Below the pieces are notes generated by a model. The model was not told where the DNA came from, made no database searches, and saw nothing but the letters and a program-made list of their open reading frames with translations. The position numbers were made by a program, and so were the translations under genes. From positions 1 to 53,636 of the forward strand of contig CACYQQ010000002.1 of assembly GCA_902776605.1 (NCBI GenBank): DNA of 53,636 bases, given 5' to 3'. This stretch comes from an uncultured Bacteroidales bacterium (GTDB taxonomy: Bacteria > Bacteroidota > Bacteroidia > Bacteroidales > UBA3663). Within the stretch, counting starts at the first letter, position 1, and each line of letters starts with the position of its first letter. Shown one piece after another: positions 1 through 53,636 of this stretch.

Positions 1-1643
1 AAGGTGAGCACGGCATGGAACGAGCAGAGGATACCGATGGTGAAGAAGGCATTGATGAGCAAACAGCAGTCGGCTACGAAACCTGCCTTGAAACCATAGA
101 AGCCAATCATGTAGATGAAAAGGAGAATCAAGGCGATAGCAAACGAAATGATGCTGTCCTCGATAGCCTCCTGACCAAGAGAAGGACCTACAACATCCTC
201 GCTGACGATATTGACAGCAGCAGCCATCTTACCTGAGTTGAGGACGTTAGCCAAGTCGGTTGCCTCCTCCAGAGTGAAGTTACCCGTGATGTTGGAACGA
301 CCACCGTCAATCTGTGAGTTGACACGTGGAGCAGAGTAAACAACGCCGTCCAATACGATAGCCACACACTTACCGATGTTGTCGCCAGTAATCTTCGACC
401 ACTCGGCAGCAGCCTCTGGAGTCATGGTCATGTTCACCTCGTACTGACCAGACAACTGCTGGTACTCGTGGTTGGCATCGATAATCATATCACTGCCAAT
501 GGTAGCGTCAGAGAGGCGAGGCATGGCATTGTCGTTGCCCCTACCCTTGAGGGCATAAAGCGTTACGTAGTTGTCCTTCTTGCCACCCTGTGGGTCGAAA
601 GGCTTGACATCCCAAGCCCAAGCAAGACGACGTGGGAAACGTGACTTCTGGTCGGCCAACATCTTGTTGATGGCAGCTGTATCGTTGACATGAGCGAAAC
701 CTACACCACCGAAACCAGGGGTTGGCTGGAACTTGCTGAAGAGAGGACCATTGTCGGCAGCGGCAGTGGTGTCGGCCTCGTTGACAGCAGCAATCAGCGA
801 GTCGGCAGACGACTCAGCTGGCTTAGCCTCAGCCTCTGGTGCAGCCGACTCAGACTCGCTGGCAGCGGTCTTGGCAGCAACGGCGAGGTGCTGGTTAGCC
901 TCGGCGAGGTAGTTGAATACCTCATCGGCCTGATAGGTCTCCCAGAACTCCAGGTTAGCAGAACCCTGCAAGAGTTTCTTGACACGCTCTGGCTCCTTGA
1001 CACCTGGCAACTCGACCAGGATACGGCCAGCCTGCTCCAACTGCTGAATGTTAGGAGCAACAACGCCGAAGCGGTCAATACGGTTGCGGAGGACGTTGAA
1101 TGAGTTGGCCAAAGCGGAACTCATCTCACGCTTGATGATAGCAAGAACCTCTGAGTCAGGAGTATCTTTCTTGATTTTATCTTTCAGCTGATAGGTGCTG
1201 AAGACCTTAGCCAGACGGGCGTTAGGATTGACGGCACGGAAATTAGCTGCGAAAGCGTCCAGAAACTCGTCACCACTGATGGCTTCACCAGCCTGGGTCT
1301 TTTCGATAGCCTCGACGAAGGTTGGGTCGTCGGCATTCTCGGCAGCAAGTGCCTTGAGCACGTCCGAAACGGAAATTTCGAGAATGACATTCATACCGCC
1401 CTTCAGGTCCAGACCGAGACCAATCTGTTTCTCCTGGGCTTGCTTGTAAGTATCGCCGGCCCAAGTCCAGTTCTCGGTAAGTGAGTCAAGGTAATACTTT
1501 TCCAAAGTCTCATTGCCTGCAGCCTGTGCCAGTTGCTTGGCCTCGTTCTCTACTCCACGCACAGCGAAAGAGAAGGAAATCTGGTAGCAGCAAACCAGTG
1601 CAAGCAGCAGCGCGAACACGGATACAAATCCTTTGTTTTGCAT
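1..1643 (-). CDS. secDF: Protein-export membrane protein SecDF (fused SecD/SecF), first ~547 codons; the C-terminus runs off the left edge of the window
   Basis: Missing from the supplied ORF track because it has no in-window stop. The reverse-strand ATG at 1643-1641 opens MQNKGFVSVFALLLALVCCYQISF (signal anchor). SecD-like motifs follow: GLDLKGGMNVILEI, NVLRNRIDRFGVVAPNIQQ, RILVELPGVKEPERVKKLLQGSANLEFWE, VAIVLDGVVYSAPRVNSQIDGG. The frame stays open to position 1. The + strand ORFs listed here (690..1103, 1195..1449) are shadows. Confidence 0.9.
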   Translation of the reverse strand, partial: MQNKGFVSVFALLLALVCCYQISFSFAVRGVENEAKQLAQAAGNETLEKYYLDSLTENWTWAGDTYKQAQEKQIGLGLDLKGGMNVILEISVSDVLKALAAENADDPTFVEAIEKTQAGEAISGDEFLDAFAANFRAVNPNARLAKVFSTYQLKDKIKKDTPDSEVLAIIKREMSSALANSFNVLRNRIDRFGVVAPNIQQLEQAGRILVELPGVKEPERVKKLLQGSANLEFWETYQADEVFNYLAEANQHLAVAAKTAASESESAAPEAEAKPAESSADSLIAAVNEADTTAAADNGPLFSKFQPTPGFGGVGFAHVNDTAAINKMLADQKSRFPRRLAWAWDVKPFDPQGGKKDNYVTLYALKGRGNDNAMPRLSDATIGSDMIIDANHEYQQLSGQYEVNMTMTPEAAAEWSKITGDNIGKCVAIVLDGVVYSAPRVNSQIDGGRSNITGNFTLEEATDLANVLNSGKMAAAVNIVSEDVVGPSLGQEAIEDSIISFAIALILLFIYMIGFYGFKAGFVADCCLLINAFFTIGILCSFHAVLT

Positions 1644-1695
1644 TGTTGTTGTTTTATTTATTGTTAATTTATTAATAATTTGCGTATTCAAGCGG

Positions 1696-1703
1696 CAAAG
1701 ATA
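1696..1703 (-). promoter_or_regulatory. Bacteroidota -7 promoter box TATCTTTG (followed by CCGC) upstream of secDF
   Basis: The reverse complement of caaagata at 1696-1703 is TATCTTTG, matching the TAnnTTTG consensus, 53 nt upstream of the secDF ATG. Confidence 0.5.
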
Positions 1704-1799
1704 GCAAAAAATTCAATAAACTCGACAAAAAAGAGTGAAAAAAGTAAATTTCAATATAAAAATAGGAGAATATTATTAAAATTTGTGTATCTTCGCGCC

Positions 1800-3701
1800 A
1801 TGTTTATGTCAAAAGTAAGACAAATATCGTTATTTTCAAGCCTAATGACAGCCCTCACATCTGTGTATTTTGTGGGGTGCGCAAGCATTGGTTCACCGGG
1901 TGGAGGCCTCTACGACGAGACCCCTCCCGTGCTGCGTAATTCGGAGCCCGGCGAAGGGGCTACCCGAGTGAAAAAACAGAAGATTACGATGCACTTTGAC
2001 GAGAACATCAAGTTGAACAATGCCCTCGAAAAACTGACGGTTTCGCCTCCGCAGGAGAAGTCGCCCATCATCCTGAGCAATGCCAAGACGCTCACCATCG
2101 AACTGCAAGATTCCCTCCGCCCCAACACCACCTACAGCATCGACCTGGGCGATGCCGTGCAGGACAACAACGAGGGCAATCCGATGGAGAGTCTCTCGCT
2201 GCTTTTCTCGACGGGCGATGTAATTGATTCCCTGCAAATTAGCGGCTATCTGCTGAACGCCGAAGACCTGGAACCCATCACGGGTGCCTATGTCGGCATC
2301 TACACCGAAGAGGGTAACTCGTTGGGCGACAGCATCTTCCTGCAACGTCCCATGGAGCGTGCCGGCAAGACCGATGCCTTCGGCGCCTTCCACATACTGG
2401 GCTGTGCGCCAGGCCGTTACCGTCTCTATGCCTTGACCGACGAGAACACCAATTTCCGCTACGACCTCACGTCGGAGAATATCGCTTTTCTGGACAGTCT
2501 CATCTCCCCTTCGGCCGACTCGATGCAGGTATTGATGTTGGCGTTCAACGAAGGCAAAGTGAACCGCTATTTGGACAATTGCGTGCGCCGCGATTCGGTG
2601 CACATCGACATCCGTTTTTCGGCTCGGATGGACTCGCTGCCACAACTCTCTTTCATCGATTCGGAGGGTCTCTCCGTGCAGGCCGACAGTCTGCTCATAC
2701 CCGAAATCAATCCCACCCAAGACACGCTGACTTACTGGATTCGCGACAGTCTGTACTACAAGAGCGACACCTTGCTCCTGTCGCTCACCTATATGTTTAC
2801 CGACACGACGGGGTTCGACATCCCGCGCACCGACACCATCCCCCTCTACAAACCTATCCAACGTGCCTCAGCGGCCAAGAAGGATAACAAAAAAGAGGAA
2901 AAGAAAGGTGGCTTGAAACGCCTGTTGCGCAAGAAGGAAGAGAACAAGAACGACTCGATTGAGGCACCCTCCGTGACCTACATCACCTTGCACCAGATTT
3001 CGGGCCAGTCCTTGAACATCGGCGACAAACCCCGCTTCGAAGTATCCTCACCCCTGGATTCCATCCACTTGGAGGGTCTGCACCTGCAATTCAAACAGGA
3101 CACCGTCTGGAAAGACTTGAACCTGGAATGGGTGCCCGACTCGCTGCATCCGCGCCGATACACCTTGTTGGCGCGTCCTCGTTATACGCCTGGTACCGCC
3201 TACCAACTGGTGGTCGATTCGGCTGCGATGTTCGACATCTACGGCAATCCCAACGACCGTACCGTCCTGGGATTCAAGGAGAAAACCAACGAGGAGTATG
3301 CTCACTTGCTCTTCACCATCGAGGGCATCGACGAACCCGCCTTCGTCGAACTCCTCAGCGCCAAGGATAAACCCGTACAGAGTGCTCCCGTCAAAGAGCA
3401 CCAAGCCAAATTCGTACACGTCGTGCCAGGCAAATACTTTGCCCGCCTCGTGATTGACAAGAACCAGAACGGTCAGTTCGATGCCGGTAACCTCTGGGAA
3501 CACCGTCATGCCGAACCGGTCTATTACCTCAACGCTCCTCTCACCCTACGCGCCAACTGGACCATCCAACAGAACTGGAACCCCACCGAACTGCCGCTCC
3601 TGAAGCAGAAGCCCGAAGAGGTTAAAGTCAACAAACCCAAGGAGAAACGCGAAAAGGTGAGCAAGAACGAGGAATACCTGCGCAAGCATCCGAAAAAGTG
3701 A
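1800..3701 (+). CDS. Lipoprotein with Ig-like (Big_5/SbsA-type) domain, function unknown
   Basis: Long ORF. I prefer the in-frame ATG at 1800 (MFMSKVRQISLFSSLMTALTSVYFVGC, a lipobox) over the TTG at 1680 used by the track. The C-terminus is K/E-rich. The family assignment is by recollection only. Confidence 0.7.
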   Translation: MFMSKVRQISLFSSLMTALTSVYFVGCASIGSPGGGLYDETPPVLRNSEPGEGATRVKKQKITMHFDENIKLNNALEKLTVSPPQEKSPIILSNAKTLTIELQDSLRPNTTYSIDLGDAVQDNNEGNPMESLSLLFSTGDVIDSLQISGYLLNAEDLEPITGAYVGIYTEEGNSLGDSIFLQRPMERAGKTDAFGAFHILGCAPGRYRLYALTDENTNFRYDLTSENIAFLDSLISPSADSMQVLMLAFNEGKVNRYLDNCVRRDSVHIDIRFSARMDSLPQLSFIDSEGLSVQADSLLIPEINPTQDTLTYWIRDSLYYKSDTLLLSLTYMFTDTTGFDIPRTDTIPLYKPIQRASAAKKDNKKEEKKGGLKRLLRKKEENKNDSIEAPSVTYITLHQISGQSLNIGDKPRFEVSSPLDSIHLEGLHLQFKQDTVWKDLNLEWVPDSLHPRRYTLLARPRYTPGTAYQLVVDSAAMFDIYGNPNDRTVLGFKEKTNEEYAHLLFTIEGIDEPAFVELLSAKDKPVQSAPVKEHQAKFVHVVPGKYFARLVIDKNQNGQFDAGNLWEHRHAEPVYYLNAPLTLRANWTIQQNWNPTELPLLKQKPEEVKVNKPKEKREKVSKNEEYLRKHPKK

Positions 3702-3707
3702 GGAGGG

Positions 3708-3741
3708 GGACTCTCCCCGACCCTCCCTAAGAGGGAGGGAG
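3708..3741 (+). repeat. H element copy 1: GGACTCTCCCCGACCCTCCCTAAGAGGGAGGGAG hairpin module
   Basis: CCCTCCC/GGGAGGG 7-bp stem with a 5-nt loop. It starts 6 nt after the TGA stop at 3699-3701. Near-identical copies lie at 34653, 40127 and 42608. Confidence 0.85.
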
Positions 3742-3793
3742 ATATAATATTTTGTTGGAGCGTGTCCAAATTTCCCATTCCTCCCATTAGTCT

Positions 3794-3849
3794 GTTAACC
3801 CCTAACCGTTAACCCTTAACCGTTAACCCATAACCGCTAACCCTTAAAC
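3794..3849. repeat. Tandem heptad stutter TAACCNN (about 7 units)
   Basis: gttaacccctaaccgttaacccttaaccgttaacccataaccgctaaccctt. The same word family occurs at 4761-4813 and, inverted, at 13017-13047. Confidence 0.85.
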
Positions 3850-3854
3850 AATAT

Positions 3855-4679
3855 ATGAACAAGATATTTAGTATCGCCATAGGCCTCTTTTTGTTGACAA
3901 GCAACGCCACAGACGTGCTTGCCATCGAACCAGCCAAGAGTGCCAAAAAGCTGGAATCGCTGACCTACAATGCCTATTGGCACTGGGGCTTCATCTGGAA
4001 ACTGGCAGGTAGCGGCACACTCAACCTCTGGGAGGAACAGGTGAACGACAACACCACCCGCTTCCATGGTCAGTTGTGTGGCCGTTCCAGAAGCATCGTC
4101 GAATCCATCATGAAGGTGCGCGACACCCTGGACTGCTACTACACGCCGGAACTTATTCCCCTGGAATACTGCAAGAAAACCAACGAGGGCAATTACCACG
4201 CCATCGAACGCAACTACTATCACAGCTTCGCCGACGGCACCTTGCAACGCGATGCCTATCGCTTGAATCGCGAGGACGTTGACAGCACCTCCATCGACGT
4301 CTATCGCTGGCGCATCAAGAAAGGCGACGACCGCAAGAAACTCAAGAATGACGGCGTCGGCTTCGACATGCTCTCCATCTTCTACGAACTCCGCAACATC
4401 GACTACTCCAAGTTGCGTCCGGGTCAGAAATTGGAATATCACATCACCTCGGGCATCAAGAACCGCGGTCTGCATGTCAAGTACAAAGGACGGGAGACCT
4501 GCACCCTCAAGAACGGTCGAAAATATCCCGCCTATCTGGTCGAACTCACTTTCTCGACCAAGGACAGCGACAGCACTCCCCTCCAAGCCTGGCTCTCGAC
4601 CGACCCCGACCATCGCCCTCTCAGTGTAGTCATCAACCTGAAGCGCATCGGCGCCGTGCAGGGCGAGATTGTGGAGTAG
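3855..4679 (+). CDS. DUF3108-like secreted protein
   Basis: Signal peptide MNKIFSIAIGLFLLTSNATDVLA. The YNAYWHWGFIWKLAGSGTL start is typical of DUF3108 as I recall it. Confidence 0.65.
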   Translation: MNKIFSIAIGLFLLTSNATDVLAIEPAKSAKKLESLTYNAYWHWGFIWKLAGSGTLNLWEEQVNDNTTRFHGQLCGRSRSIVESIMKVRDTLDCYYTPELIPLEYCKKTNEGNYHAIERNYYHSFADGTLQRDAYRLNREDVDSTSIDVYRWRIKKGDDRKKLKNDGVGFDMLSIFYELRNIDYSKLRPGQKLEYHITSGIKNRGLHVKYKGRETCTLKNGRKYPAYLVELTFSTKDSDSTPLQAWLSTDPDHRPLSVVINLKRIGAVQGEIVE

Positions 4680-4701
4680 AAAACCCCTCACCCCATATTT
4701 T

Positions 4702-4813
4702 CCATAGTCACTATAGTTCCTATATTTCCTATAGTATCTATAGTTTCTATAGTCACTATCACCGTTAACCCCTAACCGTTAACCCTTAAACGTTAACCCC
4801 TAACCGTTAACCA
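4702..4813. repeat. Composite stutter array: CTATAGTNN nonamers (4702-4760) followed by TAACCNN heptads (4761-4813)
   Basis: ccatagtcactatagttcctatatttcctatagtatctatagtttctatagtcactatc, then accgttaacccctaaccgttaacccttaaacgttaacccctaaccgttaacc. It fills most of the spacer between the DUF3108 gene and yigZ. Confidence 0.85.
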
Positions 4814-4825
4814 TTTAAAAAGTCC

Positions 4826-5422
4826 TTGGACACCTACCTCACCATAGCTGCACCCTCCGAAGGACTGTACAAGGAGAAAATGAGCAAGTTTCTGGCCTTT
4901 GCCGAACCTTGCCGCACCACCGAACAGGCCAAGGAGATTGTGACGCGCTACAAGAAAGAGTATTTCGATGCGCGCCACGTCTGTTGGGCGTATATGATTG
5001 GCGCCGAACGAACCGACTTCCGCAGCAACGACGACGGTGAACCATCGGGCACAGCGGGCAAACCTATCTTAGGGCAAATCAACAGCTTCAATCTCACCGA
5101 CTTATGCGTCATCGTGGTCCGTTACTTCGGTGGCATCAAGTTAGGCACCAGCGGACTCATCGAGGCCTACCGCACGGCGGCTCAGGAGGCTCTCAATGCC
5201 GCCACCATTGAGGAGAAAATCATCGAAGAAACCATTACCGTCCACTTCCAATACCCCCTGATGGGCGACGTCATGCGCATTGTCAAAGAGGAGAATGCCA
5301 CCGTCCTGAGTCAAGACTTTGTCGAGGACTGCCGCCTCACCCTCAGCCTCCGCAAGAACCAGATGCCGCGTATGCGCTCCCGCTTTGAAAACACGTTCGG
5401 CGTCAGCATATTGGATAAATGA
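4826..5422 (+). CDS. yigZ: YigZ / IMPACT-family (UPF0029) protein
   Basis: TTG start at 4826. The N-terminus DTYLTIAAPSEGLYKEKMSKFLAFA, then DARHVCWAYMIG and RYFGGIKLGTSGL, match the family, so the residues before the first ATG look genuine. Confidence 0.8.
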   Translation: MDTYLTIAAPSEGLYKEKMSKFLAFAEPCRTTEQAKEIVTRYKKEYFDARHVCWAYMIGAERTDFRSNDDGEPSGTAGKPILGQINSFNLTDLCVIVVRYFGGIKLGTSGLIEAYRTAAQEALNAATIEEKIIEETITVHFQYPLMGDVMRIVKEENATVLSQDFVEDCRLTLSLRKNQMPRMRSRFENTFGVSILDK

Positions 5423-5539
5423 AAGACAAACTTTAGTTTAAGCTAAAGGGCGCAGTTGCGCCGCTAAGATAATTCCAGTTAACTCCTTCAAACGAGCAAG
5501 TAATACATCAACCTTATAAACAACAAATTATCTATCACA

Positions 5540-6721
5540 ATGAAAAATTTTATCCTATCCTTCTTCCTCCTTGCCAGCAGCGCAGTCTGCATGGCACAAA
5601 TCAATTTGCGTGAGGGCATCGTCATTACCCTACAAGGAGACACTTTGCATGGCTCTATTGACTACCGCACCGACCAATTGAACGCGGAGCAATGCTTGTT
5701 CTTCCCCGACAGGAAAAATGAGTCAGTCACTTACAAACCTGGAGACATTGCAGGCTACCGTTTCTTGGACAATGGCCGCTATTATGTCAGCAGAGTGGTC
5801 GAAATCGAAGAAAACAAACAAAAGAACGTCTTCCTGGAATATGTGGTACGCGGAAATCTCAGCCTCTACTATTTGGATCACCCCGCCATAGTAGATAAAC
5901 TATACTTCTTGGAGGACGAAACTGGCAAAATGGTTAAGTTTAGATACTTAGGGATGGATCAAAAGCATTCCCTCCGTAACAAAAATTTGACCGATGCCTT
6001 TATGATGACCCGAAAGAGCGAGAAGGCTCAACAGATATTGTGGAGAAAAGAACCGAACAGAATTAACACCACAAAGGCCGTACTCACCTACAACAAAGAG
6101 GTGTGTCCCGATGGACAATGTGAAGTCATGGAGTACAAGAAGAAGAGGAAACCCTCCGAGGACAACATGTTCAAATTCGGCTTCAAGGCTGGTTATGCTA
6201 CTTACAACATGAAAGTAGGACGCGATTATGTTGTTGACAAATATAACGCTGGGGCACATTTTGCCGACTTTAAATTGCCTTACCTTTCAGTGGGTTGCGT
6301 CTATTACATCTCCCGACTTGCCAAAAACTTCTTTGGTGAGGCATTCCTCGCCTACTACCATTTTTCAGGCACGTACATTTACGATGATGGGTACACAAAA
6401 CCAAATACTATCTTCAAATATAAAGAAACCGACTTGACAGGCAAAATCGGCTTCGGCTATCATTGGAAGAACATCAACTATGTTCAACCACGTGTACGAG
6501 GAGGCGCTGCACTCTCATTTTTATGGGGTGATTGTGTCAAAGAAAATATGTCATTTTGTGATAATATAAAATGTACGCTTCATCCTGGCTATTATGCAGG
6601 AGCAGGAGTCTTGTTCCCTATCGGGAAGCATGCCATCACGCTGGACGTAGATTATAATTTATCCGACTATTACAAATCAAACATCAAACGAACCATTTTC
6701 GCCATTGGCTATCAATTCTAA
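5540..6721 (+). CDS. Putative outer-membrane protein, tandem paralog 1 (conserved N-domain, beta-barrel-like C-terminus ending IGYQF)
   Basis: Signal peptide MKNFILSFFLLASSAVCMAQ, 393 aa, C-terminal aromatic residue. It is a paralog of the next gene. Confidence 0.7.
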   Translation: MKNFILSFFLLASSAVCMAQINLREGIVITLQGDTLHGSIDYRTDQLNAEQCLFFPDRKNESVTYKPGDIAGYRFLDNGRYYVSRVVEIEENKQKNVFLEYVVRGNLSLYYLDHPAIVDKLYFLEDETGKMVKFRYLGMDQKHSLRNKNLTDAFMMTRKSEKAQQILWRKEPNRINTTKAVLTYNKEVCPDGQCEVMEYKKKRKPSEDNMFKFGFKAGYATYNMKVGRDYVVDKYNAGAHFADFKLPYLSVGCVYYISRLAKNFFGEAFLAYYHFSGTYIYDDGYTKPNTIFKYKETDLTGKIGFGYHWKNINYVQPRVRGGAALSFLWGDCVKENMSFCDNIKCTLHPGYYAGAGVLFPIGKHAITLDVDYNLSDYYKSNIKRTIFAIGYQF

Positions 6722-6724
6722 CGT

Positions 6725-7906
6725 ATGAAAAACTTATTTCTTACCCTTATCCTCCTTGCCAGCAGCGCCGTCTGCATGGCACAAATCAATTTGCGTGAGG
6801 GCATCGTCATTACCTTGTCGGGCGACACGTTACACGGTTCTATCGATTACCGCACCGACCAAATGAACGCGGAGCAATGTCTGTTCGTCCCCGATGGGAA
6901 AAGTGAGTCAGTCACTTACAAACCGGGAGAAATTGCAGGCTATCGCTTCTTGGACAATGGTCGACTTTATGTCACCAAGAAAATTAAGGACGATAAAAAC
7001 AATCTGCGCACCTTCTTCTTGGAATATGTAGTACGTGGACAATTGAGCCTCTACAGATTAAGTAGTTCAATCAAAGAAGATACCTACTTGCTCGAAGATG
7101 AAAATGGGCAGTTGGTACAATTCTCGGAAGAAGAGCAACAAATCGATGAACAATTGCATCGAACAAACCTCAAACCTGTTCTTGCCATGACAAGCAAGAG
7201 CCAGAGCACACAAAAAATGTTGTGGAAGCAAGCCGTGAACCGCAAAACGGTCACGAAAGCGGTAGTAAACTACAATAATGAAGTGTGCCCAGATGGTATC
7301 TGCGAGATATTGGAATATAAGAATAAGAAAACTCCTAATTCAGAAAAGTTGTTTCGCCCTACCGTCAAAATTGGAATGGTCAATTCCAACTTGATATCAT
7401 GTGCCTATTCTGATTTATCAAGGAACTATACGATGCAATATTCCGTCGGAGTGGACTACTATGCAGTTCGTCTTTCAAAAGGTCTCTTTGCCTCTTTCGA
7501 CCTCTCTTATTATCAAGCATCGCAAACAGAAAAGAAATATGAATATTATGATCCTCGTTATATAAAGACATTATATGCAAAAGAAGCATACCTGACGGTC
7601 GGCGCCGGATATCAATGGAAACGCTTCCGTTTCCAACCACGCCTGTACGGTGGATATGCTTTCTCCACATGTTGGGTAAAAGAAAAATGCGATTCTAAAG
7701 ACTATGGAACGACAATTGCCGTTCTCCTAAGAGGTTACCACTTCGGAGCTGGAGTTGTGTGCCCAATCAAAAAAGGAGCTATACTAATAGATTGTAAAAG
7801 CAGTGCTACCAGTTTGGGTGATCCATTATGGATGAGTCAAGATGAAGACATAAAGGGTAGTGTTGGTCGTCTGTCTCTCTCCATCGGTTATCAGTTCGGC
7901 TATTGA
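6725..7906 (+). CDS. Putative outer-membrane protein, tandem paralog 2
   Basis: Starts 3 nt after paralog 1 and is also 393 aa. The first ~80 residues are nearly identical to paralog 1 and the rest is divergent. It ends IGYQFGY. Confidence 0.7.
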   Translation: MKNLFLTLILLASSAVCMAQINLREGIVITLSGDTLHGSIDYRTDQMNAEQCLFVPDGKSESVTYKPGEIAGYRFLDNGRLYVTKKIKDDKNNLRTFFLEYVVRGQLSLYRLSSSIKEDTYLLEDENGQLVQFSEEEQQIDEQLHRTNLKPVLAMTSKSQSTQKMLWKQAVNRKTVTKAVVNYNNEVCPDGICEILEYKNKKTPNSEKLFRPTVKIGMVNSNLISCAYSDLSRNYTMQYSVGVDYYAVRLSKGLFASFDLSYYQASQTEKKYEYYDPRYIKTLYAKEAYLTVGAGYQWKRFRFQPRLYGGYAFSTCWVKEKCDSKDYGTTIAVLLRGYHFGAGVVCPIKKGAILIDCKSSATSLGDPLWMSQDEDIKGSVGRLSLSIGYQFGY

Positions 7907-8013
7907 TGTCCGTTTCTGCCGACTCTGTATGTTATTGTCTGTCATTGGAGTGACAATCGGGCCGTTAAAAAAAGAATAGTGGGCAAATACTTGCAATAGT
8001 GCAGTATTTTTTG

Positions 8014-8021
8014 TAAATTTG
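8014..8021 (+). promoter_or_regulatory. Candidate orphan promoter TAAATTTG(CACC) with no ORF downstream
   Basis: Exact TAnnTTTG box. It is immediately followed by a 13-bp-stem hairpin, CCGGCAAATGGAG..CTCCATTTGCCGG, at 8024-8075. Confidence 0.35.
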
Positions 8022-8086
8022 CACCGGCAAATGGAGGGAAGTCTCTTGGGCAACTTTTTCTTCTCCATTTGCCGGTGGTCGTTATG

Positions 8087-8157
8087 ACGTCCTAACGCAG
8101 TTACGTTCTTTTTCCGTTCTTTTTGCTTTCTTTTTCGGTTCTTTTTCGTTCTTTCGG
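8087..8157 (-). repeat. Phased A-tract module, copy 1 (inverted relative to the copies at 36058 and 52232)
   Basis: The reverse complement reads CCGAAAGAACGAAAAAGAACCGAAAAAGAAAGCAAAAAGAACGGAAAAAGAACGTAACTGCGTTAGGACGT. Confidence 0.85.
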
Positions 8158-8234
8158 AAAGACGGGAAAAGGGAGCAACGTCGCCGAAGCAACTCCGAGA
8201 CCTGCCAGATAGTGAATAAGGGCAAAGGCACCAA

Positions 8235-8392
8235 GGCGCAGTTGCGCCGCTAAAAGGCTCTGCGAGCCGCAAAAAGAGCTAAAAGGCGCATTTGCGCCGC
8301 TAAAAGTTCACTTCGTTCACGCTAATGGCCTTCGGCGCTAATAGAGCAAAAGAGCTATCAATTGTCAATTATCAATTATCAATTATTAATTG
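8235..8392. repeat. Mosaic of GGCGCAGTTGCGCCGCTAA hairpin words, a TTAGCG/GCTAA module and a CAATTAT heptad stutter; overlaps the nadK stop
   Basis: GGCGCA(G/T)TTGCGCCGCTAA occurs at 8235 and 8283, and also at 5447. Positions 8300-8345 are the inverted match of 11680-11725 (GCCGAAGGCCATTAGCGTGAACGAAGTGAACTTTTAGCGGC). The caattgtcaattatcaattatcaattattaattg stutter supplies the last codons and the TAA stop of nadK. Confidence 0.8.
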
Positions 8393-9192
8393 TTTATCCC
8401 TCCTGCTCCCCACATCAGTTTCTGGCGGAGCGTGTCGAAGAAAGTGTGATCGGGGCGACGCACCACACGGATATTGTGAGCAGCGCGGCAGAGGTGCAGA
8501 GTATATTCGGTAGTGAGGTGGACAGGCAGGCCATCGACCGCCACCAGATAGAGGTTGTTGCGACTCTTGACCTTCACGTCGATAGTCACGCCATCCTTGA
8601 TGACCAAAGGGCGCGTCGTCAGCGAGTGAGGGGCAATCGGGACAATCTCGAAGCAATGCGAACCCGGTTCCAGGATGGGACCGCCTGCACTCATGGCATA
8701 GGCCGTCGAACCTGTCGGTGTGGCAATGGCCAATCCGTCAGCGTCGTAGGTGTTGAGCAACGCCCCGTCGATATAGACCGAGGCCGAGACCATGGCCGAC
8801 ACGTCGCGCTTGAGGACTGCGACCTCGTTGAGCGCAAATTGTGGGTATTGCTGCTTGCACTCGGGAATAGAGAGACGGAGCAGGGCGCGGTCCTCCACGC
8901 TGTACAGATGGTCGGTCAGCATCTGGGGCAACACGCTGGCGGCCTCCTCCAACTGCATGTCGGTCAGGAATCCCAACCGCCCGGCATTGATACCCAAGAT
9001 AGGGACTCCCGCCTCGCCCACGCACGCGGCGGTGCGCAGGAAGGTGCCATCGCCACCTATGCTGAGTGCCATATCGACCCCCTCGATGGACTGGGTGCCA
9101 TCCACGCACTTCACGTGGGGCAAGGATGCCAGGATGGACTGAATCTGCCGACAAGCCTCGGGCTTCGACGTGCCAAACAATGCTATTTTCAT
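8386..9192 (-). CDS. nadK: NAD kinase
   Basis: MKIALFG start at 9192 (the track's upstream extension is unlikely). Motifs GGDGTFL, ILGINAGRLGFL and TPTGSTAYAMSAGGPI are present. Confidence 0.9.
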   Translation of the reverse strand: MKIALFGTSKPEACRQIQSILASLPHVKCVDGTQSIEGVDMALSIGGDGTFLRTAACVGEAGVPILGINAGRLGFLTDMQLEEAASVLPQMLTDHLYSVEDRALLRLSIPECKQQYPQFALNEVAVLKRDVSAMVSASVYIDGALLNTYDADGLAIATPTGSTAYAMSAGGPILEPGSHCFEIVPIAPHSLTTRPLVIKDGVTIDVKVKSRNNLYLVAVDGLPVHLTTEYTLHLCRAAHNIRVVRRPDHTFFDTLRQKLMWGAGGINN

Positions 9193-9273
9193 GTCTGATA
9201 ATGAGTTTGTTGGTGGCAAAGATGCAACAATTTTACGAATAAAGCAAATTTTAACCTCAAAAAGTATAAAATA

Positions 9274-9981
9274 ATGATGATGTTACCTTTCTTACAGTTG
9301 ATGATGCCTGGTGAACAGGACACCACTCAGGTCGTGGCTGCCGAAGCCGCCGAGACTGCTTCGGGCGATGGGTTGAACTTCTTGGACATGGCCATGAACG
9401 GTGGCTGGCTCATGATTCCCCTGTTGCTGCTCTCGTTAGTAGCTGTCTATATCTTCGCAGAACGTTATGTGGTCATCCACCGCGCCCGCAAGGACGCTCC
9501 TTACTTCATGGACCGCATCCGCGAGTATCTGGCCGACGGCAAGAACGAAGCCGCTATCCGCGTCTGCCAACAGACCAAGGCACCTTACGCTGCCATGATT
9601 GAGAAAGGCATCAGCCGATTGGGCAAACCTACTGCCGACATCCAGGCCGCCATCGAGAACGTCGGCAACCTGCAGGTGGCTCAGATGGAGAAGGGCTTCA
9701 CCATGTTGGCCACCATCTCCAGCGGTGCGCCGATGATTGGCTTCCTCGGCACCGTGACGGGTATGATCCGTGCCTTCTACGACATGTCGCAAGCGGGTTC
9801 ATCGGCCGACATCACTTTGCTCTCGGCCGGTATCTATCAGGCTCTTACCACCACGGTGGCTGGTCTCATTGTCGGCATCCTCGCCATGTTCGCCTACAAC
9901 TATCTGGTGAGCGAACTCGACAAGGTGGTCAACGAGATGGAGGCCAAGACCCTGGAGTTCATGGATTTGATTCAAAAATAA
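9274..9981 (+). CDS. exbB: MotA/TolQ/ExbB proton-channel family protein
   Basis: Three TM segments, the GAPMIGFLGTVTGMIRAF motif, and ExbD and TonB-like genes follow. Confidence 0.85.
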   Translation: MMMLPFLQLMMPGEQDTTQVVAAEAAETASGDGLNFLDMAMNGGWLMIPLLLLSLVAVYIFAERYVVIHRARKDAPYFMDRIREYLADGKNEAAIRVCQQTKAPYAAMIEKGISRLGKPTADIQAAIENVGNLQVAQMEKGFTMLATISSGAPMIGFLGTVTGMIRAFYDMSQAGSSADITLLSAGIYQALTTTVAGLIVGILAMFAYNYLVSELDKVVNEMEAKTLEFMDLIQK

Positions 9982-9988
9982 ATTTTGA

Positions 9989-10097
9989 AAATTACTAATT
10001 ACGAATTACAAATTACTTTTCCTCATCGCTAAGAGGAAATAATCTGTAATCCCCTTCCCCAAAAGGAAGGTAATTAGTAATTTGTAATTAGTAATTT
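9989..10097. repeat. Long inverted repeat built from AATTACN heptads, filling the exbB-exbD spacer
   Basis: The left arm (9989-10016, aaattactaattacgaattacaaattac) pairs with the right arm (10070-10097) at 26 of 28 positions. The centre holds two small hairpins, TTTCCTC..GAGGAAA and CCTTCC..GGAAGG. The 24-mer at 10067-10090 recurs exactly at 53613-53636. Confidence 0.85.
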
Positions 10098-10107
10098 GCG
10101 AAGCATT

Positions 10108-10518
10108 ATGGCACTTAAACGACGAAACAAGATACAGGCCACGTTCAGCATGTCGTCCATGACGGACGTCATCTTCCTGTTGCTTATCTTCTTCATGGTG
10201 ACATCGACCATCGTCTTCCCGAACGCCATCAAGGTGCTCTTGCCGCAAAGCAAACAGCAGACATCGGCAGCACCACAGGCGCGCGTCACCATCGACCAAG
10301 ACCTCAACTACTATGTGGCATTTGGCAACGAGGCTCCGAACCGCGTTGATATTGAACAGATTACTCCTTGGCTCCAATCGGTCAAGGCGGAGTACGATGA
10401 CATGTACGTCACCCTCTATGCCGACGAGTCTATCCCCTACAGCAAGGTGGTGGAGATCCTGAACATCGGTGTCGAGAACCAATACAAGATGGTGTTGGCC
10501 ACCAGGCCGGTGAAGTAG
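10108..10518 (+). CDS. exbD: Biopolymer transport protein ExbD/TolR
   Basis: ATG at 10108 (MALKRRNKIQATFSMSSMTDVIFLLLIFFMV), typical ExbD N-terminus and length. Confidence 0.85.
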   Translation: MALKRRNKIQATFSMSSMTDVIFLLLIFFMVTSTIVFPNAIKVLLPQSKQQTSAAPQARVTIDQDLNYYVAFGNEAPNRVDIEQITPWLQSVKAEYDDMYVTLYADESIPYSKVVEILNIGVENQYKMVLATRPVK

Positions 10519-10526
10519 GTTGATTT

Positions 10527-10660
10527 TAAGGTTATAAGGTTGTAAGGTCGCTTCGCTGGTGAGGTTATAAGGTCGTTATGCTGACGAAGTTTCCTTGTCG
10601 AGGTTATAGGGTCAATAAAGGAACCTTAAAACCTAAAAACCTCATAACCTAAAAACCTCA
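10527..10660. repeat. Inverted arrays of AAGGTTAT / ATAACCT octamer words filling the exbD-tonB spacer
   Basis: aaggttataaggttgtaaggtcgcttcgctggtgaggttataaggtc ... then ggaaccttaaaacctaaaaacctcataacctaaaaacctca. The core ACCTCACCAGCGAAGCGACCTTAYAACCTT recurs, inverted, at 34802-34832. Confidence 0.8.
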
Positions 10661-11551
10661 ATGACAATTATGGAACAAGATAAGAAAAGCCAAATATGGG
10701 GCATTGTTGTCACCCTGCTCTTCCACGTCCTGTTGGTCGTGCTGCTTTGGTTGGCACATTTCAGTCCCTTTGCCCACGAGGAGGAGAGTGGTATCCTGGT
10801 CATGACCGGCATTGATGCCGAGGGCAGCGGCGAGGAACTGATGTCGTCCGACGTGACCGACCTGGAGCCGGAACCGCAGCCCGAAGAGGTACCTCCGACG
10901 CCACCGGCACCGCAACCTACTCCAGCGCCACAACCCACTACCGAACCGCTGTTGGCTCAGGACGATGCTGAGGCACCTTATGTGGCTGAACAGAAAGCCG
11001 AGGAACTCAAGAAGCAGAAAGAGGAGGAGGCTCGTCTGTTGGCCGAAGCCGAGGCACGTCGGCAAGAGGAACTGCGCCGCCAACAGGAAGAGGAGGCTCG
11101 CCGCCGTGCCGCCGAAGAGGCTGCTCGCAAGAAAGCGGCCGAGGAGGCGGCCAAGCGTCAGGCTATCAACAACCAGATGGCGGGTCTCTTCAACAACAAA
11201 GGCACGGGCAACAACGCTGGCACGCAAGGCGATGCACATGGCAACAGCATGACGGGTGCCACCTCGGGCAGTGCCGGTTACGGTGAGTTCGACCTGGGTG
11301 GTCGTGGCATGGTCGGTGCTTTGCCCCGTCCTGCTTTCAACCTCAACGTGAGCGGTAAGGTCGTGGTTCTCATCACAGTCGATGCTGCCGGCAACGTCAA
11401 GTCCACCGCCATCGGCAAGGGCACTACCATCTCCTCGCAGGAGATCCGAAATGCTGCCAAGGAGGCTGCTATGAAGGCCAAATTCAAGTCCGTCAGCGGC
11501 ACCAGCATTACCGCCGGCACCATCACATATTACTTTGACAGCAACAACTAA
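10661..11551 (+). CDS. tonB: TonB-family energy transducer
   Basis: N-terminal TM, P/E-rich then E/A/R/K-rich linker, and a C-terminal TonB-like domain (VVVLITVDAAGNV...AKFK). Confidence 0.8.
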   Translation: MTIMEQDKKSQIWGIVVTLLFHVLLVVLLWLAHFSPFAHEEESGILVMTGIDAEGSGEELMSSDVTDLEPEPQPEEVPPTPPAPQPTPAPQPTTEPLLAQDDAEAPYVAEQKAEELKKQKEEEARLLAEAEARRQEELRRQQEEEARRRAAEEAARKKAAEEAAKRQAINNQMAGLFNNKGTGNNAGTQGDAHGNSMTGATSGSAGYGEFDLGGRGMVGALPRPAFNLNVSGKVVVLITVDAAGNVKSTAIGKGTTISSQEIRNAAKEAAMKAKFKSVSGTSITAGTITYYFDSNN

Positions 11552-11585
11552 AGAAATTAAAAATGAAAAATAAAGAGTGAAAAAT

Positions 11586-11740
11586 AAATTGAAAGTTGAA
11601 AATTGAAAAACCTCGGAGTATTCCGAGTACTCCGAGTATTCAGATTACTCCGATTACTCCGATGGCTCCCGAGCTCTTTAGTGCCGAAGGCCATTAGCGT
11701 GAACGAAGTGAACTTTTAGCGGCTCGAAGAGCCCATTAGC
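11586..11740 (+). repeat. Mosaic intergenic element (~150 bp), copy 1
   Basis: Modules in order: AAATTGAAAGTTGAAAA, a CTCCGAGTAYT stutter, GATTACTCCGATGGCTCC, then CTCTTTAG(C/T)GCC..GGC(C/T)ATTAGCG..CTTTTAGCGGCTCG.AGAGCC.ATTAG. The same order is found at 19286-19419. Confidence 0.85.
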
Positions 11741-11768
11741 TTTAACCGCGCCCTTTAGCCAATATTCG

Positions 11769-13016
11769 ATGAATCTTCTCACTGTCATACTTCACCTACC
11801 CTTCCTGACCTGTCTGGTCGGCTTTGTGTTGTCGTTCTACCTCAAGAAGAACGACACCGTGTATGTCATCATACCCCTTGCCGTGATAGGAATGTTATAT
11901 TATATGTGCGACGCCATCATCGTCAACCCCTATTCCGACGTCCACACCACCGTGATAGCCTCGGCGGCCGTACCGTTCCTGTCGCTCTTTTCCTTGGCCT
12001 TCATCATCTGCCTGATGTGGGTACTCTATTACGAAAAACACCTCCCCTGGCACCAATATCTCTGGTTCGTGGCGCCCATCGCCCTCTGCTCCATCTGCAC
12101 GATGCTCTACATCGTCATCGGCAACGAGGAGGCCGCCCATTTCCAAGCCCTCTACGACCAGTTGCGCCACTACCCAGAGTCGCACATCGAGTGTTCGGCT
12201 TTCCGTTGCCAACACTTTGTCGAACAGGTGCTATACAACTTCACCCTCTTCCTCTATTCCATCTACGCCATCCTGTTCGGCATCGTGATATTGTACAAGA
12301 CGGGCTTCACCCGCCACGCCTTCATCGGCTATTTCTTCAAGGGGACCAGTCTGCCGCCCATGCATATCCTGCTCCTCTCCTTTATCACGTTGATGCTCAC
12401 GGTGGTAGTCCGTGTCCTGGTGGGTCGATATTTCCTTTTCGACCACACTTGGGCCAACATCCTGTTTGCTTTTCTCCAGGCCTACTGCGTCATCCTGGTG
12501 ACTTTGGCTGCCTTCAACCTCAACTATGTGGAGTGCACCTTGCGCCAATATTGGTTCATCGACCCCAACGAGCGGTTCGATGACTCGCTGTTTGACGAGG
12601 CCGACGACGACTCCGCCGACAACAGCAACGCCGACCAGGACGCTTTCAGCAAGGTGCAGGAACGATTGGACAAGAGCCTTCACGAGGTGATGGAGGTGCA
12701 ACAACTCTTCCTGGACAGTAACCTCCGCATGACCGATGTGACGCGCCTCCTCAGCACCAACCGCAACTATCTGTCGCGCCACCTCAAGGAACGTTACCAC
12801 CTGAGTTACAACGAATATATCGCCCACCTCCGCATCGAATATGCCAAGCAATACATGCTCCAACATCCCGACATGCTGCTCGATGCCATCGCCGAACACT
12901 GCGGTTTCGGCACCGCCCAATCCTTTGGCCGCAAGTTCAAGGCCATGGAGGGTATCACTCCCCGCACCTGGTTGGTGAGGAAGAAAGTTAAGGGCAGCGT
13001 GGAGAGTGATTTATAA
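11769..13016 (+). CDS. Membrane-embedded AraC-family transcriptional regulator (multi-TM N-domain plus C-terminal HTH_18)
   Basis: Roughly 7 hydrophobic segments, an acidic linker (DDSLFDEADDDSADNSNADQD), then an AraC HTH (LLSTNRNYLSRHLK...FGTAQSFGRKFKAMEGITP). Confidence 0.8.
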   Translation: MNLLTVILHLPFLTCLVGFVLSFYLKKNDTVYVIIPLAVIGMLYYMCDAIIVNPYSDVHTTVIASAAVPFLSLFSLAFIICLMWVLYYEKHLPWHQYLWFVAPIALCSICTMLYIVIGNEEAAHFQALYDQLRHYPESHIECSAFRCQHFVEQVLYNFTLFLYSIYAILFGIVILYKTGFTRHAFIGYFFKGTSLPPMHILLLSFITLMLTVVVRVLVGRYFLFDHTWANILFAFLQAYCVILVTLAAFNLNYVECTLRQYWFIDPNERFDDSLFDEADDDSADNSNADQDAFSKVQERLDKSLHEVMEVQQLFLDSNLRMTDVTRLLSTNRNYLSRHLKERYHLSYNEYIAHLRIEYAKQYMLQHPDMLLDAIAEHCGFGTAQSFGRKFKAMEGITPRTWLVRKKVKGSVESDL

Positions 13017-13047
13017 AGGGTTAGGGGTTAACGTTTAAGGTTTAAAC
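13017..13047. repeat. TAACCNN-family heptad stutter (inverted), starting right after the stop of the AraC-type gene
   Basis: agggttaggggttaacgtttaaggtttaaac follows the TAA at 13014-13016. Confidence 0.75.
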
Positions 13048-13138
13048 AGTGCTGTCCCTTGCCATTATTCAAGGTTTTTGCAATATACAATAAACAAACA
13101 AAGGAATAAAGATGCTCGAAGGGTAATTGTTGTTGACA

Positions 13139-13160
13139 AAATTCCCAAGTTTGGGAATTT
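13139..13160. promoter_or_regulatory. Perfect 10-2-10 palindrome AAATTCCCAA-gt-TTGGGAATTT, a candidate HigA operator
   Basis: It ends 5 nt upstream of the higBA -7 box. Type II TA operons are typically auto-repressed at such palindromes. Confidence 0.55.
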
Positions 13161-13165
13161 ATCAC

Positions 13166-13173
13166 TACTTTTG
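13166..13173 (+). promoter_or_regulatory. -7 promoter box TACTTTTG(CACC) for higBA
   Basis: Matches TAnnTTTG, 17 nt before the higB ATG. Confidence 0.5.
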
Positions 13174-13190
13174 CACCATAACAAACCATT

Positions 13191-13520
13191 ATGAACGTAA
13201 TATTCAAAGAAGCCGCTCTTGAAGAGCTCTACAAAACGGGCACGACCAAAAATCATAAGTACAAGATTTTGTGCAGAAACAAAAAGTTGGTTGATGGGTT
13301 CGCTCGTGCAGTAGATTATATGAAAGGTGTACGCAATACTAAAGACTTAAAATGCATCAGCTCCTTACACTACGAAAAGCTAAAGTATCAACGGGAGTCT
13401 ATGAGTTCGATTAGAATCCTAAATGGTTCTATAGAACGCCTATTGTTTACAGAGACAGAAGACGGCATAGAAGTAGAACTAATTGAAATAGATAGCACAC
13501 ATTATGGAAACAAGAAATAA
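13191..13520 (+). CDS. higB: HigB-like (RelE/ParE superfamily) toxin
   Basis: 109 aa. The N-terminal F..A.LEELYKTGTTK pattern resembles plasmid-maintenance killer HigB. It overlaps the antitoxin gene by 17 nt. Confidence 0.7.
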   Translation: MNVIFKEAALEELYKTGTTKNHKYKILCRNKKLVDGFARAVDYMKGVRNTKDLKCISSLHYEKLKYQRESMSSIRILNGSIERLLFTETEDGIEVELIEIDSTHYGNKK

Positions 13521-13878
13521 AAGAATAACAGGCTTCCGAGCCACTCATCCTGGAGAGTTACTGAGAGATGAACTCATTGAAAGAGGTATCAAGCAAAAGG
13601 ATTTTGCTCAACAAATTGGTATGCAACCCTCGCACCTCAATGAGTTTCTGAAGGGGAAAAGGAACGTTACGGAGAAACTCGCTATGCTGCTTGAAGAGCA
13701 CCTCGGCATTCCGTTCTACCTTTGGATGAAGCTTCAGTCCGATTTCTACTACGACAGCAAAGTCATTGCAGAGCGCAAGGTAGCAGAGACTGAACTGGCC
13801 ATGGAAGAGTGGACAAAATCGGTGAAGGAAAATCTTGCAAAGCGTAGTCAACGCTCTACTTCCTCCACTACAGTATAA
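13504..13878 (+). CDS. higA: HigA-family antitoxin (XRE-type HTH)
   Basis: HPGELLRDELIERGIKQKDFAQQIGMQPSHLNEFLKGKRNVT is the canonical HigA HTH. Confidence 0.8.
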   Translation: METRNKRITGFRATHPGELLRDELIERGIKQKDFAQQIGMQPSHLNEFLKGKRNVTEKLAMLLEEHLGIPFYLWMKLQSDFYYDSKVIAERKVAETELAMEEWTKSVKENLAKRSQRSTSSTTV

Positions 13879-13883
13879 GAAAG

Positions 13884-13919
13884 AGAACAGCCAAGAGTTG
13901 AAATGCTCTTGGCTGTTCT
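13884..13919. terminator. Bidirectional hairpin terminator between higA and susD
   Basis: AGAACAGCCAAGAG-ttgaaatg-CTCTTGGCTGTTCT, a 14-bp stem with T-rich flanks on both strands. Confidence 0.7.
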
Positions 13920-13948
13920 TCTATATTTAGGTTAATCAGGGTTACGAA

Positions 13949-16036
13949 TTAGTAACCTGGGTTCTGCCACTTAGCCTTCTCGGCATCCGAGAGGTTGCCA
14001 CCATTATCATCCTGGAGGACATCGATGAACGTCTGTGGAATAGGACGGAGTTCATGCTTGCCAGCAGTGATGTTTGGAGCAGCCAAGTTGTTGAATGCCT
14101 TGGCACGACGGATCAAGAGACCGCAACGGCTCAACTCTTCCCAACGGTTCCACTCACCAAGCAACTCACGGGTACGCTCGTTCATGATGAAGTTAAGCAT
14201 ACGATCGTAGTCGCCAGAGCAACCTAACTGAGCCAGAATAGCCTCATCCTCAGCAGGAAGAGAAGTGTAGCTGGCAATCTGCAAAGAAGAAGCAGTCTTG
14301 TTCTGAGCACGATCTACACCTGTAGAGAGGAAGTAAGTATTGCGCTGGATGAAGGAATACTTGTAAGCCTGCAGGTTGGTCACCTTATCACCATTCTCGT
14401 TCTTGCACTTACCTAAGGTTTCGCCAGAGGTAGAGTTCTTGGTGAAGGCGATAGAACCATCAACATAGTATTCACGATCCTCACCATCCTTCCACTCAGC
14501 ACGCTTACGAAGCACGTTGACGGTAGCGATGGCATCATCATACTTGCCGAGACGAACCTGAGCCTCTGCCTTGACCAGAACGGTCTCACCGGTACGAGCC
14601 ATAGTGACATCACGATGTGCATCACCCTTCTCAGCAGTACGAGAACCATCATCGGTCTTGTTGATGCCACAGAAGAAGTTACAGGTAGCAGGGTTACCAC
14701 TGGCACCATGCTGATCCATGATGTACTTACCACCGTCATAGAGAGCTACTACGTTAGGTACCCACTTGCCAGTCTGAGGATTGACAAAGGTGTGAGGTTC
14801 TACGGCACGACCGTATGTACCACAACCTGGATCGTAAGACTTCTTGTTCAAGATGAACATGATACCCTCCTGACCCAATTCTGGTTCAGCACCAGCAGGA
14901 CAACCCTGACTTTGCATGGTAGCAGGAGTCTGGTAGTTGTTGTAACCATAGATGGTCTTGAAGGTCTTCCACATACGAGAGTCGTTCACGTTGTCAAATA
15001 CCTCGTAAGCATACTCAGTAGGACGGCAACGCTGGAAGTCCATACCACCGATGTACTGTCCACGCTGGGTGTAACCACCAGAGAAGTTAGAGAACTGTGG
15101 GTTGAAGTAGTTGTAGGTACGGTTGCCGAAACGACCAGGGTTGGAATCGCCGTGCATGGCTGCCATCAAGACCTCAGAAGAACCTTCGATGTCACAATCG
15201 ACACCCGTCCAGTTGGCATACAGGTTGTTGTAATCTGCTACCAAAGGACAAGCAGCAATAACCTCGTCACAGAGAGCGATAACCTTGTTCAGGTCAGTCT
15301 CCTTTGGATACTTGCTGTTCCATGAAGCGCAACGCTCAGACTGACGATAGAGCAGAGCCTTAGCGAGGAAGTGAGCTGCGGTGTATTTGGTCCAAGTACC
15401 ATAACCAAGACGACCCTTGCATGGCTGAATTGCTGGCAACAGGTCATAAGCCATCTGGAAGTCGGTGATAACCTGATTCAAGGTTTCCTCCTCGGTAGCA
15501 CGCTTGTAGTTGGCCAACAGACTCTCTACAGGCTTGAGCTGCAAGGTGACAGCACCGTACTGAGCAAAAAGACGATAGTAGTTGTAACCACGCAGGAAGT
15601 GTGCTTCTCCTACTGCGATATCGTCTTTTGCCTTCTCCAGAACGAGGTTGGCAGCAGAGATACCATAGTACATCTCGTCCCAAAGAGCCGAGACAGCAGG
15701 GCAGTTCTTATTGGCGGCACCCAAAGCAGGAGTACAATCCAAAGGACCAAGACGGTTATCGTAAGTGTTCCAAGGCTCCGAAGTAAGGTCGGCTGCACTC
15801 AGGAACTCGTCACAACCATAAAGGGTGATGCCATAAGCCCACTCGTAGCCGAAGTGCCAACGGATATTGGCATAGAGGCCTGCGGCAAGAGCCTGAGCAC
15901 CTTCAGGAGTATCGAGAAGTCCGGTGGAAGGGAACTTGCTTGAATCCTCGTCCACGAATTCTTCCTTACAAGAAGAGAATCCTGCCACTGACAAGGTGGT
16001 CACGGCACAGACTAAAATTTTATTATATAATTTCAT
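13949..16036 (-). CDS. susD: SusD/RagB-family nutrient-binding outer-membrane lipoprotein
   Basis: Lipobox AGFSSC, 695 aa, immediately downstream of SusC; the C-terminus ends WQNPGY. Confidence 0.9.
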   Translation of the reverse strand: MKLYNKILVCAVTTLSVAGFSSCKEEFVDEDSSKFPSTGLLDTPEGAQALAAGLYANIRWHFGYEWAYGITLYGCDEFLSAADLTSEPWNTYDNRLGPLDCTPALGAANKNCPAVSALWDEMYYGISAANLVLEKAKDDIAVGEAHFLRGYNYYRLFAQYGAVTLQLKPVESLLANYKRATEEETLNQVITDFQMAYDLLPAIQPCKGRLGYGTWTKYTAAHFLAKALLYRQSERCASWNSKYPKETDLNKVIALCDEVIAACPLVADYNNLYANWTGVDCDIEGSSEVLMAAMHGDSNPGRFGNRTYNYFNPQFSNFSGGYTQRGQYIGGMDFQRCRPTEYAYEVFDNVNDSRMWKTFKTIYGYNNYQTPATMQSQGCPAGAEPELGQEGIMFILNKKSYDPGCGTYGRAVEPHTFVNPQTGKWVPNVVALYDGGKYIMDQHGASGNPATCNFFCGINKTDDGSRTAEKGDAHRDVTMARTGETVLVKAEAQVRLGKYDDAIATVNVLRKRAEWKDGEDREYYVDGSIAFTKNSTSGETLGKCKNENGDKVTNLQAYKYSFIQRNTYFLSTGVDRAQNKTASSLQIASYTSLPAEDEAILAQLGCSGDYDRMLNFIMNERTRELLGEWNRWEELSRCGLLIRRAKAFNNLAAPNITAGKHELRPIPQTFIDVLQDDNGGNLSDAEKAKWQNPGY

Positions 16037-16063
16037 AATGATAGTATTTTAGCATTGAAATAA

Positions 16064-19000
16064 TTAGAAACCAACCTGTAAACCAAATGTAAAGCCTCGG
16101 TTGTAGTAGGTCTTGTTGGTATCAAGATCCTGCCAATCAATGGTTGAGTAGAGGTCACCCAAGTTCTTGGCCTGAGCATAAACCTTGAGGGTGTTCAAAC
16201 CATACTTCTTGCAGAACTTGGCTGGAACATTGTAACCCAACGAAATATTGCGAACCTTGATGAAGGATGCCTTCTTGAAACCGAGCAAGCCTGAGTAAGA
16301 GTCACCACCAGCGGTAGAGTAAACAGGCTTCTGCCACTCTGCACCAGTATTGTCTGGACACCAGTAGTCAATCTCACGCTGGTTGTACATACCGAACTGA
16401 CCTTCGCCACCGGTTGAAATCATGTAGCCCATACGAGAGTTGAGCACGATGCCGAGTTCGAGACCCTTCCAAGAGAAGGTGTTGGACCAACCCATAGTGA
16501 CGGATGGATCCTGATTGCCAAGGATGACACGGTCGTCTTCGTCAATCTTGTAGTCACCATTCTGATCGACAGGACGGACACTACCTGCTGTGAACTTATG
16601 GCCATTGGCATTGAACTTAGCCATCTCCTCGGCATCAGACTCCTGCCAGAGACCAGCATTGTCGTAACCATAGTAAACATGTATTGCCTCACCAACGAAC
16701 CAATTGTTTGTCTTATCCTCAGTCATACCACTGTACAACTTGGTAAGTTCATCCTTCTGGTAAGCGAAGTTGAAGTCGGTGCTCCAAGTGAAGTCACCCA
16801 CCTTGACTGGAATGGCATTGATGGTTAACTCCGTACCGAAGTTCTTGCTCTCGCCACAGTTGGTCTCAATGCCAGGATAACCTGTCAAAGAAGAAAGAGT
16901 ACGTGTCATGAGCAAATCGGTCGTACGTGTTGAATAGATATCAATGACACCACCAAGACGACCACCTAAGACACTGAAGTCAATACCATAGTTAATCTGA
17001 GTGGTCGTCTCCCAGCCCTTGTTTTTATCTGCCTTATAGTTATATTTATTGGTATAATATGGCTCATTGGTAACGAGGATACGTACATTGCCATTAGAGG
17101 TAGGCAAATTGAAAACGTTGATTTTATCAAACGTACCGTAAGGACTTACCGAAGAGTTACCTGTTTTACCTACACCAAAACGGACTTTGAACTGGTCAAG
17201 CCAATCAATGTCTTGCATGAAGTCTTCCTGCTCCATACGCCAGCCCAATGCCATTGATGGGAAGAATGACCATTTGTTGCCTGGTGCCAATACTGAAGCA
17301 GCATCATAACGACCTGATACAGTGAGCAAATAACGCTCCTTGAAAGAGTAGTTCAAACGAGCCAGGTAAGAAAGCATTTGCTGATCTTCGAAGCCAGTAC
17401 CGATTTGTACGTCATATCCCTTTGTATCCGTAATATCCAAGTAATTATTGGTCATATTATACCAAAGGAAGGATGACAGCATGACATTCTTCTGACTGAT
17501 GTTACCAGTCTCCGTATTTGAACGAGAAATACTATGCACGAAAGTAGCAGTAATATTATGATCGCCCAAAGTCTTGGTATAGTTGAACTGGTTATCCAAT
17601 GTCCATGCAATACGACGTCTTGATGCCCAAGAAGCATAATTTGCAGAACCTGCTCTAACAGCTGAAGTCTCGTCCAAGAAGATACCCTGACGACGATAGT
17701 TGAAGTCAGGACCATAGCTGAGGCGATAGGTCAAACCCTCAAAAGGTTCCAAAATCTTGCCAAAGTCAATGTTGGCATAGAAACTACCCAGGAGGCGGAA
17801 TGCTTCACGGCTATCGGTAGACTTCTTCCATTCATCCACTACGGTATATACGTTAGTCGTACTACCACAAGGCTGGCTGACGATATCACCATTCTCATCG
17901 TATGGAACACCGAAACGAGGAATAGCCTTAGCAGCACTATAGATATCAACAGGACCAGAACTTGAAGACTGACCTGTACGTGAATAACCATACTCCTGAT
18001 TGGTGTAAGCAATGTTGATAGAACCACCCATCTTGAACCAAGGCTTAGCCTGTACATCAGCGGTGGCAGTGAAATTATATCTTCTATATTCCTGACCCTT
18101 CTGTGTACCTTCATTATCGAGGTAACCAAAAGAAGCAGAGGCATTTACCTTCTCAGTACCGCCACTGACACTCAAAGTATGCTCCTGAGTGACACCCGTA
18201 CGAGAAACCATATCTGCCCAATCGGTATCGATAACTTTGGAACCATCCCAAGTACCAGATGCCCAACCCCTCATGACATTGTTGTAAGCAGCTGGGTCAC
18301 CAGATGCGGCAAAGAAACTCTCATCCTGTTCCTTGGTTGGCTTATCACCAGTAGTATAAAGATCCGGATTTGAGTTGTAATAAGCCCAACGACGCCATGT
18401 GATATAGTCCGAAGCCTTCATGGCAGGAGCCTTATCCTTGATTGTCTCGAAAGTGAAAGAGCCCTTGTAGTTGATACGGGTCGTACCCTGCTCACCACGG
18501 TTGGTAGTAACGAGGATGACACCATTGGCACCACGAGAACCGTAAATAGCGGTTGAAGAAGCATCCTTCAAGATATCAATGCTCTTGATATCAGCAGGAT
18601 TGATAGCTTCAATACCACCTGTCCACAACGGCACACCATCTACGACATAGAGTGGAGTATTTCCTGCATTGAGCGAACGGTTACCACGGATACGGATAGA
18701 ACCCAATTCACCAGGACGCTCGTTGGTGGTGATGTCCACACCAGCGGCCTTGCCCTGCAATGCTTCGAGAGCATTTGGCACTGGACGGTTCATAAGTTTT
18801 CTTTCGTCCACGTGGAGCACGGCTCCGGTGACATCACTCTTACGCTGAACGCCGTAACCTACCATTACGACCTCACCGAGCATTTGATTGTCCTCTTGGA
18901 GAGTGACAGAGATTTTTGACTTGCCTGCTACGCTGACTTCCTGAGTGGCATAACCCATGAAGGAAACCTTCAGGACAGCATTATCAGACACATTTCTGAG

Positions 19001-19189
19001 AGTGAAGTTACCATCGGCATCTGTCATGGTACCTTCCTGTGAGCCCTTGATTACCACGTTGGCACCGATGATTGGATCTCCAAGTTCATCGACGACCACA
19101 CCAGTCACGGTCTTCTGGGCGAAGGCCGAGACAGAGATGAACAGCATGGTAAAGAGCACAAGACAAAGTTTAGTTACTCTGCTTTTCAT
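16064..19189 (-). CDS. susC: SusC/RagA-family TonB-dependent outer-membrane transporter
   Basis: 1041 aa with an N-terminal carboxypeptidase-regulatory-like domain (VTGVVVDELGDPIIGANVVIKG), a plug, a barrel, and a terminal aromatic F. Confidence 0.95.
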   Translation of the reverse strand: MKSRVTKLCLVLFTMLFISVSAFAQKTVTGVVVDELGDPIIGANVVIKGSQEGTMTDADGNFTLRNVSDNAVLKVSFMGYATQEVSVAGKSKISVTLQEDNQMLGEVVMVGYGVQRKSDVTGAVLHVDERKLMNRPVPNALEALQGKAAGVDITTNERPGELGSIRIRGNRSLNAGNTPLYVVDGVPLWTGGIEAINPADIKSIDILKDASSTAIYGSRGANGVILVTTNRGEQGTTRINYKGSFTFETIKDKAPAMKASDYITWRRWAYYNSNPDLYTTGDKPTKEQDESFFAASGDPAAYNNVMRGWASGTWDGSKVIDTDWADMVSRTGVTQEHTLSVSGGTEKVNASASFGYLDNEGTQKGQEYRRYNFTATADVQAKPWFKMGGSINIAYTNQEYGYSRTGQSSSSGPVDIYSAAKAIPRFGVPYDENGDIVSQPCGSTTNVYTVVDEWKKSTDSREAFRLLGSFYANIDFGKILEPFEGLTYRLSYGPDFNYRRQGIFLDETSAVRAGSANYASWASRRRIAWTLDNQFNYTKTLGDHNITATFVHSISRSNTETGNISQKNVMLSSFLWYNMTNNYLDITDTKGYDVQIGTGFEDQQMLSYLARLNYSFKERYLLTVSGRYDAASVLAPGNKWSFFPSMALGWRMEQEDFMQDIDWLDQFKVRFGVGKTGNSSVSPYGTFDKINVFNLPTSNGNVRILVTNEPYYTNKYNYKADKNKGWETTTQINYGIDFSVLGGRLGGVIDIYSTRTTDLLMTRTLSSLTGYPGIETNCGESKNFGTELTINAIPVKVGDFTWSTDFNFAYQKDELTKLYSGMTEDKTNNWFVGEAIHVYYGYDNAGLWQESDAEEMAKFNANGHKFTAGSVRPVDQNGDYKIDEDDRVILGNQDPSVTMGWSNTFSWKGLELGIVLNSRMGYMISTGGEGQFGMYNQREIDYWCPDNTGAEWQKPVYSTAGGDSYSGLLGFKKASFIKVRNISLGYNVPAKFCKKYGLNTLKVYAQAKNLGDLYSTIDWQDLDTNKTYYNRGFTFGLQVGF

Positions 19190-19285
19190 GTTTGATTAAA
19201 TTTGTTAATAAATAAGTTAGTTTGAAATTATTCGCTAAATGATTGTACCTTGATTACAAACTTGAGGGAGCTAACGGACAAAAGA

Positions 19286-19419
19286 AAATTGAAAGTTGAA
19301 AAACTTCCGAGTACTCCGAGTATTCCGATAACTCTGATTACTCCGATGGCTCCCGCGCTCTTTAGCGCCAAAGGCTATTAGCGCGCGAAGCACTTTTAGC
19401 GGCTCGCAGAGCCTATTAG
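19286..19419 (+). repeat. Mosaic intergenic element, copy 2 (in the susC upstream region)
   Basis: Same module order as 11586-11740. Confidence 0.85.
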
Positions 19420-19631
19420 TTTCTTCTGTCGTCTTTAACTACTTAATTAACTCCATTACACATTTCCAACCTCAAGTATTTTTCACTACGCGTATTTGTG
19501 GTTACAATGATGTTTTTCACCCACAAATATGGTAATTATTTAATATACTGGTGCAAATTTATTAAATATTTTTAATATATCTGCTAAAATTTGTGAATCG
19601 GGGTGCCATTTTGCCCCTTTTTCAACAATTT

Positions 19632-22600
19632 TTACCCATAATTCCCCTCTTCATCCAAGGCTGGGCGCTCCATCTGTATCTTACAGTATTCGGTAGGTAA
19701 CATACCGAACTCCTTACGGAAACAGTTGGAGAAATACTTGGGGTCGTTGAAGCCCACGCTGTAAGCCACCTCGTTGACACGCAGGTTGGGGTTGCTCTCC
19801 ATAATCTGGCAAGCCGCCTTGAGACGGATGTTACGGATGAAGCCCGACGGATTGAGGTTGGTGAGCGAGCGCAGTTTCTTGTAGAGGGTGGAACGGCTCG
19901 ACGCCATCTCGCTGGCGAACTGCGCCACCTCGAAGTCGGTATCGCTCAGGTGGTTATGGATGCAGGCAATGGCGCGTGCCAGGAAGTCCTGGTCGATGTC
20001 GGTATAGTGCAGGTTCTGGAGGTCGAGGGTAATCTCGTCCTTGAACGAGTCGGCGTCGCGTTGGCGGCTACGCAACAGGTTGTGAATACGTGCCAACAGA
20101 ACCGAGAGACTGAACGGCTTGGTGAGGTAGGCATCGGCGCCTGCCAGGTAACCGGCATCGCGGTCCTCCTCGGTGCGCTTGGCGGTGAGCAGGATGATGG
20201 GGATGTGGCAAACCTCGACGTCGGCCTTGGCGCGACGGGTCATCTCCATGCCATCCATGTTGGGCATGATGACATCGGACACCACCAGACTGACGTCGTC
20301 GGTGTGCATGATGTGGAGTGCTTCGAGTCCATCGGAGGCCAACAGAACGTTGAACTCCCGTCGCAACAACCGCTGCATGACGGAACGCAGCTCTTCGTTG
20401 TCCTCGACCAACAGAATCTTAGGTGCATCGTTCTCCTCGACGACCTCCTCTTCCTCGGCCACGGCGGCAGCCGCATCGGCATCGTCCAACACCAACGGCA
20501 CCCCGGGTTTGGGGTCGTCTATCTGTATAATCTGCTGTGGATCATAGGCATCCGCCTCGATAGGCAACTCGATGCTGAATGTGGTGCCCTGCCCCACTTT
20601 CGACTCCACCTGTATGGTGCCTCGGTGCAACAGGACCAAGTCGTGCACCAACGAGAGGCCAATGCCCGTGCCGATGGTGTGACTCTGTCGGTAGTCGCCT
20701 TCGTAGAACCGACGGAACAGTCCTTTCAGTTGCTGTTCGCTCATGCCTCGACCCGTGTCGCTCACCTGCAGGAGGACGTTGCGCCGGCCGTCGGTATAGG
20801 TGGCTTTGAGCACAATATTTCCGCCCGATTCGGTATATTTGGCGGCATTGCTCAATAGGTTATAGACAATCTTATCGACCTTATCGGGGTCAAAGTAACC
20901 GCGCATCACCTCCTGTTGGCACTGGACCGACACCTCCAGATGGTGCTGACGGATGAGGGGGATGAAACTCTCCACCTCATGGCGCAGGAAGAGTGCGATA
21001 TCTCCCTCTGCCACACGGAGTTGCAAGTTGCCTGTCTCGGCCTTGCGGAACTCCAATATCTGTTGCAGGAGGCGCACCAGACGACGCACGTTGACGCCCA
21101 TGGTCTCGATAAGTTCGTTCTCGCCGTTCATCTGGCTCTTGAGTTCTTCGAGCGAGGCGGAGATGATCGTAAGCGGCGTAACCAGCTCGTGAGTGATGTT
21201 GGCAAAGAACTGCAACTTGACGTGGTTCAACTCCTCGACCTTCTCGTTCTCCAACTTCTGCACCCGCAGGGCATTGCGCAACATGACTTTGTTCTTGATG
21301 GTGTGCAGGATATAGCCCAACACCGCAGCGCCCAGACACATATATATAATATAGGCCCACCACGAGAGCCACCACGGCGGAGTGAGGGTAATCTTCAAGC
21401 GACACACCTGACTCCAGTCGCCATTCTCGTTGCTGCCCTTCACCTCGAAGGTATATGCGCCAGCCGGCAAGTGGTCATAGTAGGCAACGCGGTTGCCGGC
21501 ATCGACATAGCGCCACACGTTGTCGAACCCCACCAATCGATAGGCATAACGGTTGTGCTGCGGCATGTTGTACGACAAGGCGGAGAACTTCACCTCGAAG
21601 TTGTCGTACTTGGACGACAGGGTGACGGCCTCGGAATGCGTTATGTGCTTGTCCGTGATGGCGTTACGCTCCTCGTCGGGCAACTGCGAGAGTGATATAC
21701 CGTTCAACATCAAGTCGGTGATGCGGCACACCACGTCGCGCTTGGCAATGCGGGTGGCAAAGGGTCGGAAATAGACCAATCCCTGATTGCAACCGAAGTA
21801 GAGCATCCCGTCTGCCTGATAGGAGGAACGCAGGTTGATGAAGTTGCCCGGCAGACCGTCGGAACCCGAGAAGATGTGCATTGTGCCGAGGTTCAGACTG
21901 TCCAACGACATGTAAACCAACGCATTATCGGTGCCCAACCAATAGTTGCCCACCGAATCCTGTTCCATGCAGGTGACCATGTCGCCAGGGAGGTTATATT
22001 GCCGATGGACGGCCTCGAAACGGCGGCTCTGCTCGTCGTACAGACAGAGTCCTGCCGACTCCAATCCCGCCCAGACGTGTCCCCGTCGGTCGGTATAGAC
22101 AAACAGCACGCTGTTGCCTGGCAACGTGCCTGCCTCGATGCTGTAATGCTCTACCTGACAGCTCTTTGGGTCATGCAGGTTGCCGCTGAGGCGGACGATG
22201 CCGTGCGACGAAGTGGAGAGCCAGACGTCACCCCGTAAGCCCACCGCCACATGCACCATGTCGCAACCCAACAGCGAGTCGCCCCGCCCGGCGGCATAGG
22301 CATAGTTGCTGCCGTCGGCATAGCGCACACCCAAGCCGCGGTAGGTGGCAATCCACCAGTTACCCTCTTTATCCTCAGTGAGATAGTGTATGTTATTGGA
22401 GGGCAGGAAGGCGGCTTGCGGTTGTCGGTACAACCCCACCTCGCGCCCCTCGGAACAGACGGCAAGACCACGGTCGCGCAGGGAGACCAACACCTCGTCG
22501 GTACGCTCGCTATGGAAAACGCCCTGCACCTTGACGGCCTCGGCTTTCTCGTCGAAGACGGGACGCGCCTCCTTGCCTCGGATATACGCCACATTGTAAC

Positions 22601-23780
22601 CGGCGGCAATCCACAAGGCATTCTCCTTATCGACATAGACGCCCTCGACCGAGTTGGTAGCCACGGAGGTCAACTCCCTGGGGCTCAACGTATTGAAGAG
22701 CGAACTGTTCAGGTTCGTGTGGAAGACGCCGCCATTGTCGGTGGCCAACCAGATCATCCCCTCGCTGTCGCAGATGACGTCGTTCACCTCATGCTCGGGG
22801 AAGTAATGGTGCCGTGCATCGTCGCTATAGTTGATGAAATGGGGCTTGCCCAACGCATCGACTTGCATCACGCTGATACCCAATCGGGTGCCTACCCAGA
22901 TGAGGTGGTCTTTGGGGTGCTCGACGAACGAGAGGACATGGTCGGACAACAGCGAAGTGGCATCCTCGTCACTGTGAACGTACCGTTCGATGTGCAGCTC
23001 CTGCTTGTCGGTCGAGAACGTAAGTCTCAGTAAACCATAGCCATACGTACCCAACCAGATGTTACCATAGGTGTCGCGCAACAGGCGTTGGTGACTGATC
23101 TGCCTGCGCCCCTCTCCGGGCATGTCGTAATGGATGAAACGGTGCTCGCTCGGGATGTATCGATACAGACCATTGGCCCACGTGGAGATGAAAAGGTCTC
23201 CATCGGCATCCTCCAGCAAGGACTGACAATTGGCATTCTCGGGCGACGGTCCGTTGAACCCTTGTCCGGCCAGCAGGAACAAGGTGTCGCGCCCCTCGTC
23301 GTAACGATACACACCGCGGAGGAAGGCAAAATAGAGGTTGCCGTCGCGCGTCTGCACGATGTGCTGGATACGTGGACGTGCCACGTTGCTCAAGGTATAG
23401 TCGCGCATCTGTCCGGTGTGCAGGTCCAGACGACTGAGGCCCTCCTCGGTACCTATCCAGAGGCGATGCTTGCGGTCCTCGCACAGAGCCAATACATTGT
23501 TGTTTATCAGTCGGTTATGACTGTCTATGCTGGCATTGTACTTACGCACGCCATAGCCGTCGTAGCAATACAGTCCGTGGTAGGTGGCCATCCAGATGAA
23601 ACCGTCGCTGTCCTGCAAGAGGCCGTGCACCTTGCTGGTAGGCAACCCCTGCTGCGTAGAGTACTGGCTGAAGGTCAATCCCTCCGGCACCTGACCCAGC
23701 AAGGTCATCGTCGCTACCCAACAGGCAACGACCACACTCACGATTCTGTTCAGGACAGTGCTCATCAAGATATTAAACAA
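19632..23780 (-). CDS. Hybrid two-component system regulator (beta-propeller/Y_Y_Y sensor, HisKA, HATPase, REC, AraC HTH)
   Basis: 1382 aa. H-box FANITHELVTPLT, G-box SDTGRGM..GTGIGLSL, REC ILLVEDNEEL..DVIMPNMDG, and a C-terminal AraC HTH. The start could instead be the M at 23765. Confidence 0.9.
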   Translation of the reverse strand: MFNILMSTVLNRIVSVVVACWVATMTLLGQVPEGLTFSQYSTQQGLPTSKVHGLLQDSDGFIWMATYHGLYCYDGYGVRKYNASIDSHNRLINNNVLALCEDRKHRLWIGTEEGLSRLDLHTGQMRDYTLSNVARPRIQHIVQTRDGNLYFAFLRGVYRYDEGRDTLFLLAGQGFNGPSPENANCQSLLEDADGDLFISTWANGLYRYIPSEHRFIHYDMPGEGRRQISHQRLLRDTYGNIWLGTYGYGLLRLTFSTDKQELHIERYVHSDEDATSLLSDHVLSFVEHPKDHLIWVGTRLGISVMQVDALGKPHFINYSDDARHHYFPEHEVNDVICDSEGMIWLATDNGGVFHTNLNSSLFNTLSPRELTSVATNSVEGVYVDKENALWIAAGYNVAYIRGKEARPVFDEKAEAVKVQGVFHSERTDEVLVSLRDRGLAVCSEGREVGLYRQPQAAFLPSNNIHYLTEDKEGNWWIATYRGLGVRYADGSNYAYAAGRGDSLLGCDMVHVAVGLRGDVWLSTSSHGIVRLSGNLHDPKSCQVEHYSIEAGTLPGNSVLFVYTDRRGHVWAGLESAGLCLYDEQSRRFEAVHRQYNLPGDMVTCMEQDSVGNYWLGTDNALVYMSLDSLNLGTMHIFSGSDGLPGNFINLRSSYQADGMLYFGCNQGLVYFRPFATRIAKRDVVCRITDLMLNGISLSQLPDEERNAITDKHITHSEAVTLSSKYDNFEVKFSALSYNMPQHNRYAYRLVGFDNVWRYVDAGNRVAYYDHLPAGAYTFEVKGSNENGDWSQVCRLKITLTPPWWLSWWAYIIYMCLGAAVLGYILHTIKNKVMLRNALRVQKLENEKVEELNHVKLQFFANITHELVTPLTIISASLEELKSQMNGENELIETMGVNVRRLVRLLQQILEFRKAETGNLQLRVAEGDIALFLRHEVESFIPLIRQHHLEVSVQCQQEVMRGYFDPDKVDKIVYNLLSNAAKYTESGGNIVLKATYTDGRRNVLLQVSDTGRGMSEQQLKGLFRRFYEGDYRQSHTIGTGIGLSLVHDLVLLHRGTIQVESKVGQGTTFSIELPIEADAYDPQQIIQIDDPKPGVPLVLDDADAAAAVAEEEEVVEENDAPKILLVEDNEELRSVMQRLLRREFNVLLASDGLEALHIMHTDDVSLVVSDVIMPNMDGMEMTRRAKADVEVCHIPIILLTAKRTEEDRDAGYLAGADAYLTKPFSLSVLLARIHNLLRSRQRDADSFKDEITLDLQNLHYTDIDQDFLARAIACIHNHLSDTDFEVAQFASEMASSRSTLYKKLRSLTNLNPSGFIRNIRLKAACQIMESNPNLRVNEVAYSVGFNDPKYFSNCFRKEFGMLPTEYCKIQMERPALDEEGNYG

Positions 23781-23797
23781 GAATTAAACAGGAAAAA

Positions 23798-23825
23798 CTC
23801 AAGAATTAGAGAATTGGAGAAAGAA
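23798..23825 (+). repeat. CTCAAGAATTAGAGAATTGGAGAA module (GAATTAGA stutter)
   Basis: The same module heads each unit of the 52338-52995 tandem array and occurs inverted at 33133-33161. Confidence 0.8.
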
Positions 23826-24004
23826 TAGAAAACGTGATTCAATAAATCTCCTCCAACGGGTTAAACTATAAACGTGGAATTTTACAGAAATCGCCCTTAC
23901 CTACCGCAAAGTAACACAATATTTAATATACCAAGGTCGAATCATGGTTAAAAAATGGGTAAATGGCCACAAATTCAGGGCGTTGGGGACAAAGTGTAAA
24001 GTTG

Positions 24005-24049
24005 AAAATCACATTTGAAACGCAAAAAAGTCATTTCAAATGTGATTTT
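24005..24049. repeat. Perfect 16-bp inverted repeat AAAATCACATTTGAAA / TTTCAAATGTGATTTT with a 13-nt loop
   Basis: Read directly from the sequence; arms at 24005-24020 and 24034-24049. Confidence 0.85.
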
Positions 24050-24077
24050 GGATTTTCAAAGCGGAGTCTGTTCTCCT

Positions 24078-24169
24078 AAATCGCTTAGTCCATTAAGCGA
24101 TTTTTGCCAAATTTCGCTTATTGCAGTAACCTTTTTTGACCGAGAATCGCTTATTGCAGTAAGCGATTC
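24078..24169. repeat. Two 10-6-10 palindromes (A/G)AATCGCTTA-N6-TAAGCGATT(T/C) plus a third half-site
   Basis: Palindromes at 24078-24103 and 24144-24169. The 16-nt direct repeat TCGCTTATTGCAGTAA occurs at 24114 and 24147. Confidence 0.8.
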
Positions 24170-24583
24170 CGTCCGAATGAGGATAGTACCTCCCCCTACC
24201 GTCGCGCTCCCAATCGGGGCAAACTTGGGTCAATAATTGGTCTTAATTCGGTGATTGATTTCTCTTGATCCGACCTTACGCCAATCATACTCCAATCAAT
24301 ACCCAATCGATACCTGACTAATACAAAATCATCACAGCAACAGCCGATGGACGGCAGGGTACAAGAGGAGCGAAAGGGGTAGAACGAAAATGCTGTTGCA
24401 GGGAAAGATTCTCAATACCGAGAAAAATGCTTAAACAAAAATCCTAAGATAAAGAAGAGTAAAAATATCGAAGGAATTATATAGAACAAAAGCATAAACC
24501 ATTGACTATGCTTGATGCATTTTTGATTATCAAATTTTCGTTTAGAGGTCAATAATTGGACAATCTTTTCAATGTCTTTATCC

Positions 24584-24991
24584 TCAAAATAGTTCTATCC
24601 TTAGGGTATTTATCTTTCGTTCATACTGGTCATAAAAATCCAAGAACTGATAATGATAATTTCCATATCTACCAAATTGGTACGACCGCGTTCTGCAATA
24701 TTGGAAATCCTTCCACGACAGTTCTACCCTTTTGCGCAAAAACAAGGGACCTGTTCTTCCTTCAAATAATAAGCCAGAACTATTGATCGTCAGCCGGTTA
24801 TGCAACCGTACTAAATAATGAGTTATCATCCATAAAAAAAACAATGCCCAAAAGAAGAAAAAGGGCAAATTCTTAATCTCTTCAATGCTCAGAAGGAAGA
24901 GTATAAAAGAAAAAACAATACACATTCCCACCCCAAAATAGCTTTGAGCTTTTGAGGGTGAGAATGTTATGGGTTGATTATTTTCTTTCAT
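24584..24991 (-). CDS. Small membrane protein (2 TM plus a possible bacterial PH-like domain)
   Basis: 135 aa, AT-rich, with two hydrophobic helices followed by a soluble ~70-aa domain. The PH-like call is a guess. Confidence 0.55.
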   Translation of the reverse strand: MKENNQPITFSPSKAQSYFGVGMCIVFSFILFLLSIEEIKNLPFFFFWALFFLWMITHYLVRLHNRLTINSSGLLFEGRTGPLFLRKRVELSWKDFQYCRTRSYQFGRYGNYHYQFLDFYDQYERKINTLRIELF

Positions 24992-25009
24992 GATTACTTC
25001 TATTTTGCC
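24923..25009. repeat. 87-bp direct repeat, left copy
   Basis: 79 of 87 positions are identical to 25681-25767. It covers the first 23 codons of the 135-aa gene and its upstream 18 nt. Confidence 0.9.
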
Positions 25010-25110
25010 TATTGCTCAAATAATACAGAACCGTATTCTATTTCAATAGATGCCAAATTTCGATTTTTCAGTAAGCGATTTAGACTGAATTATTCAAATT
25101 TCAAAAAAAC

Positions 25111-25641
25111 TTACTGGCGAGCAGGTTTATCTTTTATGACCAATGTAATAAGAACTCCAAGCAATAACATTATAATTGAAAAGAAGATGATTTCGAAATG
25201 CCCAACTGCTGGAGTTTCTAAATCATGAGATACATTATTATAATACAAAATCATCGAATATTTCAATGCTACACATACTGCAGATAAAGTATACAAATGA
25301 AATACTAAAAAGCTCTTTAAGTTCTTTGCTACATAATAATTAATTATTACTGCCAAAGGAATTTCCACAAACAAGATAGCATCTCCACTTACACCTGTTC
25401 TATAAATAATCATATTCCAAACGGGTATCAAGGAACTAAAGGTTAAGGAAACTAGAGTAATCCAATTAAGACTCTTGTTTATTAACCACAAAGACAGAAC
25501 CGCTACTATCAATGACGTGACATTAATAACCCCAGCCCACAATTTTGGGCTTTCTATCTCTACTGGAAGACATAGAACACCCCAACAGATAAAGATGGCC
25601 GAACCTATCAGCAGCAAAATGGCAAAAAGTATCTTTTTCAT
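25111..25641 (-). CDS. Polytopic small membrane protein (~5 TM), function unknown
   Basis: 176 aa, very hydrophobic, AT-rich. It lies between the two 87-bp direct repeats. Confidence 0.6.
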   Translation of the reverse strand: MKKILFAILLLIGSAIFICWGVLCLPVEIESPKLWAGVINVTSLIVAVLSLWLINKSLNWITLVSLTFSSLIPVWNMIIYRTGVSGDAILFVEIPLAVIINYYVAKNLKSFLVFHLYTLSAVCVALKYSMILYYNNVSHDLETPAVGHFEIIFFSIIMLLLGVLITLVIKDKPARQ

Positions 25642-25668
25642 TTTTAAATGTTTTTGTTATTATGTATT

Positions 25669-25752
25669 TCAATACAAAAACATTCCCACCCGCAAATAGC
25701 TCTGAGCTTTTGAGGGTGAGAATGTTATGGGCTCATTATTTTCTTTCTTCAT
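25669..25752 (-). pseudogene. 27-codon remnant of the N-terminus of the 135-aa membrane protein, coupled by TAATG to the DUF4919-like gene
   Basis: MKKENNEPITFSPSKAQSYLRVGMFLY* aligns with MKENNQPITFSPSKAQSYFGVGM of the gene at 24584..24991. It lies inside the right 87-bp repeat. Confidence 0.6.
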
Positions 25753-25767
25753 TACTTCTCTTTTGCC
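25681..25767. repeat. 87-bp direct repeat, right copy
   Basis: See 24923-25009. It includes the last 5 codons and the stop of the DUF4919-like gene. Confidence 0.9.
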
Positions 25768-26423
25768 AGTTTCTTTGCATGAGAATTGTCGAACCAGATT
25801 TTTTTCTTGGTATAGTATTGGCTGATTTGAGTCAATTCGATGACGTCGCAGTTGCCGACTTCGCTTTGGCCGGCGAACTCATTGAGTTCGAGGTAATAGC
25901 GCATGAAGTTGTACTCATCCGATGCTTTGGTCACGAAGAAAGGCATCTTCTGTGTGCCGTTGCCCGTCGTTTCGATAGTGCTGTAGATGCTGTTGGCACG
26001 CTTGAGGAAATTGTCGGCATCGGACTCGAAGAAGTTTGGACTGCCCGCCTCCAGTTGTCTCCGGATACTCCACTCGGCAATGCGCAAGGCGGTGAGCGAC
26101 AGGGAGTTCATCTCCAAGGCATAATTAGCCAAGCGATAAGACTCCTTGTACTTACCGGCATTGTAAGCCTCCTCGGCCTTGACGGCCATACCCTCCTCGC
26201 GGTTCTTGGTCAAGACGGCTTGGCCATAAACCGCCAGGCGTTTCTCGTCGGCAGTCAAGGTGCGATCTACGGCAACCAGGCGCTCTACGAGAGCGCGGAT
26301 AGAGTCGGGTTGATTAGCTGCGAGACGCTCCACAGCGCTCCAGTTGATAGGTTTGATTTCGCTCTGCGCAAAGGCTGCGAAGAACAAGATACTGAAAAAC
26401 AGAATCAATGAAGTCTTTTTCAT
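25752..26423 (-). CDS. DUF4919-like secreted protein, paralog A
   Basis: Has a signal peptide. It shares TTGNG..PF(F/Y)VT..SDEYNFMRY.LE..F.GQ..G.CDVI.L...SQYY...WFD with 31031..31720. The family name is from memory. Confidence 0.6.
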   Translation of the reverse strand: MKKTSLILFFSILFFAAFAQSEIKPINWSAVERLAANQPDSIRALVERLVAVDRTLTADEKRLAVYGQAVLTKNREEGMAVKAEEAYNAGKYKESYRLANYALEMNSLSLTALRIAEWSIRRQLEAGSPNFFESDADNFLKRANSIYSTIETTGNGTQKMPFFVTKASDEYNFMRYYLELNEFAGQSEVGNCDVIELTQISQYYTKKKIWFDNSHAKKLAKEK

Positions 26424-26468
26424 AAGCCAAGAATATATCTTAAATTTCCCAAATGGTTATTTACGCTG

Positions 26469-26476
26469 CAAAGATA
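26469..26476 (-). promoter_or_regulatory. -7 box TATCTTTG for DUF4919-like paralog A
   Basis: Reverse complement of caaagata, 45 nt upstream of the ATG at 26423. Confidence 0.5.
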
Positions 26477-26529
26477 ACTAATAAGTAAACAATATGCAAG
26501 AAATTGCAAATATTTCTATATTTATTACA

Positions 26530-29394
26530 TTATTTTGACTTATCTTGCAAGACAGACGTATTCTTTTCCAAGCGGAAATAGATATAACTGATGAGGAAGA
26601 GCAGGATGCCTGCCACGAGGAAACTGATGGGTCGATAGAAAGCATTGTCGAACACGATGTCCCAGAACAGCAACTTGATGACGCAGACCATGGTAAGTAC
26701 TAGTCCGTAGAGGCGTAACCCCTTGTAGTTGAAGCGGAAACCTGCCACGATGAAGGCGATGGCAAGGACGATGCCGGCCAACGAAATGAGGTAGGAGACG
26801 GCCGAGAACCGACCGAGGATGATCCACAAGGTCCAGGTGAACTTCAAACCGTTGTAGAAGCTCACTCGCCGCTCTGGCATATACCGCATCAAGGAATTGA
26901 CGCGACGCAGGTTGACAACAGCCAGCATCAGGACAAAGACAACCAGCAAAGCGGTACTATATGGTTCCGTACCTTCTTGGCTATGAATGAAATACAACGG
27001 TTCGGGGCTCTCTCGGAGTAAGCCTGTGCCGACCAACAAGAGGAACTCGTGGGCAATCATACAGATTTTGTTGCAAACCGAATCGAGGGTTCCTGTCTGC
27101 GGATCGATGGCAAAACGCAAAACACCACATGCGATGACAAAAAGGGAACACAATGCCCAAACCTCTGTTCCGCCCAACAAGTCACATGCACCCAAGGCGC
27201 AGATGAAACACAGACCCAAGGCTGTCAACCCGAGTTTGTCGGTCCGGTTGTAGTGTCGCCAAGTCCAATAGGCACAACCCAAAACGGGCAACAGATAGAC
27301 ACCCCAAAACGCCATACGCACCGACAGTTTGTCAAAGAACATACTGAACATTAGATTGATTGCCAATAGGATGTAGGCCACCACTTTAACCACGTCATTC
27401 CTCTTGTGATGAGCCTCCAGCCAAAGCATCACACCTGCGGCAAGTCCGATAATGGGACCACCATATCGGTTAGGGATGGCAAGTAAAGCCGCGAGATGGT
27501 CACTGGCCGACGAAACAACCAACAAGTAAATTCTCAATGGAACGACAGCAACGGCCAACAAGACACTCAGTCCTAAGATGCCATCCCAGGCTCTCTTGGT
27601 TTTGAGGTCTGCACCCGTGACAATCTCAGGTTTGAATGTCAACGTCATGCAATAGGCAAAAAGACAAAGACAGGTCAGTTCACTATCCAACCAATTACAA
27701 ATGCACAACTCACAAATGCCCCATGCCAATCCGCATAGGAGTATCCCTTTCTCCAACTGCGCACACCGGCGCCAGAGCCAGTAGCCGAAACCGACCAAGG
27801 TCGCCAAATAGAGGAAGATGCCACTCTGCAAATGCATATATACCTGCACCTGCTCAAAGGGCTCTGGACCAGTCTGTTCGGACACCTCGTAGGGTATGGA
27901 CAGACGGTCGGCATAACTGCATGTGTAGAGAAATAGGTAAACATAGCCTAAGTATCTGACTTTCGCCTTGTTGTAATAGCAACCCAATCCTAAGGCTAAC
28001 AGCGCAGGCACAAAGAACGAGCCGCACCAGCCGTGATAGAAAGTGCCGAAATTCAAGGCAGGAATCACGACGGCAGTAAATCCGCTCATCAGGTAGAACA
28101 GGACTTTCCGATTCTTCAACGACGAACTGCCAAAGTATTTGTAATACAGCGCACTGAGGCCTATCAGCGTGACACTCAACAAGAGACTCCACGCCACCGG
28201 ATTGTCAAACAAAGGGGTAGAATCGAAGTAGTAATCCAGTCTCAAGAAATTCGCATTATCACGATATTGGAACTGTGTGGCGCTCCACATCAATACGAAC
28301 AACGTAAGGAGGGTTGGTACTGCCAAAAGGAGGCGTTGACGAATCTGTCGGTGGTAGTAAATCACCTGACCCACCAACACGGCAGTCGTCGATAGGAAGA
28401 TAAGCAACTGCGCCAACGTGCTGCTGTCATAGTTGTCGGCCATGGGCAACATCACCAACGGATATTGCCACAACAACCAGGCATCCTGCTTGTAGCGGCG
28501 TGTCCAATTGGTAGCAAACAAGGCACCCACACTGAGCATATAGACAATAAGTCCGACGGGTGAACCACCCCAACGTTGCACGGTCATATAGGCCGAAATC
28601 AAGATACCGATGTAGCAGATGTAACAGAACATCCGTGACTTGTATTTGCTCAATGCCGTCATGGCAGCTATCCACAGCACGACACAGACCATCAGAGGCA
28701 CTTCGGGCAACACACCAAGCACCAGATGCGACACTAACAAGGTGACGTACAGACCCGCTGAACCGCATCCTGCCAGTGCGGCAAACAGGGTACGGAATTT
28801 TGTGCTGCTATGCATTCGCCAGACACCGACACCAGCTATCGCGGCACTCACCACCGTCATCAGGATGGCCTTCATCGTATCGGTCAGACGAGGTTGTATC
28901 AGACTGCCGAACAGCACTAAGGCAAAGATAATCAACGCCGAACCAGCCAGCGGAATGAGCATCTTGCCAATCTTGGACTCCAACGACTTGCCCGCTGGAT
29001 TCAGCTCGTCCGTCGCCGCCGCATTTCCTGCCGAGTGGGGCAATGCCGGTTGCATTCTTCCCATCGGTTGGAAATCAATCGGTTCGGCGACCGTCACTGC
29101 TTGTTCCTCTTCGGCCGCTGGCTCTACCTCAGTTTCAACAGCAGTTGTCTCTATGACGGGCTCCATTGGATACTCCTCAACCTTGGTCTCCACGGTAGGC
29201 TCCTCTTCGGCAATCGAAGTGGGTGCAGTCTTGTCTCTCAGTACTTCTTCGCCAACCGACATAAACGACTGCATATCAATCTCTTCGGCCTTCAGAAGCG
29301 CCATTTCGCGTTGCAACTCAGCGACCTGGGCTTCCAGTTCGCTGACGCGCTCCTCCAAACTCTGTTTTTGTCTTAATGAATCCATAGTTTTCAA
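26530..29394 (-). CDS. DUF2339-type large polytopic membrane protein with an N-terminal coiled coil
   Basis: 954 aa. The N-terminus LEERVSELEAQVAELQREMALLKAEE is followed by an acidic linker and more than 20 hydrophobic segments. Confidence 0.7.
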   Translation of the reverse strand: MKTMDSLRQKQSLEERVSELEAQVAELQREMALLKAEEIDMQSFMSVGEEVLRDKTAPTSIAEEEPTVETKVEEYPMEPVIETTAVETEVEPAAEEEQAVTVAEPIDFQPMGRMQPALPHSAGNAAATDELNPAGKSLESKIGKMLIPLAGSALIIFALVLFGSLIQPRLTDTMKAILMTVVSAAIAGVGVWRMHSSTKFRTLFAALAGCGSAGLYVTLLVSHLVLGVLPEVPLMVCVVLWIAAMTALSKYKSRMFCYICYIGILISAYMTVQRWGGSPVGLIVYMLSVGALFATNWTRRYKQDAWLLWQYPLVMLPMADNYDSSTLAQLLIFLSTTAVLVGQVIYYHRQIRQRLLLAVPTLLTLFVLMWSATQFQYRDNANFLRLDYYFDSTPLFDNPVAWSLLLSVTLIGLSALYYKYFGSSSLKNRKVLFYLMSGFTAVVIPALNFGTFYHGWCGSFFVPALLALGLGCYYNKAKVRYLGYVYLFLYTCSYADRLSIPYEVSEQTGPEPFEQVQVYMHLQSGIFLYLATLVGFGYWLWRRCAQLEKGILLCGLAWGICELCICNWLDSELTCLCLFAYCMTLTFKPEIVTGADLKTKRAWDGILGLSVLLAVAVVPLRIYLLVVSSASDHLAALLAIPNRYGGPIIGLAAGVMLWLEAHHKRNDVVKVVAYILLAINLMFSMFFDKLSVRMAFWGVYLLPVLGCAYWTWRHYNRTDKLGLTALGLCFICALGACDLLGGTEVWALCSLFVIACGVLRFAIDPQTGTLDSVCNKICMIAHEFLLLVGTGLLRESPEPLYFIHSQEGTEPYSTALLVVFVLMLAVVNLRRVNSLMRYMPERRVSFYNGLKFTWTLWIILGRFSAVSYLISLAGIVLAIAFIVAGFRFNYKGLRLYGLVLTMVCVIKLLFWDIVFDNAFYRPISFLVAGILLFLISYIYFRLEKNTSVLQDKSK

Positions 29395-29429
29395 GTTGTT
29401 ATGCCCAATAATGAAAGCTGTCTCTTCTA

Positions 29430-30014
29430 TTACTTTTTCACTTTACAATCCACTTCGAATGGGATGATAGCGTTCAACGCCTTTTGTCGGAAGTCGGCCA
29501 ACTTATCATGCATGAAGGGCATGATGTCGTCTCCATAGACGCGGTGGGTGTAGAAGATTAGTTGCAAGGCAGGGGAACCATTCACCTTTATCATTCGGTA
29601 TTTATGGACATCAAATTCAATCATTTCAAGGGAGTCGTTCTTGCTCAGATAACACATGAAATCAATCATCCATTCCGACTTATCCGGACTGTTGCTGATG
29701 GCCCAATTCCAGACATCCTTATTCTTACGACCCTGCAATTCCTCCTCCTTGGCCTTCACTGCCATTTCGGGGTTTACGATGGGAGGAACATTCGTAATGA
29801 CAGAGACTGTAAACATATCGTCATACTTCTCGTAGGTCTGTCCCTTTGGAAAATACTCCTGCAAATAGACCGTCGAGCTGTTTTGGCTAAATCCCAAATG
29901 ATACTGGATGCCGTTGAATTTCAAATCACTCACACCGAGGTAGTCCTGCACCTTTTGTGCCATCAACGTCGTCGATGCCAAAACCAACAGCAAGGATAAG
30001 ATAAGTTTTTTCAT
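29430..30014 (-). CDS. Secreted hypothetical protein (194 aa), likely co-transcribed with the DUF2339-type gene
   Basis: Signal peptide MKKLILSLLLVLASTTLMAQ; 35-nt gap to the next gene. Confidence 0.6.
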   Translation of the reverse strand: MKKLILSLLLVLASTTLMAQKVQDYLGVSDLKFNGIQYHLGFSQNSSTVYLQEYFPKGQTYEKYDDMFTVSVITNVPPIVNPEMAVKAKEEELQGRKNKDVWNWAISNSPDKSEWMIDFMCYLSKNDSLEMIEFDVHKYRMIKVNGSPALQLIFYTHRVYGDDIMPFMHDKLADFRQKALNAIIPFEVDCKVKK

Positions 30015-30042
30015 CGCGTCTATAAGATTAAATTTATGTCGT

Positions 30043-30135
30043 TTACGGTGCTGCCCTTACAGGGCGAACCCTCTCTTGCTCCACGGGACCCCAGGCGCTG
30101 CCTGGGGCTGACCGGTATTGCGCTTTCAGCGCGTC
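30043..30135 (+). repeat. REP-like element A (three hairpins)
   Basis: GCCCTTACAGGGC, CCCCAGGCGCTGCCTGGGG and GCGCTTTCAGCGC. It is homologous to elements B and C. Confidence 0.85.
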
Positions 30136-30340
30136 ATCAAACAGAGAACACTGTATCTTCAAAACCGCGCAGACAATAGCAAAGGATGTTTCGTTCGGTC
30201 CGATAGGATAGCTTCGAACTATACCAGCATCAATTATTCCTTAATGCTTGTGTTTTCGCTCTGATTAATAGAATAGTTCTTGAACCAACCTCGAAAGTTT
30301 TACTTGAACATTTCCTTATGATAATTATGTCTTGCATAGA

Positions 30341-30434
30341 GGAACGCCACGAAGTGGCAATACCGATCAGCCCAGGGCAACGCCCTGGGTTTACGTGGGC
30401 AAGAAAGGAATGCGCCCTGTAAGGGCAACACCGT
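30341..30434 (-). repeat. REP-like element B (inverted), abutting the RAYT 3' end
   Basis: The reverse complement carries GCCCTTACAGGGC, CCCAGGGCGTTGCCCTGGG and GCCACTTCGTGGC. Confidence 0.85.
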
Positions 30435-30440
30435 CAATAA

Positions 30441-30896
30441 TCAATCTGTCCATAGATATTTCTCGTCATATTCAATGTTATACAATTGAAGGAACTGGAT
30501 ATACTCATCCCGAAAGGATTGCTTCTTATGGTGTTCCGCTTGGTTCTGCAAGTAACGAATCACCGTATTGACTTGTGATTGCCCAATGGAAAATGCCCCA
30601 TATCCACCTTGCCACGCAAAGTCTTCATAATAAGGCGACAAGGTCTTTATCCAACGACTACTATTCCGCTTCATCTCTTCCACCACATGAGCCGTATTTT
30701 CTGTCTTGGACAAGGTAATGAGCACATGAACATGGTCTTCCGTCCCTCCCACCTGCAAAACTTGGCAACCTGCAATATTCACCATCTTTCCGATGTAACG
30801 GTGCAAGGAATCAATATCTTCAGGTCTGATTATACGGCACGACGTTTTTAGGTGAAATACGATGTGCAAGTATATTTTTGTAAGCGATTGTGACAT
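30441..30896 (-). mobile_element. REP-associated tyrosine transposase (RAYT) / IS200-like Y1 transposase
   Basis: 151 aa: MSQSLTKIYLHIVFHLK, HUH motif DHVHVLITL, WQGGYGAFS, catalytic-Tyr region VIRYLQNQAEHH. It is flanked by inverted REP elements B and C. Confidence 0.85.
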
Positions 30897-30917
30897 TTAA
30901 TCATTTTATTTATAGGT

Positions 30918-31011
30918 TCTTACGGTGCTGCCCTTACAGGGCGAATGTCCTCTATCTACTTGAGACCCAGGGCGTTGCCCTGGGCTATTCGATGTTGCGC
31001 TTTCAGCGCGT
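30918..31011 (+). repeat. REP-like element C, abutting the RAYT 5' end
   Basis: Hairpins at 30930-30942, 30966-30984 and 30997-31009. Confidence 0.85.
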
Positions 31012-31030
31012 TTACCGAATCCACACGATT

Positions 31031-31720
31031 TTACTTTTCAAACTTGCGTTGTAGCACCTTCAAGGGCCAAGTCGCGTCAAACCAGACAGTTTCGGCGTTG
31101 TAATACTGACTTGTTTCGCCCAACGTAATGACGTCACAGGTGCCCACCAATTTTTGACCCGTGAACTCCCAGATCTCGAGAAAATACCTCATGAAATTAT
31201 ACTCATCAGATACCTCGGTAACATAAAACGGATAATCTTCACTGCCATTACCCGTTGTAGCGATGGTATTGTAAACACGTTGTGCACGGAGGTAGTAGAT
31301 CTCGGCATTTGATTTGGTGTACTTCATGCTACCCGCTTTGACCATCTTCAAGATGCTCCGTTCTGCCAACGAGAGTGCCTTTGTATTGAGCGGATTCTCT
31401 TTCAGGAGGGACTTGGCACATTCAAGCGCCTCTTCATATTTCCCTTGGCCATAGTATTCGTCACCATCCATCGCGGTTTTGCTTGTACCCAAACAAGGAC
31501 AGAGAATCCCCATGCCATAAATTGCCAAACGACGTTCTTCCCAAGTCAGTGAACGATCCAAGGTATCGGCCGAGAGACGTATGGCCAAAGCGCGCACGCT
31601 ATCTGATTGTGCTTTAGCTATTTTCTCCATATTGTCCCAGTTGATAGGGAATAAGTCTCTCTCTGCATGACATACTCCCATCATGCACATTAAAAGCAAT
31701 GTAAACAAAAGTTTTTTCAT
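31031..31720 (-). CDS. DUF4919-like secreted protein, paralog B
   Basis: Has a signal peptide and shares C-terminal motifs with 25752..26423. Confidence 0.6.
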   Translation of the reverse strand: MKKLLFTLLLMCMMGVCHAERDLFPINWDNMEKIAKAQSDSVRALAIRLSADTLDRSLTWEERRLAIYGMGILCPCLGTSKTAMDGDEYYGQGKYEEALECAKSLLKENPLNTKALSLAERSILKMVKAGSMKYTKSNAEIYYLRAQRVYNTIATTGNGSEDYPFYVTEVSDEYNFMRYFLEIWEFTGQKLVGTCDVITLGETSQYYNAETVWFDATWPLKVLQRKFEK

Positions 31721-31895
31721 TGTGTTTATTAGTTTGATTTTTGTTCTGTATTTAGTTTATTGTCTTTCAAGGACTTCGAACTATTCAAAATTACCGAATA
31801 ATTGCCCACCGAATGTCTCTATTTAAGGAAATATGACAAAAACGGCCATGCAAATATACATATAAAAACTGAAATGCCCGCACCTTTTGTCCATT

Positions 31896-31943
31896 TTTTT
31901 CAAAAAAGCAGGCTTTTGACTGCGTGGGGTAGTCAAAAGCCTG
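31896..31943 (-). terminator. Rho-independent terminator of the lipoprotein gene at 31990..32541
   Basis: 13-bp stem CAGGCTTTTGACT/AGTCAAAAGCCTG, followed on the minus strand by CTTTTTTG. Confidence 0.75.
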
Positions 31944-31989
31944 TCTATGCGATATTAAGTAGTTGGTAATAATAATCTGGACCAACAAC

Positions 31990-32541
31990 TTATAAAACAA
32001 TCTCTATCTTGTTGCTATCCAACCGCTTGCCGTCCAACATATAGTAGCGGTTGCAACTCATTTTACCCCGTTTTTCGATATGGTCGGAGCAATGGTAATG
32101 GATGGTGTGTGTCACACCGTAGGGGAAGGAGAGGACGATGTCTTCATCCATATCAACAGCTCCGTCAATTTCACCGACATAAATCATAAAGTTGTCAGCC
32201 TGTTTCCATTCCCAACTCTTTCCCGTCCAGACGTATTCATGATCGACCAGACAGAAACCGTGCCATTGTGCCAAGTACACTCTGGTGTATTCAGGAAAAT
32301 TCTTACGAATCTGATACGTCTCGCCCTTGAAGGTGGCAGTCATGACATCCACCACGCAACTGTTGCTCAATGTGTCAAGCAGGTCGTTACCGTACATATC
32401 CTTCACCGATATCAATATCTCGGCAGGCGCCCAATCGACAATCCAACCATCCGAATCGTCATCATCCGAAGAACAACTGCTCCATGCACTCACACCCAAC
32501 AGGGCAACCACTGCCCACAATAATGTACTTAACTTTTTCAT
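31990..32541 (-). CDS. Hypothetical lipoprotein (183 aa)
   Basis: Lipobox SAWSSC followed by an acidic SSDDDDSD linker. Confidence 0.65.
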   Translation of the reverse strand: MKKLSTLLWAVVALLGVSAWSSCSSDDDDSDGWIVDWAPAEILISVKDMYGNDLLDTLSNSCVVDVMTATFKGETYQIRKNFPEYTRVYLAQWHGFCLVDHEYVWTGKSWEWKQADNFMIYVGEIDGAVDMDEDIVLSFPYGVTHTIHYHCSDHIEKRGKMSCNRYYMLDGKRLDSNKIEIVL

Positions 32542-32580
32542 GTTTTAGTCCTTTTTTAGTGAATAAATAGTGAGTCCCAA

Positions 32581-32692
32581 GAAAAAGTCGAAACAGGTCT
32601 GTCGCCCCTTCGGGGCTTAACTGTAACCGTTTGATTTTCAAGAAGGGGTTTCACCCCTCCCTGTGGTCTTTAGGTCCCTTCGGGACTTTTTC
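32581..32692. ncRNA. Candidate structured RNA or leader: a 9-bp closing helix enclosing three GC-rich hairpins
   Basis: GAAAAAGTC (32581-32589) pairs with GACTTTTTC (32684-32692). Inside are GCCCC-TTC-GGGGC, AGGGG-TTTCA-CCCCT and (AG)GTCCC-TTC-GGGAC(TT). The strand is unresolved. Confidence 0.3.
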
Positions 32693-33132
32693 AAGCGGGC
32701 TCAATAGTTAATACACTTACTAAATGCAGCCGTTGGCGAAATACTGCATGGCAAAGAACGAAAACGATAACCAAAACGAAAAAGAAACTTCGTCAACGAA
32801 AACGAAACTTCGTACGAAAACCAAAACGATAACGAAAACAAAAAAACTCCCTTGCACTCTTTTCAACTCCGTGAGAGGTTATAATACTCCGTCAATTAAA
32901 CTTAATTTGAACTCAATTCCGTGTGTCGCGAGAGCCATGCAACTCAATTGGTAACTCAATTGAACTCAATTTGAAAGATGCGAAAACTAAAAACCTTCGC
33001 GAAAACGAAAAAACTTCCGCGTCAACTATAACTAACTTTGTACGAAAACGAAAACTAAAACGAAAAACCTTCGCGTCAACTATAACAACCGAATTCTCTA
33101 ATTCTCATTCATTCATCTTATCGTCTCCCCAA

Positions 33133-33161
33133 GAAAATTCTCTAATTCTCTAATTCTTGAG
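33133..33161 (-). repeat. Inverted copy of the CTCAAGAATTAGAGAATTAGAGAATTTTC module
   Basis: gaaaattctctaattctctaattcttgag is the exact reverse complement of the start of the 221-bp repeat unit. It is followed by a 3 x ~16-bp stutter, TCTTGAGTT(T)AATCTTT, that runs into the comM stop. Confidence 0.8.
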
Positions 33162-33196
33162 TTTAATCTTTTCTTGAGTTAATCTTTTCTTGAGTT

Positions 33197-34649
33197 TTAT
33201 CCTTGACCCCACGAGTGCTTGTCCAGGTTGCGGTACGAGATGGCCTCGGCAATGTGGGTTGAGGAGATTGACTCACACCCCTCATAGTCGGCAATGGTAC
33301 GTGCCACGCGCAAGATGCGGTCGTAGGCACGGGCCGAGGGCATTGAGTTGAGCCGCCGCCGACAGTTGAGCAAAACGCTCCTCCTGAATGCGTCGTGCCT
33401 TGAGTACACGTTCACGAATTGAGGCCGACGACTCCGAGACATGATGACGAGACATCTCCTCGAACGACAGCGGACGAATCTCAATCTGCATGTCGATGCG
33501 GTCGAGCAACGGACCCGAAATACGTCCCAAGTACTTACGCACCTGCGATTCGGTGCAGGTACACTCGTGCGTAGGGTGGTTGTAGTAGCCGCATGGGCAA
33601 GGGTTCATCGATGCCACCAACATCACGCTGGAGGGGTACGTCACCGTGTTCTTGGCACGGGCGATGGTGATGACACGGTCCTCGAGGGGTTGGCGCAACA
33701 CCTCCAACACCTCACGTCGGAACTCTGGCAGTTCATCCAGATAGAGCACTCCGTTGTGCGCCAACGAGACCTCACCCGGCAGCGGGTTCGTGCCGCCGCC
33801 AATCAGTGCCACGCTCGATATAGTGTGGTGCGGCGAACGGAAAGGACGTTGCGTGATGAGACCCGTCTCGGCACGCAGACCCGCCACGCTGTGTATCTTG
33901 GTGGTTTCCAACGCCTCGCCCAACGAGAGCGGCGGCAGGATACTGGGCAGGCACTTTGCCATCATACTCTTGCCCGCACCCGGAGGACCCACCATGATGA
34001 GGTTATGACCACCCGCAGCGGCGATGGCGAAAGCACGTTTCTCGACCTCCTGCCCCTTGACGTCGGCAAAGTCGGCAGCATAGGTGCGCTCCGCCTTGGC
34101 AAACATCTCGCGCGTGTTGACCTCCAACCGTTCCAACTCTCCGCGTCCACTCAGGAACTCGACGATCTGATGCAGGTCGTCGGCAATGAGCACCTCCAAC
34201 TGGTTGACCACCGCCGCCTCACGGGCATTCTCGCGCGGCACGACGATACCCTTCAACCCCATCTTACGGGCCAAGATGGCAAACGGCAGACAACCGCTCA
34301 CGGGTTTGACCTTGCCGTCCAACGACAGTTCGCCCACCAGCATGTAGTCGCCCAACTTGGCAGCAGGAATCAACTCGCCCGCCGCCAGCACCGCCACGGC
34401 AATAGGCACGTCGTACATCGACCCCTCCTTGCGCACGTCTGCAGGCGCCAGGTTGATAGTGATCTGTTTGCGCGGCACACGCATCCCGACCTCACGGAGC
34501 GCACTCTCCATGCGGTCTCGACTCTCCTTGACTGCCGCATCGGGCAACCCGATGATGATGATTCGACAACCCGGCGAGATAGCCGTTTCGCAATAAACTG
34601 GTGTAGCATCAATGCCTTGCAAGGCAGCAGATAAGGTACGGACAACCAT
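33197..34649 (-). pseudogene. comM: comM/yifB (Mg-chelatase-like AAA+ competence protein) with an internal deletion plus frameshift near the 3' end
   Basis: Frame A (33282..34649) matches ComM up to ...[17 protein letters not shown]. Frame B (33197..33484) resumes at [28 protein letters not shown]...ISYRNLD. The total is 1453 nt (not a multiple of 3), or ~484 codons against ~510 for the family as I recall it. Confidence 0.75.
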
Positions 34650-34652
34650 ATA

Positions 34653-34686
34653 GGACTCTCCCCGACCCTCCCTAATAGGGAGGGAG
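34653..34686 (+). repeat. H element copy 2
   Basis: GGACTCTCCCCGACCCTCCCTAATAGGGAGGGAG, preceded by TAG. It lies 3 nt outside the comM start codon, and no + strand gene ends here. Confidence 0.85.
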
Positions 34687-34762
34687 AATTAATAATTTGC
34701 TTTAGTTATTGATAAAGGAATGACAAGAACAAACCGATAATATAATGTAAGGTAGAAGCAAT

Positions 34763-34838
34763 CTTACAACCTCGCCAGCAAAGCAACCTTATAACCTCAG
34801 AACCTCACCAGCGAAGCGACCTTATAACCTTCCGACCT
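34763..34838 (+). repeat. AACCT-word stutter with the ACCTCACCAGCGAAGCGACCTTATAACCTT core
   Basis: Inverted match to 10533-10565. It abuts the stop of the gene at 34837..35898. Confidence 0.8.
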
Positions 34839-35898
34839 ACAATTTATACTTTTTCACCCGATCCGTGTGGATAGGGGTCTTCTCCAACTGCTGGTAGAGT
34901 TGCTGCCCCCAAGCATTGTGAATCTGGTAGTTGCCGAAACGGTCGAGCAGTACCATGGCGGGCAAGCGATCGACCTTCAGTTCCGTGGCCAACGGGTGAG
35001 CCAGACCCCCTTCCAGACAGGCGTGGTGACCCGGCAAACCCTTCACCGTACGGCGCCACGAGGCACTGTCGGTGGCATGCACACAGAGCGAGAAGAGCTC
35101 GATGCGGTGGAACTTCTTGCTGCGCGTGGGCGACTTCTCCTTCATGAAGGTCGAGGCAAAACCGTACAGACCGTAGTCACGCGCCACAGCGCGGAGCACC
35201 TGCAACGAGTCGATGGACGCCGAGTCCTGGTCCGACCAGAAGAGCAGCAGCAACGACTCCGGACGGCTGTTGGGCAACGTCAAAGTGGTGTCGGCGGTCT
35301 CCAGACGCACTTTGGGCAAACGCACCTTGCGCGACATCTGTTGCGACTGGCGGTCCAACAGTTCGTCGATGGACTGCATCAACCAGCGGGGTTTGGCCTC
35401 GGCAGGCAGACCACCCAGGCGGCGGCGCACCAGGAGGGAGTCATGTATCGACAATATCGAGTCGCGCAACTGAATCACCCGCAGCAAATCGGTGGTATCG
35501 GTCTTCTGCGACGAGGCAGTCACCCGTCCGTTGCGGTCAATATCGACCAACAACTGGGCACCGCTGGTACCATACAGACGCACGTCGTGACCATGTTGGT
35601 CGTAAAGGTAAAGCTCGTCGGCATCCATCGGCACATGACCCACGTAACTGAACTGCCCCTCCTCGACCTCGAGAGAGCGTACCTCGTAGGCGGGCAACGT
35701 GTCGCCATGCAGGGTGACGGTCTGCTCGTGGCGGTCAATGATGAGCGTCACAGTGCTGTCGGTGCTGGTGGAATCCTGCCACATCGTCCCCTTCAGGGTG
35801 TAGGGCACCCCTTGCGCCACACGCATTTCCGACTCCGCGCAGGAGCCTGCCAAACCAATGAATGTCAATAAAATCAGCGACGAACAAATGCTTTTCAT
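34837..35898 (-). CDS. Thioredoxin-fold (TlpA/AhpC-like) lipoprotein lacking the CxxC motif
   Basis: Start chosen at MKSICSSLILLTFIGLAGSC (35898). The C-terminal half resembles TlpA-like proteins (LLLLFWSDQDSAS ... DRLPAMVLLDRFGN), but the FW..C..C cysteines are replaced. Confidence 0.6.
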   Translation of the reverse strand: MKSICSSLILLTFIGLAGSCAESEMRVAQGVPYTLKGTMWQDSTSTDSTVTLIIDRHEQTVTLHGDTLPAYEVRSLEVEEGQFSYVGHVPMDADELYLYDQHGHDVRLYGTSGAQLLVDIDRNGRVTASSQKTDTTDLLRVIQLRDSILSIHDSLLVRRRLGGLPAEAKPRWLMQSIDELLDRQSQQMSRKVRLPKVRLETADTTLTLPNSRPESLLLLFWSDQDSASIDSLQVLRAVARDYGLYGFASTFMKEKSPTRSKKFHRIELFSLCVHATDSASWRRTVKGLPGHHACLEGGLAHPLATELKVDRLPAMVLLDRFGNYQIHNAWGQQLYQQLEKTPIHTDRVKKYKL

Positions 35899-35903
35899 GG
35901 GCA

Positions 35904-35911
35904 CAAAGGTA
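35904..35911 (-). promoter_or_regulatory. -7 box TACCTTTG only 5 nt upstream of the ATG (likely leaderless mRNA)
   Basis: Reverse complement of caaaggta at 35904-35911; ATG at 35898. Confidence 0.5.
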
Positions 35912-36057
35912 CTGCTTTTACGACAAAAAGCCAAACTTTTGGAAATACTTTTTAAAAGAAAGTTGAAAAATGAATGTTGTCTTATGCTAAGATCGCCGTA
36001 CCGCACTGTCGGACTTGCCTCCGTATCGCTTGGCCAACCTCACTCTCAAAGTGCCTT

Positions 36058-36153
36058 CTTTGAAAAGAACGAAAAAGAACCAAAAAAGAACGGAAAAAGA
36101 AAGCAAAAAGAAAGCAAAAAGAAAGCAAAAAGAAAGCAACTCCGTGACGACGT
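36058..36153 (+). repeat. Phased A-tract module, copy 2 (longest)
   Basis: CTTCTTTGAAAAGAACGAAAAAGAACCAAAAAAGAACGGAAAAAGAAAGCAAAAAGAAAGCAAAAAGAAAGCAAAAAGAAAGCAACTCCGTGACGACGT, with A5-6 tracts every ~11 bp. Confidence 0.85.
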
Positions 36154-36163
36154 AAGACGGTGG

Positions 36164-37063
36164 TCAATGGATAATTGACGATGGACACAGCGGGACAAGT
36201 TGCAAGGAGAACACCACATGCCAGCCGTTCAGGGGTTGGTCACAGAGGTCGAGCATGCCGCCCTGCTGTATCATCATGCGGCGACTGAGCGAGAGGCCAA
36301 TGCCGTGACCGGTGCGCTTGGTGGTGAAGAAGGGGACGAAAAGCGAGGCGCGGTCCTCGGCAGGGATGGGGCGACCGTCGTTGCCCACATAGAGTGTCAA
36401 GGTGGGACTCGGCAGGGGGTGAGCCGATGGCGCCACCCAACAGGCGATGGTGTGCGACTCGGCCTCCAACGCGTTCTTTATCAGGTTCATCAGCACCTGG
36501 CGCAGCATACCGGCATCGGCGCAGACGGTGGCATCGGCAGGCACCTGTACTTGCCACGCGAGGTCAGGATAAGCGCGACGGAGGTCGTCGAGGATGGAGA
36601 GGAGCGACACTTGGGCCAGGGTGGGTTTCTCCAGTTCCGACATCTTGCGGTAGTTCACTACGAAGTCACTGAGGTGACGGGAGGTGGTGCAGATGGCACG
36701 GATACCGTCTTCCAGAGGCGTGCCCTGCACGTCGGGACGGGGCAAGAGGGACTGGCTGATGCTCGAGATAGGGGCGGTGGCGTTCATCACCTCGTGGGTC
36801 AGGACACGGGTGAGCCGTTCCCACGACTCGACCTCCTTCTGCACCACCTGTTGGTGGATGGTCTCGCCCAACTGATTGAGGGTCTGCTGCATGGCGCGTT
36901 CGCCGAAGAACAATCCTCGGGTCGAAAGGTGAAAAGTGAAGTCGCGGTTGCGGATAGCCTCCTGCATGAGGTAGGCTCTCTCCTTCAGCCGGTACTGGTG
37001 GCGCACAAAGAGGAGGATGCCCAACACACAGACCACGGCAAGTGCAATGATGATCCAGGTCAT
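36164..37063 (-). CDS. Sensor histidine kinase (one N-terminal TM, HisKA, HATPase_c)
   Basis: H-box LTHEVMNATAPI, N-box LMNLIKNALEA, G-boxes GHGIGLSLSRRM. Its start overlaps the response-regulator stop in ATGA. Confidence 0.8.
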   Translation of the reverse strand: MTWIIIALAVVCVLGILLFVRHQYRLKERAYLMQEAIRNRDFTFHLSTRGLFFGERAMQQTLNQLGETIHQQVVQKEVESWERLTRVLTHEVMNATAPISSISQSLLPRPDVQGTPLEDGIRAICTTSRHLSDFVVNYRKMSELEKPTLAQVSLLSILDDLRRAYPDLAWQVQVPADATVCADAGMLRQVLMNLIKNALEAESHTIACWVAPSAHPLPSPTLTLYVGNDGRPIPAEDRASLFVPFFTTKRTGHGIGLSLSRRMMIQQGGMLDLCDQPLNGWHVVFSLQLVPLCPSSIIH

Positions 37064-37584
37064 AGGCGCTTCATCTTATTATATAGTGTCTGACGGGTGA
37101 TGCCCAGCAGTTCGGCGGCCTGGGTGAGGTTGCCGTGACAATGGTCCAGCGTGCGACGGATGTGCTCCCGCTCCATCTCGTCGAGGCTGACGATGTCGTC
37201 CTGCCGGTCGAGCACATCCTTCAACTTATGCACCAGTTCGTCGTTGTCCCAGGGCTTGGTGATGAAGTCGGCGGCACCGTTCTTGAGTCCCTTCACGGCG
37301 AGGTTGACGTCGGCATAGGCGGTAATCAGCACCACGGGGGTCTGCGGGTGGCGTTTCTTGATGTTTCGCAACCAGAGCAGACCATCGTTGCCGTTGTTCA
37401 CGCCCAGCGAGAAATTCATGTCGAGCAACACTAGGTGGACCTCCTGCTGCGACATCAGCTTCAGGATGTCGTCGGGGTTGGAGGTGGTGAGCACTTGTTG
37501 GAAAGTGGTGTCCAACAGATAACGCATGGCCGTCAGGATGGCCTCATTGTCGTCGACTATAAGTATCGTTCCGTAGTTTTTCAT
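37060..37584 (-). CDS. Response regulator with a REC domain plus Fis-type HTH and no sigma-54 AAA+ module
   Basis: Start at MKNYGTILIVDDNEAIL (37584). The REC domain ends ..ADFITKPWDNDELVHKL, then a short linker joins directly to SLDEMEREHIRRTLDHCHGNLTQAAELLGITRQTLYNKMKRL. 174 aa in total. Confidence 0.75.
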   Translation of the reverse strand: MKNYGTILIVDDNEAILTAMRYLLDTTFQQVLTTSNPDDILKLMSQQEVHLVLLDMNFSLGVNNGNDGLLWLRNIKKRHPQTPVVLITAYADVNLAVKGLKNGAADFITKPWDNDELVHKLKDVLDRQDDIVSLDEMEREHIRRTLDHCHGNLTQAAELLGITRQTLYNKMKRL

Positions 37585-37588
37585 GGTG

Positions 37589-37596
37589 CAAAGGTA
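37589..37596 (-). promoter_or_regulatory. -7 box TACCTTTG(CACC) 4 nt upstream of the response-regulator ATG (leaderless)
   Basis: Reverse complement of caaaggta. Confidence 0.5.
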
Positions 37597-37694
37597 AGGA
37601 ATAATTGTCAAATTCTCATACAAAGGGGTGTATAAAAATTAGACAATCAGCCGTTTGGCACTCCGAAATCCTTGCAGAGGTTAAAAATAGAGGC

Positions 37695-37702
37695 TACCTT
37701 TG
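37695..37702 (+). promoter_or_regulatory. -7 box TACCTTTG(CACC) for the efflux operon, divergent from the regulator promoter
   Basis: 25 nt upstream of the TolC ATG at 37728. Confidence 0.5.
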
Positions 37703-37727
37703 CACCACAATCAACAACACGCCACCT

Positions 37728-38908
37728 ATGAAAAGGATAACAACTATACTTCTGCTCACCACCGCGCTGAGCGCCCACGGCCAGTCGGCACTGACCCTGC
37801 AACAGTGCATGCAGTATGCCGTCGAGCACAACCACGAGGTGAAGCGCGTCGCCCTGGAGTTGGACAACTACGAAGCCAACCTCACGGAGGCGGCGGTCAG
37901 TTTCCTGCCGTCGGTCAACGCTTCGGTGTCGGGGCAATACAACTTCGGACGAACCATCGACCAGAAGACCAACGTCTATAACGATGTCAATACCTTCAAT
38001 AACAGCACCTCGCTCAACGCCTCGATGCCCCTCTTCGACGGATTCAACCGTTGGCACGCCCTCCGCGCTGCCAAGGCGGGCACCCTGATGGGACGGTTGG
38101 CATTGCGCCTACTACAAAAGTGGGACGAAAGAGCCCTACGGAACTGGCATTGGTCGAAGCGCAACTGGCCGAAGCGGACTACGAACTGACGCGGCAACAG
38201 AACCTCCACGCCTCGGCGCTGTTGGAACTCAAGAAGACGATGGCCTACCCGATGGAAGACAGTATCGCCCTGGCCGTCAATGTCTTGCCATCGGCCGAAG
38301 AGGCCTCTCTGAGCAGCCTGCCCGACATTGCTCAACATGCCAGCGTGCAGAGGGCCTATTACCAGATGCAGGCGAGCCGGCAACAATGGAAACAGTCGCG
38401 CGCCGGTCTCTACCCCACCATCAGTCTGAATGCCGGTCTGAACACGGGTTACTTCAAGACGCTGCACGTCGATGTTGATCCGACGTTCCATGCGCAATAC
38501 AAGAACAACCTGGGTAAGTACATCGGCGCCACGTTGAGCATCCCTTTGTTCAACAACTTACAGCAGGTGAGCCAAGTACGCCGCGCCCGGAACAACATGC
38601 AGATGGCGCAGGAACAATACGAACAGCAGCAACTGGAGTTGGAGAAACTGAGCCGCGAAGCCTGGCAGGACTGGCAGGGATATCGGCAACAGACCCTCCA
38701 GATGCAGAAAAAGAGTGAGGCGGACAGTCTGGCCTACAGCCTGACTCGCCGGCAGTTTGAAGAGGGTCTCTGCACCGCCATCGACCTGCACACCGTGCGT
38801 TCGCAATGGCTCAACTCGAAGGCGATGCTCCTGCAATGCCGACTCATGGTGATGGTGAAGCAACAATTAGTCAGATATTATAACGGTGAAACGATATGGA
38901 TAGAATAA
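37728..38908 (+). pseudogene. tolC: TolC-family outer-membrane efflux protein, frame-broken with an apparent internal deletion
   Basis: Frame 0 reads MKRITTILLLTTALSAHGQSALTLQQCMQYAVEHN ... LRAAKAGTLMG. The sequence then continues only in another frame: KVGRKSPTELALVEAQLAEADYELTRQQN ... to 38908. The span is 1181 nt (not a multiple of 3), or ~393 codons against ~440 typical. Confidence 0.75.
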
Positions 38909-40126
38909 TCGAAAAGAAAAAAGGTCTCTTCCAGAAGAAGAACCTCCCCTATATACTCATCGGCGCTGCCGCGTTGGCACTGACCAGCTGGCTGGTGTTC
39001 GGCAACCACGCTGCGACCTTCCGTGTGGATGGTGACGACTTGACTATCAGCGAAGTGAAGGGCGGTCTGTTCAAGGACTTCGTCCGCACCAGTGGTCAGG
39101 TCATGCCTATCCAAGTGGTACATATCGCTCCCGAGGAAGGCGGCATCGTCCAGGAAAAAGTGGTCGAGGAGGGCTCCATGGTCAAGCGCGGCGACGTCAT
39201 TGTCCGACTGAGCAACTCCAGTCTTGACCTCCAGATCCTGAATGCCGAAGCGGAGTTGGCCGAGAAGCAGAACCTACTGCGCAACACCTTGGTTACCATG
39301 CAGCAAGACCGTCTGAACAACCAAACGGAACTGGCGCAGTTGGACATCGACTCGCAACGGAAGAAACGCACCTACGAGCAGAACAAACGCCTCGTGGCAG
39401 AACATCTCATCAGTCAGGAGCAGTTCCTGCAATCGGAAGAGGACTACCAACTGGCTGCCCGCAAGCACTCGTTGGTCACGCAACGCCTCATTCAGGACAG
39501 CCTCTACCGCTCCACACAGTTGGCGCAAATGGAAGACAACCTGGCGAACATGCGCAAGAATGTTCTCCTGGTCCGCAAGCGCAAGCATCGACGGCGAACT
39601 GGGTCTGCTGGATGTCGAGATTGGTCAAAGCATCACCCCTGGCTGGAAGATTGGCCAACTGAACGACCTGTCGGACTATAAGGTCGAGGCCTCGATCGAT
39701 GAACATTACATCGACCGCGTCCGACCCGGACTGAAAGCTACCTTCGTGCGCAACGACCACAGCTACGAACTTCAGGTGCGCAAGGTCTATCCCGAGGTGC
39801 GTAATGGCAAGTTCCGCTGCGACTTCACCTTCTGTGACCTCCGCCCCGAGAACATCCGAACGGGTCAGACCTACTACATCGACCTCGAACTGGGTCAACC
39901 CGAACAGGCGGTCATGATACCGCGCGGCACCTTCTTCCAGACCACCGGCGGACAATGGATATTCGTCCTCGACAAGAGTGGCCAGAAAGCCTACCGTCGC
40001 GAAATCCGCATCGGCCGCCAGAACCAACACCACTACGAGGTCCTCTCGGGACTGGAACCCGGCGAACGTGTCGTCACCAGCGGCTACGAAGCCTTCAAGC
40101 AAGTGGAGGTGCTGGAGATAAAATAA
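38896..40126 (+). pseudogene. HlyD/MacA-type periplasmic adaptor subunit, frame-broken
   Basis: ORF 38896..39681 carries the TM, the lipoyl-like domain and the coiled coil up to NMRKNVLLVRKR. ORF 39560..40126 resumes at ASIDGELGLLDVEIGQSI in another frame. The span is 1231 nt (not a multiple of 3). The junction is at the CGCAAGCGCAAGC repeat, 39574-39586. Confidence 0.75.
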
Positions 40127-40160
40127 GGACTCTCCCCGACCCTCCCTATGAGGGAGGGAG
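40127..40160 (+). repeat. H element copy 3, starting at the first base after the adaptor TAA stop
   Basis: TAA|GGACTCTCCCCGACCCTCCCTATGAGGGAGGGAG. Confidence 0.85.
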
Positions 40161-40165
40161 GAAAA

Positions 40166-40243
40166 ATATAGTATCTATAATCTCTAGAATAACTAGAAGT
40201 TCTAGAAATCCTAGAGTATCTAGAATATCTAGTTCCTCTAGAC
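40166..40243. repeat. (T)CTAGAANN nonamer stutter
   Basis: atatagtatctataatctctagaataactagaagttctagaaatcctagagtatctagaatatctagttcctctaga. Confidence 0.8.
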
Positions 40244-40273
40244 CCCCCTAACAACTAAAACATAAATCACCCT

Positions 40274-42607
40274 ATGAACATCCTCAAAAACATCCTTTAC
40301 ATGGCAAAGCGGTTCAAGACCGCTACTGCCTTGAACCTTATCGGACTGATAGTAGGTTTCTCCGCCTGCTACCTGTTCTTGACGCAAGTGGTGTACAACC
40401 ACTCGTACAACACCTGCCTGAAGGATCACGACCGCCTCTACCGAGTGGAGGTAAATGGTTTCTTCACTTCAGGCGAATGGTTGGCCTATTCTCCTCGTTA
40501 TCTGGCCGACTGCCTGGAGAAGTTGCCTCAGGTGGAGAGCGCCTCGTTCATCATGCCTTGGGGTGGCAGCTGGGTCATGCGCAAGGGCGAGACCGAGATG
40601 GACTTCGAGGTCTTGGAAGCCACCAATAAGGGCATCTCTACCATGATTCCAGGTCTCCTGGACGGCACCTTGGAGTGGAGCGAAGAGGACAAGGAGGGTC
40701 TCCTCATCCCGGCCTCCATTGCCAAAACCTACTTCGGCGAAGTACAGGTTGCAGGTCGTTACATGAACCGCGGTCAGGACAGTCTGTTGGTGCGCGGTGT
40801 CTATCAAGACCTGCCCGAGAACTGTGTCATCAGCAATGTCATCTACCGCAACATTCTCGACAACCAGAAGGACCAACCCCATAACTTCAATGGCAACAGC
40901 TATGTCCGACTGAAACAAGGCGTTGATACCGTCGGCCTTGCCAACACTTTCCGGACTTACATCAACCACTCCCCGTTGCTTGAGCAGAGTGGAGACTCAT
41001 TGGAGTACCTCCGCCTGAATCCCGTCAAAGAGACGTGGTTCTCCAAGGCCGACTCCTTCAAGGACAAAGGCAATCAGGGCGTCGATTGGGTCTTGCAGTT
41101 GTCCTGCCTCCTGGTCCTGCTTATTGCCACCATCAACTTCCTGAACTTCACCTTGGCCGAGAGCCCCATGCGCATCAAGAGCATCAACACGCGCAAAGTG
41201 TTGGGCAGCAGCACCCTGTCGCTCCGACTCTCATTGGTGGGAGAGACCGTCCTGATTTCCGTCGTATCGTTCATCGCTTCGTTGGGCATCCTCTATCTGC
41301 TCTCCCAATGGCCCGAAATGCGGCAGTTGGTCAAAGGCAGCATCGCCCTCAGCGACCACCCCGTCCTGGTGACCGTCCTGGCACTGACCTCCATCGTCGT
41401 AGGCATCGTGGCTGGCACCTATCCTGCCCTCTATGTCACCTCCTTCCAACCTGCCCTGGTGCTGAAAGGTTCGTTCGGACTCACCCCCAAGGGTCGCCAA
41501 CTCCGCACCGGCCTGCTCTGTCTCCAGTTTGTCATCACCTCCATCATGGCGGTCTATCTCGGCATCCTGGAATTGCAAAGCGACTATATCTACAACTCGA
41601 AGTGCGGCTACGACAGGGAAGTTCTGATGAACTGTTGGAACAACGACCTCTACGAGAAACGTGATGCTCTCCGTAACGAACTCTTGCAACTGACGGGCAT
41701 CGAGGATGTCAGCTACTCCCAGTTCCCGATTGGAGTCAATGACCAATATATGTTCTGGTCGCGTGGAGACAAAGATCATGTCATTTCCTTCACGGTCTTC
41801 ATTGTCGATAATCACTATCTCAACACCTTAGGCATCAAGTTGACCGAGGGTCGCAACTTCAACGAGAACGAAGACAACACCTACATCATCAACGAGGCAG
41901 CCCGCCAGCAATGGGACTGGGTCGAGTTGGACAAACCACTGCTGGAAGGCCAACCCAAAGTCATCGGTGTCTGCGAAAACCCGCGTTTTGCCACCACCCG
42001 CATTGACAACAACTCCTCGCCCTTGGTCTTTGTCGTCTCCGATCCGAACTACCCTTGGTTCGTAGAACTTCGTAATGTTAATATCCGCGTGGCAGCGGGC
42101 ATCGACAAGATCCGTTTGCGCAAACAGATTCAAGAGGTCTTCATGCGAATGGGCGCACGTCACGAACCTGATGTCAAGTTCCAGGACCAGCAACTCGAAG
42201 AGGCCTACCAGGAGGAGTTCCTATTCATTCGTCAAGTCATCATCTTCTCTATCATCTGTCTGATTATCACCTTGATTGGCGTCTTCTGCCTGACGATGTT
42301 CGAGACCGAGTACCGCCGCAAGGAGATTGGCATCCGCAAAGTGATGGGCAGTTCGACCACCGAAATCCTGACCCTGCTCTGCCGCCGCTATGTCTGGTTG
42401 CTCCTGGGCAGTTTCGCCGTCGCTGCTCCCGTGGCGTGGCACTTGGGCAACGTCTGGCTCCAGAGTTTCGCCGAGCACACTCCCATCTACTGGTGGCTCT
42501 TCCCACTTGCTCTCTTCGTCGTCAGCTTGGTTACTCTCGCCACCATTATCATCCAGAGCTGGAGAGTGGCCAACGCGAACCCCGTGGAGAGTGTGAAGAG
42601 TGAGTAA
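40274..42607 (+). CDS. FtsX/MacB-type ABC transporter permease (777 aa, two FtsX modules)
   Basis: N-terminal TM plus a large periplasmic domain plus 3 TM, duplicated. The C-terminus ends ...ANANPVESVKSE, which is typical of the family. Confidence 0.8.
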   Translation: MNILKNILYMAKRFKTATALNLIGLIVGFSACYLFLTQVVYNHSYNTCLKDHDRLYRVEVNGFFTSGEWLAYSPRYLADCLEKLPQVESASFIMPWGGSWVMRKGETEMDFEVLEATNKGISTMIPGLLDGTLEWSEEDKEGLLIPASIAKTYFGEVQVAGRYMNRGQDSLLVRGVYQDLPENCVISNVIYRNILDNQKDQPHNFNGNSYVRLKQGVDTVGLANTFRTYINHSPLLEQSGDSLEYLRLNPVKETWFSKADSFKDKGNQGVDWVLQLSCLLVLLIATINFLNFTLAESPMRIKSINTRKVLGSSTLSLRLSLVGETVLISVVSFIASLGILYLLSQWPEMRQLVKGSIALSDHPVLVTVLALTSIVVGIVAGTYPALYVTSFQPALVLKGSFGLTPKGRQLRTGLLCLQFVITSIMAVYLGILELQSDYIYNSKCGYDREVLMNCWNNDLYEKRDALRNELLQLTGIEDVSYSQFPIGVNDQYMFWSRGDKDHVISFTVFIVDNHYLNTLGIKLTEGRNFNENEDNTYIINEAARQQWDWVELDKPLLEGQPKVIGVCENPRFATTRIDNNSSPLVFVVSDPNYPWFVELRNVNIRVAAGIDKIRLRKQIQEVFMRMGARHEPDVKFQDQQLEEAYQEEFLFIRQVIIFSIICLIITLIGVFCLTMFETEYRRKEIGIRKVMGSSTTEILTLLCRRYVWLLLGSFAVAAPVAWHLGNVWLQSFAEHTPIYWWLFPLALFVVSLVTLATIIIQSWRVANANPVESVKSE

Positions 42608-42641
42608 GGGACTCTCCCCGACCCTCCCTAATAGGGAGGGG
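42608..42641 (+). repeat. H element copy 4, starting at the first base after the permease TAA stop
   Basis: TAA|GGGACTCTCCCCGACCCTCCCTAATAGGGAGGGGG. Confidence 0.85.
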
Positions 42642-42651
42642 GTATTAAAAA

Positions 42652-42802
42652 TACTTAAAGCTATCACAACTTTCTATAATACTATAATTAAATAGTCTCT
42701 ATAGTCACTATCTCCCCTTAAAACTTAAAGCTATCACAACTTTCTATAATACTATAATTAATATAGTCTCTATAGTTTCTATAGTCACTATCTCCCCTTA
42801 AA
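42652..42802 (+). repeat. Tandem duplication (71 bp plus 80 bp) containing the CTATAGTNN stutter, followed by AACCT words up to 42832
   Basis: ACTTAAAGCTATCACAACTTTCTATAATACTATAATTAA(T)ATAGTCTCTATAGT..CACTATCTCCCCTTAAA occurs twice. The second unit has one extra CTATAGTTT word. Confidence 0.85.
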
Positions 42803-42840
42803 ACCTCATAACCTAACAACCTCAAAACCTATTTACAGCT

Positions 42841-43509
42841 ATGATAAAAATCTCTAATCTAACAAAAGTGTTCCGTACCGAAGAAGTTGAAACCACTGCC
42901 CTGGGCGGCGTGTCGCTCGAAGTGAAAGAGGGCGAGTTTGTCGCCATCATGGGTCCCTCGGGTTGTGGCAAGTCCACCTTGCTCAACATCCTGGGTCTAC
43001 TCGACAACCCCACCAGCGGCCAATATTGGTTGGACGGACAGGAAGTCGGCTGCCTCAAAGAGAGCCAACGCACCCAAGTGCGCAAAGGTCAGATTGGCTT
43101 CATCTTCCAGAGCTTCAACCTCCTGGACGAACTCAACGTCGAAGAGAACGTCGAACTGCCGCTCACCTATCTGGGCATCCCCAAGAAGGAGCGTAAGGAG
43201 CGCGTCGAAGAGGTGTTGCGCCGCATGGCCATCAGTCACCGCGCTCACCACTTCCCCCAGCAACTCTCGGGCGGTCAGCAACAGCGCGTCGCCATTGCCC
43301 GCGCCGTAGTCACTCACCCCAAACTCATCCTGGCCGACGAGCCAACGGGTAACCTCGACTCCAAGATTGGTCTGGAGGTGATGCAGCTCCTCACCGAACT
43401 CAACCAGACCCTCGGCACCACCATCGTCATGGTCACTCACTCGCAGCGCGATGCCGGTTTTGCCCAACGCACCATCCACCTCCTGGACGGCCAAGTGGTA
43501 ACAGAATAA
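42841..43509 (+). CDS. ABC transporter ATP-binding protein (MacB/LolD-like)
   Basis: Walker A GPSGCGKST, signature LSGGQQQRVAIARA, Walker B LILADEPTGNLD. Confidence 0.9.
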   Translation: MIKISNLTKVFRTEEVETTALGGVSLEVKEGEFVAIMGPSGCGKSTLLNILGLLDNPTSGQYWLDGQEVGCLKESQRTQVRKGQIGFIFQSFNLLDELNVEENVELPLTYLGIPKKERKERVEEVLRRMAISHRAHHFPQQLSGGQQQRVAIARAVVTHPKLILADEPTGNLDSKIGLEVMQLLTELNQTLGTTIVMVTHSQRDAGFAQRTIHLLDGQVVTE

Positions 43510-43631
43510 CGCCTCACCACCATCCACATGGAAAGGGAGCTCGGAATAAATAGTTGGAAGAAATAAGCTTTGGATTTTGGTACACTCCGCATCATATTCT
43601 GCTCCCCTTTCCTTTCCCTTGCCCCGAAATC

Positions 43632-43682
43632 GACCATCTCCCTTTTTTCTCCCTTTTAAAGGTAGCAAAAAGGGAGATGGTC
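43632..43682. repeat. 16-bp inverted repeat GACCATCTCCCTTTTT / AAAAAGGGAGATGGTC (19-nt loop), possibly the terminator of the efflux operon
   Basis: Perfect arms at 43632-43647 and 43667-43682. There is no clear U-tract afterwards. Confidence 0.45.
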
Positions 43683-43854
43683 AGTAGAAAGTCAAGGACA
43701 TTTCTGTCGCAACAGAAGGGGAGTATAGGCCGATGGTCAGGAAATTTTCGAAAAAAATAAAAAAAAGTTACAGTTCATTAAATCTTTTTCAGCAGTTCTC
43801 CGTCTATAGGGTGAAGTCAAAACTGAATGACAATCATTAAAAACACTAAACCCA

Positions 43855-44343
43855 ATGAACTCAGATCTACAACAAAGACTGGTACAACTCTTGGAGAGCG
43901 AACGCAAGCAACTGCTCCAATATGCCTGCTACCGCACTGGCGTGATGCAGGATGCCGAAGATGCCGTGCAGGACGCCGTCACCAAGATACTTCACCTGGA
44001 GGGCCCGATTGCCAACCTCCGTGGCTATTTCTATCAGACGGTCGCCCATGCCTGTATCGACATTGTCCGACAGCGCCAACGACAGCAGACGGAGGGCATC
44101 GAGATCATGCAACTCTGGCATCGGGAACAACATGACGAATTCAGTCAGGAGTTCCGCCGCATCAACGAGATGTTGTCACAGATTCCCGAGGAGCAGTCGG
44201 AAGTGATTCGCCTCCGATTCTATGCCGACAAGAGCTTCGCCGACATTGCCGAGATGCTGGACCTGCCCCTCGCCACGGTCAAGTCGCGTTTCCTCTATGG
44301 CATGAGCAAGATGAAAAAGTCGTTAACCCCTAAAATCAACTAA
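43855..44343 (+). CDS. ECF-type RNA polymerase sigma-70 factor
   Basis: Region 2 (DAEDAVQDAVTKI..YFYQTVAHACIDIVR) and region 4 (EQSEVIRLRFYADKSFADIAEMLDLPLATVKSRF). Confidence 0.85.
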   Translation: MNSDLQQRLVQLLESERKQLLQYACYRTGVMQDAEDAVQDAVTKILHLEGPIANLRGYFYQTVAHACIDIVRQRQRQQTEGIEIMQLWHREQHDEFSQEFRRINEMLSQIPEEQSEVIRLRFYADKSFADIAEMLDLPLATVKSRFLYGMSKMKKSLTPKIN

Positions 44344-44346
44344 GAT

Positions 44347-45657
44347 ATGAACTGTAACGAATTCAAGAACCAGTTGGCCGACCTTTTCGACCAGGAGATT
44401 TCCGCCAAGACCTGGGCGGAGATGAAAGAACACATGGCAACGTGCCCAGACTGCCGTGCCGAGTATGAAGCACTGAAGGAGGTGGCCGACGACCTGCTTC
44501 CCAAGCACTCGCCCGTGCAGGAAAAGCAGATTGAAAAGACCCCCGTGGAGGCTCCGCAAATCGACCTCCGCCCCCGTCGCCGTTGGATGAACATCGCCGC
44601 CTCGGTTGCCCTCTTTGCCGTGGGCCTCGTGTTGGGCAGCAACCATTTCTTCAGCGAGTCGGCGCAGGCTGCGGCTTCGCCATTCAGCTTCGAGCAAGCC
44701 ATTCAGTCGGTTCGCAACGTGGGCAGTTACCTCCTCCAGTTGCAGGTGCGCACTTTGCCAGACGAGAACTACGCCCACTTCGACCCCCACGCCGACTTCA
44801 TGGACGTGACGATGCAGAAACAGACCTTGAACGACCACGACTATTGGCGCGTGGAGAAGAAGGAGGGCAGAACCATCGTCTGCGACAGCCGCGAACAATA
44901 CATGTGGGTGCCCGGCAAGATGTACCTGAAAGGTGGACCACAAGCCAATTTCCTGGAGAATTTTACTCTTTTCCTTGAACCCACCCGCCTGCTCAACATG
45001 CAGCAGATGGCTTTACAACTACACAAAGACATCCAATCCACAACGCAAGTCACCGACTCGACCATCACGGTCACTACGTCGTTCGAGGTGGACGGCACCG
45101 AACTGAGCGCCATCTTCAACAACACCTCATCGACCAAGGTGGTCACTATCCAGAACACTTGCTCCATGCCCGACGGACTGCTTCGCAGCCTCCACGTCTG
45201 GATAGACTGGCACGGCGAGAAGGTCGAGATTATCCGCAGCCGTGACATCCAGTACAACGTTGCCATCGACCGTGACAGCCTCCTCCTGCTCCCAGCCGAG
45301 GCCGATTGGATTGACCTGACACAAGGCATCGCCCCACTGAAGGACGACATGCGCCTCGCCTTGCTATCGCAGGAAACACCTGTCAATGCTGCCCAGCGCA
45401 TCCTTCAAGCGCTCATCTCGGGTCAGACCGACGAGGCTACCGAGGCGCTCCACTACTACAAGGACGTGTTGCCCACCCTGGTCAAGATGTTCGAGGGCTG
45501 CAAGGTATCCGACTTCACCGTCCGTCGCGAAAAAAGCTATGCCGGTGTCTTCGTCTTCTACACCTTGACCCATCCCGACGGCAAGACCGAGACCTGCCAT
45601 GTCGCCCTCCGCAACGACAACCAACAGCACCTCTGGCTGCTGGACGGCGGAATCTGA
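44347..45657 (+). CDS. Anti-sigma factor (zf-HC2 N-terminus, one TM, large extracytoplasmic domain)
   Basis: MNCNEFKNQLADLFDQE...HMATCPDCRAEYEAL, TM at WMNIAASVALFAVGLVLG. It starts 3 nt after the sigma-factor stop. Confidence 0.75.
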   Translation: MNCNEFKNQLADLFDQEISAKTWAEMKEHMATCPDCRAEYEALKEVADDLLPKHSPVQEKQIEKTPVEAPQIDLRPRRRWMNIAASVALFAVGLVLGSNHFFSESAQAAASPFSFEQAIQSVRNVGSYLLQLQVRTLPDENYAHFDPHADFMDVTMQKQTLNDHDYWRVEKKEGRTIVCDSREQYMWVPGKMYLKGGPQANFLENFTLFLEPTRLLNMQQMALQLHKDIQSTTQVTDSTITVTTSFEVDGTELSAIFNNTSSTKVVTIQNTCSMPDGLLRSLHVWIDWHGEKVEIIRSRDIQYNVAIDRDSLLLLPAEADWIDLTQGIAPLKDDMRLALLSQETPVNAAQRILQALISGQTDEATEALHYYKDVLPTLVKMFEGCKVSDFTVRREKSYAGVFVFYTLTHPDGKTETCHVALRNDNQQHLWLLDGGI

Positions 45658-45751
45658 TAGCCTCTCAGCAACCAGAATCAACATCTATTATTAAAACGAA
45701 CCAAAGCGGACATAGTCGAAAACCGAACTGCACTTGGTTGCTATTATAAAC

Positions 45752-45785
45752 AATGCCCATGCTACAAAGAGGTAGCATGGGCATT
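45752..45785 (-). terminator. Hairpin terminator 4 nt after the tRNA-Leu 3' end (also faces the anti-sigma gene)
   Basis: AATGCCCATGCTAC-aaagag-GTAGCATGGGCATT, a 14-bp perfect stem. Confidence 0.6.
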
Positions 45786-45789
45786 GCTG

Positions 45790-45871
45790 TACGGATAGTG
45801 GGACTCGAACCCACACGCCTCACGGCACCAGATCCTAAGTCTGGCTTGTCTACCAATTTCAACATATCCGC
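45790..45871 (-). tRNA. tRNA-Leu (anticodon UAG), 82 nt, long variable arm, CCA not encoded
   Basis: The reverse complement is GCGGATATGTTGAAATTGGTAGACAAGCCAGACTTAGGATCTGGTGCCGTGAGGCGTGTGGGTTCGAGTCCCACTATCCGTA. Features: 7-bp acceptor stem (G1-U72 wobble), anticodon stem CCAGA/TCTGG with loop CTTAGGA, T-arm GTGGG-TTCGAGT-CCCAC. The listed ORF 45665..45898 is spurious. Confidence 0.9.
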
Positions 45872-45895
45872 ATCGGTAGATTCTTTTTTGCGGCG

Positions 45896-45903
45896 CAAAG
45901 ATA
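45896..45903 (-). promoter_or_regulatory. -7 box TATCTTTG(CGCCGCAA) for tRNA-Leu
   Basis: 24 nt upstream of tRNA position 1. The 16-mer core is identical to that of the parC promoter. Confidence 0.6.
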
Positions 45904-45986
45904 CGAAGTTTTTTTTAATCTTCCAAATAAATCAGAAAATTATGAGCAAAGAAACAGGTGTAACTCACTTTCGTGAATCCTAACCC

Positions 45987-47033
45987 CTATCGCAAGTCGT
46001 ACTCTCTATATTTGTCGTTCCCAAAACCTTCACCCTTCACTTTGAATGTCTTCGGATCGGCACCCTCGACTATCTTACCCCGATAAAATACATGGTATTT
46101 GTCCTTGGCAAATCCATCTGTCAGGATTTTGAAAGTGGCATAATCAGCCTCTACAATAATCTTGTCCCGACTAAAGATATGACTATCGTCTATAGAATAA
46201 GGCCATTCCAATACTTTAAAGGTTGCGGGATTCATCCCTTCTATGGCTTTCCCTCTGTAGAAAACATAGTCTTTGTTTTTGGCATAATCGTTTTCAATGA
46301 CTTTTAATGATTTATCATTACCCAAAGGAGATCTTACAGAATCTGGGCCATAATAAATAAAATACTTATCTTTAGCCCATTCTTCGTCAATGACTTGGAA
46401 GGATTTTTTATCTTCTAAAGGGATAGGAGATGCATGTGTATAGGAAATATAATAAACTTTGTCTTTGTCTATACCCCATTGGTAGTCTGTACTCCGCTTT
46501 TTGACGAACTTAAAACTATTGACATCGGAGACATGTAATGGCTCTCTATACAAATATACATCGTTCTTATCTTTGATATATCTGTAGTTATAAATGATGA
46601 CAGACTCTGGGTCTGCGCCATTTACGGGTTTACAATAATAGAATAGCAGAGAGTCAGTCCGTTCATATCCATGTTTTAGTAATCGGAATGACTTCACATC
46701 TGCTTCAGGAACCATTATACTGCCATAAAAAACATGCAAAGAATCTCGACCAATGCTATACTTATCAAGCACCACGAAGGTGGAAGGGTCTGCATTCTCT
46801 ACTGTTTTTTCATAATAATAGACATGATTAGCATCCGCAGTGTAATAACAGTTGAACTGATGAAAAGAGCTTGGATCTGCACCCTCTATCACGCAATCAT
46901 ACTTGCCGAACTTGAAGTCATTACCCTTCACATGCATCTGCCCATCCTTCTCATAATAGGATGGTTTGGTGGATAGGCACGACGAGAGGAGAAACAATAA
47001 ACTGAAGAGTGTTATGGCCGAATATTTGTTCAT
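45987..47033 (-). CDS. DKNYY-repeat lipoprotein
   Basis: Start at MNKYSAITLFSLLFLLSSC (47033). Repeated ...D(K/A)NHVYY / DKYHVFYRGK..EGADP.TFKV units. Confidence 0.75.
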   Translation of the reverse strand: MNKYSAITLFSLLFLLSSCLSTKPSYYEKDGQMHVKGNDFKFGKYDCVIEGADPSSFHQFNCYYTADANHVYYYEKTVENADPSTFVVLDKYSIGRDSLHVFYGSIMVPEADVKSFRLLKHGYERTDSLLFYYCKPVNGADPESVIIYNYRYIKDKNDVYLYREPLHVSDVNSFKFVKKRSTDYQWGIDKDKVYYISYTHASPIPLEDKKSFQVIDEEWAKDKYFIYYGPDSVRSPLGNDKSLKVIENDYAKNKDYVFYRGKAIEGMNPATFKVLEWPYSIDDSHIFSRDKIIVEADYATFKILTDGFAKDKYHVFYRGKIVEGADPKTFKVKGEGFGNDKYREYDLR

Positions 47034-47080
47034 GTTATTAGTTAGTATTAAGTTGAAAACCACAGAGAAAGGGAATCAGT

Positions 47081-47181
47081 AATACTCGGAGATATTCGGA
47101 GTTTTCCAATTATCGAATTATTCGGATTACTCCGAGTATTCAGAATTCTCTGAGTATTCAGACAACTCCAATACTCTCCGA
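47081..47181. repeat. TACTCGGAG / TACTCCGAGTATTCAGA word stutter (same vocabulary as the mosaic element)
   Basis: aatactcggagatattcggag...attcggattactccgagtattcagaattctctgagtattcagacaactccaatactctccg. Confidence 0.75.
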
Positions 47182-47241
47182 CTGCTGGGTCATTCTACAT
47201 TCCTCTTTACCCTTTACTCTCTACTCTTTTTTAACCTCCCC

Positions 47242-48387
47242 CTACTCTTTCTTATACTCCATCCTCGTGTTCTTGTTGATGAAGGCGCGGGCCGACTCGA
47301 TGATGTCGTCGATGTGGTCCTGATAGGCATGGAGGCTGTCCATCTGGACAAAGTAATCGGGAGCGAAACCCTCCTCGATGGGACGTTGGTGAATGTCGAG
47401 CATCGGGCTGGTCGAGAAACGGACCACCCAACCGTTGGGGAGGGTCGATTCGAAGGGCAGACCACCTCCGCCGCCGGTGTGGTCGCCCATGGTCTTGACC
47501 ATCTTGGTGCCAGTAGCACCTTCGCCCTCAGCGGGTTGACCATCCAAGGCCTTCATGGCCATGACGAAAGTGTTGGTGGCACTGAAGCAGGAACGGTTGG
47601 TGAGGATGACAACTGGTTGGCGCGCGGCATCCCAAAGGGGCTTTTTGCTGCGGTCGGGGCTGTAGCCATCGACCGTAAGTTCCTGTGGCTCAGAGAAATC
47701 GTCGTGCCCAGGACCCTGCTTGTGCATAATATAGCCGTAAGTCAAATCTTCGGCCGTGAAGCGCGAGACGATAGTCTCTACATTGGTCAAGTTGCCGCCA
47801 CCGTTGTCACGTACGTCGAAGATGAGACCCTTGGCATTGCCCAACAGTCCTAACACGTAGTTGATGTTCGACTTCCCCACCGTGCTGCTGAAACTGGGGT
47901 AATGGACATAACCGATGGTGTCGCGCAACATACCATACTTCATACCGCCGGCCATCCAGTAGTTGGTGCCCAGGTAATAACGTTCCAAGAGGGTGGCGTC
48001 GAAGTTCTGAGGATAATCCTCGAACCACGACCAGTTGCGTGCCACATTGAAGTTGCTGTAGAGGTTGACATGACCGTCACGCAGTTCGCCCAACATCTGA
48101 TAGAGATAGTGGAAGGCGTCGAAATCGTTCTGCACCGAGTCGCGGAAATAGGGTTCGTAGCGACGATAGACATCGTCCCAATCGACCTTCTTCTCCGCAA
48201 AGTAGCAATAATGTTCGTCAAGGGTGCGCCAGCAGGACTTGAAGTTGCCCATCGGGGTGTTGGGCAGACTCAACGACTCGTCGTCCAGGCAAGAAGTACA
48301 GAGCGCCGAGAGGCACACCGCCACCAACCCGAAAGGCAAGACCAGATGCTTGGCGAAAGCAGGGATAGGGAAAGTAAGTCTTTTCAT
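47242..48387 (-). CDS. S41-family (tail-specific/tricorn-core-like) peptidase, lipoprotein
   Basis: Lipobox LCTSC; GLIFDVRDNGGGNL and the SCFSATNTF serine region. Confidence 0.75.
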   Translation of the reverse strand: MKRLTFPIPAFAKHLVLPFGLVAVCLSALCTSCLDDESLSLPNTPMGNFKSCWRTLDEHYCYFAEKKVDWDDVYRRYEPYFRDSVQNDFDAFHYLYQMLGELRDGHVNLYSNFNVARNWSWFEDYPQNFDATLLERYYLGTNYWMAGGMKYGMLRDTIGYVHYPSFSSTVGKSNINYVLGLLGNAKGLIFDVRDNGGGNLTNVETIVSRFTAEDLTYGYIMHKQGPGHDDFSEPQELTVDGYSPDRSKKPLWDAARQPVVILTNRSCFSATNTFVMAMKALDGQPAEGEGATGTKMVKTMGDHTGGGGGLPFESTLPNGWVVRFSTSPMLDIHQRPIEEGFAPDYFVQMDSLHAYQDHIDDIIESARAFINKNTRMEYKKE

Positions 48388-49337
48388 CTGCTGGGGGCTC
48401 TAAAAGGTAAATATTGCCAGGTCCAACCAACCACAGCTTGGAAATAAGAATAGCGTGTGATAAGGTGGTTGATGTCCTGTGTCTCAATGTGATACTGCAC
48501 ACCCACACGGAGCGAACTGCCAAAGCGCTGCAAATGGGGCAGCGGGATGATGCTGACAGGAATGTCCGTCGTCAGGCGTACATCCAGGTCCTGTTGGTTA
48601 TGAAAAGAGGTGGAATAGGTCCTTCCGCCCTTGTCGCTGACCAGGAAAGTCTCGTAGTAGGAGGCGGCATATTCGGGCGAAAAAGCAGCTCCGATGACAG
48701 GCAGCTGCACTTGAAACCGCACGTTACTGGGACGTTGACGAATGAAGTAATTCCATTGATAACCAGCCGATAAGCCAAAGTTGTTCGACAGGTGCATGTT
48801 GACGGGATTGTTGCCCGCCCCCATGCTCAGACTATAGTTGGCGCCGATGTTGATCGACGCATACGGACCCGCAAAGACAACGTGAGTGGGCTGATGCCTC
48901 CATTCGCTGTGGTCGAATCCCCACACACGGTGCATGGCATAGTGATAGCGCAGGCGGAAAGAGAACATCGAGTTGCTCTCGGACGCCTCGTCCCGGGTGT
49001 CGGCCACCGAGCAGTCCAGCCATTGGTCACTGTCCCATTTCATCTTGCTTCTCAGGCGGGTACGTTCATAAGAGATATCGAAAGACTTGCCCTTGTACAA
49101 CTGATTGGTCAAGTAAGTGTCATGCACCGTGGCACCACCAATGCCCAACATCAGGGAAGAGGTGACAGGACGCACCAAGCGAGTTATCGGTCTTGCAAGT
49201 GGTTCATAAACAACGGTTTGCACTTCTTGGGGAACAGGATTGGGCGCCGATAAAGTTTCCTCTTGCTGAGCCCCGGCCAACAGGACGTTAGAACAGAGAC
49301 TCAGTGTCAGGAGCAGGTTCTTCAGTGTTTTCTTCAT
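48384..49337 (-). CDS. Hypothetical outer-membrane beta-barrel-like protein (possibly DUF3316 family)
   Basis: Signal peptide MKKTLKNLLLTLSLCSNVLLAGAQ and alternating aromatic/hydrophilic strands. It overlaps the S41 gene in ATGA. The family name is uncertain. Confidence 0.55.
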   Translation of the reverse strand: MKKTLKNLLLTLSLCSNVLLAGAQQEETLSAPNPVPQEVQTVVYEPLARPITRLVRPVTSSLMLGIGGATVHDTYLTNQLYKGKSFDISYERTRLRSKMKWDSDQWLDCSVADTRDEASESNSMFSFRLRYHYAMHRVWGFDHSEWRHQPTHVVFAGPYASINIGANYSLSMGAGNNPVNMHLSNNFGLSAGYQWNYFIRQRPSNVRFQVQLPVIGAAFSPEYAASYYETFLVSDKGGRTYSTSFHNQQDLDVRLTTDIPVSIIPLPHLQRFGSSLRVGVQYHIETQDINHLITRYSYFQAVVGWTWQYLPFRAPSR

Positions 49338-51984
49338 TCGTATTGTCGTTTTCAGGAGTTGGTTCGGGTTGGCGCGTAGGTTCCAGTTCCTCGACCGAAG
49401 CTACCTTCCAGGCTGCCACCCTCTTACCCTTGGTGCCGACGCTCTTGACCTGAATGAAGTCCTCGGCCTCAACCTCGATGGGGGCGCGGAAGTCATCCGG
49501 CTTGGCGAAGGTGAACTTGAGACGCGGATAAGGAGTATCGGTCAGGAAGACAAACGTAAAGCGCTTGGGGTCGCCCAACATATTCTGCTTCGAGGCACGG
49601 GCATCCAGCACAAAACGTTTCAGGTTGTTGCAACCGGTCTCCCAATCCTTCATGACGATGGTCCAAACCTTGTGTGGGTCGTACTTCTCGATGCGGAGGA
49701 TGTTGGTCTCGAAGTGGTTCGTCTCGTCGAACGTGGTGATGTAATAATCGTAGTTGTCCAACACCACCAGGACGCGATCTTCGCCCAGGAACTCACCCAG
49801 GAGTTGACCTTGCTTGTCGTAGTTAAGTCGCTGAACATCAGGGTCCCACCATACTTTTCGGCCGCCCAAGGTCGAACCGCCATGCTCCTTGACCGTGATG
49901 CTCTTTATCTCGGCACGGGTCAACAGCAGACCCTTGGTGCCACGGCCACGGATAGGAATCTCGGCAAAGTCGCGTTCGAAGCTCTTGGTGTGTGCCACCT
50001 TGTTCAGGCTCTTGATGGTAATCTTGAGCACCTCGGCCTCGCCGTTGGGGTTGACGGTCATGTAAGCAATCTTCGACCCCGGTGTACCGAGGGTGATGTC
50101 GTACAACTTGTCACGCTGCACCGACGTGATGTTGAAGCGCTTGATGTAGTAAGGAGCCATGGCACCCTTGCCATCGCGATACACCACATTGAAGATGGTG
50201 CGCTGGTCGCTCTTGCGATAGACATCCAGATAACGTACATCCTTGCCGATGAAGATCTTGTCGGCCACCTTGACCACCTTGTACTGGCCGTTGTTGTAGA
50301 TGATGATGATCTCGTCTATCTCCGAGCAGTTGCAGACATACTCCGACTCGGAGGCCTTCAATCCCGTACCGATGAAGCCGTCCTCCTTGTTGAAGTAGAG
50401 TTTGAGGTTGCTCTCGATGACCTTGGTGGCATCCACCGAGTCGAAGTTGCGAATCTCCGTCTGGCGCGGATAGTTCTTGCCGTACTTCTCCTTGAGGTGT
50501 TCGAACCAGGCGATGGTGTAATCCACCAGGTGCTTCAGGTTCTTCTCCACCTCGCGTATCTTCTTCTTGGTCTGCGAGATATCCTCGTCGGCCTTGTCGC
50601 TGCTGAACTTGTGGATGCGCGACATCTTGATGTCCTCCAGGCGGAGCAGGTCGTCGCGGGTCACTTCACGCACGAAGTTCTCCTTGAAGGGCTCCAATCG
50701 CTTGTCGATGTGGTCCAGAGCGGCATCCAGCGTCTTGGCCTGCTCATATTCCTTGTCCTTGTAGATACGCTCCTCGATGAAGATCTTCTCCAACGAGATG
50801 GACATCAGGTGCTCCTTGAGTTCGCCCAGTTGCACCTCCAACTCCTGACGCAGCAGGTCCTTGGTGGTCTCGGCCGAACGGCGCAACACTTCGCTCACGG
50901 TGAGGAAGTGCGGTTTCTTGTCGCTGATGACGCAGCAGTTGGGCGAGATAGACACCTCGCAGTCGGTGAAAGCATAGAGCGCGTCGATGGTCTTGTCGCT
51001 CGACACACCGGGCATCAGGTGCACCACAATCTCGGCATGGCTGGCAGTAAAGTCGTCGAACTTTCGGATCTTGATCTTGCCCTTGTCGTTGGCCTTCTTG
51101 ATCGACTCCAAGAGCGAGTCGGTAGTGCGACCGAAAGGCACATCCAGGATGCGGAGCGTCTTCTGGTCAATCTTCTCGATGCGACTACGCACCTTGACCG
51201 AACCGCCACGTTGGCCGTCGTGGTACTTGCTCACGTCGATGAGGCCGCCCGTCGGGAAGTCCGGATAGATCTGGAACTCCTCGCCCCTCAGGTAGGCAAT
51301 CGAGGCATCCAGCAGTTCGTTGAAGTTGTGCGGCAATATCTTGGACGACAGACCAACGGCAATGCCCTCCACGCCCTGTGCCAGCAGCAACGGGAACTTG
51401 ACGGGCAGGTTGATAGGCTCTTTCTTGCGGCCGTCGTACGAGAGCTGCCAAGGGGTGATCTTGTTGTTGAAGACGACTTCAAGAGCAAACTTCGAGAGGC
51501 GCGCCTCGATGTATCGGGGTGCGGCTGCCGAGTCGCCGGTCAGGATGTTACCCCAGTTGCCTTGCGTGTCGATGAGGAGGTCCTTCTGACCCATCTGCAC
51601 CAAGGCATCGCCGATAGAGGCATCACCGTGTGGGTGATAGGCCATGGTCTGACCCACGATGTTGGCCACCTTGTTGTATCGGCCATCATCGATGACGTTC
51701 ATGGCATGCAGTATTCGGCGCTGCACAGGTTTCAGACCATCCACCACATTCGGGACGGCACGCTCCAGGATGACATACGAAGCGTAGTCCAAGAACCAAT
51801 GCTGGTACATTCCGCCCAGGTGATGGATCTTGTCCTCGCCCGCCTCATCATCGTTGTGAGGCATGTAGTTGGTTGTGCTGTCGATAATATCCTCGTCGTC
51901 GCTGACGGGTTCGGTATCTTCGGTAATCTCTGTAGGAGTCTCCTCCTCGTTCTCGTCATTGACTAAATCTTCGTCTTCGCGCAT
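49288..51984 (-). CDS. parC: DNA topoisomerase IV subunit A
   Basis: Acidic N-terminal tail, then YASYVILERAVPNVVDGLKPVQRRIL, AYHPHGDASI and AAAPRYIEARL. 898 aa. The 865-aa + strand ORF 49369..51966 is an antisense shadow. Confidence 0.9.
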   Translation of the reverse strand: MREDEDLVNDENEEETPTEITEDTEPVSDDEDIIDSTTNYMPHNDDEAGEDKIHHLGGMYQHWFLDYASYVILERAVPNVVDGLKPVQRRILHAMNVIDDGRYNKVANIVGQTMAYHPHGDASIGDALVQMGQKDLLIDTQGNWGNILTGDSAAAPRYIEARLSKFALEVVFNNKITPWQLSYDGRKKEPINLPVKFPLLLAQGVEGIAVGLSSKILPHNFNELLDASIAYLRGEEFQIYPDFPTGGLIDVSKYHDGQRGGSVKVRSRIEKIDQKTLRILDVPFGRTTDSLLESIKKANDKGKIKIRKFDDFTASHAEIVVHLMPGVSSDKTIDALYAFTDCEVSISPNCCVISDKKPHFLTVSEVLRRSAETTKDLLRQELEVQLGELKEHLMSISLEKIFIEERIYKDKEYEQAKTLDAALDHIDKRLEPFKENFVREVTRDDLLRLEDIKMSRIHKFSSDKADEDISQTKKKIREVEKNLKHLVDYTIAWFEHLKEKYGKNYPRQTEIRNFDSVDATKVIESNLKLYFNKEDGFIGTGLKASESEYVCNCSEIDEIIIIYNNGQYKVVKVADKIFIGKDVRYLDVYRKSDQRTIFNVVYRDGKGAMAPYYIKRFNITSVQRDKLYDITLGTPGSKIAYMTVNPNGEAEVLKITIKSLNKVAHTKSFERDFAEIPIRGRGTKGLLLTRAEIKSITVKEHGGSTLGGRKVWWDPDVQRLNYDKQGQLLGEFLGEDRVLVVLDNYDYYITTFDETNHFETNILRIEKYDPHKVWTIVMKDWETGCNNLKRFVLDARASKQNMLGDPKRFTFVFLTDTPYPRLKFTFAKPDDFRAPIEVEAEDFIQVKSVGTKGKRVAAWKVASVEELEPTRQPEPTPENDNTNEENTEEPAPDTESLF

Positions 51985-52006
51985 ACTGATATAGTTTGTT
52001 GCGGCG

Positions 52007-52014
52007 CAAAGATA
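52007..52014 (-). promoter_or_regulatory. -7 box TATCTTTG(CGCCGCAA) for parC
   Basis: 22 nt upstream of the ATG at 51984. Confidence 0.6.
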
Positions 52015-52231
52015 ATAAATATTACCTTATTTTCCAAATAAACAATTGAAAAAGTAATGATTTGCACCACGTTATTTCGGGATTTTCGCAAAAACAACGG
52101 CGAATTGGTTCCTTGCCGATGGCTCCTGCAAACGGCCTGCCGAGCATCGCTGGAACCCACCCTTTCCCTCGCCCTGACGCAGTGTCCCTCTGCCCACAGG
52201 TTAGCTCTGACCACTACACGCCCAAGTTCCC

Positions 52232-52307
52232 CTCTTTGAAAAGAACGAAAAAGAACCAAAAAAGAAAGCAAAAAGAACGGAAAAAGAACGCAACTCCGTT
52301 ACGACGT
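52232..52307 (+). repeat. Phased A-tract module, copy 3
   Basis: CTCTTTGAAAAGAACGAAAAAGAACCAAAAAAGAAAGCAAAAAGAACGGAAAAAGAACGCAACTCCGTTACGACGT. Confidence 0.85.
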
Positions 52308-52337
52308 CGGTATCGGCAGGTCGCGACGGGAGTCATT

Positions 52338-52995
52338 CTCAAGAATTAGAGAATTAGAGAATTTTCTTTTGCGCACAAAGTAATGTCGATATCTGTATCG
52401 AATTAGTGAGAATTAGAGAATTCGATGGCTCTAGAGGTCGCATTGGGCTTTTTTAAACGCACTTTTTCCTTCGTTCTCAAATTCGTTTCATAGTCCTTTC
52501 ATGCGGTCGGGTGCGTGCAAGGCTATTCGTCTGCATTGGTTCTATTCGGTGATTCAATCTCAAGAATTAGAGAATTAGAGAATTTTCTTTTGCGCTTAAT
52601 GGAGAATGTAGATATCTGGATTGAATTGATGAGAATTAGAGAATTCGATAGCTCTGGAGGTCGTATTGGGCTTTTTAAAACGCACTTTTTCCTTCGTTCT
52701 CAAATTCGTTTAATATTCCTTTCAGGCAGTCGTGCGGGTTCAAGGTTATTCGTCTGCATTGGTTCAATTCGGTGATTCAATCTCAAGAATTAGAGAATTA
52801 GAGAATTTTTTTGCGCGCAATGGAGTGTGATATCAGTATTGAATGGGTGAGAATTAGAGAATTCGATGGCTCTGGAGGTTGCATTGAGCCTTTTAAAACG
52901 CACTTTTTCCTTCGTTCTCGAATTCGTTTAATAGTCTTTTCATGCGGTCGGGTGCGTGCAAGGCTATTCGTCTTCATTGGTTCCATTCGGTGATT
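52338..52995 (+). repeat. Three tandem copies of a ~221-bp non-coding unit (52338, 52559, 52782)
   Basis: Each unit starts CTCAAGAATTAGAGAATTAGAGAATTTT, contains GAGAATTAGAGAATTCGATGGCTCTGGAGGT and AAACGCACTTTTTCCTTCGTTCTC, and ends ATTCGGTGATT. The unit lengths are 221, 223 and ~214 bp, which are not multiples of 3. Confidence 0.9.
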
Positions 52996-53433
52996 TCTGT
53001 CCCTCTTCCCGCAGAGGGAAATTTAATTCCGTGTTCTTCCGTGCCTTCCGTGGTTCATCCATTTCATTCAGTGATTTTCTTGTGCCTCTCGCCAGGCTAA
53101 GAGTTTGCATTGCCTTTCCGAAGTCCAACAAGTTGAGCACCGTAATACATGATATATGATACTGCGTGTGCGCGCCTATACGCGTATATGTGCATGTTTA
53201 GGATAGGAATTATATCTTTTTTTACTGGTTTGACGGGTCGTTTCGCCTTCCGAACAGAGGGAAAATTGAGGAAAATGGAGGCTTTTCTGCATTTTCGAGG
53301 GTCAGAGGGCGTTTTCTACCACATTTTAGGTGGGCAAAAATAACGTGTTTGTCAAGTGTGAATTACAAAAACGTCCATTTCGGCGGCCAAAAATGGGCAA
53401 AATGAAGAAAATTTGAAAAAAGTTGCAAAATAA

Positions 53434-53465
53434 TTTGGAAGGCTCGCAAAAACCCCCTATCTTTG
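53434..53465 (+). promoter_or_regulatory. Strong Bacteroidota promoter: -33 TTTG (53434-53437) and -7 TATCTTTG(CACC) (53458-53465)
   Basis: Both consensus elements are present with a 20-nt spacer. The downstream 170 nt are non-coding, contain a TGACTGA-GAGA-TCAGTCA hairpin, and run off the window. Confidence 0.55.
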
Positions 53466-53612
53466 CACCCGCAAAACGAAAGGAACACGGTTCTAACGAA
53501 CACTTCCAAATCGATTGCACAACGTTCTCTGAAAGATTGAAACTTAGATATACAAGTAGTACAAAGCCTGACTGAGAGATCAGTCAAAACAAAGGTAGAG
53601 CAGTGCGAAGCT

Positions 53613-53636
53613 AAGGTAATTAGTAATTTGTAATTA
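53613..53636. repeat. AAGGTAATTAGTAATTTGTAATTA module, identical to 10067-10090
   Basis: Exact 24-nt match, truncated by the window edge. Confidence 0.8.

Follow-up and report, generated by a model that had tools for sequence, protein, structure and literature searches.

Long-unit simple repeats have been known in bacterial intergenic DNA for decades. The BOX elements of Streptococcus pneumoniae are modular, and eukaryotic foldback transposons have long inverted termini made of short tandem repeats. As recounted in passages of PMC4679880 and PMC4692102, simple repeats with units of 5 to 11 nt, heptamers leading, are over-represented in the intergenic DNA of some bacteria (Mrázek 2007), with polymerase slippage as the cause put forward; the same passages include in this class (LSSR) the STRR heptamers of cyanobacteria, GGGAATC of Xanthomonas, and GGGGAYT of Nostoc. 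Direct repeats of TAACTGA occur in Beggiatoaceae, Cyanobacteria, and a few Bacteroidetes (MacGregor 2015, PMC4679880). BrickBuilt of Porphyromonas gingivalis is a MITE built around a minisatellite (PMC4596501), and BIMEs, REPs, and REPINs are elements of Enterobacteria and Pseudomonas (PMC3116915, PMC3733652).

We analyzed tandem arrays of short words in an uncultured rumen Bacteroidales lineage, using a window of 53.6 kb (the whole stretch of DNA under study, with 8,236 intergenic and 45,400 coding bases) and its orthologous loci. These arrays belong to a kind of bacterial repeat that is known but poorly understood, of which they are a rich example; they are not a new kind of system. Like LSSRs, they consist of tandem 7- to 11-nt units in excess, head to tail, are strongly intergenic, and differ in sequence, length, and unit number between close relatives and strains; they too have occasional inverted pairs, no established function, and slippage as a proposed origin. 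They differ from LSSRs in their host, an uncultured rumen Bacteroidales lineage, and in using many words with no one dominant heptamer: period 7 leads the TRF rows (7), closely followed by periods 8, 9, and 11 (5 to 6 rows each). They also form part of composite modules that recur. None of STRR1-3, TAACTGA, GGGAATC, or GGGGATT occurs even twice in tandem within the window. The preliminary description of this DNA, made from the sequence alone, went too far in denying that the words are a known repeat type or ordinary low complexity, since simple repeats of 5 to 11 nt had already been described (PMC4679880, PMC4692102), as had a minisatellite-bearing MITE in Porphyromonas (PMC4596501), but it was right to set them apart from CRISPR: the 7- to 11-nt units abut directly, with no spacers between them.

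The other systems resemble the arrays in part. Like the TAACTGA repeats, they include heptamer arrays of 2 to 6 or more units, mostly a few nucleotides 5′ of starts, with stop codons in the units and in organisms or contexts without canonical ribosome-binding sites; the word here is another one, its orientation to the downstream gene is inconsistent, and arrays follow stops equally often. BrickBuilt, by its description, shares a Bacteroidales host and a strictly intergenic, multicopy, non-coding form around a spacer-less tandem repeat, with flanking subunits (leader and tail) that have small inverted repeats, but its unit is 23 nt in one family, whereas here units of 7 to 11 nt form mosaics of many families. 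BIME, REP, REPIN, and BOX elements are likewise intergenic mosaics of a GC-rich hairpin and other short motifs, often within operons or just 3′ of stops, whose internal unit number varies. The variable parts here are tandem 7- to 11-nt words and not 45-nt boxes or REP pairs; the arrays themselves are not GC-rich imperfect palindromes of 20 to 40 nt, although a REP-like hairpin adjoins some of them. The resemblance to eukaryotic foldback transposons is structural only: the exbB-exbD element and the GGAGTTAAC element have inverted tandem-word arms, but they measure about 120 to 330 nt, sit in a bacterium, and come with no identified transposase or target-site duplication.

Arrays were called with TRF (period 5 to 22), merged, and listed without strand. 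The intergenic DNA of the window contains 27 merged short-period arrays (3.3 per kb), which cover 14.5% of its bases, versus 3 (0.07 per kb) in coding DNA; dinucleotide-shuffled intergenic DNA yielded 0.28 ± 0.57, and a 50-kb comparator stretch of E. coli K-12 had no arrays of period 7 to 11. The longest array is 88 nt, and except where they touch stop codons, all of the intergenic arrays in the window lie outside reading frames. Most lie between co-directional genes. Very often they end 0 to 13 nt from a start or stop codon, and those just 3′ of stops are as frequent as those just 5′ of starts. Every array on the initial list was seen in its place by TRF and inspection (3794, 8356, 9990, 10070, 10527, 10622, 11612, 13017, 19306, 23802, 24281, 33136, 34785, 40172, 42692-42831, 47082-47162, 52342, 52563, 52786, 53027, and 53616). 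That nearly every spacer contains one was an overstatement: at a TRF score of at least 40, arrays occupy 14 of the 28 spacers of at least 40 nt, a few further spacers have weaker arrays, and no such spacer in the low-GC stretch at 24 to 32 kb has one. We grouped words by exact canonical form, as single linkage with one mismatch had chained all AT-rich heptamers together. In intergenic DNA, the density of word cores is mostly 4 to 140 times that in coding DNA (exceptions are AACCT, 1.9 times, and CCAATC, 0.6 times), so the similar density in coding DNA that would have pointed to plain compositional bias was not seen. The recurrence of words at unlinked loci was borne out as well. Different spacers have 295 12-mers in common, compared with 11.5 for shuffles and 13 for size-matched coding chunks, and in a self-BLAST of the window every non-paralog match pairs two intergenic segments.

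The focal spacer, between a DUF3108 gene and a yigZ-like gene, illustrates the composite nature of these sequences. Its first half is a (CTATAGTNN)x6.2 array at 4704-4759, followed at 4761-4812 by (TAACCNN)x7.4 (both TRF), which has a 14-nt super-period with GTTAAC in every second unit and ends 13 nt 5′ of the TTG start of the yigZ-like gene. The composite (4692-4799, CTATAGT plus TAACC) is found again about 6 kb away, inverted and 86% identical over 108 nt (contig L023, 2970-3075). Another (TAACCNN)x7.6 array at 3795-3847 (TRF), 7 nt upstream of the ATG of the DUF3108 gene, is 90% identical to 4764-4821 by self-BLAST. The word also occurs reversed, as a GGTTA array at 13017-13047 directly 3′ of the stop codon of an AraC-type gene (13014-13016), with 4779-4808 matching 13045-13016. 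Its orientation thus varies, one way at 3795 and 4761 and the other at 13017, and in relative L004 it is the G-rich strand that precedes yigZ. Among strains, L025 has 4 units of CTATAGTNN versus 6.2 in the window and a CAATTAT array in place of the TAACC array; in L027/L028 and L029-L031 the unit number and order of the TAACC array are altered, and its length ranges from 6.6 to 9.6 units across strains.

Words recur because they are part of larger modules of 100 to 330 nt, dispersed over multiple unlinked intergenic sites, with homology that runs past the arrays. The parts of these modules are REP-like hairpins, word arrays, and foldbacks with tandem-word arms. The hairpin, GGACTCTCCCCGACCCTCCCT-N4-AGGGAGGG, was found by self-BLAST and motif scan at 3708-3741 on the plus strand, and three further copies start at 34653, 40127, and 42609; each of the 4 copies lies 0 to 6 nt from a gene end and adjoins word arrays. 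One such array is (CTAGAANNN)x6.8 at 40172-40232 (TRF), 3′ of the hairpin in the spacer of an hlyD-like and an ftsX-like gene, where positions between the CTAGA cores vary in strains L036, L039, and L041. A module with an 11-mer array of the GAAAAAGAACG family (8086-8168, self-BLAST) has further copies at 36041-36153 and 52217-52308; L036 has 5 units of the array at 36063-36139, for which the window has 7. A composite at 11554-11768 (TRF and self-BLAST) consists in order of A-rich heptamers, (CTCCGAGTA)x5.7, and small GC hairpins with YWTTAGC linkers; it is homologous to 19284-19422 (152 bp, 82%; self-BLAST), a second CTCCGAGTA composite with degenerate GGAGCTAAC / TTAACTCC arms, and in part to 8277-8347 and 47113-47176, so that a composite of about 150 nt occupies three or more loci. 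The exbD/tonB-like spacer (10527-10660, TRF) has (TAAGGTTN)x3 at its 5′ end and (AACCTNAA)x5 at its 3′ end, mutually inverted. Its architecture is the same in L002, other strains of the species have a GGAGTTAAC/GTTAACTCC foldback instead, and relatives of the module lie at 34763-34836 and 42796-42831 (self-BLAST).

Several other spacers are built in similar fashion. At 42650-42831 (TRF, self-BLAST), a 71-nt segmental duplication with CTATAGTNN arrays is followed by (AACCTNAN)x4.5, which reaches the ATG of an ABC ATPase gene; the duplication is absent in strain L041, and other strains have a different left-hand module. The spacer at 47064-47229 (TRF) holds inverted ATACTCGGAG / CTCCGAGTAT words and a (CTCTTTA)x3.9 array and is about 18 to 20 nt shorter in L036, consistent with one 18-nt unit. 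The (AGAATTAG)x2.5 word at 23802-23821 (TRF, self-BLAST) is also found at 33131-33168 and in each copy of a 223-bp x3 repeat at 52333-52995. Downstream of comM, a cluster at 32757-33201 (TRF) has (AACGAA)n, AACTCAATTGGT x2.8, a 19-mer x2, (ACGAAA)x4, AATTCTCT x2.8, and a 16- to 17-mer x2.9.

We compared unit numbers at orthologous loci of same-species strains, which are 94 to 98% identical in genes, and found gain and loss of whole units at five or more arrays. Entire modules turn over as well. There are two alternative alleles each at exbB-exbD and at ftsX-ABC, strains have differing modules at exbD-tonB, upstream of comM, and at DUF3108-yigZ, and we saw one apparent nested insertion and the 71-nt duplication. 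At the same sites, more distant relatives have spacers of 4 to 35 nt or arrays of other words, and some words or close variants recur in species at 75 to 80% protein identity. The modules share with MITEs their small size, non-coding nature, dispersed copies, and presence/absence polymorphism at orthologous sites. Terminal inverted repeats are clear for the AATTAC, AAGGTT/AACCT, and GGAGTTAAC modules and absent or degenerate for many arrays. The single transposase of the window, a Y1 protein encoded at 30441-30896 and considered as a candidate RAYT (REP-associated tyrosine transposase), reaches 56.9 bits with the IS200 model (cutoff, 55) and 22.1 with REP_Tyr_transpos (cutoff, 80); on both sides of its gene lie inverted hairpin modules from a separate sequence family, unrelated to the array modules.

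In our judgment, the arrays are probably long-unit microsatellites that reside in small modular intergenic elements and change by slippage. The preliminary description had suggested a slippage-prone mobile module family among other possibilities, and this is the one we favor, given the whole-unit changes, the composites that recur beyond the arrays, and the modules that are swapped, nested, or absent. The units of 7 to 11 bp would arise and change length through replication slippage. Their carriers would be a varied population of small, non-coding, MITE/BIME-like, non-autonomous elements, assembled in varying order from a few parts: a GC-rich hairpin of REP-like form, word arrays (at least one), small hairpins chained by a conserved linker, and sometimes a foldback formed by a pair of arrays of one word in inverted orientation. 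Whole modules appear to be inserted, replaced, nested, or duplicated in very short spacers, and their distribution suggests spread by mobility, probably transposition of non-autonomous elements and/or recombination between dispersed copies. Since the length of most units is not divisible by three and stops are frequent in them, they would wreck a reading frame, and such elements would therefore be tolerated and persist only between genes. Most copies are likely neutral or selfish passengers transcribed within operons and not a dedicated regulatory system. Against this explanation, many arrays are without an inverted partner, and neither target-site duplications and sharp element ends nor a cognate transposase could be identified in the 53.6 kb and orthologous loci. 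Furthermore, array ends 0 to 13 nt from a start or stop could reflect function and not insertion into tiny spacers.

We considered that arrays and foldbacks may be functional RNA in polycistronic transcripts, acting in stability, processing, or translational coupling, for example by lowering ExbD relative to ExbB, or as G-poor unstructured leaders in an organism without Shine-Dalgarno initiation. Several lines of evidence point this way. In addition to the co-directional setting of most arrays and their lack of overlap with canonical promoter matches, several C/A-rich arrays stop 2 to 13 nt short of a start codon, foldback arms pair almost perfectly, and the folding of array-bearing spacers is significantly better than that of shuffles and better than that of spacers that lack arrays. 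That last result gives partial support to the initial proposal of a structure-forming RNA; the inconsistent orientation of the words, and the 4- to 35-nt spacers without arrays in most relatives, speak against it. Indeed, the same word is found in both orientations relative to transcription, and for this reason we rejected a translation leader as a general explanation. Same-species strains have entirely different modules at one junction, which also counts against an RNA element, as does the result with Rfam: nothing relevant was found in the whole window at the gathering threshold or in 51985-53636 at an E-value threshold. Overall, we regard a general RNA function as doubtful. A foldback is not the general form either, as inverted partners were seen at no more than 4 of 80 environmental loci and the copy at 19255-19465 does not fold significantly (z = -1.6 for the 19284-19422 composite). 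None of the 5 matches in the window to TTTG-N17-21-TAnnTTTG, the canonical Bacteroidetes promoter motif, overlaps an array; we rejected both a promoter role and, as arrays are also outside reading frames save for stops, a phase-variation locus.

The spacer between exbB and exbD deserves separate consideration. An inverted-repeat search and folding located a foldback at 9984-10102, with arms (AATTACN)x4 and (GTAATTN)x4 and two inner hairpins; its z score for folding is -8.8 as RNA and -7.2 as DNA. A GTAATTN array at 53616-53636 (self-BLAST) is cut by the window end, and 53613-53636 is 100% identical to 10067-10090 in the right arm. The foldback differs from that of a sister species at 1 position in 110 nt, while the flanking genes are only 83 to 95% identical, far better conservation than in its flanks. 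This near-identity across two species, which favors an RNA element and sits uneasily with slippage-prone mobile modules, suggests that at least this module is either under constraint or was exchanged very recently. No compensatory changes in the arms were seen in the strain comparison, which would argue against an RNA element. Strains L025/L030 have a different module at this site (allele B), an inverted hairpin doublet like those of BIME/REP/REPIN elements, and relatives L003-L011 have spacers of 4 to 35 nt; the comparison of these alleles, which is one of alternative modules with no same-species empty site, gives a possible ATTT target-site duplication. It is conceivable, though in our view unlikely, that some modules are kept by selection, as structured cis-elements or recognition arrays for a protein, instead of being neutral passengers. 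Foldbacks with tandem-word arms, clearest at exbB-exbD, are the best candidates for such maintenance. If it were so, this Bacteroidales lineage would have an intergenic word system of its own, possibly a bacterial foldback-type family of mobile elements with word-array termini or, alternatively, a post-transcriptional layer in operons without Shine-Dalgarno sites.

A related idea is that a nucleoid-associated, regulatory, or transposition protein binds the tandem words, with each core as one site. Units differ mostly at 1 to 3 positions outside the cores, as judged by eye (the logos presupposed a core match and are circular in this respect), and the occurrence of some words or close variants in species at 75 to 80% protein identity would fit as well. 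Many words had been described as containing a palindromic hexamer; this holds for 13 of 26 arrays, and the enrichment in consensus units is real but modest (9 versus 3.3 expected from composition). The spacing of 7 to 9 bp does not match the helical repeat, however, no protein emerged as a candidate, dimer duplication accounts for the alternating units (14- and 18-nt super-periods), and modules are dispensable and interchangeable among strains. We also looked for the words beyond the lineage. (AATTACN)x4 is present in at least 120 metagenome contigs of 25 to 67% GC and TAACCNN x4 in at least 118 IMG/VR contigs, but arrays of two arbitrary control words of the same composition are as common as TAACCNN among the IMG/VR matches listed. 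Since control words are equally widespread among these matches, wide occurrence says nothing special about our words, and we rejected a shared vocabulary beyond the lineage. Nothing specific favors binding platforms, which are an improbable general account. Heptamers dominate arrays in unrelated environmental contigs, and this, together with common control-word arrays, fits a generic slippage process.

We think it very improbable that arrays are a by-product of restriction-modification pressure, with palindromes purged from genes and surviving or accumulating only in spacers. In the 45 kb of coding DNA, TCTAGA is missing against an expectation of 4.6 and GTTAAC is present twice against 5.3; both are enriched in spacers, and palindromic hexamers as a class number 391 in coding DNA versus 684 expected. 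The depletion in genes that had been proposed as a sign of such a link fails for CTATAG (5 observed versus 4.2 expected), and TAATTA and TTATAA exceed expectation in coding DNA; the counts for single hexamers, TCTAGA and GTTAAC included, are too small for firm statistics. Half of the arrays are without a palindrome, and avoidance leaves tandem amplification unexplained.

That the arrays are assembly or polishing artefacts is hardly credible, even though one Logan contig ends within a CTATAGT array and the window is without 122-, 127-, and 23-nt segments in three genes compared with near-identical contigs: identical arrays are found in independent assemblies from several samples and pipelines (contigs L023/L026, L035/L164 from ENA, and L024 from Logan; the check was made on assemblies), homologous arrays in variant forms that differ by whole units are present in JGI contigs and NCBI MAGs, and at 88 nt or less all arrays are spanned by single reads.

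The lineage is unusually rich in such repeats, with about one seventh of intergenic DNA in arrays of many word families, and many rumen and gut metagenomes have yielded samples of it at strain, species, and genus distance. Public data therefore allow direct measurement of unit gain and loss rates, module turnover, and possible constraint. In practice, spacers with arrays break short-read assemblies and make intergenic comparison between strains unreliable. Arrays can also supply stop codons and alter protein C termini, and the preliminary description was correct about three stops. The 13014-13016 stop is abutted by an array, as is the comM stop at 33197, next to the 16- to 17-mer, when the reading of the gene follows contigs L164/L165. 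The stop and last two codons of nadK are supplied by CAATTGA/TAATTGA units of a (CAATTAT/TAATTGA)x5 array at 8356-8391 (TRF), and this heptamer array has 2 to 10 units across strains and species.

The two arrays of the focal spacer are real: (CTATAGTNN)x6.2 at 4704-4759 and (TAACCNN)x7.4 at 4761-4812 lie within the 200-nt spacer between the DUF3108 gene and the yigZ-like gene. All remaining arrays listed in the preliminary description were likewise found where it had placed them. We divided the window into coding and intergenic DNA with a gene map built on Pfam-supported reading frames. The 8.2 kb of intergenic DNA holds 27 merged arrays (3.3 per kb, 14.5% of bases), against 3 in 45.4 kb of coding DNA and 0.28 in dinucleotide-shuffled intergenic DNA; a 50-kb E. 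coli comparator contained no array of period 7-11. Plain compositional bias would put the words at similar density inside genes, but word cores were mostly 4-140 times denser in intergenic than in coding DNA. Different spacers have 295 12-mers in common, against about 12 in shuffles. The array observation is real and highly significant. The initial claim that nearly every spacer carries an array was too strong: at a TRF score of 40 or more, arrays occur in 14 of the 28 spacers that are 40 nt or longer, and a few further spacers have weaker ones. No spacer of the low-GC stretch at 24-32 kb contains a short-period array. Palindromic hexamers, said to occur in many words, are present in half of the arrays, but the enrichment is modest (9 in consensus units versus 3.3 expected).

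Assembly artefacts do not account for the arrays. Independent assemblies from different samples contain identical arrays, other assemblies contain whole-unit variants, and every array is 88 nt or shorter. Compared with three near-identical contigs (L164, L165 and L035, at least 99.9% identical where aligned), the window is short of 122 nt in comM (33338/33339), 127 nt in a tolC-like gene (38117/38118) and 23 nt in an hlyD-like gene (39586), and these genes therefore look frameshifted. No microhomology flanks the 122-nt comM gap. The three coding gaps probably reflect faulty assembly or merging, or else deletions carried by rare variants; no array is affected by them.

The recurrence of the same words at unlinked loci, also part of the preliminary description, was borne out by self-BLAST, in which the words are carried by homologous intergenic segments larger than the arrays. 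Homology reaches past the arrays, and all repeats are intergenic save a single pair of paralogous genes and a single match running into an unannotated ORF. An inverted copy of the CTATAGT+TAACC composite (4692-4799) lies just past the edge of the window, about 6 kb upstream. Another composite, of about 150 nt, is found at 11591-11742 and 19284-19422, with partial copies at 8277-8347 and 47113-47176; it runs from A-rich heptamers through (CTCCGAGTA)n to small GC hairpins with YWTTAGC linkers. An 11-mer module occupies 8086-8168, 36041-36153 and 52217-52308. Four copies of a REP-like hairpin, GGACTCTCCCCGACCCTCCCT-N4-AGGGAGGG, adjoin arrays, each 0-6 nt from a gene end. Some modules are foldbacks with arms of tandem words, and in the exbD-tonB spacer AAGGTT words stand opposite AACCT words.

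Small GC-rich hairpins form chains at 8207-8345, 11663-11760, 19347-19420 and 5440-5470. Stems within a chain are unlike each other (for example GGCGCA..TGCGCC, GGCTC..GAGCC and GCC..GGC), the linker is conserved (GCTAAAAG on one strand, YWTTAGC on the other), and unit number differs among strains. Three copies of a 223-bp unit, with 87% identity, occupy 52333-52995, and in each copy (AGAATTAG)x2.8 is accompanied by a second GAATTAGAGAATTC motif. This repeat matched no Rfam family, and a near-identical contig, L037, apparently has fewer copies.

For strain comparison, we used contigs encoding identical ExbD or ABC-ATPase proteins, which gave at least six strains of the same species (genes 94-98% identical) and a sister species about 84% identical. 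Unit copy number at orthologous loci differed by whole units. Where the window has 7 copies of the 11-mer, strain L036 has 5; the heptamer at the nadK stop is present in 2-10 copies and the TAACC unit in 6.6-9.6, and an 18-mer array changes by about one unit among strains. Entire modules are also swapped. Between exbD and tonB, the window has the AAGGTT/AACCT module, and other strains have a GGAGTTAAC foldback enclosing the CTCCGAGTA composite. The ftsX-ABC spacer has two left-hand alleles, and the window also carries a 71-nt duplication there. The spacer upstream of comM is wholly different in L036, and strain L025 has a CAATTAT array in place of the TAACC array in the focal spacer. As first proposed, an array supplies the nadK stop: in lineages carrying the CAATTGA array, it provides the stop together with the two codons before it. 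The C terminus (8386-8394 and orthologues) reads INN* or VDN* where a CAATTGA/TAATTGA array encodes it. Relatives without this array have other ends (RE*, RY*, RV* and others), and in two of them, L001 and L002, a different array lies just past the stop.

Gene order (Big_5 - DUF3108 - yigZ - nadK - exbB - exbD - tonB-like - AraC) is conserved in 12 related species, but the spacers are not conserved despite this synteny. Depending on the species, the DUF3108-yigZ spacer contains CTATAG+TAACC, GGGTTA, AAGAATTA, CTAGAA or GGAGATAAAGA words, or none.

The best explanation is that these are slippage-prone long-unit simple repeats in MITE/BIME-like mosaic modules. The arrays would be long-unit microsatellites whose length changes by slippage, sitting inside mosaic, non-autonomous intergenic elements; such elements would be gained, lost and exchanged, surviving only between genes. 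Because neither target-site duplications nor a mobilising enzyme could be defined in the window and orthologous loci, we infer module mobility from the sequences and do not claim it as shown. The repeat class itself has been described. Passages in PMC4679880 and PMC4692102 that cite Mrázek 2007 report 5-11-nt simple repeats, heptamers foremost, as over-represented between the genes of scattered bacterial lineages, and polymerase slippage is the hypothesis put forward. The cyanobacterial STRR heptamers belong to this long-unit class; TAACTGA repeats lie directly before start codons in hosts that include a few Bacteroidetes (PMC4679880); and the BrickBuilt MITE of Porphyromonas gingivalis, also of the Bacteroidales, is organised around a 23-nt minisatellite (PMC4596501). 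The published words (STRR, TAACTGA etc.) never occur in tandem in the window, and the arrays therefore do not belong to a known family, though the class is known. They are a new, unusually rich case of a described repeat class.

The exbB-exbD spacer contains a foldback (window 9984-10102) in which (AATTACN)4 stands opposite (GTAATTN)4, with a folding z of -8.8 as RNA and -7.2 as DNA. The length of this spacer varies among related species: the window has 114 nt, L012 has 148 nt with the same word, L002 has 254 nt with AGTTATT words opposite AATAACT words, and L003-L011 have 4-35 nt. Comparison with L029/L031 (5875-6000), L025 (5849-6000) and L030 (5840-6000) revealed two alleles, the AATTAC foldback versus a REPIN-like hairpin pair around a CCCATTNAN array, and each of the sister species has both. 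The AATTAC foldback has 1 difference in 110 positions between the two species, whereas identity in neighbouring 60-nt coding windows is 83-95% and divergence picks up again at the foldback edges. Given the flanking divergence, the chance of so few differences is about 1e-3 to 1e-4. For the alternative allele, a manual count puts identity between the species at about 93%. The conservation of the foldback fits recent interspecies spread, gene conversion from other copies or purifying selection, and merits follow-up.

Inverted pairs of AATTAC-type heptamer arrays around 40-200 nt also occur in unrelated environmental contigs (L048 2987-3084; L100 11729-11954; L103 11063-11273; L122 8568-8654), and word-array foldbacks are therefore wider than this lineage. 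At least 120 metagenome contigs, with GC contents of 25-67%, carry (AATTACN)x4, and heptamers predominate among their arrays; only 4 of 80 such environmental contigs have an inverted partner.

Other readings fared less well. For a restriction-modification link through avoidance of the palindromes, CTATAG gave no support, and counts of TCTAGA and GTTAAC are too small to tell. A general leader or RNA-code function is disfavoured because word orientation is mixed relative to transcription. The canonical Bacteroidetes promoter matches in the window all lie outside arrays, and an Rfam search returned nothing relevant. TAACCNN x4 is frequent in IMG/VR, as are two control words matched to it in composition; such a spread is thus a generic property of heptamer arrays and does not point to a shared code.

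Pfam scans of the window identified SusC/SusD, a hybrid two-component regulator, ExbB/ExbD, nadK, comM, topoisomerase IV subunit A and a TolC-HlyD-FtsX-ABC efflux operon. Among the species representatives of the genome collection, the nearest are MAGs of uncultured Bacteroidales from rumen and gut, with nadK proteins that share 61-80% identity with that of the window; public contigs from ENA, Logan and Stewart rumen assemblies match parts of the window at 99.8-100% identity. The low-GC stretch at 24000-32000 (36-49% GC) contains several genes that match no family, along with DUF2339, DUF4919 and a transposase gene of the Y1 (IS200-type) kind (30441-30896, minus strand), and may be a horizontally acquired segment. 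Three copies of a triple-hairpin module of about 90 nt surround the transposase (30042-30134, 30343-30437 inverted, and 30920-31012), a layout that resembles a REP-transposase unit. The sole non-tRNA Rfam match in the window, Acido-Lenti-1 (30966-31010), lies inside one of these modules. At 5540-7906 are two tandem paralogous 393-aa genes, 81% identical over their first 330 nt; other strains of the species have one 402-aa outer-membrane beta-barrel gene there (L025 2607-3815), and the sister species has none. The yigZ-like gene apparently starts with TTG at 4826, 13 nt downstream of the end of the TAACC array, and its relatives start with ATG (MEDTYLTI...).

Follow-up and report, generated by a model that had tools for sequence, protein, structure and literature searches.

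REPs typically occur in hundreds of copies per genome, and the ends of IS200/IS605 elements lie direct on one strand, enclosing tnpA. For the enzyme studied here, the closest described relatives are the TnpA_Y1 subclass 1.2 proteins of Quentin et al. (2018, BMC Genomics 19:475; PMC6006769), which are related to IS200, measure about 148 aa, carry a specific C-terminal domain of about 30 aa and are found in Bacteroidetes and Cyanobacteria. This subclass was described as lacking IS properties and was listed as being without REPs. It was present at 1.7 copies per genome with 36% mutual identity, compared to 4.8 copies at 99% identity for true IS200. The REP search in that survey considered only hairpins with stems of 7 bp or more and with a GTAG or GTGG tag, and would therefore miss the hairpins of 5 bp described below.

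The repeat at the present locus has a described relative of its own. Rfam lists the Acido-Lenti-1 motif (RF01687; Weinberg et al. 2010, PMC2864571) among small RNAs, from Acidobacteria and Lentisphaerae, and the only association noted for it is "sometimes near group II introns"; the supplement of Weinberg et al. holds no gene-context table for it. A link between Acido-Lenti-1 and Y1 transposases was not found in the searchable literature, and a literature search for the hairpin sequences returned nothing relevant.

Results

The Y1 transposase

The 53.6-kb stretch of DNA analyzed as a whole, referred to as the window, derives from Bacteroidales, as do the close relatives of the Y1 protein that it encodes. 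The initial annotation had called the genome Prevotella-like; among homologs of the neighboring genes, those that bear a name are labeled simply "Bacteroidales bacterium". The gene lies at 30441..30896 on the minus strand and specifies a Y1 (HUH, single-tyrosine) transposase of 151 aa, which matched the Pfam profile PF01797 (Y1_Tnp) with 80.2 bits (cutoff 23) and an E-value of 1.7e-22 over profile positions 3 to 121 of 121. The HUH motif and C-terminal tyrosine region recognized in the initial annotation are located at residues 54 to 59 (DHVHVL) and 113 to 123 (IRYLQNQAEHH), respectively. The key residues are H55, H57, W95-Q96, Y115, Q119 and H122-H123, and all of these (H55, H57, WQ, Y115, Q119 and HH) are invariant in 35 of 35 homologs of 60 to 87% identity (nearly all 151 aa). 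Judged by its sequence, the gene product is an intact Y1 HUH nuclease/ligase.

The subclass is large, with 118 clusters (50% identity) matching with E ≤ 1e-30 and 3751 with E ≤ 1e-10, and the family extends to Verrucomicrobiota, Planctomycetota and Rhodothermales.

The initial annotation had gone further and named the protein a RAYT. Its placement among the Y1 HUH enzymes is supported, but the RAYT identification does not hold. The RAYT model NF047646 (REP_Tyr_transpos) of NCBIfam returned 22.1 bits against a cutoff of 80, and the IS200 model NF033573 (transpos_IS200) was passed marginally, with 56.9 bits against a cutoff of 55. The tyrosine motif reads Y115-LQN-Q119-AE-HH (Y-x3-Q-x2-HH), and the Y-x3-NP motif of class-2 RAYTs is absent. 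The W[TS] and Y[IV]ENQ motifs of IS200 subclass 1.1 are also absent, their counterparts in the protein being WQ and YLQNQAEHH. All motifs of subclass 1.2 (Y-x3-Q-x2-HH, DH[IV]H and WQ) are present, with a conserved tail at residues 120 to 151. The protein thus fits TnpA_Y1 subclass 1.2 of the IS200-like proteins, outside the RAYT family proper, an assignment based on the published sequence consensus (Quentin 2018) rather than on the HMM of those authors.

An AlphaFold2 model of the protein (pLDDT 87) was used in a fold search, which matched the TnpA proteins of ISDra2, IS608 and IS200 with E-values of 5e-8 to 2e-6. The modeled fold appears nearer to ISDra2/IS608 TnpA (E 5e-8) than to the Escherichia coli RAYT 4er8 (E 3e-5). 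A sequence search of the PDB with the protein gave zero matches, and only the fold search yielded any. Both the sequence and the predicted fold thus place the Y1 protein nearer true IS200 transposases than RAYTs.

The three-hairpin elements

Three copies of a structured element surround the gene at the coordinates originally reported, with 78% column identity when aligned. Copy A occupies 30043..30135 on the plus strand (hairpins at 30053-30065, 30089-30107 and 30120-30132) and scores 81.4 bits with our covariance model R1. Copy B lies at 30341..30434 on the minus strand (hairpins at 30414-30426, 30371-30389 and 30346-30358; 94.5 bits), and copy C at 30918..31011 on the plus strand (hairpins at 30930-30942, 30966-30984 and 30997-31009; 93 bits). 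Copy B is oriented like the gene and begins about 6 nt past the stop codon. Copy C is located upstream, inverted relative to the sense strand of the gene and about 25 nt from the ATG. The two are therefore inverted copies flanking the gene without canonical IS200 ends, as had been proposed, and the B-gene-C unit spans 671 bp (30341-31011). Copy A is convergent with B across a gap confirmed at 205 bp, and the A-B segment is replaced by unrelated sequence in a 98%-identical strain. A 22-mer covering hairpin 1 occurs three times in the window against zero expected, and a chance origin of the repeats was rejected on this count.

A degenerate fourth copy, D, was found at 32585..32696 on the plus strand, two genes from the Y1 gene (R1 28 bits, E = 5e-6), with hairpins GCCCC-TTC-GGGGC, GGGGT-TTCA-CCCC and GTCCC-TTC-GGGAC. 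It occupies the same place in locus L001. Scanning the 53.6-kb window with R1 gave nothing significant besides A, B, C and D, and the window holds no gene-less inverted doublet of the REPIN kind, the convergent A and B being 205 bp apart. A simple promoter and terminator scan found nothing above chance, and the GC-skew profile was uninformative.

The element measures about 100 nt (about 95 nt in copies A to C) and consists of a small 5-bp hairpin, a large 8-bp hairpin and a second small hairpin. Both small hairpins (1 and 3) carry the same kind of conserved 5′ flank, CGGTRYTG in the lineage of the window and AGCTTYTG in most others, and the two flanks change together between lineages. The closing pair of both small hairpins is T-G, which would be G-U in RNA, and no terminator-like T-run follows hairpin 3. 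Folding of A, B and C as single-stranded DNA gave three hairpins each, with z-scores of −2.9 to −4.5, the lowest being that of copy C (z = −4.5).

Differences between the copies preserve the stems. Hairpin 2 is CCCAGGGC/GCCCTGGG in B and C and CCCCAGGC/GCCTGGGG in A, with two pairs altered on both sides, and for hairpin 3, A and C have GCGCT/AGCGC where B has GCCAC/GTGGC, with three pairs altered on both sides. Selection on structure, which the initial annotation had claimed from these paired changes, is supported by all five of them and by compensatory change at 11 to 15 of 18 pairs in larger alignments. In alignment A2 (42 copies aligned with MAFFT) compensatory change is seen at 11 of the 18 pairs and in alignment A5 (34 model-fitted, mostly gene-linked copies) at 15; the proportions of paired cells, 96.8% and 97.1%, are inflated because the viral rows of A2 had been picked with an exact hairpin-2 pattern and A5 is a model-fitted alignment.

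Relation to Acido-Lenti-1

Hairpins 2 and 3 of the element match Rfam RF01687, Acido-Lenti-1, an identity that the initial annotation had omitted. Copy C scores 37.9 bits over 30966-31010, just above the gathering score of 37, copy B scores 28.3 bits and copy A gives no match; most Bacteroidales copies likewise fall below the Rfam threshold. Beside the Y1 gene of an Isosphaeraceae bacterium, two copies reach 45.3 and 42.2 bits against the same gathering score. The Weinberg seed alignment comprises 89 sequences, the majority of which come from contigs of Lentisphaera araneosa. When the flanks of one Lentisphaera and one Koribacter seed sequence were inspected, each carried a small hairpin some 27 nt upstream, completing the same three-hairpin unit. 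Among the named matches of the Y1 protein, none was from Lentisphaera or Koribacter. Genome annotations already over-read Acido-Lenti-1 matches as regulatory ncRNAs; a 2026 Tannerella preprint annotates them in this way.

Gene and flank arrangement around homologs

The arrangement in which a minus-oriented copy ends just before the ATG and a plus-oriented copy begins at the stop codon recurs at homologs in unrelated contexts. It was found around an 87%-identical homolog (L003), where the downstream copies are all minus-oriented, around a 69%-identical homolog within a type I restriction-modification operon on a plasmid-like contig (L005-14), and around homologs of about 65% identity (L015, L021 and L027). 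The gene is also flanked in Bacteroides (47% identity, L157), Persicobacter (45%, L152) and Ereboglobus (45%, L155), and in Luteolibacter soli (L165), the protein of which is 59% identical to that of Ereboglobus. In Bacteroidales, Cytophagales and Verrucomicrobiota, flanking is kept at homologs with as little as 45% identity. The Isosphaeraceae (Planctomycetota) homolog (L164) has two copies, downstream only, and no element was detectable near a Bernardetia homolog of 38% identity.

Across the many samples and assemblies covered, each exact protein was found at a single site. The Bacteroides gene has serS directly before it and the same downstream genes after it in all the places listed of 225 indexed blocks. 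For the full unit with its gene, no empty site could be delimited. Two related species (L161 and L163, with ComM 87 to 88% identical) do not carry the unit, and their loci offer no clean boundaries because the region is a variable island of about 8 kb.

Gene-less copies and mobility

Further copies away from the gene, which had been anticipated, are present in IMG/VR contigs, in Segatella copri, in a Thermoguttaceae MAG, in L. soli and in the lineage of the window itself. Full elements were found at 66 of 112 IMG/VR loci and the Y1 gene at none, and inverted doublets are also present on these contigs. A comparison of the contigs, which are putatively phage, with PHROGs yielded a methyltransferase, a reverse transcriptase, one family of unknown function and nothing else, and no known phage was matched beyond the element itself. 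The 167-kb replicon of S. copri DSM 18205 carries two inverted doublets and no Y1 gene, and these doublets have arm-specific features and an outer motif in common. One gene-less doublet is present in the Thermoguttaceae MAG, and in L. soli an inverted pair lies at a distance of 7 kb from the Y1 gene. At L027, extra copies located 2.5 to 3.7 kb away share the same lineage-specific hairpin 3.

Within the lineage of the window, a singlet of the window variant lies on another contig of an assembly holding the locus (L144 and L148), and this was the only further locus returned by the lineage-specific motif in the JGI metagenome collection. Among GTDB representatives, the lineage motif CGGTGYTGCCCTTACAGGGCG matched the Thermoguttaceae MAG once and no Bacteroidales genome; in viral contigs, neither CGGTGYTGCCCTTACAGGGCG nor the hairpin-2/3 lineage motif was matched. 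From these sequence searches, the copy number of the element in this lineage looks low and may be a handful, as opposed to the hundreds typical of REPs.

A singlet of about 104 nt is present in three loci (L029, L101 and L131) and absent at the homologous site in three others (L038, L106 and L129), with flanks 92 to 97% identical. The site shows no clear target duplication, as in IS200/IS605, and what happened there could have been a precise deletion and not an insertion. The singlet, with its two like-oriented small hairpins, is an indel unit by itself.

Discussion

The anatomy of the locus, the gene-plus-flank arrangement that recurs in three phyla and, in a downstream-only form, in a fourth, the structure-preserving covariation, the dispersed gene-less copies and one insertion/deletion polymorphism are established by the observations above. 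The reading that we favor, with a probability of roughly 0.65, is that the locus is REPtron-like and built on an IS200-type enzyme with inverted three-hairpin elements of about 100 nt, the gene-less copies of which are moved in trans. Where the DNA is single-stranded, as it is at replication forks, the hairpins would extrude on one strand. The enzyme, which like the TnpA of IS608 and ISDra2 is probably dimeric, would then bind both small hairpins as miniature left and right ends of the IS200/IS605 type, cleave nearby through Tyr115 with a metal site formed by His55, His57 and Gln119, and rejoin the ends. In this way gene-less singlets and inverted doublets would be excised and re-inserted in trans, and the gene, enclosed by two whole elements and not contained in either, would therefore stay at one site per genome. 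That the Y1 protein moves the elements in trans is an inference, as are its action on single-stranded DNA, the positions of cleavage, the dimeric mode and the part played by the large hairpin.

The singlet indel bears directly on whether the 671-bp B-gene-C unit might instead transpose whole, as an autonomous IS200-like insertion sequence with B and C as its ends and the gene-less copies as MITE-like deletion derivatives. The unit is IS200-sized, the inverted doublets resemble it minus the gene, and the marginal pass of the IS200 model, the IS200/IS605-like fold and the homologs of 65 to 70% identity in wholly different contexts, including the restriction-modification operon of the plasmid-like contig, likewise speak for it. 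However, a singlet with two like-oriented small hairpins already behaves as an indel unit, each exact protein occupies a single site in the assemblies covered, and the protein is strongly conserved across wide divergence. The published copy numbers of subclass 1.2 (1.7 per genome at 36% identity versus 4.8 at 99% for IS200; PMC6006769) and the direct, one-strand ends of IS200/IS605, as opposed to inverted whole elements, argue in the same direction, and we regard autonomous transposition as unlikely. The single copy, fixed site and strong purifying selection would also suit a domesticated hairpin-processing enzyme whose host role is not the movement of the repeats but, for instance, local recombination or the nicking or resolution of structured single-stranded DNA at forks. 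On this view the flanks would be relics that survive from the ancestral IS as sites of binding or regulation, and the dispersed copies would be old and no longer mobile. The low copy number of the cognate variant in the lineage of the window agrees with such a role, and the A-B segment, wholly different between 98%-identical strains, suggests local recombination at the elements. Against it, lineage-specific hairpin variants are homogeneous within a genome (L027), doublets are copied as units with arm-specific features and the indel polymorphism is recent, which together point to ongoing or recent mobility and make domestication a still more doubtful account.

The least plausible alternative is that the elements act as structured RNA, as a small RNA, a cis-acting terminator or an mRNA stabilizer, with selection on the hairpins acting in the RNA and with a regulatory or incidental link to the Y1 gene. 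The covariation fits RNA equally well, the T-G pairs that close the two small hairpins would become G-U pairs, a copy directly past the stop codon would be co-transcribed with the gene, and RF01687 is matched at or above its gathering score in the window and beside the Isosphaeraceae gene. Nevertheless, the copies occur in both orientations, in inverted doublets and in tandem arrays, they are multi-copy within genomes (as in the Weinberg seed of 89 sequences, mostly from L. araneosa), they show presence/absence indel behavior and they are tied across phyla to an enzyme that processes DNA hairpins. Hairpin 3 also lacks a following T-run, and the simple terminator scan found nothing above chance. 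The elements may still have a secondary effect at the RNA level, as is known for REPs.

Extending the trans-mobilized reading to the Rfam family as a whole is more tentative, and we give it somewhat less than even odds. Acido-Lenti-1 would then be the visible part of a non-autonomous single-stranded DNA transposon of about 100 nt rather than an RNA gene, with the two small hairpins serving as left and right ends on either side of the large one, and would be mobilized in trans by a stationary single-copy enzyme of subclass 1.2 in at least four to five phyla and on the IMG/VR (putative phage) contigs. If true, this would constitute a second, independent REP/RAYT-like system on class-1 enzymes and a living intermediate between IS200 and RAYT/REPIN, and would bear on the origin of REP/RAYT from IS200-like elements. 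A Y1 subclass described without IS properties or REPs would gain a function and cognate substrates, and an unexplained Rfam family would be reclassified as mobile DNA. The reading would also add a REP-like system in Bacteroidales, the dominant gut order, with a compact and assayable pair of enzyme and substrate.

Comparison with known systems

The locus combines features of several described systems. As in the RAYT/REP "REPtron" (E. coli YafM, PDB 4er8; Pseudomonas groups 2 and 3), an apparently single-copy Y1 gene has inverted structured flanks, and as in RAYT/REPIN, the family as a whole has dispersed gene-less singlets and inverted doublets, the two arms of a doublet being copied together, and the repeat variant is lineage-specific. 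However, the enzyme is of class 1 (IS200-like, with Y-x3-Q and a failed RAYT model). In place of the GTAG or GTGG tag of REPs, the foot of the hairpins bears the 5′ flanks CGGTRYTG or AGCTTYTG, and the repeat is a three-hairpin composite of about 100 nt rather than a single palindrome of 20 to 40 nt. Its copy number in the lineage of the window also looks low for a REP.

With IS200/IS605 (IS608 and ISDra2) the enzyme shares the TnpA fold, as modeled, and the catalytic residues. Each singlet resembles these elements and their gene-less, palindrome-associated derivatives in having two direct small subterminal hairpins with conserved 5′ flanks, as a left and a right end, and the indel likewise lacks target duplication. 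In contrast to IS200/IS605, the gene lies between two whole inverted elements and not between the hairpins of one, no multiple identical gene copies were seen in the assemblies covered and there is no tnpB. The likeness to Acido-Lenti-1 consists of the 8-bp hairpin, "GGCUA", a linker of about 12 nt and a 5-bp hairpin with a YUUCRG-type loop. Finally, the protein resembles subclass 1.2 in its DH[IV]H, WQ and Y-x3-Q-x2-HH motifs, its length of about 150 aa, its conserved C-terminal tail, its low copy number and its occurrence in Bacteroidetes; unlike the subclass as published, the genes considered here are usually flanked by a conserved three-hairpin repeat.

An IS200-like Y1 enzyme outside the RAYT family

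The 151-aa ORF at 30441-30896(-) carries the HUH motif DHVHVL and the tyrosine region IRYLQNQAEHH, as initially annotated, and matches Pfam Y1_Tnp with an E value of 1.7e-22. More than 2100 homologs were found in databases, nearly all of them 151 aa long, and across 35 homologs with 60-87% identity H55, H57, W95-Q96, Y115, Q119, H122-H123 and the KRNSSRW block were all invariant. The protein is a real and apparently functional Y1 HUH enzyme. However, its proposed membership of the RAYT family was not upheld in the HMM search, as the NCBIfam RAYT model gave 22 bits (cutoff 80); the NCBIfam IS200 model was barely passed (56.9 bits, cutoff 55). An AlphaFold2 model (pLDDT 87) found its best fold matches in the TnpA proteins of ISDra2, IS608 and IS200 (E 5e-8 to 2e-6), with a weaker match to the E. 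coli RAYT 4er8 (3e-5). The protein is not a canonical RAYT. Its motifs (DH[IV]H, WQ and Y-x3-Q-x2-HH), its length of ~150 aa and its host group, the Bacteroidetes, fit TnpA_Y1 subclass 1.2 as defined by Quentin et al. (2018). This subclass is described as close to IS200 without IS properties, with 1.7 copies per genome, a mutual identity of 36% and the entry "REP: no" (PMC6006769). The REP finder used in that study needed a GTAG or GTGG tag and a stem of 7 bp or more (PMC6006769), and would therefore have missed the three-hairpin elements found here. About 20 of the best 150 representative relatives (P0121-P0129, P0131, P0136 and others) are ~290 aa long with two matched stretches, that is, predicted tandem fusions of two Y1 domains, which agree with an enzyme acting as a dimer.

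Structure and conservation of the three-hairpin element

Around the gene, three ~95-nt copies were borne out, namely A (30043-30135(+)), B (30341-30434(-)) and C (30918-31011(+)), with 78% column identity on alignment. For their hairpin-1 22-mer, the window contains three occurrences against an expectation of zero. Each copy folds into three hairpins as single-stranded DNA (z -2.9 to -4.5), and the paired stem changes reported initially are present, with 2 bp altered on both sides in hairpin 2 of A and 3 bp in hairpin 3 of B, Watson-Crick pairing being kept in both. The three-hairpin covariance model R1 scored A, B and C at 81-94 bits, and its search of the 53.6-kb window returned nothing else except a degenerate copy D (32585-32696(+); 28 bits, E 5e-6).

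The element starts with a small hairpin of 5 bp with a TWC/TTC loop and a conserved 5' flank, followed by a ~25-nt variable spacer, a large 8-bp hairpin (CCCAGGGC-NNN-GCCCTGGG), a ~12-nt linker and a second small hairpin with a like 5' flank. This flank reads CGGTRYTG in the window lineage and AGCTTYTG in most others, and both flanks shift together. At locus L005, neighbouring units can have one small hairpin in common. Copies at L015 (10596-10746), L027 (10453-10621 and 10623-10753) and L141 (6299-6421) contain 15-60 extra nt in the large-hairpin loop, which in some cases fold into another small stem; they represent either nested insertions or expanded versions of the element.

Selection on pairing, also proposed initially, was supported when 42 diverse copies were aligned with MAFFT: 96.8% of cells were paired, compared to 26-56% with slid partners, compensatory change occurred at 11 of 18 pairs and the covariation score was reached by none of 500 shuffles. 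Independently, RNAalifold returned the same three hairpins, each small hairpin gaining a T-G closing pair. Since the viral rows of this alignment had been chosen by an exact hairpin-2 pattern, the count was redone on 34 mostly gene-linked copies; in this model-aligned set, which was fitted to the structure and leans towards it, 97.1% were paired and 15 of 18 pairs were compensatory.

Sequence surrounding the unit

The window has 205 bp of non-coding sequence between A and B (30136-30340). In L001, a locus with a 98% identical Y1 protein, the interval is an unrelated 566 bp (10552-11117) encoding a 129-aa lipoprotein-like ORF, indicating that the elements bracket a strain-variable cassette. Two secreted-protein genes, HI_0983-like (29430-30014) and DUF4919 (31031-31720), lie on either side of the unit. 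A 50-nt direct repeat (29986-30035 and 31692-31741, 74% identity) spans their start codons and upstream regions, and probably reflects alike signal-peptide and translation-start regions. The AT-rich intergenic stretch at 32700-33200 contains the short imperfect tandem motifs AACGAAAAC and TTCGCGTCAACTATAAC; AT-rich sequence with such motifs (GTTGAACGATTAACG, GGTTCTGAG) also adjoins the Y1 gene of L021 (9560-9900 and 10550-10720). The ComM/YifB Mg-chelatase-like gene (33197-34649(-)) is apparently split into a 455-aa ORF (33282-34649) and an overlapping 95-aa ORF (33197-33484) that includes the C-terminal domain. In a relative with 99% identity the protein is a single 524-aa chain, and the split is an apparent frameshift or sequencing error. 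For the genome described initially as Prevotella-like, the named homologs of this gene are labelled "Bacteroidales bacterium" only. An ordinary tRNA gene lies at 45790-45871(-) (Rfam tRNA model, 56.6 bits).

Association of the gene with Acido-Lenti-1-type elements across phyla

At most homolog loci fetched, the ATG is immediately preceded by the end of an inverted copy, and a direct copy begins at the stop codon, often with more copies past this pair. Synteny is as in the window at L001 and L002 (98% identity), and at L003 (87%) an inverted copy lies upstream with the downstream copies likewise (-). For protein P0019 (69%; L005-L014), a type I restriction-modification operon houses the gene with its flanking elements, hsdS being on one side and hsdR on the other. 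Since L005-L009, the longer contigs, have Rep3_N, ParA-like and VapE-like genes as well, they resemble a plasmid or another kind of mobile element. Homologs of ~65% identity (L015-L028) occupy three further chromosomal contexts. The window arrangement recurs with Bacteroides clarus-type (47%) and Persicobacter (45%) homologs and, in Verrucomicrobiota, with those of Ereboglobus (45%) and Luteolibacter soli (59% identity to the Ereboglobus protein). An Isosphaeraceae (Planctomycetota) homolog has two copies downstream, clear of the Rfam threshold for Acido-Lenti-1 (45.3 and 42.2 bits), and none upstream, and at the locus of a Bernardetia homolog (38%) the element was undetected.

The match of hairpins 2 and 3 of copy C to RF01687 (Acido-Lenti-1) scored 37.9 bits, with a gathering score of 37, and that of copy B 28.3 bits. 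The 89 seed sequences come in the majority from Lentisphaera araneosa contigs, often as arrays, and otherwise from Koribacter versatilis, Rhodopirellula and metagenomes (Weinberg 2010 supplement, PMC2864571). The seeds have their architecture and "GGCUA" junction in common with the window elements, and the flanks of one Lentisphaera and one Koribacter seed contain a small hairpin ~27 nt upstream, making the same three-hairpin unit. Our literature search found no report connecting Acido-Lenti-1 with Y1 transposases. Weinberg noted occasional proximity of Acido-Lenti-1 to group II introns. This remark is echoed by L033, where ~1.2 kb separates an inverted doublet (3234-3430) from a gene for a 428-aa reverse transcriptase (4589-5875; phrog_1423); the same observation takes in many ~100-kb, putatively viral IMG/VR contigs from sample 3300045988.

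Gene-less copies and alternative explanations

Additional copies away from the gene exist in other genomes and contigs. An IMG/VR scan for the large-hairpin pattern gave 112 loci, 66 of them with full three-hairpin elements, several as head-to-head inverted doublets and none with a Y1 gene. In Segatella copri DSM 18205, a 167-kb replicon without a Y1 gene carries two inverted doublets (95-106 bits) with arm-specific features, central spacer and outer inverted motif in common, so copying took in the entire doublet. One doublet was found in a Thermoguttaceae MAG, an inverted pair lies 7 kb from the Luteolibacter soli Y1 gene, and copies 2.5-3.7 kb from that of L027 have the lineage-specific hairpin 3 of its gene-adjacent copies. 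Searching JGI metagenomes for the window variant by its 5' flank CGGTGYTG recovered the window locus, one gene-less singlet at another locus (two assemblies, one also containing the window locus) and one doublet in a different organism; the copy number of this variant looks low. Three related IMG/VR contigs carry a ~104-nt singlet that is missing from the homologous site in three others (flanks 92-97% identical), with no target duplication evident there. At the 3' end of a gene-less singlet, L148 (~11568-11625) has 57 nt more than L144 (~2162-2170), bounded by the 9-nt direct repeat AGCGCGTTT, which is the hairpin-3 3' arm plus TTT; this indel sits exactly at the element edge.

The locus could be read as an autonomous IS200-like insertion sequence, but each exact Y1 protein was seen at a single site, the ends are inverted, and the singlet behaves as an indel unit by itself. 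In all four places shown out of 225 indexed blocks, the Bacteroides gene directly follows serS with the same downstream genes, and the further-upstream sequence differs in one. L161 and L163, from related species without the Y1 unit, had no element within 38 kb; the region is a ~8-kb variable island there, so a clean empty site was not obtained. If the elements were instead structured RNAs, this would sit poorly with copies in both orientations, doublets and arrays, indel behaviour and the cross-phylum tie to a DNA-hairpin enzyme, although they may have a secondary RNA-level effect. A domesticated enzyme flanked by relic elements is opposed by the homogeneity of elements within a genome and by recent polymorphism.

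Comparison with known systems

The singlet, with two direct small hairpins and like 5' flanks, has the same layout as the left and right ends of IS608/ISDra2, in which subterminal hairpins are bound by TnpA dimers and the choice of cleavage site depends on a 5' guide tetranucleotide (PMC6006769). From this layout, we infer that the Y1 enzyme would handle every element of ~100 nt as an IS200/IS605 in miniature and move elements in trans, while the gene itself would stay put owing to its position between two complete inverted elements. The RAYT/REP system proposed initially holds in its REPtron-like logic and not in its enzyme: the locus has the anatomy of a REPtron, in which the enzyme is of class 1 (IS200-like) and the element is composite. 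What is added to the known systems is that TnpA_Y1 subclass 1.2 is systematically linked, across phyla, to a three-hairpin repeat of the Acido-Lenti-1 type.

Follow-up and report, generated by a model that had tools for sequence, protein, structure and literature searches.

Why should a short G+C-rich hairpin begin exactly where an open reading frame ends, and do so several times within a single contig? The question is raised by the element found at 40127-40160 of the window, the whole stretch of 53,636 nucleotides from an uncultured Bacteroidales bacterium that was analysed here, and by three further copies, which a preliminary description of this DNA had reported as near-identical and similarly oriented. 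The window was searched with the pattern GGACTCTCCCCGACCCTCCCTAWKAGGGAGGGAG, up to three mismatches being tolerated. Four matches were obtained, all on the + strand: 3708-3741 (copy 1), 34653-34686 (copy 2), 40127-40160 (copy 3) and 42609-42642 (copy 4), whereas none of 100 dinucleotide-preserving shuffles contained a match by chance. The four near-identical, same-orientation copies are thus real, and the starts given earlier for the first three are correct, while the start at 42608 proposed for the fourth included one extra G. The density of the element, hereafter called H, is 4 copies per 53.6 kb.

The 34-mer has the layout GGACTCTCCCCGA-CCCTCCCT-NNN-AGGGAGGG-RG, that is, a C-rich head of 13 nt (GGACTCTCCCCGA), an 8-bp stem (CCCTCCCT/AGGGAGGG) closed by a variable 3-nt loop, and a final RG. 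The loop bases are AAG, AAT, ATG and AAT in copies 1 to 4, and the terminal dinucleotide, AG or GG, is followed by an A/T-rich tail of 12-17 nt. In copy 1, the head spans 3708-3720, the two strands of the stem 3721-3728 and 3732-3739, the loop AAG 3729-3731 and the A/T-rich tail ATATAATATTTTGTTGG 3742-3758, with TTTG at 10-13 nt past the 34-mer. The tails of the other copies, also A/T-rich and on the + strand, are AATTAATAATTTG (34687-34699) for copy 2, GAAAAATATAGTA (40161-40173) for copy 3, where TCTAGAA-type tandem repeats follow at 40172-40232, and TATTAAAAATACT (42643-42655) for copy 4, which ends in GG instead of AG and whose tail is near the commoner tail type AnTTAAAAATACAAA. The head and the 5' strand of the stem are near-duplicates of one 10-mer (GACTCTCCCC / GACCCTCCCT). 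As the preliminary description had proposed, the core makes a hairpin, which was present in every fold predicted for the surrounding 71 nt. With its 34 nt, 8-bp stem and 3-nt loop, H has the size and the palindromic build of a REP. All four window copies are solo and extragenic, with no inverted partner. Only one frame of the 34-mer contains a stop codon, a property that matters only where ORFs run into H.

The gene neighbours of the four copies were identified from Pfam scans and from gene calls on an identical public contig (cattle-rumen assembly, ENA ERZ28612973, scaffold_644). The gene of a Big_5-domain protein of 673 aa (1680-3701) ends with a TGA (3699-3701), and copy 1 begins 6 nt further on, in agreement with the distance first reported. 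Copies 3 and 4 are located between the cistrons of an adaptor-FtsX-ABC efflux cluster, as had also been noticed. Copy 3 lies in the adaptor/FtsX spacer and starts at the base adjoining the TAA (40124-40126) with which the efflux adaptor gene (38873-40126, 417 aa) ends; the FtsX/MacB permease gene (40274-42607, 777 aa) begins 113 nt after it. Copy 4 lies in the FtsX/ABC spacer and was also said to follow a TAA directly, which holds for copy 3 only, as a gap of 1 nt separates copy 4 from the permease TAA (42605-42607); 198 nt then separate it from the ABC ATPase gene, which begins at 42841. Copy 2 is antisense to, and immediately upstream of, a ComM/Mg-chelatase-like gene on the minus strand (33282-34649, 455 aa), whose ATG (34649-34647) is 3 nt from the head of the element. 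This start call is credible, since the N-terminal ChlI domain begins at residue 22. Copy 2 had been credited with a TAG of its own, but this triplet consists of TA plus the first G of the element and adjoins the start codon of the divergent gene. The related idea that H carries or targets a stop triplet can be kept in part: at four sites (L072, L073, L077 and L085) the TAG stop of the upstream ORF is indeed formed by TA and the first G of H, while copy 2 has no stop of its own. A further suggestion was that the hairpin sequesters a GGAGG-like string. Nothing in the surroundings of the copies gives such a string a function, the nearest start codons downstream lying 113-198 nt away, and we rejected Shine-Dalgarno sequestration because no start codon lies within 100 nt downstream of the window copies. 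Shine-Dalgarno pairing is, moreover, little used in Bacteroidetes.

H loci were then collected by exact-match scans, so that the conservation of the 34-mer across loci is partly a matter of ascertainment. One genome per species was scanned and gave 22 loci, in Bacteroidales and Paludibacteraceae MAGs; 12 of these 22 come from the RUI194 MAG, the census being one of MAGs. An exact scan of metagenomes gave 29 further loci. After de-duplication, H is represented by 59 distinct sites from about eight Bacteroidales/Paludibacteraceae MAGs and one metagenome project. When the hairpin only was used as a query (ACCCTCCCTNNNAGGGAGGGRG), at least 119 loci were found, mostly in Prevotellaceae/Bacteroidaceae MAGs from rumen and gut, and among the listed matches the hairpin is preceded by the heads AGACCCACCCCA, GACCCACCCCTC or GGACCCACCCCA, which are related to that of H. 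On the basis of these related heads carried by a shared hairpin, H is, as judged from sequence, one subfamily (head GGACTCTCCCCG) of a much larger Bacteroidales/Prevotellaceae superfamily sharing the CCCTCCCT/AGGGAGGG hairpin. The family displays several architectures: solo elements, inverted doublets resembling REPINs or MITEs, tandem composites and in-frame intragenic copies. In the HGM05423, SUG and LOHA15 MAGs, doublets of ~108 bp are found in which the 34-mer forms the left arm and is followed by a conserved A/T-rich core and by an inverted, slightly different arm. The 34-mer heads a composite unit of 109 nt in RUI194, where this unit is also found in tandem, and many of the Prevotella copies are inverted doublets of 56-169 bp. 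The preliminary description had offered to abandon its proposal if the motif proved confined to the four window sites or devoid of bias. We found 59 sites, with the positional and orientation biases presented below, which clearly departs from both.

Scanning the whole window against Rfam 15 at the gathering score gave no match overlapping any copy. In a permissive Rfam scan of 40050-42900, which contains copies 3 and 4, the best hit was CRISPR-DR15, at chance level (19.8 bits against a threshold of 36, E = 1.2). Literature searches by sequence string returned no paper containing H strings, and searches by topic returned no Prevotella repeat of such kind. A census of MITEs lists Prevotella MITEs (PMC11602168), none of them with a description that can be matched to H. 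That no described family could be recognised in H at first sight is therefore upheld by the Rfam scans, permissive for two of the copies, and by the literature searches. We also looked for H in mobile replicons. A blastn search of phage and plasmid collections gave no match, although the low-complexity filter may have masked a query made of C and G runs, and the hairpin core was matched three times, on two contigs, among 2.9 million viral contigs. A phage or plasmid origin was rejected on these grounds.

Is the hairpin itself under constraint? Since exact matching had been used to collect the loci, nothing can be concluded from the conservation of the bases that were searched for, and we relied on two comparisons that are free of this bias. 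In the first one, partner arms were located by the 9-nt head motif alone. A stem of at least 7 bp was present at the expected place in 36 of 56 arms located in this way, while shuffled controls gave a mean of 2.4 and a maximum of 7. These stems comprised 15 variants, several of them with compensatory double changes (TCCTCCCT/AGGGAGGA, TCTCCCCT/AGGGGAGA and CCCTCTCT/AGAGAGGG). In the second one, orthologous sites were compared. At the adaptor site of L064/L067/L076, both arms are identical to those of copy 3 and all three loop bases are different; the spacer is only 69% identical there, against 94-97% for the flanking coding DNA. The orthologue of copy 1 in L065/L070/L088 is identical at 34 of 34 positions, and the spacer that follows at 84%. 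The hairpin is thus a conserved feature of the family, with stems that covary and loops that drift.

We then examined how H is placed with respect to genes, on the basis of simple ORF calls. The head is found within 10 nt after a codirectional stop at 23 of the 59 sites and within 10 nt of a divergent start at 13, the remaining sites being mostly in multi-repeat arrays or without a callable neighbour. The spacers occupied by H were classified as unidirectional with H in the same sense (17), unidirectional with H antisense (14), convergent (7) and divergent (4). Left gaps are mostly 0-12 nt and right-hand gaps mostly 60-500 nt. In the same-sense unidirectional spacers, which are about 70-540 nt long, the left gap is at most 12 nt in 16 of 17 cases; by our own arithmetic, uniform placement would give a chance of ~3-15% per site. 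These counts confirm that the head is oriented against ORF ends, as had been noticed on the window copies, and the small number of divergent spacers reveals a preference for 3' ends of the kind published for REPs (PMC3733652). The wider superfamily behaves likewise, 36 of 104 sites being within 10 nt of a stop and the distances peaking at 0-3 nt. Most of the sites next to a start codon belong to doublets that occupy an entire intercistronic spacer, the other arm abutting the upstream stop; both ends of such doublets touch genes because the original spacer was tiny. Upstream of H, the base at -1 is A at 42 of 59 sites and C is depleted from -1 to -4, but across the 59 sites no fixed 4-5-mer target emerged 5' of the element beyond this A, contrary to what would be expected of an IS200/IS605-type element or a PATE. 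A bias linked to the replication strand was not supported either, since orientation tracks the adjacent genes and both orientations coexist on one RUI194 contig. The sharp peak at the stop codon is not accounted for by any demonstrated mechanism.

Such strong biases of position and orientation toward ORF 3' ends, together with the covariation of the hairpin and with orthologous stems that are kept while loops and spacers drift, could designate a 3'-end RNA module selected by the host, either an atypical or factor-dependent terminator or a stabilising or processing hairpin, which would be copied by recombination and not by transposition. The paucity of hairpin-plus-T-run terminators between 33 and 45 kb of the window (8, compared to 11.8 in shuffles) would fit such a role. 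However, neither strand has a T-run after the stem: the sequence is rich in A at positions +35 to +45, the tail is A-rich or mixed A/T, and a terminator scan called none of the copies. A canonical Rho-independent terminator was thus rejected for want of a T-run. Related genomes do possess canonical terminators, as seen in L011, L066 and L080, where one lies immediately upstream of H. The 13 sites of 59 at which H is antisense and directly upstream of a start codon also argue against this explanation, as do the two copies located within the efflux cluster, where termination would be counter-productive. With the turnover of sites and the in-frame copies described below, which weigh in the same direction, we regard host selection of an RNA module as unlikely.

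The tails of H suggested another possibility, namely a mobile terminator-promoter "insulator" cassette in which H would end the transcript and a -7-like box, the TTTG of the tail, would restart the next gene, so that operons are split. This TTTG resembles the Bacteroidetes -7 box TAnnTTTG. The tail type of copy 1 (...TAATATTTTGTTGG / TAATTTTG) recurs after H in L065, L085, L077, L006 and L071, at a fixed distance from the 34-mer, and the cistrons of the efflux cluster have indeed been moved apart: in more distant Prevotellaceae the adaptor|FtsX spacer measures 6 nt (HUN156) versus 147 nt in the window, and the FtsX|ABC spacer 21 nt (L052) versus 233 nt. Yet most of these tails, that of copy 1 included, read TAnTTTG, one base short of the box, which is exact in L065 only. 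No TTTG is found at the right distance to form a -33 element, the commoner tail type AnTTAAAAATACAAA is without the box, and the type of tail is independent of the orientation of the downstream gene. A sigma-70 promoter scan was set aside and brings no help to the cassette, the model being uninformative for Bacteroidetes. As the box is mostly one base short and belongs to one tail type only, we kept it as a minor rival, and consider the cassette very unlikely.

Comparison of related genomes showed that H comes and goes. At the FtsX|ABC site of L064, whose flanks are 94-98% identical to those of the window, homology breaks at the FtsX stop codon, and a TGA followed by a different repeat module is found there, with no H. 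Conversely, a DUF3108-stop site that carries H in this same relative shows 12 unrelated bases in the window. Occupancy thus changes at these two sites between relatives that are 93-97% identical, a turnover that is difficult to reconcile with a module maintained by host selection. At the site of copy 1, H is missing from RUI194 (L013), where identity is ~76%. Filled and empty sites look like spacer replacement and not like clean insertion, and recombination between repeat-rich spacers could therefore move H without transposition.

Copies of the superfamily are also found inside genes. Some ORFs enter the element and end at a TGA, TAA or TAG in its loop, which gives them C-termini such as ...THPSPSL. 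Superfamily doublets are moreover present in frame inside long conserved genes, to which they add peptides such as ..PTPSLPxREG... The clearest case is UvrA, where an in-frame doublet lies between the two ABC modules (the identity of the protein was confirmed against PDB 3pih). Further in-frame ORFs, assigned by eye, correspond to a methionine synthase (MetH)-like protein, an RNase R-like protein, an ABC-F protein, TonB-dependent receptors and a histidine kinase. These copies in uvrA and other genes again speak against a 3'-end module selected by the host.

If H is mobile DNA, which enzyme might move it? The window carries a RAYT (30441-30896, Pfam Y1_Tnp), and the preliminary description, which compared H to REP/BIME elements, had already set it apart from the hairpins flanking this gene. 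Comparison of the flanks led to the same view: the RAYT is flanked by a triple-hairpin block of the type GCCCTGAAAGGGC / CCCAGGGC..GCCCTGGG, unlike H. The same block surrounds the RAYT homologues that were inspected (L210, L215 and L220), the last one from RUG837, in which superfamily elements are present as well. A family arm was present within 1.5 kb of only 2 of 80 RAYT homologue loci, and tblastn over 1.6 Mb around ~290 copy-bearing loci detected no RAYT, the search covering this one Y1 clade. The RAYT was therefore rejected as the mobiliser. The termini of H (head GGACTCTCCCCGA, 3' end RG) bear neither a GTAG nor a CGTC tag. Searches around the copies found no mobilising enzyme; the window copies are solo and not doublets. 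In L011 and L066/L069, inverted copies of H enclose a DUF559 endonuclease ORF, but we rejected it as a general partner because it is encountered only at these apparently orthologous sites, plus one homologue (L176) ~3 kb from an arm.

The inverted doublets of about 85-170 bp with a conserved A/T-rich core seen in the HGM05423, SUG and LOHA15 MAGs and across Prevotella also evoke a classical MITE or IS end, in which H would be the terminal inverted repeat of an IS with a DDE transposase and the window copies solo ends left by deletions. No direct repeat longer than 2 nt flanks the 42 doublets examined, the same as in permuted flanks, which speaks against such an origin. Between inverted pairs separated by 0.35-3.2 kb, no transposase ORF was seen, those ORFs that could be assigned by eye being housekeeping genes. 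Each arm is itself a hairpin, as in REPs and REPINs, and not a plain inverted repeat. The near-absence of the family from phage, plasmid and viral sequences, with the same reserve about filter masking in blastn, points in the same direction. To our knowledge, no IS is related to H. A classical MITE or IS end is, in our opinion, highly improbable.

Taken together, these results lead us to favour a reading, to which we attribute a probability of roughly 0.65, in which H is selfish or mobile DNA of the REP type whose hairpin and head are recognised by a mobiliser, which is tolerated mainly at the 3' ends of ORFs and which, being co-transcribed, exerts REP-like effects on RNA. H would act as a small non-autonomous mobile or selfish element that leaves no target-site duplication. 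It may spread through a trans-acting enzyme recognising the hairpin and the head in single-stranded DNA, and the hairpin would persist because hairpin and head are precisely what this mobiliser recognises. H would settle, or survive, with its head at the 3' end of an upstream ORF, or else fill a very short intercistronic spacer. Owing to this location, H would be transcribed within the 3' untranslated or intercistronic region of the upstream gene. The stem begins 13-19 nt after the stop, and the RNA hairpin, of roughly -15 kcal/mol, might form there a barrier to 3'-exonucleases or a processing point, as E. coli REPs do. E. coli REPs within ~15 nt of a stop codon reportedly also lower the expression of the upstream gene through ribosome stalling. 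Since its hairpin is so close to the stop, H may modulate the termination and the expression of the upstream gene. In the efflux cluster, it could help to uncouple adaptor, FtsX and ABC cistrons that are tightly packed in relatives. A bolder version would make of the family a RAYT-independent, REP-like superfamily of Bacteroidales whose spread is directed to ORF 3' ends, at the stop codon or across it, by a new mechanism and a new enzyme, H and its tail forming, in this repeat-rich lineage, a portable module that divides operons into units under separate control. We judge this version quite unlikely, and H alone reveals no new kind of system.

If the favoured reading, that of REP-type mobile DNA, holds, the family would have some practical and conceptual use. 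It would provide a marker for strain typing and flag assembly breaks in MAGs. It is a cause of annotation errors, because ORFs extend into or through the element and proteins gain ..PTPSLPxREG.. inserts. It would allow one to ask whether REP-type elements need a RAYT at all, and would offer a candidate post-transcriptional element, in a phylum where the signals for translation and for mRNA decay are unlike those of E. coli. As far as we know, work on small palindromic repeats has been confined almost wholly to Proteobacteria. We consider the family of moderate interest, chiefly for its wide distribution among rumen and gut Bacteroidales, for the lack of any visible RAYT partner and for the peptides that it adds to proteins.

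How, then, does H compare to known systems? It shares with a Rho-independent terminator a stable G+C-rich hairpin just past the stop codon, but is devoid of U-tract, and some of its copies lie inside a gene cluster, others upstream of start codons in antisense. Like Correia/NEMIS, ERIC and other co-transcribed MITEs, the family includes inverted-repeat forms of ~100 bp that occupy the spacers between cistrons, where transcription would include them and their RNA would fold; in contrast to them, it displays no duplication of TA or of any other target and has a hairpin of its own in each arm. By their in-frame insertion into conserved genes, whose products gain short peptides, the superfamily doublets recall the Rickettsia palindromic elements (RPE) and other REP-decorated proteins, although in-frame insertion is limited to the wider superfamily and the four window copies are extragenic. 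With the REPIN-RAYT system (Bertels and Rainey 2011, PMC3116915), the relatives of H share doublets of two hairpin units with a short spacer, and the family is apparently vertical with local gain and loss; a RAYT is even present in the same window, but it is flanked by unrelated hairpin blocks, and the window copies of H are singlets.

The closest resemblance is found with REP/BIME elements: a unit of 20-40 nt with a conserved head and an imperfect palindrome, dispersed and mostly extragenic, that may be single, paired in inverted dimers or clustered, and that is occasionally found in frame within uvrA and other genes. H differs from them by the lack of a GTAG or CGTC tag, by its C-rich head that nearly duplicates the 5' stem, by its host phylum, Bacteroidota, and by the fact that no cognate tyrosine transposase was found for it. 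GTAG- and CGTC-tagged REPs are mainly located in unidirectional and convergent spacers, within less than 20 bp of the upstream ORF's end, their distance to the downstream ORF being variable; their GTAG termini often supply a TAG stop, and a minority are intragenic, in particular within repair genes such as uvrA (Di Nocera et al. 2013, PMC3733652). Each of these behaviours is reproduced by H and its superfamily. Adjacency to stop codons is therefore a signature of REPs as a kind and no peculiarity of this element (PMC3733652). Because neither the tag nor a cognate RAYT was found, we call H REP-like instead of filing it in the tagged superfamilies, and we conclude that it belongs to an apparently undescribed REP-like family of rumen and gut Bacteroidales.

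Copies of the superfamily, the larger Bacteroidales/Prevotellaceae repeat set that shares the hairpin of the 34-mer H and has related C-rich heads, were also found in frame inside long conserved genes at seven loci (L137, L167, L169, L198, L124, L161 and L096). They occur there mainly as inverted doublets and contribute peptides such as ..DPPQPSLKGRE...PLREGQGGS.. to the host protein. The host gene at L137 was confirmed as UvrA against PDB 3pih, and the other host genes were named by eye (MetH-like, RNase R-like, ABC-F, TonB-dependent receptors and a histidine kinase). In MAG RUI194, the 34-mer leads a conserved 109-nt composite unit, followed by about 75 nt ending in ..attaatgcctaagatta; this unit is arranged in tandem and present at several loci (L013 424-642, L001 4539-4722, L003, L008 and L019).

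In two related genomes, two inverted H copies bracket a small ORF encoding a DUF559-like endonuclease of the Vsr/PD-(D/E)XK type (L011 2433-3175 and L066 10310-11572, L069 being the same site as L066), and one of the bracketing copies directly follows a canonical terminator made of a hairpin and a T-run. This ORF had no wider association with H, a single further homologue (L176) being found among about 290 loci. After the DUF3108 gene, a relative carries an H copy (L065 1371-1440), whereas the window carries aaaacccctcacccc (4680-4700), a C-rich string similar to a superfamily head and devoid of a hairpin, which may be a remnant. A different C-rich hairpin, tcccctcccatcccctcccggCCTCCCCgaGGGGGAGGag, lies at about 3880-3930 of L028 (Prevotella sp. 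P3-122). Because it starts immediately 3' of an ABC ATPase gene that ends in TAG, Prevotella may harbour further hairpin families of this style that abut stop codons.

In the window, short tandem word repeats make up many of the intergenic spacers, with a period of 7-18 nt (3794-3847, 4693-4812, 8086-8154, 9984-10102, 10616-10661, 11595-11687, 19288-19362, 23795-23821, 33131-33164, 36060-36164, 40172-40232, 42672-42841, 47095-47187 and 52236-52318). The words are TTAACCC, CTATAGTNN, TCCGAGTAC, AACCTNAN, AAAAGAANGNA, AGAATTAG, TCTAGAA and GTAATTA; spacers that are otherwise unrelated share them, in either strand orientation, and the corresponding spacers of close relatives contain other combinations of modules. 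The AGAATTAG word is also repeated inside every unit of a tandem array at 52333-52995 (three copies of 223 nt, 87% matches). Two neighbouring 393-aa ORFs (5540-6721 and 6725-7906) are tandem paralogues, 85% identical over their first 253 nt.

The window RAYT, an IS200-like Y1 transposase gene (30441-30896, minus strand), lies within a region (30043-31011) where it is flanked by three-hairpin blocks at 30043-30134, 30343-30437 and 30920-31011. Its homologues at L210, L215 and L220, which come from other Bacteroidales MAGs, are flanked in the same way, and one of the window blocks matches the Rfam family Acido-Lenti-1 at gathering score (30966-31010).
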